From NCBI GenBank assembly GCA_000934665.2, contig KZ538071.1:1-64000 (forward strand): DNA of 64,000 nt, read 5' to 3'. Source of the stretch: Catajapyx aquilonaris (taxonomy: Eukaryota). The position numbers and the translations under genes were made by a program. The notes beneath the pieces are model-generated. The model did not search any database and had not been told where the DNA came from. It was given only the letters and a program-made list of their open reading frames with translations. Shown piece after piece: positions 1-64,000 of the stretch. Numbering within the stretch: the stretch's first letter is position 1; each line of letters begins with the position of its first letter.

Positions 1-193
1 ATTGCAGTTGTGCAGGAACAAATGAGAAAGGATTTGCAATGCATCTTGCATTGGCTAAAGGAAATTTTAAGTTTCATCAGTATTCAGCGATAACTTCCTG
101 GCCTGAGGGCATTCCATTGTGTGTTATTTTTTGTTCTGTCGCTGCTTCATTTGTTACACTCTCAATGCCAAGTGAACCTTGTCTGTGGAATGA

Positions 194-577
<384 letters not shown>

Positions 578-3500
578 TGATTACTAGAAAGCCTAGTAGA
601 AGCAGCACTTGGTTGATCCAAGGAGGGTTACTCATCATCTCCCTTCCGTTTTTTTAGTGGAAGAAAAGGGGGAGAAGGCACTTGCTAATTAGCTGCTGAA
701 GCCTGTGCTTAACTCGTCCTGTGAAGTTCAGGTGGACACAGGGTGTCCCAAAAATGCACCTGCATCCACACTTATGCAAAATCATTCCGAGTGTTGAACC
801 TAGATAAGTCTGCCTGCCATTGCTCCACATAGAAAGTGGTGGGTTAGGCAGATACGAGACCAGATTAGACCAACCATAATATATTACTGGACAGGGTTAA
901 ATGCGCAATCAGTAGCTTTATTTACAGAAAGAAAAGAAAGAAAATTAAAATGTAAAGAAAAATGTAACTCTTTCTTATAACTTGGTCAAAACAATGTAAC
1001 CATTTCATTATGTAATATACCAAAACAAAACACTATAAATATTACTTGAGGAATGCCAATAGTCTAGTCCCTTTCCTAACAATAGCACATTGAGGCAGCC
1101 CTGCCCTAGGCAATACAGTCTGGCTCTCACCCGTCCGTTTACGGTATTGGAAGTGACTGAATCCAACAACTTTCAGCATCTCCAGCCTCTTCCGGTTTGG
1201 GTGGTCCTTCCTGCAGTCCTGTCATGGTCTCAGGGTTGGCTTCTTCCTCCATTTCCTTCGGCTCTTCCGGATCCCTAGTGATGGTTACTGGCCTTCTGGT
1301 GTCTCCCACATTCATGGCTTGTTGCCCGGGGTAGATCCTCCGCCTCCATTATGGCTTCAGCTTCTTCCACGTCTGGTGTCACTCTTGCGCCTTACAGCGG
1401 TCGCTGTACTTCTTGGCTGTGTCTTTGGACTTCTCTCCTCCATGTAGACATCCTCGTTTTTCTACGGGCTCAGACATCTGGACTGTGGTTTTCTCACCTC
1501 CAATTTGGTCTTCGGTGTTCTTCTTCACCAGCTCGGCTTCCTGATAGCCCTTGGCGGCTGTCTGATGGAGATTGGCCACTCCTCATCGACGAAGGAGGGA
1601 AGAGGAAGGCCTCTACATCTTCAGACTTCTACTGCTTCTGACAGTAATTTGCTGACTGCTTGCTGGTTGTCTGTCCTCTGACTGCTCTACCTGGTGTACT
1701 CTCAAAAACTCAACTCTTCATCTCTTCCTCTTTTTGGACTAACTTCTGTGTATCCTTTTATAGTCGACTGAACTGGTCATCTATCTTGTGGTCTTGAAGT
1801 CTTAATCTGGTTATTCTCCACTGTCTTGTGGGTGAAGATGCTCCTCGTTCTTCTACCCCCCTTCTTACAATGGCATCTGATAGAGTTTCATCATACTTTA
1901 TTCTTCTTTTGGAGACTGTGTATCTTCAGAAAGGGTCTGCTATTCAAACTTTGACGTGTCACGGTCAGACCCCTGCTATAATATTGGGAAATCCTCCCCT
2001 ATCAGCGTACTCGGGACTGAAATAGCGCATTCCTGGAGTTTTTGTTTACTCCATCTGGATTGCGTCATCACATTTAATTTCGCCACCTTATAGTCCCATT
2101 TCTTCTGTCTATCACTTGCATTTGACTCCTGTTCCAAAGTTGTGATTAGCATTAGTACCCATTTACTGGAGGGCCAGTCACTTTAATTTTTGCTGGAGAA
2201 ATACCAGAGAAAGTTGAGTCACCCTCTGCTGGTCTCCCTATCCAACTCCTAAACCTGGATGGCAAATTATTACACAGTTGGAGGTTTGCAGCATGCGGAT
2301 GAATTTGTCAGTGATGCAAAACTGACATACTGGCATTAATCGTAGGAAGGGACTTGGTCTCTGTCAATGGCACGGTTGTGTTGCAAGATTTTGTACACTG
2401 TAGCAAGCAGGTAGAGAAGAAACTTTTTGGCACTAGTTTCCAGGGAACTTTATTGCAAAGGGAGTTTAGAATACAACTTAGAAAAAAAATGGGAGTTTTT
2501 TCATACTGGGCGGAAATGTTCTATATTCGATTGTGATTTGGATATGAAGGCTAGAGGGACAGGCAACTGATGTGATGACACTTCTGAGGAATATGATTGG
2601 TTAATAGATATTGTTCACCATGGCAAGAGGAAAATATCTGATTTGAGAAAGTCATGATGTGTATTTGTTGCATGGTTATCAGGTATCAGGCCAGATAGAA
2701 GGAATTGGCAAATATACCATAAAAGTATGGTGATGTGTAGGTTATTGTTATTGCATCATTGAAATAGCCTGCCACTACCTCACATGACATAATGTTGGGT
2801 TCAGCACTGCCACTGGAATCTCAAGTTGAACAAACATCAGTAGAGGGCATGATTGTGATCTTTTCTTCCCAATGTAAACACATCTGACCAACTGGAAAGG
2901 ATTGCATATAATTTTCATACCTGATAGGATTCGATGTCTGTTGCCTGATTGTCTGATGAAAGTCCGGCGTTTGATTGTTAGATGCATTTATTATTGAAGT
3001 GATTTTGTGTATTTTGGTTCTGCGAAAATAAATTTAAACGGAGGGGCTGTAGGGCCTTAAGGCTTGGCCAGTCCTAAATTCCTTAGATTAGGGGAGACCG
3101 GGGCACGATGCTACAGAGGTATGAAGGCACAGTTTGTGAAGCGGCTATTATGTTCATGGACCTGATGTGTATGTGGTAGGTGCAGATAGACATTCTCCAC
3201 CATTACACCCTATTTTCAATTCAATTGCAAAAGAATGTCGGCGGCAGCACCGATTTTAGACCTTCTGAGTAAATTTCCCCTTTTCATTTGTTTTTCCTTT
3301 TTCTTCCTATGGAAGTGCTAGATCACAGAGTCCAATAATGTGTTTGCAAGGCAGAATATCTGCCTACAAAATGACAGCATAAATGGCCCACTATTATGTC
3401 AGTCACGAGTAGGAGGGCTTGAAAGGTCAAAAAAAGCCTATGGGGCATGATGGCACATTTTGCTTGGGGCACGTTGGCACATGTGCCTACTAACCTTGGC

Positions 3501-3649
3501 GGACCATGGCCTCCCCTGTCACAACTGCGCAAGTATGGGAAAAAAGTATCTGATGTCGACCGTGACATCAGAGCTGGCCACTTTTTCCATACTCACGCAA
3601 AATGGCGTTCTTGTAATATCTTTGCAACATCTTTGGATATAAATCTGTA

Positions 3650-3684
3650 ATTAATAATAATAATAATAAGAAGAAGAAGAATAA

Positions 3685-3725
<41 letters not shown>

Positions 3726-4430
3726 TGGTTTATTACCTTACAACAGGCCATAAGCCGTGTGGGCAGGGGATTCTCCCTTTACAAAACCCAAAGTAATATC
3801 ACAAAACTACAAGTTTAGCACTTATCGCACAGAAAAATGTGTATAATTGATATGATCTGAACTCTGGGATATTTACAAAAATTAAAAATATATCCTGAGG
3901 TGGGGTTTGCGGGAAGTTTTTTCAGGAAAAATGATCTCTTGTTTCGGAGAAATGGGCAATCATACAGAATATGAAACAGGTCAAAATTCATGAACGTATT
4001 ACAAAGGGTACAAATCTCATTCGGTGAGAAGACGAACCTATAAGCATTAAACCAAATCCTTTGTGAGTTATTTCTCAGGTTTACCAACAAACGTGTAATG
4101 CTAATAGGAGAGTTAATGTTAAAGTAGGTTTCTCTTAGGTAATCTTCACCTTTAATTATTGCATAGTTCCTGTATCTAGCGGACGTGTGCAGATCTTCAA
4201 GGTCTTTTTGTATAGAACCAGCCAAATTGCATGGGTGGCAGTATTTCCCTTTCCTCCACCTATGAATCCAGCCTTCTTGCAAGAATCGATGTGAATAGTT
4301 CCAATAGATTATTAATTAAAGAGATCGGTCGGTAATTACTTGGGTCTAACTGGTTCCCTGCTTTATAGATTGGAATTACTTTAATTTTTGATAATTCCAT
4401 TGGGACCCTTCCATATGACATGGGGAGTCG
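3650..4430 (-). mobile_element. 5'-truncated non-LTR retrotransposon (LINE) 3' fragment
   Basis: ORF 3815-4282 with C-terminal CTLC-x8-H-x4-C zinc motif typical of LINE ORF2 ends, followed by a microsatellite tail ((tag)n/(aat)n on +, 3650-3725). Confidence 0.7.
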
Positions 4431-5371
4431 CCGGTCAGAACGTCACATATCCACGGAGACAAATTTTCCGCCAGGGCGTGATTTCTGCAATAGCTACCAG
4501 GAGCCTCACATATGCTTGGACATGGTTACACAGTTGCAGTGCCAATAGAGAATGACAAGAATCAAGCCATGGGCGCTGCCATGTTGACACGCTCACTCTC
4601 CATGATTGGCCATTTGGGATATGTGTCACTATGCCCCACAGCAGTAAGAGAAAGCATGACATTTTGCTCCACCACTCATTTTTCATGCTGAAAACAAAAT
4701 GGTTTCTGTGTCGCTTTGAAACACGGGAGTTTCTGTAACTATGCATTTGAAGGTGAACAATATTATAGTACCAAAATCTCATTTTCGCCCGCGGATGGAT
4801 ATGTGACGTTTTGTCCAGCGACTCTAATTTTTTTCTAAGGAAACATATTTTTCGTAGAGACAAAAATTTCGTTATTATTTTCGGGTACAGGCGAGTTTGA
4901 AGCCAACAGTGATAATATTAAGCCACCAGCAGCCCTACCTTTTTTATGAGTTGTAGTTGCTGGTAGTTACATTTTCTATGTTAATATTGTCAATTATCAT
5001 TGGGTTCCAGGTTTCCAGCAGGGCACAACTGGACAAATTGACTGTTTCTTGGTATAGCTGATCCAAGGTTTCCTTCACAGGTAAACCTGCAACATTCTAC
5101 GCAGATATCACTTGGCAGCCTGGCAGGTGGCCCAAACCAATATTCACTAAACTTTTCACTGCACACTTTGTAACACATGGGGGGGNGAGAGAGAGAGAGA
5201 GGCTTTCTGCTGTATAGATACATCCTCCTTGAACTCTGGTGTGGTCGGGGGGCATCATGGAGCTTGAACCTTCATGTGCTTGATCTTCTTTCCGGCAGCC
5301 TGATTGTTCTGCTTTATAGCGGAAGATTCACCATCTGGCGAGATTGACAACGACCGTTTGGCTGGCATCGA

Positions 5372-5600
5372 TGTTTGTTTGTTTGTTTGTTGGTTGGTTC
5401 TGCCTAAGCAACTAAGGCTATCTGGCATTCGTATAGTGGGCTTTTGGTAGTGAGAGGAAATGGGAGAACCCTGAGAAAACCCACGGAAACACGGTGAGAG
5501 CCCATCGAAACTCTTCCACATAAGTGTCCTCTGCCCAACCCGGGGGTCGAACGCGGGACCTTAGAGGTGGAGGGCTGCGGCGCTAACCACTACGTCACCA
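5372..5600 (-). mobile_element. tRNA-derived SINE
   Basis: Reverse A/B-box-like head (gtagtggttagcgccgcagcc...cgcgttcgaccccc) and (gttt)n tail; same family as the copy at ~35340-35585. Confidence 0.65.
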
Positions 5601-5878
5601 TGTTGCTCTATGCTGACATTGATGTAGGATTGTGGTCGGTGACACGTATATAAATCAGTAATTCGTATGGAAGTGATTTTCATATTATTTAATAAGCCTT
5701 ACCTTAGCTTTTATTACTGTGCCAACGTGCCCCATGCTTTGTGCCATTGTGCCCCGGATGGCATACATGCAGACTTTTTGAAACATTTCTAGTGGATAGC
5801 ATGTTGAAAATGCAAGCATGTGAAAATATCACAATATGCTCAAATGTCAAAAGTATTTGTCAATACTATAAGAATTAC

Positions 5879-6130
5879 AGGGAGGCATGGTGGTCTGGTG
5901 GTTATGCCGCTGGCCAGCCAAGCGGGAGGCCGGGGTTCAAATCCCGTCCCCGTCACCTCTGCTTGGCCGGGTCTTTTTCCGCTTTTCACCCAACATGCCG
6001 GGGCAGAAATGCACTCCCTACTCTGCCCATGGCCAGGAGAAAAGGTCTGGTGTATTTCAGAAAGTCAGAAATGACTATAATTACAGTGCCCTCCCTTGGG
6101 AACCTCCCCTTCCTCCCTATCACGGGGTAA

Positions 6131-6165
<35 letters not shown>

Positions 6166-6183
6166 TAATAATAATAATAATAA
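5879..6183 (+). mobile_element. tRNA-derived SINE with (AAT)n tail and target-site duplication
   Basis: Head tggtctggtggtt...ggggttcaaatccc; (aat)n tail; TSD tataagaattac (5867-5878) / tatgagaattac (6184-6195). Confidence 0.75.
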
Positions 6184-6422
6184 TATGAGAATTACCCCGA
6201 ATAAGTCTTAACTGACATCAGAAAAAAATGAAATGTCAAATATGTGCCATCTAGCCCTGGTCTCCCCTACTCTTAAATGTTGCATAAATGTGGATGTCCT
6301 AAGGTTTTCCTATCTAAAGGAAGTTTACTATGTGAGTGTCTTCAAGTATACCATTTTAACACCAAACTTAGGGCTAATAGTAAATGTCTTAACTAAGTTT
6401 TAATTTATCCCTTGCTTTGCAG

Positions 6423-6559
6423 CTGAACCCCTCCGGCTAGTGGACCTGTGCAGGGAAGTGATCCGCCAGAGCATAGGGAAGCACCATCTGGATCAGATCG
6501 ACAAGCTCAAGCTGCCACAGGCCATGATGGATTACCTCCTCTACCGAGATCGACAGTAA
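6423..6559 (+). CDS. SPSB: SPSB terminal exon encoding the SOCS box (copy 1)
   Basis: ctttgcag acceptor; phase-1 join gives (D)PEPLRLVDLCREVIRQSIGKHHLDQIDKLKLPQAMMDYLLYRDRQ*, the SOCS-box pattern L-x-x-LCR-x-x-I...LP-x-x-x-x-DYL; TAA 6557-6559. Confidence 0.9.
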
Positions 6560-7221
6560 CAACTGGAAACCCACAAGAAATGACAACGGAGGAGTTTAAA
6601 GAAAATGGACAAATGGAATTTCGTGTGCACTGGAAAACTAATGAGAGACTTTTATTACCTTTGTTTTCTCCATTTATTATTTTTTTGCAAGAGCAGTCCT
6701 TTTCGAGAGACCTTATTTGACACCATGGACCGCACCTTACATTTGGCTGCATTATTTTCTTGCCATCAAACACAACATTCCCCATGACTCCTCCTGATCC
6801 GCATATGTTCTTTATTTTTGAATCATTGTTTGATTTATTGACATGACATGTGTGTGCTGAGTTGTGCGTAGTGAGAGTGAGCAATGGCAGTCACGTTGAC
6901 AAAATCGTGATGCCAAACCCCCTTTATGAGAGAGATATTTGGATCACCTGACAGAGCATGCCAGGTTCTTTAAAAAATTTGACAGGTAAAAGTAACTTCC
7001 ATCTGCTATGATCATTTAAACTTGCTGGAAATTTTGTAGAGGCAAAATTTGCGTTAAGAAGGATAAAAAGTGCATAATAGATGCAACTCACGATGCCAAA
7101 AGGGACAACCAATATGTTGTACTTTTTTATATTTTTGAAATCGCAGCAACAACAACAGCATTGTAAACTAGTGAGTATGTAGTATGTAGTACAGGTACAA
7201 AAAAAAAATACATAGGTAATT

Positions 7222-8117
7222 ACAAATTATGGGTCAATCTCTCCCTGATGAGCACCAGAAGTTGTCTTCCTTGTTACATACGGTATGCCCCCCCCCCCCC
7301 NCCCCCCCATGCTTTTAAATATGATAAATGAATGCATAAGAAGTGTTCTCAAACAATCAAATTATGATAGCGTATGTCACCACTTTACCTCTGTGCTATA
7401 TCCCGAATATTGGTGCCGGTTTGTGCCGAAAACTGTTCCTCTCTAACCAATCTGGAGATATTAATTGAATGGCCCAATTGCACAAGGGCCCATGTCCAGG
7501 GTGAAAATAGGGTGGGGATGGATAAATTAATTTTTATTCCCTGAACTATTTCATGTATTAAAATTCTTTATTGGAAATATGCATTGAAGGGCCACACCAA
7601 CACATTTAAATTTTGGCACATTGATGCGGTGTGCAGGTTAACTTTTATTCCAAATTCTTAACCTTGGACTTGGACAAATTATGGGTCAATCTCTCCCTGA
7701 TGAGCACCAGAAGTTGTCTTCCTTGTTACATACGGTATGCCCCCCCCCCCCNCCCCCATGCTTTTAAATATGATAAATGAATGCATAAGAAGTGTGCTCA
7801 AACAATAAAATTATGCTAGCGTATGTCACCACTTCACCTCTGTGTTACATCCCAAATATTTGCGCCGGTTTGTGCCGAAAACTGTTCCTCTCTGTCACCA
7901 ATCTGGAGATATTAATTGAATGGCCCAATTGCACAAGGGCCCATGTCCAGGGTGAAAATAGGGTGGGGATGGATAAATTAATTTTTATTCCCTGAACTAT
8001 TTCATGTATTAAAATTCTTTACTGGAAATGGGCCACACCAACACATTTAAATTTTGGCACATCGATGCGGTGTGCAGGTTAACTTTTATTCCAAATTCTT
8101 AACCTTGGACTTGGACA
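7222..8117. repeat. Tandem duplication of a ~450-bp unit
   Basis: 7222-7673 and 7674-8117 are near-identical with a few SNPs and indels; both contain poly-C with an N. Confidence 0.85.
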
Positions 8118-8742
8118 TTTTTTTTTTTGTTTAAATTTACTTCGTGCTAGGCATCAAGGGCCTCTTTGGGGGGTGGCACAGCACCATCAGTTTTCTCTGT
8201 GTATTACACTTTTTTCTTCATTCACCGGTGCAAGGAGTCAAGGATGTCGGGTAGGGGTAGGGATTTTTTGGGGAGGGAACATAGGTGCAAGTGCAATGTC
8301 TACAAATGGGTCATGTGCTGTCCCCCAGGAGGTTAGGTTGCCAGACACCTCCTGAAAATGGCTGGCACCCAATGAATAACACTGCAATATTTTTGGCACT
8401 TTTTCATTGCAATATCATGGATGATATCTTTAGACCTTCGGTTATGACGTCGACAAGTGCATCCAGTTTTCCTAATGCATCATTCAGCAGAGATTATTGT
8501 GTAAAATTAATATAATCTGTACTGTCGTTATGTAGTTTTACTGCAAGTTAATGAGCTGGAGAATACTTCTAGAGATGATAATTATTTCAACTAAAAATAA
8601 GTTGAATTTAGACGGCAAGAGAGTAACAGTGTAATGATCCTTCTCACACATGGCACTGTCTGAGTGGATTCACCCACCACCTTTTGCCCCATGGTCATCC
8701 TGACAATAGATCCACCCTCTTCCATTAATGAATCAAGCAGCT

Positions 8743-10597
8743 GGCTGGTTCCATTTCAATCCAGACAGAGGGTGCCCAGTCATGGTCTTCGATTTAAAAA
8801 TATATATATATATATATGTGAAACCCACATCCAATTGAACCCTTATGGAGCAATCAGTTTTACGAGATTAAATTTAGTTATCGAGATATTAATATTTCTT
8901 TCAAGGGGTACCAAAATAACCTTCACGGGAAGGTGCACGGCTTTGTCCATTGCTTTCAATGAGTATAATTGGGGAACTGTTCTGAAAACCAACATGAAAT
9001 TTTAAACTCATGCTTTTGGAATAACACACAGTTATGCAATGCATAAATTTACCTTAAGTCACCTGCAAAAAAATCTCCAACATTCCTGTTTTGCTGAAAA
9101 TTCACTTAGTACGCAATTTATTATGGAGTTATTATTAAGGTTATGCAAATGAAACCAATTATGTACAACGTTGTTAAAGGGCATGTTGTAAGGACAAATA
9201 ATATCACTAATATCTGCATTCAAAGAAAAGATACACCTGGTCAAAGTATGGTCATATGAGAAAACATGCCTGAAAAATACATTTTTTATTCAAAAATGCC
9301 ATTTTTTATTGATTTTATTTTCATTTGTGTAGATAATGACGCTCTCTTTCAAAAGATATAGTGTGAAAAAAAGAAAGCTTGTGACAATTTACACATTTGT
9401 CATGAAGTGGGTTTAACCCAGAGCAACATTCAAAAATATATAATTCAAGTATACGCATACGCCCCGGGTTTGTAATATATCTTTTGAAAGAGAGAGTCAT
9501 TATCTACACAAATGAAAATAAAATCAATAAAAAATGTATTTTTCAGGCATGTTTTCTCATATGACCATACTTTGACCAGGTGAACCTCTTCTTTGAATGC
9601 AGATATTAATGATATTATTTGTGCTTACAACATGCCCTTTAACAATGTTGTACATAATTGGTTTCATTTGTATAACCTTAATAATAACTTCATAATAAAT
9701 TGCGTACGAAGTGAATTTTCAGCAAAACAAGCACTTTTGGCGATTTTTTTGAAGATGACTGTACCAGTAAATTACGGCATTGTGCATACCGAATTTTGAT
9801 ATAATTTTATAATAGAACCCATGCTACTTTGTTATACAAAAAATAACGATTAAATATTTAAAATGGCTTCTTCGAGAAAATATTTATATGAAGTGTGCTA
9901 TATTGTAGCACAATGACGAAATTTGTCATCTGAAAAAAAATGGTATCTCACTTACAAAAAGTATGCACCGGGTTTTGACACTACCTCATTTTTTAAAACC
10001 TGTCTGTCCGTGTAAAATAAAAAAAAAAAAAATGGGGTTTTTGAGAAAATAATTTTTGAAATATGCGTGTTTTCGCTTGTTGCCATATTTTCACATCGCA
10101 TATCTCAACTACACGCGGAGCTAGCAAAGGTTTTATTGAATAACCTTTAGGGGGTCACCGAGTATATCACAAAATATAATCGGCATAACCGTCACGTTTA
10201 CCATAACGCCGTAATAAATTGCGAAATATGCGAATTTTGGCCAAAATATGCAATGTTGGAGATTTTTTTGCAGGTGGCTGTACCATTAAATAAGGTAAAT
10301 TTATGCATTACATAACAGCGTGTTATTCCAAAAGCATGTGTTTAAAATTTCATGTTGGTTTTCAGAACAGTTCCCGAATTATACTCATTGAAAGCAATGG
10401 AAAAAGTGCACCTTCCCGTGAAGGTTATTTTGGTACCCCTTGAAAGAAATATTAATATCTCGATAACTAAATTTAATCTCGTAAAACTGATTGCTCCTTA
10501 AGGGTTCAATTGGATGTGGGTTTCACATATATTTTTTGTTAAAAAAATCGAAGACCATGACTGGGCACCCTCTGTCTGGATTGAAATGGAACCAGCC
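8743..10597. mobile_element. Foldback-type non-autonomous DNA transposon with ~340-bp TIRs and internal inverted repeats
   Basis: Starts ggctggttccatttcaatccagacagaggg and ends ccctctgtctggattgaaatggaaccagcc; second inverted pair ~9060-9380 / ~9470-9760; no matching TSD. Confidence 0.8.
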
Positions 10598-12110
10598 CTC
10601 TACATCTTCAGACTTCTTCTACTGCTTCTGACAGTAATTTGCTGACTGCTTGCTGGTTGTCTGTCCTCTGACTGCTCTACCTGGTGTACTCTCAAAAACT
10701 CAACTCTTCATCTCTTCCTCTTTTTGCAGTAACTTCTGTGTATCCTTTTATAGTCGACTGAACTGGTCATCTATCTTGTGGTCTTGAAGTCTTAATCTGG
10801 TTATTCTCCACTGTCTTGTGGGTGAAGATGCTCCTCGTTCTTCTACCCCCCTTCTTACAATAGCATCTGATAGAGTTTCATCATACTCTATTCTTCTTTT
10901 GGAGGCTGCGTATCTTCATAATGGGTCTGCTATTCAAACTTTGACGTGTCACGGTCAGACCCCTTCTACAAGATTGGGAAATCCTCCCTTATCAGCGTAC
11001 TCGGGACTGAAATAGCGCATTCCTGGAGTTTTTGTTTACTCCATCTGGATTGCGTCATCACATTTAATTTCGCCACCTTACAGTCCCATTTCTTCTGTCT
11101 ATCACTTGCATTTGACTCCTGTACCAAAGTTGTGATTAGCATTAGTGCCCATTTACTGGAGGGCCAGTCATTTTAATTTTTGCTGGAGAAATACCAGAGA
11201 AAGTTGAGTCTGCTGGTCTCCCTTTCCAACTCCTACCTCACGTGACTTTCCCCCCATTTTGCACGCAGAACACTGGATATTTTAGGGCTGGATCGATGGC
11301 TGCATTGATTGGTAATGTGGAATCCAGGCAGGGGGTGGGAGGGGAGGGGGAATTGCTGGACAGATGAAATAAGGCAAGCGGTTGAGGGGGAGGGGGGAAT
11401 TAATAACCTATTTTGAGGTCAGTTTGCATGGGTAAGGGTTCACTGACCAATGCCAAAAACCTGGATGGCAAATTATTCACAGTTGGTTATTTTCCATTTG
11501 GGTTTTACAGCCTCATTATGGGAATATGAGGATGGGAAAACCTCCCATCCTCATATGCGGATGAATTTGTCATTGATGCGAAAGGAAGTTCTGACATACT
11601 GGCATAATCGTAGGAAGGAACTTGGTCTCTGTCAATGGCAAGGTTGTGTTGCAAGATTTTGTACACTGTAGCAAGCAGGTAGAGAAGAAATTTTTTGGCA
11701 CTGGTTTCCAGGGAACTTTATTGCAAAGGGAGTTTAGAATACAACCTAGAAAAATAAATGGGAGTTTTTCCATACTGGGTGGAAATGTGCTATATTCGAT
11801 TGTGATTTGGATTTGAAGGCTAGAGGGACAGGCAACTGTGATGTGATGACACTTCTGAGGAAAATTATTGGTTAATAGATATTGTTCCCCATGGCAAGGG
11901 GAAAATATCTGATTTGAGAAATAGTCATGATGTGTATAGTGTATTTGTTGCATGGTTATCAGGTATCAGACCAGATAGAAGGAATTGGCAAATAGACCAT
12001 AAAAGTATGGTGGTATGTAGGTTATTGTTATTGCATCATTGAAATAGCCTGTCACTCTGCTGCCACTACCTCACATGACATAATGTTGGGTTCAGCACTG
12101 CCACTGGAAT

Positions 12111-13016
12111 TGGGGGACCCAACATGGTCGCCGGCGGCCATGTTGGGCCCACATGTAGGGCTTCCCTTTTGTACCTATAAAGTTCAGCGTAGTCCGGTAG
12201 GGTCGCCACATAAATGCTCCATGAAAGGTCTCATGGCGCTCTCAGGTGAGCACCTCCTGCAAAACGCCCCGCAGGGGGTAGGTGGGAGTGTCCAGACCAG
12301 CCCACGGACACTTAGGGCCAGTTGCACCGGCCTCAGTATAACTTAGAACCTCGGGTATAACAAGAATTGCCATAGCAATCATATTGCTATGGCAATTCTT
12401 GTTATACCCGAGGTCTAAGTTATCAGCAATGATTGCTATGGCAATTCTTGTTATACCCGAGGTTCTAAGTTATACTGAGGCCGCGGCCGGTGCAACTGGC
12501 CCTTATACTACATTCTGATCTTATCACCTGACGGGGTGTTTTGCATGGGGTGATCACCTGAGAGCGCCATGAGACCTCTCGGTGCTGGATTATGTGGTGA
12601 ACCTACCGGACTATGCTGAACTTTATAGATACAAAAGGGAAGGGCTACACTTGGGGCTACATGTGGGCCCAACATGGCCGCCGGCGACCATGTTGGGTCC
12701 CCCAATGTAGCGCTTCCCTTTTGTACCTATAAAGTTCAGCGTAGTCCGGTAGGGTCGCCACATAATCAGGCACCGAGAGGTCTCCTAGCGCTCTCAGGTG
12801 AGCACCCCATGCAAAACACCCCGTCAGGGGGTAGGTGGGAGTGACCCAACCTGAGTCTTCTAAAACCATGGTCCGGACCTTAGTAGTCTATGACCATGGA
12901 CCCGACCTTCCTAAAAGTGTCATGGAGGCTCTCTGTGCATGAAAATTTTTGCGTGGCTACAGGTAGGTGTTATCCCTTCATTCATTTCTTCCCAGGCAAC
13001 GCCGGGTATCGCAGCT

Positions 13017-13018
<2 letters not shown>
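12111..13018 (+). mobile_element. Inverted-repeat block ending in a Helitron-like 3' terminus
   Basis: Unit 12111-12300 is inverted at ~12520-12705 and partly repeated at 12706-12850; central palindrome 12313-12503; hairpin cccaggcaacgccggg then CTAG|T at 13015-13019. Confidence 0.55.
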
Positions 13019-13089
<71 letters not shown>

Positions 13090-13325
13090 ACTACTACTAT
13101 AAGAATTACCCCGAATAAGTCTTAACTGACATCAGAAAAAAATGAAATGTCAAATGTGTGCCATCTAGCCCTGGTCTCCCCTACTCTTAAATGTTGCATA
13201 AATGTGGATGTCCTATCTAAAGGAAGTTTACTATGTGAGTGTCTTCAAGTATACCATTTTAACACCAAAATTAGGGCTAATAGTAAATGTCTTAACTAAG
13301 TTTTAATTTATCCCTTGCTTTGCAG

Positions 13326-13462
13326 CTGAACCCCTCCGGCTAGTGGACCTGTGCAGGCAAGTGATCCTCCAGAGCATAGGGAAGCACCACCTGGATCAGA
13401 TCGACACGCTCAAGCTCCCACAGGCCATGATGGATTACCTCCTCTACCGAGATCGACAGTAA
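13326..13462 (+). CDS. Duplicated SPSB SOCS-box terminal exon (copy 2), intact ORF and acceptor; alternative last exon or pseudo-exon
   Basis: Same acceptor and length as 6423-6559, with 5 substitutions in 137 nt (E>Q, R>L, K>T and 2 synonymous). Confidence 0.6.
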
Positions 13463-14508
13463 CAACTGTAAACCCACAAGAAATGACAATGGAGGAGTTT
13501 AAATAAAATGGATTTGCCGAGACCTCCGCCGATTTCATTCATACTTGTATTCAGCTGTGCATTGGGAAGGTTTTTTGTTTTTGTTTTTGTCCACTGCTAG
13601 CGGTCTGCTTCTGCTAGTCAGGATTCCTCCATAAAAGCTTTCTCATGGACAACCATGGTCATTACTTGTTCACATTGGCACACGGCTGGGCATAATAACA
13701 GTTCCTTAGAAATTATCCTGCATGAGCAGTGCGAGTGGCTACTCACTCCGCTCATGCCAGAAAATTTCTAAGGGATTGTCATGTGCCATGTGCTGATGAC
13801 ACTAGCAGTAGGACTAAAAACTGACCCATTTTATGTAGGTGTATGAGTATGAAAATGAGAGTCAGGTTTTCTTGAACTCACTATATCTCACTGAAATATA
13901 ATTATATCCTGTGCTTTAAAATGGCAGGTCCATGCTGGCAGCATTTTTATCAAAGTTTGTCAGATTGCAGAAAATGTTTAAAATTTTAACACACACTAAA
14001 AGACCACAAATGCAATATATAATATTAAACTTATATGGTTTCTGAATTGTTTCTGTGTCTATGAAAAAAATAATTTGACATTAAGAATATTACATAGAAA
14101 TGGAAAATCATAGCTTCCTTATCCTCCTCTTCTGACCTGAGGTTAAATGGGGCAGTCTCTTATCTGTCACCACTTGTTTTAGTAATGCAATGCTGTCTCA
14201 TGCAGAAAAATCAAAATTCCATGTGGCATAGCATCTGTGTAAAGGGAAAGGTATGAAATGCGACACGTTGTGTACCTGCTGTCCAACAAGAATTGTCGCA
14301 GCGGCAGCGCACGAACTACAGTCTCTCGTGTCCCTGTGCTCGTAGATTGTAGTTCGTGCGCTGCCGCTGCGACAATTCTTGTTGGACTGATAGTACCAGC
14401 AACTACTTTCTAGCCACAGCAGCCCAGGAAAACAATATTTAGAACCTGCGTACCACCAGGGAAGCTTGTGAGGTATCACCGCTGATACCCAGGTCAGAAG
14501 CAGATGTA

Positions 14509-14719
14509 CACCCGCGAGCATAAAGATGGAGATGGCAGGCCCTCACCTTTGGCAGGCTGCTCTGCCAATTACAGCTATTATGGTATCAAATATACTGTCA
14601 TAAATACACGAACACACGCCTGATGCAGCTAACTCGGTCCCAAAAGAGTTCATTAATTTGAGTTGGATAAAGAAAGGTCAAAAAAGGGCCTGCCGTCTCC
14701 ATCTTTATGCTCGCGGGGG
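14509..14719. mobile_element. Small MITE, TA TSD (Tc1/mariner-type)
   Basis: TIR cacccgcgagcataaagatggagatggcaggccct / agggcctgccgtctccatctttatgctcgcggggg flanked by TA. Confidence 0.7.
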
Positions 14720-15252
14720 TACATTACTACAGGTGCAAGCCATCTTGGTACACGTAAATCTTGGTAATCAAGGGTAATGACCCCTTAGAAAAAAGTGCAC
14801 AAGGATGCACCAATGGACTTTGATCTCCCCTCTTCTGGATCAAAATTGGAAATATCCAAATGTGTCGATTGCTTTGAAACCCTCAGTTATTTCTTTAAAA
14901 AAAAAATCTACATGGAGCATACAGGATATAAGTGAAAGAAGCACACATGTTTTGAGGAATGATAGTGACTAGGTATAAAAGGTGAAGTTTGTTTGACCAC
15001 GGTAACCAGACCTGCATTGTAATCAAACACAGGTTGCCATAGCAACTTGTTACCATGTCACCACTGACATTCAACAACATCAATGGCACCATGTTATCAA
15101 CAATGATTGATTGATTGTTGATTACATTATCATGAAAACAGGCCGTGGGAAGAACTCATTCTGCAGCTAGTCATAGAGTATGTTGCTAAACCCAGTGGTG
15201 GAATCAACGGCTGTCGTCACTGCTGAGCTCACCTATTAGTCATCTCTACTGG

Positions 15253-15575
15253 TTTCTTCTTCTTCTTCTTCTTCTACCCCATGATAGAGCCTGTGGCTCT
15301 TTTAGGGGAGGTGGGATACCACCATATTTTCTTAATCGTTTTCCCATTATTCTTCAACTCCAGTGCAGGGAAATCAAGGATAGGTATTTTTGGGGAGGGA
15401 ACGTAGGTGCAGGTGCATTGTCGGATATTGTGTCATGTGCATGTCCCCCAGGAGGTTAGGTTGCCAGACACCTCCAAGGTGTGGGTCAGAGACCTTCCCG
15501 ACGCAGGCAGGGATTGAACTTGGGACCTTTCACTCAGCAAGCCGAGACATTACCATCTTGGCCACCGCACCTCCA
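15253..15575 (-). mobile_element. tRNA-derived SINE; related fragment at ~8140-8353
   Basis: B-box-like gggattgaacttgggacc (reverse), (ctt)n tail, and shared core caggaggttaggttgccagacacctcc. Confidence 0.55.
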
Positions 15576-16039
15576 CAACTTTTAGTTTAACAATGCTTTC
15601 CAAGATGCTTTCATTGCTAAGTTCCGCTTTTCCAAGATGACTGCTGTTAGTGATTCAAACAAGTTGCCCCAGGCGAAAGGCGCTTTGCCAGGCAATAACC
15701 CTTGTTGAATCAAGTGCGCTGCTGTGGCTTTCTCAGCAGTGAGTTCAGCAACAGCTTGTATATCGCCACTGCTGCAGCAGCTGAGTTTAGTGACATACTC
15801 ATGGTAAAATTATGAAAGGTAGCAATAATGTAAGTGAACCAATGACCCTTGTGCAGCCTACTTATGCGTGTGCTTGAGATAATCGGGTATGACTGTATAT
15901 TTCTTCCTCACAGAATCAGTACATGGCCTGTCACCCGGGTCAGATTTACACTTAAAATCCCTCTTCACGCAACTTTTATTACACAACCATCAGCTATGTA
16001 CATTGCTGCCAACCCGAACACCTGCAGCACCTTTCCTTT

Positions 16040-19000
16040 TCAAAGCGGCATTGAGTAGGGACCGCATCTGATTAGCTTTTTGAAGGGGTGGAAGTAATAC
16101 TTCTTCCATCCAGCTTTCGTGAGATCCAATTCACTGTAACAATAGAACTTTCATTAGTTGCAATCAAATATATCTGACAACGTTAATGCTGCAATTCAGC
16201 ATTGGAGGAGGTGAACCAATTTAGCTTGTAGCTTATTCACAAACATAACCTGCCTCAGTGGCTCCCAACCTTTATCGAGTTGCGACCCCCTTTTATAATA
16301 GCCAAGTAACCTGTGACCCTCCCACCCCCACATTTGCATGGCATTTTTATAGCGTAAAGAAAACAAAACATTCTGATGACATAATATTATTTCCTGATAT
16401 TTAACCCTAATAAGACAGCCGTATCATATGCTGATACAGTAGCTTTAAAAAGTTCTGTTGGCAAAACTATAACGTTTCCCACTATGTAACGTGGTTCCTG
16501 TGTGGCTTTTTAAATATTCTCTCGGCCAAAAAATCGCGTGTTTTCGGCTACAAAATCTTGCCTAAATAAACCGGATTAACCAGATTAACTTGAATAAAAT
16601 CATCTTTTTGCGGCCGCTGAAAAAAAAACTTCAAGAAACGGCAAGTTTTTTGACATACGGTACATAGTTGCCCCCAAGCCTCCTCAAGAGATTCAACCCT
16701 AAAATCAGTGCAAACGATAATTCAATAGCTTTAAAATAAATCAATAATGTTCATAAATGCCAATTAGCTGCTGGCGGGCCACTGCGCAACTCCCGGCCGG
16801 CCTCCGTCAGGACCTTCAATTTCCACGTTTTTGCAAGGATCTGCAAAAAAATTCACTTGCTTTGTCATTTGAGGGACGAGACATGAATATACTAGTGAAT
16901 AGGATCGTCTAGTGTCCAGGCTTGATCCTGAGGACATCTATGTGACCCTCCTCTCATGCCATACGGAGGGGTAAATTCTTATATGCGCAACGCAGGGGAT
17001 ATGTTTCGTGCCTACTCCAATTTTTTGTCACTCTGCCTGCTTGACAAAAAGTATAATTATGGGTATGTAGCCATGGCACTGCTGAACAAAGCAGTGCATA
17101 AGCACATGGCATGAATTACGTCACAGGACCGGCATGCGAGCAGCAGCTAGATAAACATACACGCCTCCCGAGTGGAAACCTCCTTCGCTCCACAGCTGTT
17201 CATGTGCCCCTCCATCCTGGCGGAGGCCGGGAGGTTGCTACGCAGTGGCCCGCCAGCCGCTAATTGGCATTTACGAACATTTATTTATTTATTTTAAAAC
17301 GATTGAATTATCTTTTGCACTAATTTTAGGGTGGAATCTCTTGAGAAGGTTTGGGGGCAACTATGTATGCCAAAAATTTGCAGGCCAAGGTCGGATTTTT
17401 TTTCTTTTTTGAAGTTTCTTTTTCAGCGGCCGCAAAAAGATTATTTCATTCAAGTTAATCTAGTTAATCCGGTTGATTTACGCAAGATTTTGTAGTCAAA
17501 ATCTCGCGATTTTTTACGCGAGAGAAAATTTAAAAAGCCACACGGAAACCGTGTTACATAGTTGGAAAATGCTATAGTTTCGCCAGCAGAATTTTTTAAA
17601 GCCACCTTATCAACATATGATATGCCCGTCTTATTAGGGTTAAACAGTAGCCTACCACTAAAAGTGCCTATGCAGTAACTAACTAATCACTTCTGAATAT
17701 GTGCTACTAGCAGAAAGGCGAAAATTCAACCCAACATCTCAAACCCTCATGGCCATCATAGTGTAACTTCCCTATTGTTCCACAACATACTGCATTTTGT
17801 TGCATCTGCCTTTATCACACATCAGTACGATGTACTCCACTTACTCGCTCGGGACTTGAGAGTGTTTCAAATGGAGGTGGGTACCGCCATTCTCCCATTC
17901 CTCAAAGGTTATCACCACGTAGGAATAGTGACCCTGAGGCCACGGTTTGAGCCTCCAGGTAAACGCAACAAGACTATGCGGTTCCAACTTCTTGAACTGC
18001 CCACGAATGACATCCCCTAAGAGCTGGAACTCGCCGTCAATCCTAGTATCCATCTTCACCTCACTATGCATGTATGGCTGCATCCTCTGGAGAACAAAGC
18101 ATAAGAATATTATTGCACCAGGGAGATATTTCAGGCAATAATGGGAAAACTTTTCCCCAGCTTGCAATTAATTCAACAAGCCACTTCTAGATTGCACGAG
18201 TAGTTTTTTTTCGTTCACTGAAAAGAGAGGAAAAGAAGAATGTGCCATATGTGCAAGCTTGAAAAATGAGAACAAAATATGCACTCCAAAAGTGGGCTGT
18301 AAAATACATGCTACATGAAAGCATGTAGGTCTGAGGGGTAACCTTAATGATCATTAGTTTGAAGGTAGAGACATGATGACCCTGATAGTTAGCTATTTTT
18401 TAACACAAACATCATATTAATGCAGTCGGACATGGTCTATAAAGGCGGTTTCACACGGGCAGTTGCAGCCGGAGTTGGAGTCCGAGTTGGACTCCACCCG
18501 CCAATGAGAGCGAGGCGGCAGCTGTCGCAGTCGCACTGCACGAAAGTTGGATGGGCCGGTCTTTTGGAATCTTGCAACTGCAACTGCAACTGCAACTGCG
18601 GCTAGGAGCGGATGGCCAATCGGCCAGAATGGCGGGACCTTGCGGGCGGGCTGACTGGACAAGCGGCAGCAGCAACTCCGTAAATGGAACGCCCGTGTGA
18701 AACCCGACTTCTCGCTGATTGGCGGGACCTTGCGACGACTGTGACTCCCAACTGCGGCTGCAACTGCCCGTGTGAAGCCGCCTTAATCGCCATGGTCGCC
18801 ATGATCCGCCAAGGTTGGTAGGGACATGTGCCAACGTGCCCCAAACAAAATGTGCCATTGTGGCCTGTAGGCATTTTTTTACCTTTCTAGTCCCCCCTGC
18901 TCTTGAGTGATAAATATTAACCCTTTCGGCCCCAGCTATACCGCCATCGCCTAGATTATCGTATCTGTTAAACTGACATGTACTCTGAAGATAAAAATTA

Positions 19001-22000
19001 AGATGTTACCTATAACAGCTTTACATAATACATTCATGCTCTACACTATGTATATGTTTGGCAGAAGTTTCCTCGTCTAGAAGTCCCTAAATTAATTTCC
19101 AAAAGGATCGCCCAGAGTATCGCTATACTGCCATCGCCTAGAATTTGGTTTGCACGTACTCTGAAAATAATTATAAGATATTTGACAAATAATAACAGCT
19201 ACACTTACACGTTTAGGAAAAACATAACGTATATTTTTGAAACTAATTCTCCTTGTCTAGAAGTCCCTAAATTAATTTCCAAAAAGATCACTGTAAATTC
19301 CATCGCCTAGATTTTCACTTGCACTTACTATGAAGATAAGGACAAGATATTTCACAAATAATAACAGATACACTTACTCATTTCCGCTCTACACTATGAA
19401 CAATTTTCACTTGTCTAGAAGTCCCTAAATAAATTTTCAAAAGTAATAACTTGAAATTCAAGTACAACTGGCCAACCAAGGCCATCGCCTAGATTTTCTT
19501 TACACGTACTTGAAAGATATGGACAATATATTTTACACAAATAATAACAGCTATACTTACATGTTCATTGGAAATGCTATGAAGGTGTTTGGAACAATTT
19601 TCCTCCACTAGAAGGTCCTAAATTAATTTCCAAAATGATCGCTGTAAAAAAACTCAAAATTCAGGGCTGCCGGCCAACTGTTCGGCCAATTAAGGGCCAG
19701 TTTCCCTGAGCTCGGTATATCTAGGGATTTATAAAAGAAACCTGAATCCCCGATTCAGGTCATATCTAGGGATAAATTGGCGAAGCGCGTGCAACCGTTT
19801 CACCGCAACAGTGGATAAATTTTAAACCAAGGATTAAGGTTCCACCAAAGGAACCGGGAGTTGGGAATCTGACTACCTGTGCCCCATGACGAAAATCGCG
19901 GTGATTGGTCGGTCTCACCTCCTGACGTCGTCCAAGTATGGCTGTGCCAGTGCTGTAATTATTTGTGTAATGTACGAGGCGTTATTCATTTACATTTTTT
20001 GCATACACGGACTACCGGACTACTCTCGGACTACCCACGAAGGTGTACGTGGACTACCCTTAGTAAATAACCCCTCGGTAATGTACTTTTGTACGTCATC
20101 GCCATCAGATCGGCCTGTGACATCACTTTCTTTACTCCCCTCCTGCTTCCAGCCCGACTCCATTATCCAGTCCAGGCCCCCTTTTTGTGTTAGCTTAGCT
20201 TGTGGCTTACTCTTCTCCCCCACCATACCCCCACGGGAAACCCAAGATGAGTGGCGCCGAGCTAGCGGATAATTCTGAACCATGGCGGTCGAATACGATT
20301 GGCTGGAGTAGTACAGGTGCCTAGACCTGTACAGTACTGGCCAATAATCGAGGCAACAACTAGCGACATTTTCCCGAAGCGGCAGAAGAAGGAATCTTGC
20401 TCGCCCGGCTTGTAGCATGCTTATCTTCGATTCCTTCTTCTGCCGCTTCGGGAAAATGTCGCTAGTCGTTGCCTCGATTATTGGCCAGTACTGTACTACT
20501 CCAGCCAATCAGGGTGAAGAGCTAAGCTCACAGGGGGAGCAATGGTGCCAGTGTATAAGGTATAAAAGTGACTGCCTGACCGGGCCTACTCCAGTCAGAG
20601 ATTGTAAGCCATATAGATAGGCCATAAATCCAACAAGGGCAGCCCATATGTGCTACAAGCATGGGTAGCTAGGTCAAACCAACCAAGTCCTACCCCAAAT
20701 TGCCCATATTGGTACAATATAGATTGCCACTAAGGATCGTTCTTCGGGCCACACCATATGTGTAGAGAAAGAGCTGCCGATCTGCCCGCCCTGGGCGGAC
20801 ACACGGGTGGGCAGGAAAATGCAAGTAAGGAGATAGAGTAATTTTAATCCCGCAAGATTATTGATCAGATTTTTGCTGTCTGACAGTGAGAGACAATTGA
20901 AATTTCTCTACCAGACTAATTAAAGAGGGTAGTAAATTTAAAACAGTCTCTAGTTCCCGATATTTTCACCAAAAAGTAGTACATGTAAGTGAGAAAAAAG
21001 TATCTCGTCTGATGTGCTGCCAACCACTACAGCATGTTTGGGACGCAGGTCTCGCCCACAAGTAGTATCACACGGTTTGGGGGCCGCCATGTCCTCTCCA
21101 GCCTGGCCAAAAAAAGAGGCGTTCACCTACCAGTCATACCTTCTCGGCTCTGCAGTCCGCCCCCGCTTGCCTAGCACCTTGCCTAACATGGTGTGAGGGC
21201 CGCCCTGACTGCCGACGGGTGGAAATAAGCCAGAGCCATGCACTCGGCACCATGGGGCGATCTTGAATCAGAAGTTTTATCCGTGATTTTATCCTTTTCG
21301 CAGCTGAAAATCGGGGAATATTCCGTTCTGGGAATGTAACCACTGATATATCGGCCGATTTACTAAATCGATCGTGGTGAAAAGCTGCCAAGGTAAATGT
21401 AAGGATGTTTCGGAAAGAAACTTCGATTTATAATATACTGAACTCAGTGAAACTGGCACTCCATTATGAAATACAGTGAAATTCCAATAACTTGAACCAC
21501 CATGGGACCGAGAAATTTTTTCGACTTATCGAATTTGGTGGGGAAAACAGCACCCGCACAAATTAAACACCTACAGTATGCGTCTCACTACTGGGACACG
21601 ATTGCAAGTGACTGCTATACGACTGTAGACTAGGGCCTCTGACTGTCTGAGGCAAAAGGCATGTCACCACTGCACTGCAAAGGAATGCATGAGTCACTAC
21701 CTACAGGAAAGGGAGCTTAAAACACATGGTTTTCAGAGGGCTTTGTGCATGCCTTTGTGGCTTATGGAGAATTAACCAGCTGGGGTGGAAATCTCCAAGA
21801 ATGAATCATACCACATGTTTGCTCAACTTGGAAATTCCCTGGTGTTGACAAAATTCGATTTATTAATAGAGAAAGTGCTGCGGAGTTCACAAAATATATG
21901 CGACTTATCGAGAAAATCGAGTTATACAAATTCGAGTTATCGGAATTCAATTTGCATTACATACAGTATATGGCGAATCCGCCAAGTCCAAGATTTTCTT

Positions 22001-25000
22001 CGACTTATAGAGAATTTCGAGTTATCGGGATTTAACTGCACGTTAAAACATACTCAATATGAACCTTGAGAACCTTGCCAGACGAAGCTGCTGAATTCGT
22101 CGTACTTCGCGAGAAATAAATTAAGTTGAGAGATTTCCGAAGTAACAGGAAAGCCGCAGATAAGAAATAATTTCTCGCAAAGTACGACGGTTGCAGGAAA
22201 TTCATCTGGCACTATTCTCAAGGTTGTTATTCGGTGTATTTTAACATATTTCATAATATATTAACTCAGCCAAGTAGTTGGCTGGAAGTACTATAATTTC
22301 GAGTTTTACAGCGATATTTTTGGAAATTAATGTAGGGACCTCTAGACGAGGATAATTGTTCCAAACACATTCATAGTGTTTTCCCTGATCGAGTAAGTAT
22401 AGCTATTATTTTGCGTAAAATATCTTGTCATATCTTCAGAGTACTCGAAAGTGGAAAACTAGGCGACGACGAGTCTAGTTGGGGCCTAGTCTAGTTGCTG
22501 TCATTTTGTAGGCAGATATTCTGGCTTGCAAACGCATTCTTGGGCTCAGTGATCTAGTACTTCAGTCGGAAGAAAAAAGAAAACCCGACGAGAAATTGAA
22601 ATTTACTAAAATGGTCAAAAATAAAAGAAATCGATACTGCCGGCGACAGTCTTTTGTGATTGAATTGAAAATAGGATGTAATGTGGAGCATGTCTATCTG
22701 CACCTACCACATAAGCATCATGTCCGTGAACCTAATAGCTTCTTCAAAAATTTGACTGTGCCATCGTACCCCTGTAGCCATCGTGCCCCGGTCTTCCCTA
22801 CATACTTCTGGAATGCAGTAATATTTGCCATGCTAAACTTGTCCCTTAATAAATTAATTGTGAGGCTTGAAGCACCATTATGTATGTTTTTTAATGTACT
22901 CTATACAGTATATTTGTAACAGTACAGGGCATTAGATTGCAACCTTGTCAGAGAGCACACCTCAGGAAACGGCTCTGAGGTTGAATTCCTTGACACAATT
23001 TTAAACTTAGGGCAAATCGCTGCAGATACAATACTTGCCTGGGACTCAGTCAAAGCTTGATAGACCACCTCAACTGGACAGTCAAAGTACTCTTCCAGCT
23101 CAAAAGACGTTGTGCTGAGCTTAGCATCAGCTGTGCCTTTCGCATGGCCAGCTGCAGCAAGGCTCTGCTTCGACACAGGCTCATGCTGTGAACTCAAAGT
23201 GCTTGGTTTTGGCGAAAGATCTGAACTCTTCTCCTGTTGCCCTAGAGGCATTGGCTTGTCCTTCGGGTCACTTCCCGGACGTGGAAGTATCATCCCTTGA
23301 GCGAAATCTGAGAAACAACAAGTGCATTCATTTTATTCTTCAGGATGACACATACATATCATGTAACTGTCATCCTGAACAGAAGAGCCCTATCTGCAAT
23401 ATGAAATAAAGTTAAGTGTTGCTCATCCTAATACTTGTACAGTACCATTCATAAAGAATGGTACGACTCTATATGGACGAAATGTTTATTCTGTTCCCAA
23501 CCCCTGGGTTGCCAGCATGTTTTTATGGGTCACGAGGAAGTCCGGGAAAAGGGAATCAAAATAAAAGAAAAGAAAAACAAAGCTAAGTAGGAAAATTTTA
23601 GGGGGGAAATTCACATCAAATCTACGTAAACATTGCACCGGGTTAAACATTTTGGTCATTAAAATTTTTACTTAACAATCGGGATGGGTCATACTAGTCA
23701 CCAGAGGTCCAGAAAAGGTTGTCCATAAGGTTTTGTCAAATTAAGGTTGGGAATAATGCTCGATAATCAGGATAAACATTTCGCCAATAGAGTCATACCA
23801 TTCTTCATGAGCGGGACTGTACATTAGCATACTTGTGCATCAGGCTGCAGTGGTCATATTGAGCTGGACACACAAAGCCCAACCTTACTGTACACAGAAT
23901 TTATGGCTTTTTCACTAAGGGGAGCAGTGAAACTGAAAATGTGCCTGCATATAAAGTAAAGATGAAACCATTATTGTGCCAAGAAATATATCTAAAGACA
24001 ATCTGGACACAGCATGTCCTGGTAAAATCGTCACACAATAACTGTTAATGCCTTTTCCATGGCACTGCTGAAAAACAACCCGAAAAACACATCTAACAGT
24101 TTTCACAGTGTAGCTACCATGATATAGGCAGGCCACGCTAACTTCCAATTGACATCATCGTTTTGTTTACCAATTCCTCTTATCTACAACCTGGGATAAG
24201 GTGCCCAGGTAAAAATGTTTGCAGGACTACTTTTCTGACATCACTCTGCCTGGAACATTCAAGCCATTCCAGACCGAGGGACATCAGAAAGGTAGTCCCG
24301 CAAACATTTTACCTGGGCACCATATCCCAGGTTGCAGATAATTTTTATTCTCAGATGAACAGGGTGGGGCATAATTCATGGGCGGATTAAAACTATGCAG
24401 CATGGCATAAGTAACGAACGAATATATTTAAAAAAAAATTACACTACACAGAGAACGATGTCATTTATGGATCAAGGTCCAAAAAAGTCACTTCTTGAAA
24501 ACAACACCGGATAGATGTCCACCTTTGCAGGCAACACATATTCCTCCAAACGCCGGACAAAACCCTTCATGACGCGCCACGATAGCGAAGGAATGTCCTC
24601 AAATCTTGAAATGACCCTCCCAGGAAACACTTGACTTATAATTTGTTCGGTGTTCGCCACACATCCTCAGTCATTAGGTGATTCTAAGGATCAGATAAGA
24701 CATGCCGTGAGAAACATTTCCCTGGACATGCTGGAGCGGGTTATGTAAGGTTTCGTCCGGCGTTTTGAGGAATACGTGTTGCCTGCAAAGGTGGACATCT
24801 ATCAGGTGTTGTTTTCAAGAAGTGATTTTTTTTGGACCTTGATCCATAAATGGCATATCTTTCTCTGCGTAGTGTAATTTTTAAAAAATATAATCGTTCG
24901 TTACTTACGCCGTCCTTTTACGCGTCGTTTTAATCAGCCCATGACTTTTGCCCCACCCTGTATGTGCCCCATCCCGTGTACTAATTTTCTCATGAGGTAA

Positions 25001-28000
25001 TTTTTTAAAACGACATCATTATTTAAGTGAATAGAACGCGAATAAAAGTGACTGTATGCTTCCGCGAGTCACAGCAGCACTCTTTGGAACTACATTACAA
25101 TCGCTAGTTTCCAGAAGTATGGACCATTACTCGTATTCATATCTGTTCTGTACTCATGAACAAACCAATTATGATGAAAGAGTTTGAGTTGTTCCAGCTG
25201 ACATGGACTAAGGCATGGGTATTCTGGAACACATATTTTAAAATAACCCACAAATGGGATTTTTTAAATGTAATGTCATATGGTAACTAGTAATTGATGT
25301 CATGTACTCTCTCACGATTGGGCAGAAACGGGGGTGTGGTCCTTTAACCCGCATGCAATTGGGTGAGGCGAAAAGGCGGCGGGGTTTGAACTTAGAGATC
25401 AATTCCCGTTAGTCATCTGCATGCTGAGTCACTGGCTCAAAATAATGAAAAAAGGAGGCAATATTGAATGGAATTGCCTCTTTTTTTCGCCTTTCAACAT
25501 TATTTTCATTTGACATTCTCTGAACCCACTAAATTGACTAATTCTGATGTATACAATTTCTGTTGGTCTGTGAGTAAAGGACCTGTTCAAAGTTATCCTG
25601 GCAAAGAAAGGCCACCCACATGGCTCAATGATTCGTGTCAATTAGATTGGAGCAGATCACTGAAACTTGGCAACGCAGGGGAGTTGGATCAAAATGTTGC
25701 TGTCCAGCCACTCTAATATATGTCATTCAATGGAAGAATGCTTCTAAAGGGTGACCTTCATCAGTTTGGAGAAAGAGTTCGCCCTTGTTTTGCCAACGAG
25801 CGCCATCCTGAGTCCGCCCCTCGCTCCTGTCTCTCTTTTAGGGGAGAGTGAGAGAGAGGAGAGGGAGAGAGGGAGAGATACACGATTGGGCAAACGCGTG
25901 ATATCTCGATGGGGCTTGCATTTCGCATATTGGTTCCCTGACCCGGCATCTGTCTCACACGAATATTCTTACAACATTTTTACGGGGTAAAAACCACACG
26001 TGTTTTCCTGAGTCTAAATGAACTAATAAAACAGTTCACCATGTGACAACATGTTTTGATGCCTACCAAGGCCGCTAGGTAGCAATCCCTACCACATCAA
26101 AAATACAGTCAGTGGCGAACACAGCGGCCATTAGCGTAAAACTAGGTGCATAGATTATACACTACAAGATGCGCAAGATGGTTGCCGTTTAGGTAGCGGG
26201 GCTACTTGAACAGGTCCTTTATGTCTATGTGTGATGTACGAGGTTGTCCCCCCCTACAGGAGCAATACTTCATAAACAGGGTAATAATAATAATAAATAA
26301 TAAAAAACCTATGTGTCTAGACTTTACAGTCACCCTTACTTTACCTGACATTTCATTTCGTGCTTTGTCACTAGGGTGTTTCCAAACAAACTCAAAGATA
26401 ATATTGGTAATAATGTGGCTCTTTTGCTCTTAACTGTAATAACTGCAATAAAAATTGAGGCATGTGTCCCTCCCTCCCATCCTCTGAGATAAAACAAATG
26501 TAACACAGGATGCTGTGAAAACTCACCTTCCTTCAGCTCACTGACATATCCAGCCAGCTTGGTCTTAAGTGCAGCTTCTATCTTGCATCGAACAAATGAC
26601 TCCATTTGGTGATCCTCTTCTTCACATTCGTCTGTTGAAATGATCATTTCGATAGCTGACACGGAACTCTCATCGCAAAAGTTGGCTACTTGGATCTTGC
26701 CTTTTATCTTCTTGGACCGGGGAGTGAGTTTCCCTTCCCATTTCAGGATAATTTCCCACTCATAAAAAGCCATAAGCTTTCCCTTCCTGATGTTTATATA
26801 GGCATCGCCTTCACATTTTTCCATCTCTGTGATGGAAAATTTGCCTGAAAAATGTACAATTCAGAAAAATTACATTTTCAGGAATGACAATCACAAATCT
26901 GAATACTTGTCATCAGGATTATTTACGATACTTATTTAGCATGGCAAGGGTCCCCACCAACTGCCCATGAAAAATTAGTAGAACCTAACTCCGCACAAGA
27001 TGAGATAAAAGAACTTAGTCTAGGGATCAAACCTAGGATCATTCTATGAGAGTCATGTACTGTAACTGTCTTGGTCTTATAGGCCCTCATGATTTAGGCT
27101 TACAGAATGTAAAATATGTATTGCAATGTTCAGGTAAGTCAACCACTGCAGTTGATTTACCTGAACATTGCAATACATATTTGCTGCAGAGGAAAATAAA
27201 AGGAGAGTGCTTGCTGATGCAATAGATTTACTTCTTAAGTCTTGCATCAGTTACCACATAAAATATTTTAAACATTTCAAGTATTTGTACCGTATTACCT
27301 CACTTAAAGCAGCATGCAGGTATAAAACGAGGTCGACCAGCATGCCGGTATAACCCAGAGGTGGCTGGCATGCCGCAATACCCGAGGTAGATTTCCATAA
27401 TTTTGATCCTTGTCAATTTTTTTTGCAATGCATCTGATACTGTACTAAATCATGCTAAGATGAAAAATTTGCGGGTACAGGGCTGTGAGAATATTCAAGT
27501 TCATCTGTTGCACAGTGCATAGAGTGTGACCAATCCGACTGTCAGCCTGCTCTGAGAGGGGAACCCCCCTAAACATTACAAAGGATCTAGGCAAATTCCT
27601 TCAGTCCTTCGTTTTGCTACCAATAGTTCGGTGGTTGCAGATCTCGTTGGCAATGAGATGATCACTTTGCGTAGTGGTATCAATAATAATATTTGTCTGA
27701 GAAGCCTCGTCACTCAGATAATAAAATCCAAACCAAACGTATGAAATATCCTGGTAGGTATTCTTCCCGTCTAGCAGCCTTGCACTTTTAATTGAAAATG
27801 TTGCCATATTTGAACTTAACGAATGATCTTATGGGATATGTCAGGCGATAGAAGTGTCCTGGGCTGTATCCATACCGTAGAACATGGTGTAATGCATTCC
27901 TTTGAGTAATAATAATTTTCATAGAGATCGTAAGGAAACCTCATCTTATACCGGCATACCTCACTTAGACCGGCATGCCGGTATAGCCACCAGGTCATGC

Positions 28001-31000
28001 ATATCTCAAAACTGATCGACCTCTACTACACCAGCATGCAGCTTTAAGTGAGGTAATACGGTATTTATTTTATTGACAATTAATCAGTTATTTTTCAGGG
28101 AAGGAGAAATTCACAAAAATTACCTCGCTTAACTGGCCGGTGGTATACCGGCCCCTGGTCAACACTGTTTCTTATAAGCATGGCACTCTATGGGGGGGGG
28201 GATGTGGTAATGATACATTCATCACAAACTCTTCCACCTCTTAGGTCCTGCATTTGATCCTTTAAGCCACAGAGTAGTTCGCCATTTTGGTAAGTTCTCT
28301 GTGTGTTCATGTGGGTTTTTTCAGGGCCATTATCAGCGATTTCAGCATCAAGGGCATGGCAGTAGACTAAAACCAATATTGTACCAGAGCGATTAAATTC
28401 CTTACCTTCAGATTCATCAATAGACACACCAACAAGCAATCTCTGCAACTTGTCTTTGGACCATGCAGCAGCATTTTTCTCCTTCCTGAAACAATAGAAG
28501 GGAATATACTGTACATCTAACCTCATGTTATTAAAATACTTTTTCTGCAGCTATAAAAATTAAGACAGTGCAAATGAGATTATGCCATATACCAGGGTGT
28601 TTATTGTAACTCTGCAAAGACTTTCAGGGGTAAGAGAGGGGACCAAGACAAGTATTTTTGACATAGGAACCCGTGTCCGGAAACGCCATCTAGAGGGGGT
28701 TCATAGACAAGGAACGGGTGCGCTCAGACGCGTCACGCGGGAGGCGCTAGTCGAGCTGACTATTTTGTTGATAGATGGCGCACAGTTGTTGCCAGGTTAT
28801 GGAGTATCACGTCGTTGTAAGTAAACAACAACACGATACGCCATAACCTCGCAACAACAGAACCGCTGCTGACTATCCGCGCGTCTCCTAGGAGGCCGAC
28901 TTCAGTTGCTAGATGGCTCTGCTGTTGCCATGTTATGGCTCATCGCATCGTTGGTTACTATCCGAGCGTCATCTATCAACAAAACAGTCCGCTCGCCTAG
29001 CGCCTCCCACGTGACACGCCTGAGCGCACCCGTTCCTTGTCTATGAACCCCCTCTAGATGGCGTTTCCGGACACGGGTTCCTATGTCAAAAATGCTTGTC
29101 TTGGTCCCCTATTACCCCTGCAAGTCTTTGCAGAGTTACAATAAACACCCTGTATATTGATAATGAATCATATTTTACAACCTTGCCTCTTAATTAGTAA
29201 AACCTGCCCACAGAAGACCCTGAATATGGCATAAATTTGTCTGCTGCAAAATAACAATAAAAATAAATCTATATCTCTTATCTCTATAAATAAGGAAGCT
29301 TCATTGTTAGTTTGGATGTTTGTCCCTTATAGAAATCCAGGGGAAGGCCCTTACACCGCCTTAAATTAGCACATCAGGGGTTACTTTTTCCAAGGAATCT
29401 AACGCCGCATGTTTCAGCTTCCGAAAATGTACCTAACTCCCACAACACGCATATTCCTGGCTCAACAATTAGCTTACATCAATCACAATAAATCAATTTG
29501 CATTCCCATGGAAATGCCTCTCTTTTTTTAGCTATTTACCTCCCAGCATCGTACCGCAGGGAGGGAACCTTTATTTCGTCTTGATGGAACCTTTTTGACG
29601 TAGCGCCCGGGCCCACGGGCAGGGTGACTGGGAGGGGATGTGCAAGGTGCAAGTGCAATTCTCAAACGGTATATTTTGTGAACTCCCCCGGGTGGATTAG
29701 TCTGAGGAGATTCCACCCGAAACGAAGCCAGAGACGACCCAACTCTGCCCGGGATGAAGGAGGGAACCACGGGCTGGGATCGAACCCGGGACCTTAACAT
29801 CCGTGGAAGCATACGTTTCCGCAGAGCCACTTTGTCTCCCCTAGGAAATGCCCTTATGCCACAATACCTAGCAAATACCATCTCCGTAAATTCAACCCAT
29901 CCACCAATTACGCTAATTGGCCACCTCACGTGACTTCGTATCTTATGGTAATGCCGGGATTTTGTGGGATTTGAAAGACTTCCAGACAAAGTAAATACAA
30001 TTAAATAATACAGTATTTGCAAAATATTACTCCGTGTTGAAAACAAAATTTCCCATCATACATCTGTACGTACATTTCTACAGTTTTTCAGAGCAAACAT
30101 ATGGAACGAGGTGGGGGTGTGAAGTGGGGTTGGGGGGGGGGGGGGGTCAAGGGGTCAANAGGGGGAAAAACACATGGCTGTGCAGTCTTTTCCTGGGCCA
30201 ACTCCATCCGCATTCCTCCTTTTACACATCCAATCAGCATATCCGTGTTGACTGTACGCTATAAGACAAGCAGGTACTCTATCACAGATATGTACCCCTA
30301 TCTTTACCAGCACCCCAACATACCCGGGCAACGCCGGGTAACCTGCTAGTGAATTAATAAAACTAGAAACTTTTCTGACTCACAACACACTTCATTTCTA
30401 CTATAAGTAGGCTGGAGGTTCAAAGTCTAAAGCCCGGTATCCACGCAAGAGTTACTCTTGACAGAAGCCAACTGCGCATGCCCAGATCAGAGGAATAGAG
30501 GGAAAGTTGAAAATTTTCCAACTTTAATCCCTCTTCCAAGGGGCCAGAGGGGACCTGAGGGGAAATAGAGTCCGTCTCAACAAAAAAGATTTCTCATGCA
30601 AGAGGACTCTGACAAGAGAAACTCCTGCATGGATACCGGGCCTAAGTAAGTTAATGTGCCCTTCCACTACTCACATGACATTACCTGAAGCTAAAAATAA
30701 TACTGAAAATAGGCACATCGGACATGACTTTTGCTACCCACATTGCCACTGTATTTCTTAAAGGAAGCGTTCAATGATTTAGCATGTTGGGCTTCAAAGA
30801 TCAAGGAAGACTCCCTTCGAAAAATGTGGTCGGTTTTTAAATCTGACGCCGCGTAAGCAAATGCCCGTAAGTGAAAGTCAAAACCGCTACTGTATTTGAT
30901 AGGGTAATCGTACAGCTGGCGCCTCCCGCAGAGATCCTGGCAACCTGCATGGGCCAAGATTGGCTTAGCCGCGAAGACAATTTTTGAACTAGGAAGTGGA

Positions 31001-34000
31001 TGGATCACTTGGCCCTTCCTCCGATGCCGTCTCATGTGGCCAAGATGTGGGCAATGTGTATTCCTCGTCTCTCTTCGGATTATACCTCGCGACACTACCC
31101 ATCTTGGTAAGTCTAGTACTGGTACGGAAGTATCCCGCTCTGGGCATCACTTGGTCGCATGTTCCGATCACTCGTCCTCCCTCCGCCCGCACTTCTCATC
31201 CTCCCCTGCCTTTCCATGGCCCTTGGCACCAGGGGTGGGTTCCGCTGTGGTCGAAAACACAAAAACCTGGCTTACACGTGGTTTGTAGCTATGGGGGTGG
31301 CCATCTGTTCTCGTGCTTAGAGCTTCCATCCTTGCCGCTAGAAGGAACCCGCGATCGGCGCTGATTATTTTAAAAATCGACTTGACTTTAAATTTTACGC
31401 TTATGGTGCATTCGCTATCAAAACAGACCGGATATTCGGAATCAGGGAGCCCTGCTTGATTTTTGCAGCCCAACATGCAAAATCACTGGATCTTTCCTTT
31501 AACTAGTTCAATGATGTAATTGCACCATGGAAATCAAAAGGACTTGATGTTTCTTCAGTGTGTGGGGTGCATGCACACGTTTTCCCTGAGAGACAACACT
31601 ACAGAAATATCCAACAAGGGACTGCTACAGCTTGGTTCCACTTGATTTTATAGGTGTCCTTAGGAACTAGACTGAGGATTATTTGAAAATTTGCCATCTC
31701 CCATTATTATTAATATTAATACTTCAAAAAGAATTCCTGTCCCTGCAAGAGGAATGTGGGCATGTGTAGGGAAGGCAGAAAGAACGTCAATGGAAAGGCT
31801 GAGGCCTTTACTAAAGTTAATTTTGAGCTAATCATAAATGGCCACACACCTGTTACATTCAAACACATTCACATTATTGCCTGAGGGCCCTTACTGTAGT
31901 TAGTGATGTCTTCAGGTAACAACGTGAGAAAACAATATGGAATACTCAAAGAATAATGTGAATGTGTTCGAAAAAATTAATACTGGTTAATAAGCTCACC
32001 ACTGGAACCAATTTTTCAGACATGATTGAAGTGTTGGCTACTTCTGGCACTTTTGTTGCTGTCAGGGGGTGAAAGACCAAGGAAAGAGGAGTGTGAGATA
32101 ACAAAAACCCCAAAAACTGGCAAGGAATATGTCAACATTTTCTCTCCAGGCAGAAGGACTGTGAGTTCTGCACTGCCAGGGTTTCATTAGGTAAGCTTAT
32201 TGCAAAGGACAAAATGTTTGCTTCTCACGACATGGTGGGGAATGAGTTATGAATGTCACTGCTTGAAAAGGAATGCAGCAGCAAAAAATGGGTTTTAATA
32301 AGAATAAAAAGGTATATTCCCAACTCTCATTCATTTCTTACATTACCATGTATGCTTTAGGTCCTGGGCATTATGACCATAGGCAATGGCAACAGTACAT
32401 TTAAGCCAGGGTCAACAAGGCGTCTGGTCTGAGATTGCAACTGGTGCTTTGAACCACTGTGAATATGTCTTGAATATTATTATGATAATTGCTATTTGGG
32501 CTGCCACTGTGGTATGTTCCACTCCTCACCTGTGGTTGTGCCACCAGGTCTCAGCAACAGCCAACACACGAGGTAAGTAGCAGAATTGAAATTTACACTC
32601 TCTTTTGCTCCATTGGTTTCACTCCTCTTTGGCCTGTTTAGGCTGGAAAACTCTCCCATGTAACATCCCACCTCTCTTCCCAATATTTAATATTGGGTCA
32701 TTCAGATGAAACTGAGCCACGGTCATATAGCAAATTTCCGCATGGGTTTATCGCGACATCTTATACACAAAACTTAGGTCATACTGGTGTAGTATTGCTC
32801 CACACTGACATGTGGCCATTCGATCACTCGACACAGTCGCAGTGTCCTTTTGTTCAAGACCCCCCCTTCAAAAAGGCTGTCCACTCAGATATGGAAGCAA
32901 TGAATGTAGCAGCCAGAGGTAATCAGTTTTTGAACCACGGAAGGTGTCGGCAGTACAGAAACCATCTCACAGTGTGAGTACCGTGTACGAAAGCTGTATG
33001 TTTTTGCCATGTGTTAGAGCGTGGAGTAAGCGGTTCCGAGAGGGGCCAGTGTCGTGGGCTGGTGATTCTAGGCCAGGGCAAGCAAACCGCTTACTCCAGG
33101 CTCTACCAAATGGCAAAAACATAAAGCTTTCGTACACGGATTTCTGTACTGCCGACACCTTCCGTGGTTCAAAAACGGATTACCCCTGGCTGCTCAACAT
33201 TCATTGCTTCCATATCTGACTGTGAGTGGACAGTCTTTTTTTTTTGGGGGGNGCACAATACTACACTAGTACGGCCTTCATTTTGCATATAAAATGTCGC
33301 GATAAACCCATCCGGAAATTTGCTGTATCCTCCTGAGACCTGGTGTCGACATCAGCAAAAAAATGGCGCCAACTAGTGATGCCAACAGAACTGCAATCTG
33401 TTGGTATCCCATGATTACAATCTGGCCTCAATAGGTGTAGCCACCTAGTGTTGAATATCTGACTTTGGCAGCGGAAATTAAATCACTTATGAAAATGGCG
33501 GATTCCGCTGGTGAAGCTAGGAGCTCATCTGATAAGTTTTATTTTTTTACTCATATTTAGAGTGCGATTTTTGTCAATGCAGCGAATGTCCTGCGATTCT
33601 CAAGGAATGTGTATTAGGGAATATGAAAAGATGTGTCTGTGACAATATTTGTTGCTGTAGAGAACTGGTAATTTTCTTTTCTTCTTAAGACCAAATGCCC
33701 ATTTAAATGGATATCCGAAAAAAAATATTTTTAGCTGAATGGGCTGTGGCTGTATGGACGTGTACTTTGCATTATACAGTTCAGTTTTAAAATCTAGAAT
33801 AGCGAGGTACTATGCTAGGGGGTAAGAAGGGAAGGAGCAAGCCCCATGGCTGGAGTGGCGGCATTCAAAAATAATTTCATTTATCTTTTGTCTTCTGAGA
33901 GGAATTGCTGCCACAAATTCCACAAATGAATTTAAAAAGCATTGTTTTGAGGATAGAGCACTATGTTAGTGATCCATTAAGTGGTATTTAAATTTTCAGC

Positions 34001-35277
34001 TTTCATCCGATCTGCTTTTGTAGCAGCAATTGGGTCCTAATGTTCTCATTGGTTGTTTGTCATTATTTTTGTCAATATTTTAAAACGATTTTTTTTTCTC
34101 GTTTCTTACTGGGAAAATGTTCAGAAAATGCAATAGGAACTGACATTGCGTTAAAAATTCTTCTCGGGTCTCAGGAGGATATGACAGTGGCTCATTCTCA
34201 TCTGAATGAACCTTATATGTGTAAGTCATGCACTATGTTCACCTTAGAAGAAATTTCGAACTGTCTGGAATTATTTTTCTTACAAGTAGGATATCATGCA
34301 CTCCTCGTTCCAGTGGTGAGTGGCAATTGGACTTGAAAAACCCACAAAAACCCATGCAAACAGGTTGGGTCAATTCCATGCTAACAAGGGAAGTGTCTGT
34401 AGGGGTATCGGCCAATCGGCTTGAAAATGACACTTCAAGTAAATCTCAGGCCAGAAATTCATTGGTGGAAATAAAAAGTGCCAATAGCCAAGTGTTTTCG
34501 AGATATGGGCGACGATAGGTGCACGGCAAACCTGCGCGGTGACAAGGGGCGCTTTCGGGGTAAGAAATCATAAACAGTCTTCGTGGCTCAGTCTGTAGAC
34601 TTGTAGAGCGTCCGCGTCATGTTCCAAAGTCTCCCTGTTCAAGTCCGCGGGAAGCGACTTTTTTTCTCCCCCTCTCTCTTCTCGGAGCATCGTTTTCTTT
34701 TTCATTTTCTTTTTTTCCCAACACCATTTATCACTGCATAACTTTCCCTTTGCAATCACAGGAATAAAACAGCTTGCTGGAAAGTGCATTACTGTTTTTT
34801 CTTCTGCCGATGCTTACCTACTCTCTCCATGGCTTCATATTCGGAAAAATGAATAGTCACAAGCTCAGTAAATAATAAATTATTCGTGTCCCTTCGTAAT
34901 TATTTGTTTACCTGTACACGCGTTCATTTACAGATGCGGTTTCATTGAGCAGTTATTGCGAGTTGACACCTATCGTCGCTCATATCTCGAAAATGCTTGG
35001 CTATTGGCACTTATTTTCACCAATGAATTTCTGGCCTGCGATTTACCTGAAGTGTCATTTTCAGGCCGATTGGACGATACCCCTACAGACACTTCCCTTG
35101 CAAGTGCAATTCTATGTGACATAATTATGGTCTCAAAACAGCAATCTTAAAACTAATACTGTATTACTGCTTCCAGTTGTTTTTTTTTTGTTCTGCTTGA
35201 AAATAATCCTAGGTTACACCTAACAGCATCACATACATTTGTCCTAGTTTAACATAGAATTCCTGTATTCATTGGTC

Positions 35278-35342
<65 letters not shown>

Positions 35343-36183
35343 GATACCTCGTGATAGGCCCCTTGGGCCTCTTAGGGGATCATCTTTTGAATAACCGACT
35401 TTAATCATTTGCCTGTAATGTGATGGATTTTGATAGTGGGAGGAAACGGGAGAACCCCGAGAAAACCCACGTGCACACGGAGAGAACCCATCGAAACTCT
35501 ATCCACATAAGTATCCTCCGTCCGACCCGGGGATCGAACTCGGGACATTAGAGGTGGAAGGCTGCGGCGCTAAACCACTCGGCCAATAAGTGAATAAACT
35601 GACCAATGAGGGCGACACGCCCTCATTGGTCAGTTTATTCACTACTTTAACCCTGGAACTGTGACGTGGGGTCTTTTCGGACCCCAAGAGAAAAAATGCA
35701 TTAAAATTATAATTACAATGAACTTTTGCCATTTTTTTTACAGTAGCTATATAACAGGAAGTGCAGGTTTATTTTGAATTGGCGATCATTTTAGGCATTG
35801 TTCAAAGAATGATTGTATATAGTCAATACATTGAAAAGTGTTATATAATAATTAATAAAAATTAAAATACGGTGGGGTCCAAAAAGACCCCATGGCACGG
35901 TTGCCGTAATACTCGTAGGTACGGCACGGTTCCAGGGTTAAATCCCCATCATTAGTGGACACATGTTTGCATTTGAAGGCCCCACCCACGTGAAAATTAT
36001 GGTCAGTCACAGGCTGCCTACACCTGGTTACATCTTGACACTACACACTGACTACCCCAGTGGCTGCCTACTACTGAACCTATATTAATGGCTGTAGTCG
36101 TACCAGTGCCAATTGTTCACGTTCGTTGCATCGGCCCGCTCTTCTACAATCCAGCGAGGGTCGCCTTCACCCCACTTGGCCAT
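16040..36183 (-). CDS. AHSA1: Activator of Hsp90 ATPase (AHA1/AHSA1), 6 exons, ~360 aa: 36183-36104, 28485-28406, 26844-26527, 23307-23039, 18086-17845, 16133-16040
   Basis: N-terminal MAKWGEGDPRWIVEERADATNVNNWHWKEKNA (NxNNWHW motif), RKGK motif, and C-terminal START-like domain (FTWRLKPWPQGHY...GWKKYYF). All exon phases are compatible (1083 nt); intron 4 uses a GC donor. Confidence 0.95.
16405..17639. mobile_element. piggyBac-like MITE with ~400-bp TIRs
   Basis: TTAA|ccctaataagac ... gtcttattaggg|TTAA. Confidence 0.85.
18443..18783. mobile_element. PIF/Harbinger-like MITE
   Basis: TIR aggcggtttcacacgggcagttgcagcc / ggctgcaactgcccgtgtgaagccgcct; TAA on both sides. Confidence 0.8.
18921..22487. 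mobile_element. Degenerate piggyBac-like element with ~180-bp subterminal tandem repeats and nested inserts
   Basis: TTAA|ccctttcggccccagcta left end; four units starting ccatcgcctag (18945-19660); inverted unit at ~22290-22487. Confidence 0.55.
21474..22038. mobile_element. Tigger/pogo-like MITE
   Basis: TIR cagtgaaattccaataacttgaa / ttcgagttatcgggatttaactg; internal ttcga[g/c]ttat motifs. Confidence 0.6.
23440..23819. mobile_element. MITE with TA TSD
   Basis: cagtaccattcataaagaatggtacgactctat / atagagtcataccattcttcatgagcgggactg, flanked by TA. Confidence 0.65.
24360..24960. mobile_element. Tc1/mariner-derived MITE with long TIRs
   Basis: cagggtggggca ... tgccccaccctg|ta; ~220-bp inverted arms; the interior resembles a transposase C-terminal remnant (VISRFEDI). 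Confidence 0.75.
27290..28061. mobile_element. pogo-like MITE, TA TSD
   Basis: ta|ccgtattacctcacttaaagc ... gctttaagtgaggtaatacgg|ta. Confidence 0.8.
28593..29152. mobile_element. Tc1/mariner-type MITE with ~190-bp TIRs
   Basis: cagggtgtttattgtaactctgcaaagac ... gtctttgcagagttacaataaacaccctg|ta. Confidence 0.85.
29268..30349 (+). mobile_element. Non-autonomous Helitron containing a SINE
   Basis: A|TC 5' end (tctatatctcttatctctataaataagg); 3' hairpin acccgggcaacgccgggt followed by CTAG|T; no TSD. Confidence 0.7.
29519..29843 (-). mobile_element. SINE nested in the Helitron
   Basis: B-box-like gggatcgaacccggg; T-rich tail; 9-bp TSD ggaaatgcc at 29510-29518 and 29844-29852. Confidence 0.7.
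30431..30642. mobile_element. Harbinger-like MITE
   Basis: taa|agcccggtatcca ... tggataccgggcc|taa. Confidence 0.65.
32724..33327. mobile_element. Near-palindromic MITE
   Basis: agcaaatttccgcatgggtttatcgcgacat / atgtcgcgataaacccatccggaaatttgct; long inner inverted arms ~32875-33235. Confidence 0.75.
34386..35099. mobile_element. DNA-transposon MITE with ~135-bp TIRs
   Basis: aagggaagtgtctgtaggggtatcg ... cgatacccctacagacacttccctt. Confidence 0.75.
35281..35585 (-). mobile_element. tRNA-derived SINE adjoining an (AAT)n array
   Basis: ggggatcgaactcggg...gcggcgctaaccactcggcca; same family as 5372-5600. Confidence 0.65.
35651..35937. mobile_element. piggyBac-like MITE
   Basis: TTAA|ccctggaac ... 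gttccaggg|TTAA. Confidence 0.8.
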
Positions 36184-37829
36184 CCTGTGTACCCGCTAGC
36201 CTCTGAGCTGATCTACAACGCTTCTGGAACAACTCGGCACCAACTTTCCGTTGTACAGGAACTATCAACAGCCAATGGATCTAGAACGATCTAGAAGCTT
36301 CTACTGTGCTACACGCAGACCGGAACCGGAGTCGGAGGTGCTGTCCTCTTGACATGCACATGATATGTAACTTTACAAGTGGACATCAGGTGGCAGCTAT
36401 GTAGATATGGTTGTCAGAAGGGCTGAAATACCTGCCATCTGTGGGACACCGAGACACTCATGGCTTTATTGCAGGTCCACACATGAAATGTGTTTACGGT
36501 ACAGAATCAGTTATGTAATTATTGTTTTGCTCGGGTTTTGCTCATAAATCGTGGCGCTGTTTACATGTTTCGTTCAAGCATGAATTTGCCGACATCGCCC
36601 ATAATTGGGCAGCAAGACACATGGGCGTGGCCAAGAGTGCGGGATTTTTTGAAAATGCATTACACGGTATAGGGTATACCTTGGCCCACAACAATGAATA
36701 AAAAGTTTAGCCACAGTCTCACATACATTCCCCCCCCCCCCCCTCATTTTGGATGATTTTTTTGTAGGAAGTGTAAGTGAATCATTCAATCATCGAATTA
36801 TGAATAATTTATTTGCAATGTGAAAAATTACATCCTACTTTAGTCCTGCATTTTTTTAAATAATATCAGCACAGAAAAATAGCAAACGCTAAAAGCCATA
36901 ACTCAATCGGAATATATTTGACTGTTTCATATAAATTGATAACGATAGGCAACGAAAGAACACTGCCACTATTTGAAATAATGGACCTCACAAATAGGAA
37001 TTAAATAAACTCCATTGATTTTCAAAATAGCAGGCCTGGGAAATAAATAATAAAAATTGAGAATCACATTAGGGATTAGGCACTTGTGCCGTAGATTATT
37101 ATTCCGATTTTTATTCGATGTATAATATTACTCTCTATTTTTTTTAGCACTTGAATGGTCCATGTTCAGAGGTTTCCACAAAATCGGCACAAGGTGTATA
37201 GAGCAGGCCCAACAAGTCTAGGAACTTAATTAATTTCTTGTGATGTCTGCTTCTCTAAAGCCGGTTGCTGGAGTAAACAATTCATAATTCCACTGCAGAA
37301 CTCGAATGTATGTATGATATTATGAACATTGAACAATGCATTTCGGCTATCGTATTATTATGAAAATGGCCAAATTACTGTAACACCTTAACGAGCCGAT
37401 ATAATAACACTCCAGATAGCCAGATCTGCCAGATTAATCCCGATCCACACATCGATGAATCGGGCCCGTGAGGAGTTCGGATGTTTCACATCTTCGAAGC
37501 AAAACCCGAGCCTCATCGTGGACATCACCGCAACCAGAACGACTTTCAACTGTTCGGGCCCGAATACAGGGATTAATTATTTATATTTTATATAAATAAA
37601 GGTGAAATAAGTCATCACTGCTCGAAACCCGCCCTGGGGAGGGAGGGAGTTCGAATTGCTGGTCTGGCTACACTTCCGTGCCGGGGTGCGGTTGGCTACC
37701 TTGTATGGGCAGCGGACCGTGGAGCGTGGGGGAGCGGACCAAGAGCGGACACGTGGAGTGGATCTAGAAAATAGAACACATTTTATCCTATTATTGCCTG
37801 GGGAGATTTAGCAACATTTACCACCAACG

Positions 37830-40800
37830 ATGAGTGGTTCTAAATGTAAGTACTATACAGTTTTACATTATGAAGGGGAGGGCAAAAGAAAGTTGAGAGA
37901 AGTGCATAAGTACTCTTGGTACTACTGGTAGGCTATCTCATGCCTACCGAGCAGCACAACATTCTGCCAACGTTGTCAATTGTTGTTCCAGTTCACTGAT
38001 CACACATTAAATTTATTAGATGATCGTTGTAGTACACAATGTGACAATCCACCATTGCATATTAAAAAATGGAATTCAAAACTGTGCCTGCAATTTTATC
38101 CTGGGGCCATATCAGATTTGAAAAAATCCTACTTCACCAATTTCACATCCTGATTTTCACAACTAAGAGACCATCTAGATAGAAAAAGACGGAGTTTCAC
38201 TTATATTCTGATTCTCTATATTATTCGCCACGATTTCCACTAAAAATTCATTATTTCCTGATGCAGAGACGAATTTGATCCTGCAACATACCCATATCCT
38301 ATTCGGGAGAAGTGTGTGGGATGTTCGTACTGCCTTTGAAGATAGTGCAGGGGTAGTCAGGCATTTTAAAGAAAGCTCATATATGCAAGTGGAACCCAAG
38401 TGCCAGTGCCAAGTGCAGATGCTCCAACCACCTGCACTGATGAGGCTCATATGTTACTCTACTGTACTTGAAGCTTATGGAATTGTTGAACATGGTGTGA
38501 CAGCAGAGAGTCGTTTGATGTACACCATCCTCCTTACTGTTAGACTGCTGGAGTGTACAGATGGAACATCTTTGTGATGAATGCCCAAAATGCTGAAGTC
38601 ATCCCTGAACAACAATAGCTGCTATTAGAAATCAGCCACACCATAATGCTCCATCCTCAAAGGCAGCATGAGCCTCACACATGCACATTCTTGTGAGCAC
38701 TCATTTCTGTGGCAGATTTAAGGGTCACTTGCATTATAAATCGTCATGTACAGCCATAAACTGGATGTTTCAAAACTTTTCTTCCTCTACCCCCCACTAC
38801 CAGTTCCCATCCGGAAGGTTACGGATTCAGTCTGGTATGTACGACTAAGTGCTTCAGAGGCAAAGGAGGACGATCCCTGTCCAATATGCTTGGCAAAACT
38901 TGCCAACAGAGCTTTTGCATACCCATGTATGCACAAGTTTTGTTCTTACTGTATAACTGAATGGTGCAAGATGAAGCCTGTATGCCCTTTATGTAACCAG
39001 GCAGTACCTCAAGTCTTGATACCAATGAGGACCAAGCAGCCAACAGAGCCCAGGAATATGATGTAAGTATCGCTCCTGTTGATTCCAAATGGTGTATCTG
39101 TAAAGAGATGTTAGGACTGTTTTTTAAAAAAAGAAGTAAAACATGATTGTATGTAGCACATAGACATGTAGCAGATTCTGCAACTATTGTTCGTGCAGTT
39201 CATTACAATTGGTTCTTAACAAGGCTCTGTACTCTGGAGTCAATCAGAAGTTAGATTACGTATCTTTTGGAATAGTGAACAGGGATAGGGTTCATTTTCC
39301 CTCGAGTTCTAAAATTAATTTTTGTAGTAAATACCGTAGTTTATGCTTAACTATACTGTATACTGTATAGGCTATGTTTTTAATTTCCCTAACAGAAGAA
39401 AAGTGATATGTCTGTACAGAAATCCCACATACTTGCATTCCAATGGTCTACAATTTCTGCAAAAGCTGCTGGCAAGTAACTTAGTCTCCTGTCTGAAATT
39501 AGCTACACACAAAACAGACACACACTTCCCCACAAAAATGAAATATATTCTGGCTGAAACGTTGTTGTGTGTCATGATCATGACACACAACAACGTTTCA
39601 GCCAGAATCTCGTGTGTAAAATGACAAAAAAACCTTGGCCCAAGTGATGTGACACACTGGATATCCTAATTGTACAATGTCAAAAAACTCCAACATGCGT
39701 CACTGTTGAACTGTCGAAGATGACACATACGATATATATGTGCATGTCACATGGCACAAGTTTGTGGTTTTCTGATGCAGAATATGGCCCCTCAACTCTG
39801 ATTTTTGTGTCATATTTTCGCTGACATGTTTTACCGATCCGGGTTTGCTAGCTTCATGTTTTGGTGTGCCAAATCCTTTTGCGTGTCTCCATGTATTAAC
39901 TACCAGAACCTCATCTCAAGGAATGTGTGTATACCAAATTCAATAATTTGAGGTAGACTAATAATTATTATATACTATACCAAAATTGAAATCGATGAAG
40001 AACAATGACACAATAAGCTTCGTGGAGTAATAAGTTTAATGGGATTGAGAATACTCGTGACAGTGTTCAAATGTGTGAAATGTTGTAGATCTACTAAAGA
40101 TAGCTTTGTTTTAAATTTTTGCTTCACTTACAATCAAACCGAAATGCTAATGACATTTGACTAAGTCTAAGATTATATGCCTCATGAATAATGCCGTAAT
40201 GGTACTTCTTCAAATATACCTTGTAATATTACATGGGCAGTGGGCAAGGATATAATTTTTTGTCTTATACCCAGCTACTGAAATGGAACCATGTTGCTAA
40301 ATACTGTGATCATGTATGTTGCAATCAGGTAGTAGGCTACTGAGTACTCATTGATATCATTGAATAAACGACTAAAGAATTTTCCTAATCCTTCTCAACT
40401 TTTCAATAGCCCTTCTCATTCAGTCAACACCTTAGTGCCAACTGTGACTCCTCAAGCCTCAAATCGGCAGGCACAAGAGCTAGACAGGCAAGACATGCCT
40501 GGGCCATCGGGAGTGGGCAGGTAATGACGTTGAATTTTGAAATATCTTTTGCAGGCGAATGGGCCTAAGATATAAATGACTGACAATGAGTGCCATTTGA
40601 TCATTTTAAAATTATGATACCTCATGGCACTCATGAAGTACAGTGACACCTGCCTACAGCCAAAACTGTTTGTTCCACCAAAAATTTAGTTTACATTATG
40701 TTCAACTAAAATAATTCACAGTGAAATTCTCATGCCAAGAACAAAAGCAGTTTCAGTGTGTCCAGTGGTTGTTTTTGTTAGAGAGGGTTTCAATCTACCA

Positions 40801-41221
40801 TACTTTTTATGATACGCTTCAAATTGCGTTTGGACATCGTAATTTCTACATAATAATCTGTACTCCGTAATAATATTTTTGTCTGGACAGGCCGCCTGTG
40901 CCAAAGGTACGGGACTACACAATAAGTGACGACGACGACTGCCAAATTGTGGGCTCAGTGTTTCACACTGGGCCACAGGTAACTAGGCAAATCACCGCCG
41001 ATTCGTCAGAAAGCAGCGACGAGGAGTTGTCAACATCCCGCCGGCCACCATCACGGACTTTGTCAGACTCAGCACGATCTGGAACAGATGGAGGACGACC
41101 GAGGCGTCGCAGCAGGTCCCCCCTCATATATAGCGACGATGATGAGACGAAGGAGCGGAGTATGGAGAAGGGGAAAGGGAAGGGGAAAGGAAAGGGCAAA
41201 GGAAAGGAGAAAGGGAACTAG
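37830..41221 (+). CDS. Compact Topors-like C3HC4 RING E3 ligase, 4 exons, ~238 aa: 37830-37845, 38804-39062, 40410-40520, 40891-41221
   Basis: RING CPICLAKLANRAFAYPCMHKFCSYCITEWCKMKPVCPLCNQ resembles the Topors RING; SIM-like DDDDCQIVGSV, acidic and RS-rich patches. Canonical GT-AG sites with consistent phases 1, 2, 2 (717 nt). Confidence 0.75.
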
Positions 41222-41365
41222 TCAGTGTGGTCTCATTTTATTAATGAGTTAGTATTATTTCCGTTACGTCCATTTTTAAACGCTTATTATGTCCTCCATC
41301 TGCATACTATGTTTAAAAAATAACTATTCCATTCTAGGTCAGGCCCAGCCCCCCGACACAAATAC

Positions 41366-41560
41366 GGTAGCTTAATATAAAAGGCTCCGCTAGGCGGGGA
41401 ATTTGGCGAGGGCGCGCCTCCAGACGTCCGAGGAAAGAACGGTTTGGATTGGTTACGAATGCGGCCAACCCGAACCGACCCCCCAGTAGTCGGCTGTGGC
41501 CTGTGGGGGGGCGCCAGCGTCAAATTCCCCGCCTAGCGGAGACTTTTATATTAAACGACC
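41366..41560. mobile_element. Small hairpin MITE
   Basis: ttaatataaaaggctccgctaggcggggaatttg / caaattccccgcctagcggagacttttatattaa. Confidence 0.6.
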
Positions 41561-41869
41561 TTCAACTCGGCTAAGATGGGTGAGGAGCTGGTCATGCCGA
41601 TGTATCAACAATCAAGCTTAAGATAATTATAATCAACGCCCACCTGAAAAGAGGACCCCCCCCCCCCCCAAAAAAAAAAAAAAAAAAAAGTAGTGAACGC
41701 CACGTGATCGCCACGGATCGCCATATGCACCTGGCCACCCTGCCTCTCAGAGCTGAGAGTCCTCTAGGCAGGGAAAGAGGAGACATTTAAATTCCCAACC
41801 ATTTTCCAACTCGTTCCAATTGTCCGACTTCGCTCAGGGAAGATTCTTGCTCACCGATTCTCCACCAAC

Positions 41870-42724
41870 ATGGGTGCAATACTGACTACACGCCTGCGAA
41901 CACGCCTGACTGCACGCCTGACTACAGTCTGGACCGTTGTCTGGACCGTTGTCTGGACTTATTTTCAGAGTGAGTAACAACTAATTTCATGCTGCAAGGA
42001 TTTTGAGAAGGGAGGGAGGGAGGAGGAGGAGGAGGATATAAAAGCACAATCCAAGCTTGGTGTGTGTTCCATTCCTTGCCATGTTAAGCAGGGACAGAGT
42101 ATTCTCACTTGAATTACTCACCAAATTGAACATATGCATCTCTAAATAGCTGGGGGAAGAAATTAAATTTGTGTAATGGTGTGCAGCAGTGATTGTATGC
42201 CTGACTTGCGCTCATGCATGCAAGATTATTCTATCTAATTATTATTACTATTTATATTAGATGTCGGAAGGCAGTTCTGGTACTCTGAGAACAACGTATT
42301 CAGGAACTACCCCCAGATGTCATTGATACTGGAAATGCTGTTGTACATTGGCATATGGACCTCAGTAGTAGTGCTCGTCATGCTTGCCTCCCTCATGTTC
42401 GTGAAGTTCTTCTGGCTGCCTTATCCCTGGTTCAACATAGTCATTGAGACTTTGCTTGTAATCGCCTTCGACTTCCTCGAGATCAGCCGGTTGTACCTCG
42501 GAATAGTGGGGAACTTGGAAGGTCGGCTGCTCCCATCGGCCATCTCGATGGCACTGACACTTCCATCCCTTGTGGCAATCCTGTATTGGATGTTGTGGCA
42601 GACCTATGTACTGCAGATTGAAATTATGATGTTTGTAATCTTGATCTTTGTGCAAGGAACACAACTACTGTTTTCTGCCGTGTGCCTGTGCTTTTTGTAT
42701 ACTGACTTTATGATGACTAAATAG
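41870..42724 (+). CDS. TMEM216: TMEM216-like ciliary transition-zone membrane protein (Transmemb_17 family), 2 exons 41870-41969 and 42261-42724, ~187 aa
   Basis: Four hydrophobic helices with motifs LPYP, LEISRLYLG-x-x-GNL, ALTLPS and QTYVLQIE; ccaacATGG start; gtgagt donor and tattag acceptor in phase 1. Confidence 0.85.
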
Positions 42725-43015
42725 GTTTGCAAGAAATTAGAAATAAACATACTGATACTGGCACACAACAAATGTGATTTTCAAAGTTGATGTTTTGGGA
42801 TTAAATAAATTGCCATTATTTCCATGCCATGCCATGTATGTACCACCATATAAGTACAAATGATGAATAAATAGGTTTGCAAGAAATTAGAAATAAGCAT
42901 ACTGATACTGGCACACAACAAATGTGATTTTCAAAGTTGATGTTTTGGAATTAAATAAATTGCCATTATTTCCATGCCATGTATGTACCACCATATAAGT
43001 ACAAATAAATGGTGA
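42718..43015. repeat. ~150-bp tandem duplication covering the TMEM216 stop codon and 3'UTR
   Basis: aaataggtttgcaagaaattagaaat... occurs at ~42719 and ~42868. Confidence 0.8.
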
Positions 43016-43600
43016 ATAAGGAGCTGCTCCTGTCATTGTGTGAATATGAGATTAGACTTTTAATGTTGCAGGTTGTTGCCTTCTTCAAGGCAGCATTTAT
43101 TCTCTGGTTACAGCAAATTATAGAAAAAAATGGCAACAAACACAAGTATGGAAACTGCAACTGAGCCAGTTGCCTACTCCCATGGAGTCCTTAAATGAGG
43201 CGCGATAAAATTATTGCTAGTCCCTGATGAACTGTCATTATTATGACAAATGCATTCAGCAGTTCCACATTGTTCAATAGTATAGATTTATAGAAAATAA
43301 ACAGTTGTCCCGCTGCAGAACATAGAGTGACAAAGCAAGATGCAGTCAAATGTAAAAAGAGGTCACTGTAGCATAAAATGGGCTGAATGTCCAAACCTGC
43401 CTTGTAGGAAAAGAGATGCAGATGTATGTGACAAGACATGAAAACAAATTTAAAAATTCTCCTCTCTCTTCTCTCCCTCTCTCTCCTCTCCCCCCAGATA
43501 ATTTGCACTGATGACGTATGGTACTGGAAAAATAGTTATCCTTGCCAATTTGATGTGAAGCTATCAAATGCCATGTATGCGCATAGGATTATAACATTAA

Positions 43601-43667
<67 letters not shown>

Positions 43668-45206
43668 GGGTAGTACGGACCTCCCAACTCAGGAGGTAAT
43701 TCGGACCATTACTTTTCTTTTTAGGCCTGTGTACAATGTGTAGGCTACATAAAACCTTCTTGTGAATTTCCTGGGTCTGCAGGCAGGGTGACTGGGAGGG
43801 AGTGTGCAAGGTGCAAGTGCAATGTCTGTAACAGTGTATGCAAAAGTCGCATTGATTAGGTAAGAACGGGTAAGAACTACTTCTCAGGGCTTACTGTAGC
43901 GTGCAGTTCTACACAATTTGTGCAGTCAGAAAATAGCAGACAAGTCTGTTATATCCAGACTCAACTGCACTTGTACATTGGCACTGCTGGAAATATTCTA
44001 CTTGCTTATACCAAGAGCTAATAACTCTTGCTTATACCCGATGTGTTTACAGTATAGGAGGATTCCACTGTACTTTGTCAGTTATTACATTCACCTAATC
44101 TTATTGTGTGACCTTGAACCCCCAAGAAATTCCCGCCTGCGGCGGGCTTGTTGGCTGTAGGGGGGCTGCATGATATCTGGAATTACTTTCCAAGGGGTCC
44201 CGATGTGGCAAAGGTTGAGAACCATGCCATGCATGTCCAGGACACCCTACCTGTGCCGAAATCCCCCAATGGCACAGCTCAACCAATTATCAGCAGACAG
44301 ATTTGCAAGAATTGCCATAAATTGCTATGTGTCACCAACACTAGTTTAGATAATGAAGGCTTTCGATTCTAAGCTTAACAAGTCCCTCACAAGTGGATGA
44401 AAGCAACAATGATAGCCACTATTACTGACACTTCATGGTTTATGCTTTATCAGCAGTGTCAAAAAAATGGCCTTCAGTTGGGAGCAATATCTTAGGTGAT
44501 TACCTAGTGTGAAAACTGAAATACACTGCATTTTACTTATTCTTTTTAAACCAATTGGGTTGTGCACCTCAAATTCATCATCGTAGAAATGAAGAACTGT
44601 CGTAATAACATTCCCTTGCCCAGGTCCAGAACAAAATTAATGTCTTTCATACAAACTCCCATCTGCTCCCATCCCTACCTTTATGGTTTATGCGAAGCCC
44701 CAGAACCAAGCAATACCTCCTCTTGGACATCCTTTATGAGAACATAGTAAATCTTCCCATGCTGTTTCATCATGTTCCTCAGGTGCTATGAAATAGGTTA
44801 TCCAGACAGTACTTCTAAGGGTATGTCCTTCTCCTACTTGGCTTTATTATTTTTCCCAGTTTATGTGTGCATTATGAGAACACACATTCTCTGCATGTAT
44901 TAGTTGCAAGTAGCCTTTCATTATGGATGTATACTGATGCTTTTTCTTCTGGCAGCAAAAGTATCACCCATAGCATCAGCCAAGCGCTGAAGGTTTGATT
45001 GAGTAGGCAACATGGATTTCATCAGGGCAATCTGTATGTAGCAACAGAAAAGGGTGTTATATATATTATACAATAGAATTTGTGATATGCAGCAGTGTGT
45101 CCAAACCTATATGAGAATTTCAGGTATCAGAATTTTTCCATTGAGTTGGGATACACTGTTATATGATTTTATCATCATGGCAACTAAATTTAGTTCCATA
45201 TATATA

Positions 45207-45629
45207 CAGGGTGTATCTGAACTCAGTGCCCCGGCGTATATGACTGCCTTCCTAGCCACCAGAGGATCGATTTAAGTATAGGAGTCATATGTCTGGGCAG
45301 CCTCATTACTGAGATACACTCTTTAGCGATTTTTGCCTAATCGCTCCTTCTGACTGTTAAATAGAATTTTCTGGTGTAACTAGCCAAAAAGGCCTTACCA
45401 CCTGTGGGCAACAAACCAACAAAGTCCGGCCCCCAGACCTTCCAGAGCCTTCTGACTGGGGAGGGTTCGATGGGTAGCCTAACCGACAGGATATTTTGTA
45501 CTACATGTTTGCGGCCAATTATCTCCGTAATGCGGCGGCCAAACATAATGACTCCTATACTTAAATCGATCCTCTGGTGGCTAGGAAGGCAGTCATATAT
45601 GTCGGGGCACTGAGTTCAGATACACCCTG
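45207..45629. mobile_element. Tc1/mariner MITE in a (TA)n site
   Basis: cagggtgtatctgaactcagtgcccc ... ggggcactgagttcagatacaccctg; ~80-bp TIRs. Confidence 0.85.
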
Positions 45630-48049
45630 TATATATATACGAGTAGGTAATACAGAAAAATTAGCACGTGTTTAGTAATGTATATAAATTATTATAACAC
45701 CGTATACCATCAGGATAATGTTTACTTGAACCAACAAGCATGGTTTATGTTAATTAAATATGTGTATTTATATAGCCAAGCACCCAACTTGAAAACAGAC
45801 AAATTCCAAAATTAGTATATACAGTTTCCATACCTGTTCTTCCTGAGATGATGATTCCTTGTCATCAGGTTCATCGTCAATTTCTTCAGACTGTGTTGAT
45901 GTGCTTGTTGGTTTAGATTTCATGGTCCTTTTCTTGTTCTTCTTTTTTGATGGCGTCAGTTGCTCCCTCATCCTCTTAAGGCGCCATTCAATGAAGCCCT
46001 TTCCCGACTTTTTATCATAAAGATGCTCCTGCAAGTAAATTTTAAAAGAGAATGTACATACAACGAAGCATATATATATATACTGAAATAAACAAGACCA
46101 GCATATAAATATATTAATGGTGCACCATTTTCCTGTAGTAATTAAAGAAAATTGAGCACATAAACTTACATGGCCATGGATCCCTGGCCGAAGTTTCAGT
46201 CTAAGGGATGAAAACCTGTCTGTTAAGGCGATGGCCAGTGCCTCTTTTTCCAGCTCAGCTTTGGGATAACTGTAAATAGGTTTTCAAAAATTAATGAAAC
46301 TTGATTGCACAGGAGTGTCAAAAAGTATTGTATATACTTACTGATGGCCAATTCGACGCACCAAATACCCACAAGAAATTCTAACCAAAGTTTTCCTTTC
46401 CTTCGGACTTAAAATTCCACCTTCTCGTAATTTAGACAGAAGTCTACGCCCACTGGCTTCCTCTTTCAGGATATCTTCTACACAAATTTCCTAGCTAGAC
46501 ATTAAACATATTTATAAGACATTTTTGCTTTGAAAATGTAACTTCCACATGGTGCCCATAATCAGATTTAATGCAGACAAGCTGACTTGCTGGGGCATAT
46601 CCCCCCCAACAGGCACAGTGAAACTCATTTTCATTATAGTTTCTCTTGTTAGGCTAAATAAGGATTATTTAGTCACAAGTGTCATAATCGAGCTATTGAT
46701 GTTTTTGTGCAACGGAGTTGGCTTGCAACTTTCTTATCATCTCGTCTTTTTTCTTATCATAGAAGGTAACTCAATATTAATCCTGCTTGGTGCAACAATT
46801 TTCCATCCAGTGAATTAGTATACCAGACCTTAGGAGCAACAGAAGAGGTACTTGAAGTCTCCATCAGGCTACTGCCTTCCTCCAAACGCACCATTGATGA
46901 ATTCTACAGTTGGAAAAAAATCTCTTCAGGAGATATATGTTAATATAATACAGCACACTTACATGCATACACACTCACAATTGAAGCATCAGAAGCAGGT
47001 GAAGTTCTGCAGCAGTTGAACCACTTGCATTTTGTGAAGTTGTGTATGAATCAATGATGTCCTGAATGATTTATTTGTGGCCTATTTTCATATTCATGTC
47101 TTTCAAGTCTTGCTCATTCAATTTTACGAAGCCTGAACCATCAAGTTCTTCATCTGAAAATCATCAGAAATTTATCAGACCTGTTATTGCATCCTGACAC
47201 CCAACATGCTGTTCGCATCTGACATTTTCAGGCGACAAATACCGTTAGTATACGTACTTCAATTGCAAAAAAATAAATAAAATCAAAATCAAAATCAAGA
47301 AAAAAGAGAACGGCGGAACATTGCTTATCTGACATATTAACTTTACCGTGAACTACAACTTCCTTTTTATCAGATTTCACAATATTTAACTGTGGGGGGC
47401 TATACGGCGGACAAAAAGCATGTTTGCCGTCCTTTACTCCAAATCAACATGATGTCATGGTGTCAGATAAACGACACTGCTTACGTGACCGGCCCACTTC
47501 CTGGTACTGAAAGTTTACAAACATGTCCTTCTCGAGTTGGAGTTGTTCGACATAATTCGACATGCCCAAGGCGCTGATCGTGCCATTCTTAGGCGATGAT
47601 GAAAATTATTATGCGACACCGAAAAATCAATCCTGGAAGGCATACTTTCGTCAATGTGTCAGACATATTGAATCCGCCACCTTGAATATGTCCATTTTGC
47701 AAACAGATTTTAAATCTATGTCCTATAGAAAACCGCTTTACAAAATAAATCAAAATAATGATAAGTTGCTATTTTCCCCAGCCATTTTGCAATCCGACAC
47801 ACGGTACAAATGCCCAAAACATTTAGTGAACACATTTCACTCTGTGAGTAATGTCAGAAAAATTATATATCATTCTTTGGATAAAGGTACAGTATAACCT
47901 TCCCCCACTCTTCCATTTTGTTATTTTTTTTTCCAAAGTATATACATACCCATATTAAATAATGACATGTCTCATGCTGATGTACTTCTGGCCAGTATAA
48001 TCGATCCAGGTATCATAAGGATGTTGATCAGGCAGTGACCCAGGGGTTA

Positions 48050-50580
48050 TTAATGCAATCTGATCCATAAGGTTAGGCTGCGGTAGTGCGTGATATGCAT
48101 GATATGATATGTATTCAGGTTGTGAGTCTCCCATTTTTGGGTTACCAAATAAGTTGTAGTATCATTAACAGTGACAATTTCTCTGATTTCTTCGAAAATG
48201 GGGTAGCCTCTCTCTGTTTTGCTCTCTGACTTCGTACAAACAAAACATCCCACTCGATAATGTATGCCTTTGTAGCTAATTTCATTGCTCATGAACACAC
48301 CAGTGTCATTTTCAGCAAGGCCCTGCAAGACCAGTGCTTTGCATGCCTGTGATGCCTGCACTCTCGTACACTTACCGGATGAACTGACTATAGTTTTAGG
48401 TATCCCAGAATTCCATTTTTCACACTGATACATCTGATGCCGCCATGCCATAGTTTTAGCAATGTCACACCACTTATAACTTTTAAAAAACTGTGTTTGG
48501 CTTCGTATCGCATACACCAGCACATCCTCACCATTGGACCAAATTTGGCCATAAACTGTGGGTAATGCAATAAATGATGTTTGTTTATTGGACTCACCTC
48601 TGGAAATAACTTCTTGAAGAGAAGGTGATGTTCAATAATGAGTTCATTGACGTATGCCAATAAGCCGTGAGACACAGTTGGAGCCATTATAATTTCACTT
48701 ATTTGTAAGAGAAGGACAAGAAGTTCAATGTAGGAGTTGTGAGGCACTTTTTCTGCAAGTATGAATGGCAATACCCGTAGTAAACACCACGTCTGCATCG
48801 GTTTTTGTTTTAATGTATGATCACCTATGTTATTAAACATTGCCAAAGTGAAATTTGCTGAAGGCTTGTTCTTCCGCTCCACAAATCCATACTGAAAGGA
48901 ATGAATTCGGCCATTCAGATATGCAACATTCATCAAACGTTCTTGGCATACTACAAAGTTTAAGATTAGCTTCATTTCCATCGGCGCAACACCCTCAAAA
49001 AAGTCATGCATCCAGGGATGGAAAAAGAACCGCTTCTTTGGGCGGTAAGCGGTTCTTTTTCTATCCCTGCACATGGAAAAAAGAAGCGCTTCTTGGAAGG
49101 AAGCGGTACTTTTTCCATCCCTGCATGCATCACATCGAATGCACAGTTCTCAGTGCAATGAAAATACTTCAATTCATTAAGCACAGTTTTGCCTTGGACT
49201 CCAGTTTTAGTTTGATCTGCTCTGCTTCGTCCCGCAGATTGAACATGTTGTTCATGTAAATCTTTACTTCGTAATTGGATGTCGTTTTGCAGATCATGGC
49301 CATTCTGAAGCTGCGATCTTGTGATCATACATGAACGGCAGAATCTATTTGCTGACGGGGAGAGAAACCCACACATTGAGTGGGCAGCAAGACCATCTGC
49401 ACAGAGAACTGTAATGGCACCCTGCAACTTGCGTGGTTGGCCTTCAAAATCAACAATTACTCCTGATTCTGACTCTAATAATTTCAAGTCCTTCACAATA
49501 GGCGCCAAGATCTGATCAAAACCATATCGGTTAATATCCTCCACATGACAAATGGCCACTACATGTATGAATGACAGTGATGCATTTAAGTATGCTGGTA
49601 TATTTTGCACTGTCATGTACACCACCCCTAATTTGTGCACTTTTGTCTTTGATCCGACGGGATTAACAACTTCTAGATCATCATAATACAACTGCAGTTG
49701 CAAGGCATTGCAATTCACCGAAAATAATTCATATGTTGAACAATGATGAGAATCAAAATATGAACGAATTAGGCCATCCTGGCTTTTTCTTTCAGACATC
49801 ATGGCTTGCCGGATAAATTTGGAAGAAATCACCATTTTTAGAGTCTCAATTATTGGTATGTATTGAAAGGTGTCAGGAACAGCCTTGGGTAAATACTGAC
49901 CAGTAGCTGCGTCAAACCTTTGATCCAGCCTTTTTCCAAGCATAATTTCTCTTGGTTCAATAAGGGAAAAATTATCTCGAAAATATGCCCTCTGTTTTGC
50001 AATACTCCTCAGTTCGAGAAATGGGCTGGGGACATTAAACAATGCTTCAACATCTTTAATTTTTCCGGAACTTAAATCCGTTCCACGACTTAAACATGAC
50101 AATACTTTAATTTTCAATTTATCCTGAACGTCACTTATCAGAATCTCGAATCCATCAACAACATCACTTACTGCAGCGTGAGTCATAGACCCCCTTGACA
50201 TAAGCCTCAGAATCATTCTCGCTACACTATCTTCTAAATTTGGGACATTAACTTGCTCTACGTGTAAAAGAGATTCATCGCTATTGTCATCTTCATAATT
50301 CGTAGCTTCAACAGCCTGACACTGGTCAGAATTTTCGAGTGACACAATCCTATCACACAATGTTTCTTCATGATCGGTGTATGGGGTGTGGGGTGTGGCA
50401 CTTTGCTATATGTCTGCAATAGCTTCTAAACAAAGCGAATGACTGCATGCATCCATGTTGCCCACATATTAATTGCTGAGATGACCCCAAACAAAATGCA
50501 TGGATACTGCGGAAGTGCTTTTTCAAATCCTCAATACCTCCCTTAACTTTCCGATTGCACCTGAAGCAATTGTACGCCAT
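48050..50580 (-). pseudogene. CMC/EnSpm-type DDE transposase with N-terminal C2H2 zinc fingers, frameshifted
   Basis: CFRC..H..H and CGQHGC..H..H fingers; LQLYYDDLEVVNPVG, DGLAAHSMCGF, CRSC, DVMHDFFEGV, KHHLLHYP..GP, WCMRYEAKH motifs. Frameshifts near 50365 and 48500, plus a MITE insertion. Confidence 0.85.
49013..49123. mobile_element. 111-bp hAT-type MITE inserted in the transposase
   Basis: TIR cagggatggaaaaag / ctttttccatccctg; 8-bp TSD catgcatc (49005-49012, 49124-49131). Confidence 0.85.
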
Positions 50581-52585
50581 TCTGAGACTCAAAATAGGAA
50601 GGCAAGGATGGGATCAGATTGCATAATTTACGCTGCGTTCATCTCGCAAGCCTTTCAGAAAATAAAGACCATTATGTTATTGTTCAATGCCATATATTAT
50701 ACATAGACCGCCTCACTGCAACAATGCCACATTACTACGTATTAACGTAACTTACATTTGATCTTCTCTATTGCTTCCGCCGGCACCGCCTTTTCCTGCA
50801 GGTATGCAGGTAGCTCCTCTTTGGTTAGCGTGCGGAGGTCCTTTTCCATTGTTTCCATGTCGTCCGAAGACAACACCGGTTCAAACAACCCACCGTCACT
50901 CGGCACAGATTCAATACACTCGCGGGATCGATTAAATTAAACTGAGCAAAAGTCGAAACTCACAAAAGATTATATTAAGTTCAGTATATTACACTATGCT
51001 GATTATGCTAGTGAGGTTGGAGAAACAATGGTGCGTTGACCGTTGTGCTTTGCGTACGTGGGAGGTGTTGAGTCAGGATGGGGGAGGGAGGGGGGGAGAC
51101 GAGGGATGTCGTGTCTACAGGTGGGGAGGCCAATGATAAGGTACGGAGTTGGGCGCGGGGAAAACCCTGGAGTATGTGGCCGGGATCCTCCCCCTCGATC
51201 GGAGTGGCCGTGACCCTGGCTCGGATTGCGAGCTGTTTTCACCCGCATAAGAATCTGATATCACTCTCAACAAGCGTCTTGTTGGGAAAAACAGCTCTAA
51301 AAAAGTCACTAGGGCCACAGCTCTTTTTTCGAGTCGCATTTCCGCTCTTAAGAATTTAGAGAGTAGGCTATATTAAATTTATTTTTGGGCACTGGTAAAT
51401 TTTCAATGATTTTGTCAGTAGGATTGTTTGCAGCAGGAAAGCAGAGATTCCTAGGTAATGTGATGTACCTGAACATGCATTGTTAATATTGGTAAGACAA
51501 GTCTTTCAGTAGCTAATCTTTTTTAAATTACATCTATTGAGAATTCATTATCTGAGTTACAAGTGATATTATGGAAACCACTGCCTAATAATTACAGATG
51601 TAACAGTCCAGTCAGCTGGTAACAAGTTAAGAGCACTTCAATGACGACAAGGTAAATCAATAATTCCAGTGACACACATATGACACCTCTTCGTAGGGAG
51701 ATAGCCCGGCAGTATCTTACAAATGTTGCCTAGGGAGCAGAATATGAGCATGATGATCATCACTGCAAGCTCTACACTACAGACGAGACATGCCATCAAC
51801 TGCCAGAATTATCACTTCTAGGCACCATGTGGTAAGATCGCTTACCATGAACTGCTACACCTGATGAGCACTCAAAAATCCAATCCATGCAGTGGCACGA
51901 ATCTCTTCGTATGCCACAATTCGTGCGAGATGTTCTAAATATGCCTCTTTGGTCACTGAGGTCTCAAACACTAACTATTTACATGCCCCCCCCCCCCNNN
52001 NNNNNNNNNNNNNNNNNNNNNNCCCCCCCCCCACACACACACACACACACGAAATCGAGTGGAGTGAGGTCAGACGAATGAGGGCCCATTTAATCCCCCT
52101 GTCACCAATGATCCTCTGGAGGTGTATAGATTCTAGCAACTAACCAAAATGTGCTTGCATCTGTGCTATCACATTTTCTGTGTATCTCCAGCAGCTCCTG
52201 TAAGGTGTGCTCTAGAAACTCCTTGTACAATGGAGACTTCAGGCGAGGTGGTATAGACAGTACAGTATAGGCTAATTAACCTGGTCATCGCTCACCGTGT
52301 CGCCTACTATGCCAGTAGGCACACGCCATGGTCGAGGAGTGTGTGTACTGTACACACTCCAGTGGCAAGTTGCTCCTGGTGGCACTGATAGCAAGAATGA
52401 ATACCGGTATTATCAATCCAAGTAAAATGCATTTTGGCAGAAGCTGACTGTCAAATGCACCTAACACAGATAATGCCTAGTTGCATACACAGAAAATGGG
52501 TCATTATCAAGGAGAGGTTGAGTGCAAGGCATAAGGCCGAACTTGTGTGGATGGATGCAAACCTTCAAGGATATGCTATACTAAC

Positions 52586-53121
52586 AAGGGACCTTTCCTG
52601 GGGTGATATTAAATAACAGATTGGGATGAAACTGAATATGCTAATGAAGGGCAATATAATATGATAACCAAAAATTAAGTCATTTCGTGCTATGGCCCAT
52701 ATTTGCAAAAGTTCACTTTTTAATGAATGGTTTATACAGAAACAAATATTGCAATGTGCACAACAAAAGAAGCTCATCTCACTACCTGTAGCACACTTGT
52801 CACTCGCTAAGTTGTCCAAAAAACACTCTATTGGTGTGATGAATGGAGCATTTGATTATGGAAAGTATCCACAAGAGTAAAATCCATATTTGTTCATTTC
52901 ACGGAACATTGGCGGAGAACACAGAAAGTTGGTAAATGCTTGAATAATAATGAAGTTAACCCTGTTGGAAATGTACTATTTTTGGCTCTTTAACATGTCA
53001 TAACTTTTGAAAATATGGGCCATATCACGAAATAGCATAATTTTTGGTTATCATATATTGTCCTTTATTAGCATATTCAGTTTCATCCTAATCTGTTATT
53101 ATCACCCGGGAAAGGTCCCTT
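52586..53121. mobile_element. MITE with ~130-bp TIRs
   Basis: aagggacctttcctggggtgata ... tatcacccgggaaaggtccctt. Confidence 0.7.
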
Positions 53122-54759
53122 GTAAGTACAAAAAGCCCATTGCCATTAACTATATGTTGCGGATCACAAGCACACACATAATATAAACCTCTGGCTTGCA
53201 CCGGATCACCATTAAAGTTTGTTGGTGTCTTTCTGAAACTCCCTGTGTGTAAGTGAGTCACTTTGTTCAGCAAATCTTTGTGTGTTGCACAGGTTTAAGT
53301 TCCATGCATACTGAAAATTATTGGCCAGAACCCAGAACTAAACAAAAGTTCCGCAGTGGACAAGTTTCCCCTGCTTCCATGGTGCCTTAGAGACAGGTTT
53401 CACTGTATACTGGTACAATACAAACATGATGATGAGATCGACGAAGAGTAATTCACTGGCTGCACAACCCTGCTTCTAGGAAAAATTTGTGGAGAGGCTG
53501 AATATAGCAAAGCTATACAGCATACCATTTTTGTGGATATAGTGCCTTACTTCATGAGATTATGAGGAAGTGGGTCACTGACAATCTCCATGATATTCAC
53601 AAAGGGAGACTACACTGTCTTGAAGAAAATGGGTATGTGGACTAGTGTGCAATTTCCTGGCACCAAATATTGAAACATTGTTTTTCCAATGAGAGTGAAT
53701 ACAAATAGGTGCTTGAAAATTTTGGATGACTCAGAACTTCCAGAACTAATGTGGTACAGTATAAGGCATGTCTGGTAAAATTAAGAGAGTGAATGTATCT
53801 TCTCTGAAAACCATGACAATTTTGAAAGCATTGAAGCAAGCAGAGCACCATATTATATTTCTTATGGGATCACCTGAACGTCAAGGTGTCAACTAACAAA
53901 CGTGTGACAATATTGAATACCGGTATCTGATAGAGAACATCAGTTGTGAGATGGTAATAATTTCCTGTCAATTGGCTGTCATATACAGTATACAATTTCA
54001 ACTTAGCCATGCTGTAGTTTCCTACAATGCATGAATAGACTTGACTTCATTTTCTCTCTCAAATATGAGCAACTACAAGACCAGCAAAGTACTATTTGCT
54101 ACGTATATGGACTTAACGTTTTCATTTGTTATGTCTACAAGCTAGCCCACATTTTGTGTCAAACACATTATCCTTGGGTAGCAGCATCTGCATATAGTCC
54201 AATCCTGTAACATTTTCTACATTAATATAACTCTGGTGTTGCCTTCAACAATATACTGGAAGGTTGTGTGGCATATTAATCTGATACAAATAAGTAACAT
54301 ATGAAAACGCAATGATTTTATTTGCTTTGGAACAGCAAAGCAATCATTACAATAATGAATAATACACTGGAGGATGTCTGGCTCCTGCTCTCTGATTCAA
54401 CAGAACTAAAGCCCAAAACCCATTCAATTTCTTGAAAACTTAACAAAAATAAGAATAATAATAATATCTTAATTGCACGTATAAAAAGTGGATTCAAATA
54501 CGAGGCAGGGAAAAGTGGGGAGAGGGAGGGAGTATAATTTTTCATACACTAAAAACATCACAATGCAAAAAGTAGCACACAACTCACTCACTGACAAACT
54601 GAATATGATAAAAAAAGAACTACTCTTCAATTTGTCTCCTCAGCAGCACTGATCCCTTTGGCAGGAATGGTATAATAATTGGTGTGGTGGCCAAGAAGAG
54701 AGATAATAATTAATGGGTACTAATCATACATAAACTGGAGCACCTCTTGCTAATAAAAT

Positions 54760-55900
54760 GGGTAGGTAGCTAGAGAGCATAAAATTATTTTTTTTGCAGT
54801 GTTGCACACCTGCTACAGATGACCTTTGGTATGAACTTCTGCAACTCCAAAAGTGTCCTACCAATATCTGTCTCATTTACCTTAGACAAATGTTCCTCAA
54901 TGCCAGCTAACCAAACCCCAAGCAAGAACTCTGTAACTGCCATTTACACTGCCCTCACTCTCAGGGCAGTTACGGCTTTCTTGCTTGGGAAGGCAGAGCA
55001 TCCACAACAAAAATAATCACTTGCAACACACTTTGTTATAGGCTATTATACACAATCATGGAGAGTGCCCAAGTACTCTAGCATATGTTGGAACAAATTT
55101 CCATTCATACAAGTACTAGCTTTCGGTGGTCTCTCATTTCTTTATCTGTTAGTGGGTAGGTAGACAGAGAGCATAACATAGCTAAAACAAAAACACAACT
55201 GTTGAAGCACCTGCTGGGATGACCTTTGGCATGTACTTCTGCTCAAAAAGAGTGCCTACCAAAATGTTACTCTTTAACTCAAATAAGTTTCATTTCCTGC
55301 TAAATGAAGCCCATGCAAGAACACAGTACCTGCCATTTACTCTACGGCAGTTACAGCTTTCTTGATTAGGATGGCAGGAAATCCACACCAAAATAATAAC
55401 CTGCAACACATTTGTAGTGTTAGAGGCTACTACTATACATAATAATGGACAGTACCCTGGTAGCATATTATGGAGATAATTTTCCATACAAGCGAGGTAC
55501 GAGGTTTCGGTGGTTGTTCATATTCATTTATGTTGGGTAGGCTGTATAGGCACACTCTAGGTAGCAACCATGCCATGATTAGTGTACTTGCTTGATGACC
55601 TTTGGTACGGTATGTATGATGCTCCTTTGTCCTACCCACAACTTCCTCATTTAACTTGGTTCATTATTCACAATTCTTGCTAAGCGAGACCCAAGCAAGA
55701 ATACAGTATCTGCCACTTGCTTTTACGGCAGTTACAGTGTTCTTGCTTGGGGCGGCAGAAAGTCCACACCAAAAAGAATCACTTACAACACACTTAGAGA
55801 GTGTTAGAAGCTATTATACACATCATTGGAGAGTACCCAAATAGCATAATATGATGGAGCAGAATAAGAGGTTTCGGTGGTCTCTCATTTTCATTCTCTT
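54760..55900. repeat. Three diverged tandem units of ~390 bp
   Basis: Recurring anchors atgacctttgg, ggcagttac.g..ttcttg, ctattataca and ttcggtggt in the same order three times. Confidence 0.7.
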
Positions 55901-57179
55901 TTACGGGGTGGTGCATTGTCAATGCTGGTCAGGCTGCACCCTGGAAATAAACAGTGTGTTACAAAACAATAATGCTTTGTTAATCAGCTTAGAATACAGA
56001 TTATATATCTCTGTACATTGCAAGACTTGACAGGCAACTGCAGTTAAACCATTCTGGTCACATATCCAAATACGTAGGTTTTTTATTCAAAAACGGTAAC
56101 ACATACACGTAAGTCAATTTGAATGACTGCAGCTAAGTTACTGTATATGGTATAGCATTGGCTGATTCAGATCATGTGACCAACATTTGCTGTGATTGCA
56201 TGTCAAGTAGCAATATTCAATTACGTAATGACCCAAAGGTCCCACAATATTATGAGACTTATGTTTGACGTTTATCATCCTTATTTTGATTTTTATGGTC
56301 ATCTTTCAGGCACTCTAGAAGGGTTCAGTATTTTTCGAGGAAAATGCTCTATTATCTTTACTAATTAAGATGCAAAAATATTTTGACTAGCAAACAAAAT
56401 ACCCTGGAGTTAACTCTTCTTTGCAACTGAAGTAATCCCTTCGAAATCAGATAAAATTACAAATGCCGACATACGGCAATTGCCTCAAAAATGGATCATT
56501 CTACAGGGTGTTCCATAGTGATTCAGAAAATCTTCCATGGTAAACTCCTGAGTACTTTATATAGCATAGATATGTCATTTGAAGACCTCGATGGTCGATG
56601 GAAGAACGATCAAGGTCCACTTCTTGTCAAAAATGACTTACATATCTCAGAAGATAGTTTCACTAGCAGAGAATATGATGGTTCGGTCGTGGTTGGGGAG
56701 TAATGATCATAGGTCACTATGGAAAGCCCCGAAAATGGGATTTACAATGGAAATTATGGGCCGTTGAAATTTAAAATGGCAATATCTCAGTTTCACATGA
56801 GATGGGCCTTGATGGTTTTTCTCCCGAGGCCTTCATTTTGTGTCCGCAGCCGCGTTACTGAAATAACGGGCTTCAACCACAAAGTGTATGCAACATCCTG
56901 GCAGGTATGCGTCCCTCCAAGCGTCTTTGGCTGTTTAATTTAAAATTTAGATGTTACCATGAAATGTTAACTCACTCTGCGATTTGGTTAGGTGTAGCAC
57001 GCAGTGGCCGAGGTGACGAATGTCTCAAACTGTATCCGCGACATAGACGATTGTATTAATATGGTACTTTTAGTAACCAGGCTACTGACAAGGGAACTTC
57101 ATAATACCAGTTGCTATTATACAGTAGTAGTAGGTATTTCGTCACTTGTACAGCTATGGAATAATCATTAATCACACAC

Positions 57180-58908
57180 CTGGTAAGGATCGTACGACCG
57201 CTGTTGAATGTGTCAAATGACGTCGGTGTCGAACCATTATTGGTGATGGTGCCCGAAGCCGCATCATGCAGACGGATAGGAGTCGCCAGGGGAGTTGACG
57301 ATGGAGGGGAAGGGGATGATGATGAAGGAGGCGATGTTGATGACGGTGATGTCCCAGACGGCAGTGACGGCGACGATGAGAGCCCGTCAAGGCACAGGCA
57401 GCTGCAGGTGCCGTACTGAAACGACGAGCTGTTGGCGGTGACAGCGCTCACCGTCGGAGCGGAGGAAGCAACGGTTGGTGAGGATGTAGAAGAAGATGGC
57501 GTGGCAGTGCCACCCACGACGCCCAAGGCAGGTCCACGTCCGCAGGGGCATCTAGTCGGTGACTGCGGCGGAGTCCACGGCGCCGACGTTGGGTCATCCG
57601 GACGCCAAACGCGCAAAGGACTTCCAGTCGGAACGCACTGTTGCTCATCGTCTGCCCCAGAAAGTGGCTGCAATGTCATCGGATGATGCAAATATGAGAT
57701 GTGGTGGTGTGTCTGCCCCGGGGCGAAATGGTGCGGTTCGAACACGAACGCTGGAGGGGCCATTGAGGACGACGACGATGTCCCGGATGGCGTGGATGCC
57801 TGCGATGGCGGTGTGACAAACGGGGACAACTCCGGAAGAAGTATGTCCGGCACCCGCTGATTGGCTTCATTCGTCACTCCGCCTCCGTACGTCGACGTCA
57901 CTCCCATTCCGACACCAGGCATGCCTAATCCAAGCCCACCCGACGATCCAGTCATCCCAGTCCAATGAGGACTTGCAGGGGAGAGTCGCTCCTCCTCCTC
58001 TTCGACCCCCTTGCAACGCAGACGCGGAAGTCGAAACGACGACCTGGACGCCACTATCCTCAATCCACCGACTCCGCCCCTCGATCGGTCCACACTGCCG
58101 TCGACGTCGACAACCCCATCAGGCGACTCTGCCCCGTTCCTTCTTCCTCCTGGAGAAGAATCATCTCCCCCTCCGGATCGTCCTGACGCTTCTCCTTCTC
58201 CGCCTACTTCCTCCTCTGATGCCCATGACGGACTTCCGTTGGTACCTGCACCGACAACGACCCCAACCCTGGTGGCTCTCCTGATAAATATGTTGGATGG
58301 CGCATTTGGTTCCGCCCTATTCGGCGACGATGTCCGTGGCGACGCTTCGTGTTCCGGCGTCGGCGGCCTCCGCAACTCTTCCTCCCAACATTCCGGGCTT
58401 CCCTATAACGACAATGTAACATTTAGTGGGTGCTGATTTTTAAAAAAAGGAATGGACTTACCGGGTTGTGTTGGTATGACCCGGTACCATGGGTGGAGTA
58501 ATCGACGGGTTCCTGCGTCGAAGAGAGTCGTGGTGGCGTCAAATGGTGGTGATGGTGGTGGTGGTGGTGGTGCGGGTAGGGAGAGGGTGGGAAGGAATAG
58601 TGTGGGTGTGGAGGTGGTGGGGGAGGGGGTGGCGGTGGCGGTGGAGCAGGAGGGTGGTGGTGCGACGATGCTCCATTCAACGACGGTGGTCCCTGCGGCA
58701 AGAAGGCCGCGGCTGCTGCAGCAGCTGCAGCAGCTGCCGCCGCGGCCTCGGGTCCGCCCGGGGGCGGGCCAGGGTAGGCCATCAGCGGAGGGTAGTATGA
58801 AGCGGCGGCCATCCTAGAAGCAGCTTGGGCCTGAGCATCATAGGCCAGACCATATTGCAACTTGCTCTGAACCATGTAGTAATGGTACAGCCACGAGTTG
58901 GCCCGCAT
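57180..58908 (-). CDS. Unidentified low-complexity (Pro/His/Ala/Ser/Gly-rich) protein, likely regulatory; exons 58908-58462 and 58402-~57180 (ORF stays open to 57056)
   Basis: Two GC-rich long ORFs joined in phase 0 by a 59-nt gtaagt...ttatag intron; poly-Ala, poly-Pro and poly-His tracts; no recognised domain. Confidence 0.65.
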
Positions 58909-61900
58909 CACCGATGCCTCACGCTCCCTAGAAATATTATACCTCGTTATTCTCTTTCAAAATACGCTGGTCGTAGTAACCTTGCTATTACAGTAGGCCT
59001 ACTTTTAAAAACAAGATCTTCGTATATCCTTGAGAGCATGCAACCCATATGACAGCCGTCTGGCCGTGAGAGCGAAATGATCTGACAGAACGTATGGCAA
59101 GCTCCTGTCCTTCGAAACTGAGACAAATGTGGACGTATGACGGCCATGGCATGCTTTTCCAGGCTAAAATGCACCCTGTCCTGTTCTCCGCTATGGGCGA
59201 GATAACCAACGCATGTGAAAATATGCGCTGTTCATAACAACAGGTTTCGCATTTACAATGACGCGCTGCATGTCTTCAGCTACACCAACGGCAAGGAATT
59301 TTCATTTGGTGATGTCCAGATGCTGCTCAATAAAAAATTGAATATTTGCTTCAAACTAATGTTTGATGTTTGTGGTGCCAGCTGTAACCGCGAGACCACC
59401 AAAGATGCAATGTGCAAAGTATTACGCAGATTACAACGACACACCTTATCAATAAACTAGAATCAAACTGTTGAGCCACAACTGTTACTGTTTTCATAAC
59501 GTTCCTACCTACCACACCTCCTGTCCCATGGTACCTAAATCGTACTATTCCGAGGGCAATGGAAGTAGTTCCCCAATACGTTTTCATTAGACTTCCACAT
59601 TGACATTTACAACCGCCGCCGAAATCCGAGGGTCAGCAGTCCATTTATCAGCCCGTAAGGTTAATGGTCGATTAAGCGGCGCGCGAGCTGCTTAATTAAT
59701 GCTCTTGTCGGCGGTGAAATACTCTCCGGACTCACGCCTTCTGTCCCGAGATCCAAGCTGCTGCGCTCTTAATGAGAATTTATCCGCACGCGGCTCTAAA
59801 TCCGGTCGTAAAACCCACTGGCTGCGACCGATTGATTCTGACTCCCCCCTCCCCCCCACCCACCCCCCAAAAAAAACCTTCCGTTCTCAAGCCTTATCAC
59901 ACCTCATTGTTCCCAAAAAACTACAGGCAACCTCACTTCCGCCTCAGATTTTTATCCCAAAAATATTTTCTGCAGGTAACCCCCACTGTGGCCCAGGAAG
60001 GGTGGGTTGGTGCTCCACAAGAAATGGAGCGGCACCCTGCTGTACCGCTCGCTCCGTGACAGATGAGCTGCGCGAGGCCCGATCCTATCTACACTCGCCA
60101 CCCGCCGAACCAAGCCCTCCTAGCCCTTCATCGCATCCCATCGTCATAACCTGCCCCTTTTGTCTCCGACGCTTTATTTGCATAGAAAGACCATCCAGTG
60201 ACCGCCTCTTGTACCACACCGGGTGGGCTAGGGTTGTCTAGGGTTGTCTAGGGGCGCAGCTCCCAAATGGAATGGTTACCCCCCCTCTAGAAAAGAAGTA
60301 CGTGTCGTGTAGAAATTGGCGAAAGGGGTAGTTGAGGAAAAGCGTGTAAAACAATTTTCCGGACAGACCTAGAGTTGGTGGGAACGTCGTCTTTTGCGGC
60401 GAGGAGGACCAAAAAATGGGGCCATAATTCGCGGGGGGTGTGTGAGATATGAATTACTTTGCTCGGCGGAGGTAGAAAGGGCGGAGCGTGACGCATAATT
60501 GCGGCAGAAATGACACGGGCCCGGGGAAGCCATTCCTCATCGGCTGGCCTGGTTGCTTGGCATGCTGCTAGCATAATATAGTGTATGTAGCGGTGTATAG
60601 TATAGAAGATCAGTCCGTGGGAAGTTGCGGCTCTGTGGGGACCCTTGTGAACTCTTTTGCTCACAATTTTTTTGATGAACATGCCGATGCTGTAGGATCA
60701 TATGGGAGATCAATCCAGCTGTCAAGATGGGAGATCCTAGGCATTCCTCTTTCGGGATGCATAAAATAGCGACCGTGCCAGCATCAATGTGTGCATGCGG
60801 TTTGAATGACGGCTTAGAATTTGAACAGCACAAATATCGAATGTAACGGGTTTTCTTCTGAGAAACTATCCTGGAAGTTAGGGAGGGTTGAAACCAGGTG
60901 CGTGTGCGGGTAAGAGGGTATAATGTGATTACAGGAATTCTGCGGTCATATGTAGAGGTTACATTCCCGAAAATCTGGAAACAGGTGTGTTACATGTTGG
61001 AAGTAATTCTCGGAGTTGCTGAAAATATAGTGAGATTCTTGGGCATATTCTAAGATCAATATGGCATGCGGCAGCACTTAAGTGTTGATTCTATTGTTAT
61101 TGGCAATGTGGAGAGTATCCTGTATAATTATCACAACATACCTATCACGGCACAGATAGTATTTTAAAATGGGCCAATCAGTTAATGTATACCTGAAGGA
61201 AATCCAGGAGTTACTAGACGTCCTGCACAGTCTCGTAATGTTTTATTGTACATATTAAGACATTGTCTGAAATGTCTAATTTAGGTCCTACTGTATGTTT
61301 ATTAACGTTATAATGCAGGTATATGGGCACTTATAAATTAGAACATAACATTTCCTGTCCCCCTGAGAAGTAACCGCCATGTTGAGAGCTTACTCCATGT
61401 TCTCTGAATATGATATCCGAGAAATGGAACCTAAACTGAAGGGTCGTCCTGAGAAGGAATTACATGTATGATACTATCTGTCAGGACAAAAGTTTCAACC
61501 AAATGTGTATCCTGGCGCGATACAACCATCAACATTCATGTGTCTCTCTCCTCTTCGCATAGACGTTACCTTGGACGTTATACCTTGGGAAAATGCTGGC
61601 ACATATACAATACGTATCGCGCACTGATAGCCCACTTCTGGGAAAATAATTTATTTTGGCAGATACTACACCATCCGAGGGGAGGATGTGTCGATGAAGA
61701 GGATGTGCAGCAATTTAATATTTTTTCGAAATGTCGCAACTACATCTTGCGCCTTCGAAGGATATTTTTCTACTTACTCGTATCAATAACAAGTCACGGG
61801 GCTTCTTTCTTACAGTACAAAATAACACTAAAGGTCCAGAAATGGAACTCACGTGAGCACTTGGTTAGTACAGACGATGACCGGCTGCTGGCTGTTCTCC

Positions 61901-64000
61901 ATATTGTCCTTGACCTGCAGTACGCAATGGACCCAGATCCAGTCGGCATTCCGTCTCTGGATACGCAGGAGTAGGATGCAAGAACGGTCCTGCTCGGACT
62001 GAGTGACTGAGGGGGCAAAAGAAGGCATGCAATGAGTGACCCACCCACATCCGTTCAACAGATCCATCATTTTATCGTAAAGCGTTTATCATTGCACATG
62101 ATTGATGCAATTGATTTACAACTTCCCGGGAGGACGGCATTGGCGCCTCGCACACAAACGTCTGCGGGCCAGCAGCTTGACTGATGATGGAAATCATGAA
62201 GAGCGCCCGAAATGAAGTCAACGCCCGCATTCAAAACTTATGCCACCAGGGCCAAGGAATAGAAAGGAAGAAGAAGACTGAAGGAAGGAAGGAAGCAGGG
62301 CTACAGCAGGAGGCAGCTTGTGGGAAAATATGGCAGGAATGAGAGAGATGGGCATGCCGGACAGATGATAGATGACATGTTTTGTGCGGATAGACGGACG
62401 CTCAGTGGATTCCAGGTAAGGATGATCATATCGAGAGGTACAGTACGCTGATTCACATTTGGGGATAATGGAGGTCAGAAAAAGATATATGAACTAACTC
62501 AGCCTGTGCTTGCTCTGGGCCTCTCTCATGTTCTCCCAGTGAATCAGCTGGTACCAGGACACTCCTTGCAGGTCTTGTCGATTGTAGCACAGATGAAACT
62601 CTCCGCTGAAACACACCAAAGAACAGGGTTAGACCTATAGGCTGCATATATTACACCGGTCGTATGGAAATATCCGAATAACATGGCGATTAGAAATTAG
62701 TCTGAGCATGTGTCCCGTCAAATGAATTGGGAGGTTGGGAGGGGGGGGGGGAGGGGGAAGACAAAGTTGCAGGCAGCCAAGCGCATCATGGGAATGGAGA
62801 ATGGATCCTATCTTCCTCCTTGTGGGGAACCCTAAGCAATTTCCGGATCTACGTGAGCGAGAAGCTAATGAGCGGGTTGGAAAAGAAGCGGGCCCTCGCT
62901 CGTCGGTTGATGGGGGAGGGAGGGGGTGGAGAAAAATGAGGGAGGGATAGGGTGTATGGGTGGGTGGTGGGGGAGGGAAGGGGTGGAGCAGCACCGGTTT
63001 TTTAGAAAACAAACAAGGTCCAGATTCCCACACACATTGTGGAATCAAGGGGGATGCTGGAAGAAGTACCACCGATTGAGGGGAGGGAAACAAATGCCAC
63101 GTCACTTATGCGCTATTTTCTCAAACACATGTGATTGCACCTGACAAGAGCAGCGCATTTTTCAAGGTAATAGATGCTTTTTTTGTCACTTGCGCTTGTC
63201 TGAAAAGTGGACCGAGAAATGCCCCAGGTGCATCGGCGGATGAGACATGACAGGATGAGACGCGGAAGCAGCTTCTGGCAACCTTTTTGGAGGAACTCAA
63301 GACGCCGCCGAGCCTTTAGGCCTATCGTTGGCCTCAGTGTCTGCCGGGCCACACGTCGGTTCCGCTTCCAGCTTGATAGAAAACCTGCCTGCATTTCATC
63401 TCCATCACTTCCATCATCCGCCTACCCCAAATAACCCAAAGCTGCATCGACAACAAGTAGGCTGAACATTCCCCCTGAGAGTGACCCTTTGTAGCAATCA
63501 ATGTGTGGGTGAATGCGATATATGGGCCCATGCACGTGCGCACACATCAGCATGCAACTCTCGGTCCATCTCTTTGGGGGTGTAGGGCCTCCGAAAACTG
63601 TCTTCACTGTCAACGAGTGGGCCAGGTGGGCACATTCTTCTCCCAGCATCCATCTCATCTCATCTGGTCCCACATGTTTCTCAGACTTGACTCTGCCCAC
63701 TCCCATATGATGTGAGTGTACAGTACCGGCCAGCAGTCTCCAGAAAGCGCCATGTAATCACCTCATGCAACATCAGTAAGACATCGTTTATTCGAGAAGG
63801 AAGCTGGCAAATGGCCCCTAGATTTACACCTTACAAGCTACACCTCACTTTACCAACTGGAGGAAAAAGGTACCATAAGAGAAAGGGGGGGAGGCAGCAG
63901 CAGGGGCGTATCCCAATCACGAGCATCACGACGACCTAAGATCACTTCCGAGAGGCCAAGTGGAAAAAAAATGTCCCTCGTGATCCCGACTGCCAGGCGA

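Follow-up and report, generated by a model that had tools for sequence, protein, structure and literature searches.

A transposase relic nested in the first intron of a SAM-domain helper gene of a probable two-gene CMC transposon in Catajapyx aquilonaris

The contig KZ538071.1 of Catajapyx aquilonaris (assembly GCA_000934665.2) carries a transposase coding region inside the first intron of a co-oriented gene that encodes a SAM-like domain, so it is interesting to ask whether the two genes are parts of one mobile element or neighbours by accident. The first 64,000 nucleotides of this contig, hereafter the window, were analysed for this purpose together with homologous proteins (P numbers) and with 29 related loci from metagenome contigs (L numbers). 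The locus is probably a dead relic of a two-gene transposon of the CMC type (CACTA/Mirage/Chapaev, tnp2-type), in which the transposase is nested in intron 1 of a SAM-domain helper gene, and this layout was probably inherited from an ancestor shared with the elements of other animals. The nested arrangement of SAM helper and transposase is found again in related elements from other animals, and it is similar to that of the classic maize En/Spm. This article describes the two genes of the window, the related loci and the competing explanations, and the relationships to known two-protein systems.

The helper gene of the window and its SAM domain

The helper gene is located on the minus strand and begins with exon 1 (50756..50858), which has its ATG at 50858, consists of 34 codons and one additional nucleotide (phase 1) and ends at a GTAAGT donor. 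Intron 1 (47154..50755), the donor and acceptor of which were read directly, is 3602 nt long and contains the entire transposase coding region, and exon 2 (46979..47153) begins after the acceptor ttttcag and is followed by GTGAGT after 46979. This reading agrees with an earlier note made from the letters of the sequence, which had placed exon 1 at 50858-50756 and exon 2 at 47153-46979 with an intron of about 3.6 kb between them. Splice sites were also read for the minus-strand exon at 46342..46490, which matches positions 101-134 of the family profile; within it the family HMM matches 46445-46344 (E 4e-4), and the helper ORF of locus L005 matches 46490-46344 in tblastn (E 0.017). The exon at 46170..46269, on the same strand, carries a YP...LA.A...F..L motif and aligns with P0028 and P0033, and that at 45834..46028, also on the minus strand, carries the conserved EH(F/L)YD...GFIE.RL...PSKKK block, which is matched by the family HMM with an E-value of 4.5e-11 and gave seven matches, the best with E 3.5e-9, in a search of representative sequences. 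The final recognisable exon, the seventh (44924..45031, minus strand), corresponds to HMM positions 229-263 (E 0.0018) and is followed by stops. Consequently, the end at 45834 that had been assigned to the element must be given up, that is, the helper gene runs on to the seventh exon at 45031-44924, after which it is cut short. The helper lacks its C-terminal half, profile positions 264-497, the family HMM being without a match past position 263, and exon 2 is interrupted by an in-frame TAA at 47073-47071.

Exons 1 and 2 joined by their coordinates encode a peptide which aligns without a gap to residues 23-77 of the ant protein P0040, with 35% identity over 55 amino acids and an E-value of 1e-8 as reckoned against a set of 10 sequences. 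The aligned region of P0040 passes the Pfam thresholds of both SAM_1 (31.1 bits versus 23) and SAM_2 (21.6 versus 20.5), so the SAM-like domain that had been proposed to extend over the two exons is supported by an alignment that crosses their junction. Pfam gave no SAM match with the single window exons, and exon 2 alone, with its stop written as X, had SAM domains as its top three matches among PDB sequences, only at E values of about 0.4. The orthologous exon 2 of L005, taken alone, reaches 34.2 bits with SAM_1, a match limited to positions 26-64 of the 64 profile positions. In addition, residues 11-88 of the P0040 model superimpose on the SAM domain of L3MBTL3 (8y76) with a Foldseek probability of 1.00, a TM score of 0.77 and an rmsd of 2.1 over 66 columns, and the model segment gave VIA Z scores of 8.6 to 7 with solved SAM domains over 60-75 aligned residues. 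The homologue P0040 is thus predicted to have the five-helix SAM fold, and the fold of the window peptide itself rests on its alignment to P0040.

The later helper exons constitute a conserved core of about 400 amino acids that is marked by the EHFYD block and for which a known fold was not found. Foldseek gave no convincing match with the core (best probability 0.23), and the best VIA Z of 5.7 is below the noise level stated for the tool. The weak VIA rows for the core include helical DNA-binding domains, namely DnaA domain IV, BEN, E2F/DP and the homeodomain. In P0035-P0044 and in the helper ORFs of the loci, Pfam recognised no family but SAM at E <= 0.1, and a search for longer homologues that started from alignment A1 gave a single protein. 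DUF4769 turns up in look-alike clusters of the atlas; it was discarded, Pfam giving no member of the family a match to it. The helper homologues in ants, wasps and fishes are annotated as ordinary host genes with the name "uncharacterized".

The transposase relic in intron 1 and the decay of the locus

The tnp2-like (CMC-type) transposase relic occupies 47955..50580 on the minus strand, from an ATG at 50580 to a TAA stop at 47957-47955, and begins with a C2H2-like zinc finger at 50580-50392. It contains three frameshifts, near 50390, 48490 and 48110, and its homologues map from 50583 to 48068 in shifting frames in tblastn, while the C-terminal homology to relatives reaches 47955 in a third frame. 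Since this homology runs on to the TAA at 47957-47955, the end at 48050 given in the earlier note is a frameshift artefact. What had been described there as an entire co-oriented ORF at 50580-48050 is therefore co-oriented and does start with the ATG at 50580, but it has three frameshifts, is split by a miniature element and ends at 47955. This splitting element is a hairpin MITE without strand at 49013-49123 (49005..49131 with its duplications), which is inserted at the D.MHD motif of the transposase and is flanked by an 8-nt target duplication, GATGCATG, at 49131-49124 and 49012-49005. Its inverted arms were recovered in the inverted-repeat search (I5, I25), and a contig of 111 nt fits 49013-49123 exactly, with a summed depth of about 2300-2600 versus about 28 nearby.

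The transposase of the window has 27 homologues, the best of which is 39% identical. The Pfam family Transposase_21 scores 15 bits with the window piece (E 0.015), below the cut-off of 28.6, and among 19 aligned relatives it is found at E <= 0.01 in just three (best 4.7e-6); it is the sole recurring family. The intact transposase ORF of L006 gives 24.7 bits with Transposase_21, PF02992 is precomputed for P0013, and weak DUF4218 matches were obtained with P0011 and L006.

The transposase had also been credited with an acceptor of its own. The sequence ccttcctattttgagtctcag does stand before the ATG at 50580, but exon 1 joined to it (cag|aATG) reads T+AA, that is, a TAA stop which overlaps the transposase ATG, so this splice gives no fusion protein in the window. 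An AG at 698-699 of L004 would permit an in-frame fusion, and the copies of the window and of L004 disagree on this point.

Both the helper and the transposase gene of the window are pseudogene relics, and therefore nothing is functional at the locus any more. Self-comparison of the window gave no second copy of the element. With contigs of read-set X1 at 80% likeness, the summed depth over 45874-48543 and 49612-51213 is about 27-42, which is the level of the unique flanks, one bin standing out with 63 at 47476-48009, and the contigs of the locus itself match the window without differences. Because the depth over both genes equals that of the unique flanks, no sibling copies at least 80% alike were seen, a weak test of siblings in that contigs drop variants. 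The sequence is contained in four DNA runs of one sample, and a fifth run has almost none of it.

The search for inverted ends in the window gave only chance-sized matches of 9-12 nt. No inverted mate was found for a CACTAG at 51013, the ends of the element were not located nor was a target duplication of it found, and the region upstream of exon 1 gave no enriched 7- or 8-mers. Since the window copy is truncated, the missing ends do not exclude a CMC element. The earlier note had regarded inverted repeats of the transposase segment's own as a sign that the two genes are independent, and none bracket this segment within the intron; a search for inverted repeats of at least 9 nt pairing the 5' part with the 3' part of intron 1 also gave none.

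Related loci and competing explanations

Loci L004 and L005, from another organism, have the same order as the window, in which a SAM exon is followed by a transposase ORF, here almost open, and this by the remaining SAM gene. They are two contigs with an overlap of 1667 nt (99.76% identical), one of which carries exon 1 and the other exon 2. Exon 1 of L004 (516-624) consists of 36 codons and one nucleotide, again phase 1, and the distance from the end of exon 1 to the transposase ATG is 92 nt in L004 and 175 nt in the window. The transposase ORF has one break and terminates at L005:2435, and helper exon 2 begins at L005:2551, the joined reading being open for 289 amino acids. A three-way alignment that includes exon 1 shows that the position and phase of intron 1 are common to the window and L004/L005. 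In both, the transposase is thus encoded within an intron of an accessory gene of the same orientation, and since they share the order, the intron position and the phase, the nested layout is taken as inherited, not as a chance insertion. Exon 1 was not found in L022, and in L029 the region 1738-1824 bears a weak likeness to exon 1 and contains stops.

At 15 of the 29 metagenome loci (L001, L003, L004, L005, L006, L008, L009, L010, L012, L013, L014, L016, L019, L022 and L025), pieces of the helper adjoin the transposase and share its strand. At the other 14 the helper was not found on the transposase strand; nine of these are contigs of at most 3.4 kb, and the longer ones are L011, L015, L017, L028 and L029. 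Three gene orders occur: helper first, helper last, and transposase inside a helper intron. In the transposase tree the window groups with L004/L005 and an ant protein with support of 95/96; a second clade unites the loci in which the helper lies wholly downstream, and those in which it lies upstream fall into two further groups. In L001, L003, L012 and L019 the transposase ATG comes soon after the helper stop, the distance being 7 nt in L001 and 6 nt in L003 as read from the DNA and about 30-40 nt in L019 and L012 as reckoned from ORF translations. Furthermore, the DNA identity between L006 and L009 is 79-84% across the transposase and helper parts, which fits copies of one repeat family.

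In L003 both genes are enclosed by 26-nt inverted ends, CACTCTTAGAA... (CACTC...), matching at 25 of 26 positions, with subterminal repeats of the ATGTGTTAAA / TTTAACACAT type at both ends. L003 is flanked by TG on either side, which fits a 2-bp target duplication and is weak evidence. Of the 16 TCGAA/TTCGA motifs of L004, 13 are clustered at 120-278, in a stretch of less than 160 nt ahead of exon 1. The search that found the ends of L003 found no inverted ends in L006, L009, L012, L014 and L019. With the nested loci L004/L005, the same-strand linkage in 15 of 29 loci and the inverted ends shared by both genes in L003, the proposal of one two-gene, En/Spm-like unit is supported.

A composite origin has to be weighed against this, because directly downstream of the truncated helper and in the same orientation there is a second tnp2-like transposase fragment (44253..44663, minus strand), a DDE core with stops that is more decayed and is matched in tblastn by P0013, P0018, P0020, P0022, P0025, P0026 and the L006 transposase. 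With this second relic, the window locus might also be of composite origin: the helper and the relic at 44663-44253 would be one helper-first element, an order known in L001, L003, L012 and L019, and the transposase in intron 1 would have arrived later by nested insertion or recombination, as transposons often nest in one another. Such a history is unlikely, since L004/L005 are nested alike, at the same intron position and phase, with little distance from exon 1 to the ATG and with a sister transposase, and since a full inserted element would bring its own helper, while the stretch from 50755 to 50581 contains none; nor is the transposase bracketed by an inverted repeat inside the intron.

Two further explanations deny that the pair is a transposon at all. 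A domesticated, immobile host gene cluster of helper and co-opted transposase would agree with the contig depth over both genes at the level of the unique flanks (80% likeness) and with the conservation of the gene pair across phyla, but it is very improbable in view of the pseudogene state of both window genes, the decay of related loci (e.g. L003, L008 and L022), the inverted ends and subterminal repeats of L003 and the several diverged copies of one family contained in the metagenome loci. Chance landing of a single-gene transposon in intron 1 of an unrelated host SAM gene is largely refuted and the least credible of all: same-strand linkage at 15 of 29 independent loci, the agreement of the three gene orders with the transposase tree and the enclosure of both genes by one pair of inverted ends in L003 outweigh the facts that introns are common insertion sites, that inverted ends around both genes were not found in the window and that helper homologues of ants, wasps and fishes are annotated as host genes.

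A possible mechanism and known two-protein systems

For an intact two-gene transposon of this nested layout, the following mechanism may be supposed. A single promoter upstream of exon 1 would give a primary transcript, from which the removal of intron 1 would produce the helper mRNA, while transcripts which retain intron 1 or use another acceptor would provide the transposase; on the latter, the short reading frame of exon 1 would be an upstream ORF. The helper would bind the subterminal repeats, and contacts between SAM domains would bring the ends together for the transposase, so its role would be that of TnpA in maize En/Spm. DNA binding by the helper is a guess, given that no known structure convincingly matches its core.

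Two-protein CACTA systems have been well studied in plants, and SmTRC1 of Schistosoma mansoni is, to our knowledge, the sole case described in animals. The first exon of maize En/Spm is an untranslated leader, whereas exon 1 of the window and L004/L005 is coding and provides 34-36 codons of the SAM domain. The PIF/Harbinger elements of animals are two-gene cut-and-paste transposons, which consist of a transposase and a Myb-like DNA-binding partner; they are alike in that a second, non-catalytic gene is carried or needed, but they belong to another superfamily, have another partner and keep their genes separate rather than nested.

According to the account of maize En/Spm given in PMC1636069, which cites Masson et al. 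1989, the accessory gene of this co-oriented unit harbours the transposase frames in an intron, and two products arise from one transcription unit by alternative splicing. As far as this account goes, the window and L004/L005 are similar in being co-oriented units with the transposase in an intron of the accessory gene, and among the relatives the similarity extends to the subterminal repeat arrays of L003 and L004 and to the CACT-type end of L003. In contrast to En/Spm, the host of the window element is an animal, the helper is a SAM protein with an uncharacterised core, and by comparison of Pfam profiles the helper matches no TnpA-type family. SmTRC1 is described by DeMarco et al. 2006 (PMC1636069) as a CACTA-like animal element with a Transposase_21 domain, the short, alternatively spliced transcripts of which lack this domain and encode other proteins that were proposed to be TnpA analogues. 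According to that paper, its proteins PrA and PrB resemble no other proteins, unlike the helper family of the window, which is conserved in insects, fishes and other animals; this difference holds by description (PMC1636069). On this subject PMC3485254 covers non-autonomous zebrafish EnSpm elements only, and literature searches on EnSpm/CACTA, transposase, SAM domain and SAMD3 found nothing on a SAM helper of a transposon. The helper-transposase family may already be catalogued in Repbase/Dfam.

The window copy is a fossil, and its value lies in the family it indicates. It is conceivable, though doubtful at present, that animal CMC transposons in general have a conserved TnpA-like partner, which would consist of the EHFYD core of about 400 amino acids and a replaceable oligomerisation domain at its N-terminus (in the window clade, SAM), would be kept alongside the transposase in three different arrangements across animals from insects to fishes and, in the window clade, would be one of two products of one transcription unit; genes now called "uncharacterized" or "SAMD3-like", possibly including vertebrate SAMD3, would then be copies or domesticated descendants. 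A helper family that keeps to one transposase clade in distantly related animals is a tangible candidate for an animal equivalent of TnpA, and its oligomerising SAM domain suggests a way of pairing the ends of the element. The three natural gene orders are material for studying how one transcription unit serves two proteins, and many "uncharacterized" genes of ants, wasps and fishes would have to be re-labelled as transposon genes. As for SAMD3, residues 148-561 of P0040 resemble a chordate cluster that was automatically named "sterile alpha motif domain-containing protein 3-like"; the score of this core with the cluster is 0.85 (<0.9), with 200 of 256 features shared, which as a feature comparison is a lead.

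Anatomy and decay of the nested genes

All features of the helper gene, the split SAM-domain gene whose exons run from 50858 to 44924, and of the tnp2-like transposase gene are located on the minus strand of the window. Helper exon 1 (50858-50756) comprises 103 nt from the ATG at 50858, that is, 34 codons plus one base, and is followed by a GTAAGT donor at 50755. The transposase reading frame starts at an ATG at 50580, 175 nt beyond exon 1, and encodes a C2H2-like zinc finger followed by a transposase-like protein. Exon 2 (47153-46979) has its acceptor, ttttcag at 47154, beyond the transposase gene, and further helper exons lie at 46490-46342, 46269-46170, 46028-45834 and 45031-44924. Intron 1 is 3602 nt long and contains the entire transposase gene. 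Reading of the sequence thus agrees with the earlier note, which described the two exons with a co-oriented transposase in the intron between them, and this observation is mostly right, though the window copy is a fossil.

Both genes of this copy are broken. Homologues of the transposase can be followed from 50583 to 48068 through several frames, with shifts near 50390, 48490 and 48110, and the last stretch, in the third frame, is still similar to the C-termini of the relatives and ends at the TAA at 47957-47955, so the stop at 48050 is an artefact of the last frameshift. In addition, the conserved D.MHD motif is split by a hairpin MITE of ~111 nt (49123-49013; 49005-49131 with the duplications), which has arms CAGGGATGGAAAAAG... 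and is flanked by an 8-nt target duplication, GATGCATG, a size typical of hAT-type elements. An entire transposase ORF at 50580-48050, as had been proposed, is not sustained in view of the three frameshifts, the insertion and the true end. The DNA runs contain the MITE at high copy number, with a summed contig depth of about 2300-2600 versus about 28 nearby, and its exact 111-nt contig is also present in a second sample (X5). In the helper gene, an in-frame TAA is found inside exon 2 (47073-47071), and positions 101-134, 166-222 and 229-263 of the helper-family profile were found in the window and nothing of 264-497, so the gene has lost its C-terminal half. Directly beyond this break, a second and more decayed tnp2-like fragment lies on the same strand (44663-44253). 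It is abutted by a high-copy repeat (43738-44271, summed depth about 8,900 in sample X1), which probably cut it off. The helper intron between 45834 and 45031 harbors an inverted-repeat element (45198-45638) with 119-nt arms that are 91% complementary, and its summed depth in X1, about 33,000-65,000, is by far the highest of the stretch.

The Pfam family Transposase_21 matches the window transposase piece with only 15 bits. Among 19 aligned relatives, three have matches to it with E ≤ 0.01, the best being 4.7e-6, and no other family recurs, while the intact 871-aa ORF of L006, one of the metagenome loci encoding transposase relatives, gives 24.7 bits together with a weak DUF4218 match. The 27 database homologues include proteins from ants, a parasitoid wasp, Hydra, a soft coral and a fish, the best being 39% identical. 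The transposase is likely to be of the CMC/EnSpm kind, an assignment which rests on these sub-threshold scores and is further backed by the inverted ends of the relative L003.

The SAM domain and the helper family

Single window exons, which are too short, gave no SAM match in a Pfam scan, and a search of PDB sequences with exon 2 alone returned SAM domains as the three best matches, but at E of about 0.4. The joined peptide was therefore approached through natural full-length relatives of the helper. The ORF over the fifth and sixth helper exons led to seven short relatives, and their alignment led to a wasp protein (P0035) and later to ant, wasp and fish proteins. The N-terminus of the 561-aa ant protein P0040 scores above the Pfam cut-offs (SAM_1, 31.1 bits, E 3e-7; SAM_2, 21.6 bits), and its model resembles solved SAM domains (Foldseek probability 1.00, TM 0.77 to L3MBTL3; VIA Z 8.6-7). 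Window exons 1 and 2, joined by coordinates in a script before alignment, match residues 23-77 of P0040 without a gap, with 35% identity over 55 residues (E 1e-8 in a ten-sequence set), and the alignment crosses the exon junction without interruption. Because the joined exons align to the Pfam-significant SAM region of P0040, the earlier claim that they encode one continuous SAM-like domain is supported, though indirectly.

For the SAM-less core of the helper, an atlas look-up returned, at 0.85, a cluster from chordates under the name "sterile alpha motif domain-containing protein 3-like", which is a lead only. No publication connecting CACTA/EnSpm elements with a SAM-domain or SAMD3-like protein emerged from the literature search; Repbase/Dfam may already contain the family.

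Linkage of helper and transposase in related elements

The nesting might be the product of a chance insertion, or both genes might belong to one element. The window has neither a second copy of the element, as judged by self-comparison, nor detectable inverted ends, the search for the 5' end being limited by a 25-N assembly gap (51998-52022) some 1.1 kb ahead of exon 1, and DNA contigs of one sample showed no sign of sibling copies at 80% likeness. An inverted-repeat element of raised depth is seen at 52579-53128 (arms 52612-52713 and 53002-53100). To decide between the two explanations, 29 metagenome loci encoding transposase relatives were searched for the helper gene with exon peptides, proteins and the profile of the family, and the helper ORFs of the loci themselves. 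Pieces of it lie on the transposase strand in 15 of them (L001, L003, L004, L005, L006, L008, L009, L010, L012, L013, L014, L016, L019, L022 and L025), among which L004/L005, L013/L016 and L022/L025 are overlapping or near-identical pairs. In the other 14, the transposase strand yielded no such piece; nine of these contigs do not exceed 3.4 kb, and the longer ones are L011, L015, L017, L028 and L029, of which L015 has a weak match on the opposite strand and L029 a weak exon-1-like stretch with stops.

Furthermore, L003 carries an apparently complete element of 7.8 kb (699-8530), whose inverted ends, CACTC... at 699 and 8530 (26 nt, CACTCTTAGAA..., 25/26 matching), enclose both helper and transposase, with arrays of ATGTGTTAAA / TTTAACACAT motifs inside both ends. 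The flanking TG at either side is compatible with a 2-bp duplication but is weak as evidence. The first exon of this locus is short, with its ATG at 960 and its GTAAGT donor at 999, and the transposase contains frame breaks. Between L006 and L009, DNA identity is 79-84% across the transposase as well as the helper segments, as would be expected for copies of one repeat family. In L004, 13 of 16 TCGAA/TTCGA motifs are clustered at 120-278, upstream of exon 1, in what looks like a subterminal array, which would place exon 1 inside the element. The linkage in 15 of the 29 loci and the L003 ends thus favor a single element over chance insertion, and the interpretation in the earlier note is right on the architecture and the two-gene nature.

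Three gene orders, all co-oriented, occur among the loci. The helper comes first in L001, L003, L008, L012 and L019, and the distance from its stop to the transposase ATG is 7 nt in L001 and 6 nt in L003, as read from DNA, and about 30 nt in L019 and about 40 nt in L012, as reckoned from ORF translations. It comes last in L006, L009, L010, L013, L014 and L016, where the leading gene is the transposase, an uninterrupted ORF of about 870 aa, and the helper begins with its own ATG about 200 nt beyond. The N-terminus of helper-last proteins (L006:3416-3913, L009:4060-4581) is a different domain, MDQFVAS..., without a Pfam match, and that of fish-type helpers is likewise non-SAM; therefore, the N-terminal domain of the family seems exchangeable.

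The nested order of the window recurs in L004/L005, two contigs which carry exons 1 and 2, respectively, and share a 1667-nt overlap of 99.76% identity. Exon 1 (L004:516-624) has 109 nt, that is, 36 codons plus one base (phase 1), the transposase extends from the ATG at L004:717 to the stop at L005:2435 with one break in the ORF, and exon 2 starts at L005:2551. Exon 2 alone matches SAM_1 with 34.2 bits, restricted to profile positions 26-64 of 64, so the front of the domain must be encoded elsewhere and is supplied by the upstream exon. Once joined, the reading frame continues without a stop for 289 residues and matches P0040 from residue 19 onwards (E 1e-10 in a comparison with this single sequence), and the intron has the same site in the SAM domain and the same phase as that of the window. 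In the ant-like DNA of L022/L025, a SAM exon 2 sharing 82% identity with P0040 comes after a transposase relic; exon 1 was searched for there and not found. In a maximum-likelihood tree of the DDE core, from which L012, L020, L022, L023, L025, L026, L027 and L029 were left out (best match below 150 residues or none), the window, L004/L005 and an ant protein are grouped (support 95/96), the helper-last loci form a separate clade (100/99) and the helper-first loci two further groups. Since the gene orders track this tree, the nested layout is most simply explained by inheritance within a single clade, in which the transposases have by now diverged to only about one-third identity.

Possible expression and function

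The transposase start is always very near the helper coding sequence, 92-175 nt past exon 1 when nested and from 6 to about 40 nt past the helper stop in helper-first loci. The simplest reading would be one transcription unit whose transcript is processed in alternative ways, the arrangement described for maize Spm and suggested for SmTRC1 (PMC1636069). SmTRC1 is a CACTA-like element of an animal that yields short spliced products, and its proteins are reported to resemble nothing (PMC1636069). The likeness to maize En/Spm lies in the layout, a transposase nested in an intron of the accessory gene, whereas the helper protein differs, that of the window family matching only SAM in Pfam.

The earlier note also placed an acceptor just before the transposase ATG. 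As a site of fusion it was rejected: the final T of exon 1 and the following AA make TAA, a stop which overlaps the ATG (TAATG). If the transcript of the window copy is left unspliced, the frame of exon 1 reaches a stop six codons inside the intron; either way, exon 1 would serve as a short upstream ORF. The AG at 698-699 of L004, by contrast, would join exon 1 to the transposase in one frame; the two loci thus disagree, and neither counts as evidence of acceptor use. A pyrimidine-rich motif 6-17 nt upstream of the ATG, CCTTCCTATTT in the window (50581-50610) and CCTTTCCCTATTT in L004 (700-716), is common to these two elements, two sequences only, with transposases only about a third identical, and might function either as a splice acceptor tract or as a start-site element.

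The helper protein may bind the subterminal repeats and bridge the element ends through SAM contacts. Models of its core, of fair confidence (pLDDT 68-71), gave no convincing match among solved folds (best Z 5.7), several weak matches being helical DNA-binding domains, all below the tool's stated noise level. Elsewhere in the window, there are a hydrophobic open frame of 161 aa on the plus strand (42239-42724) and, on the minus strand (57056-58956), long open frames rich in Pro/Ser/Gly/His, which look like host exons.
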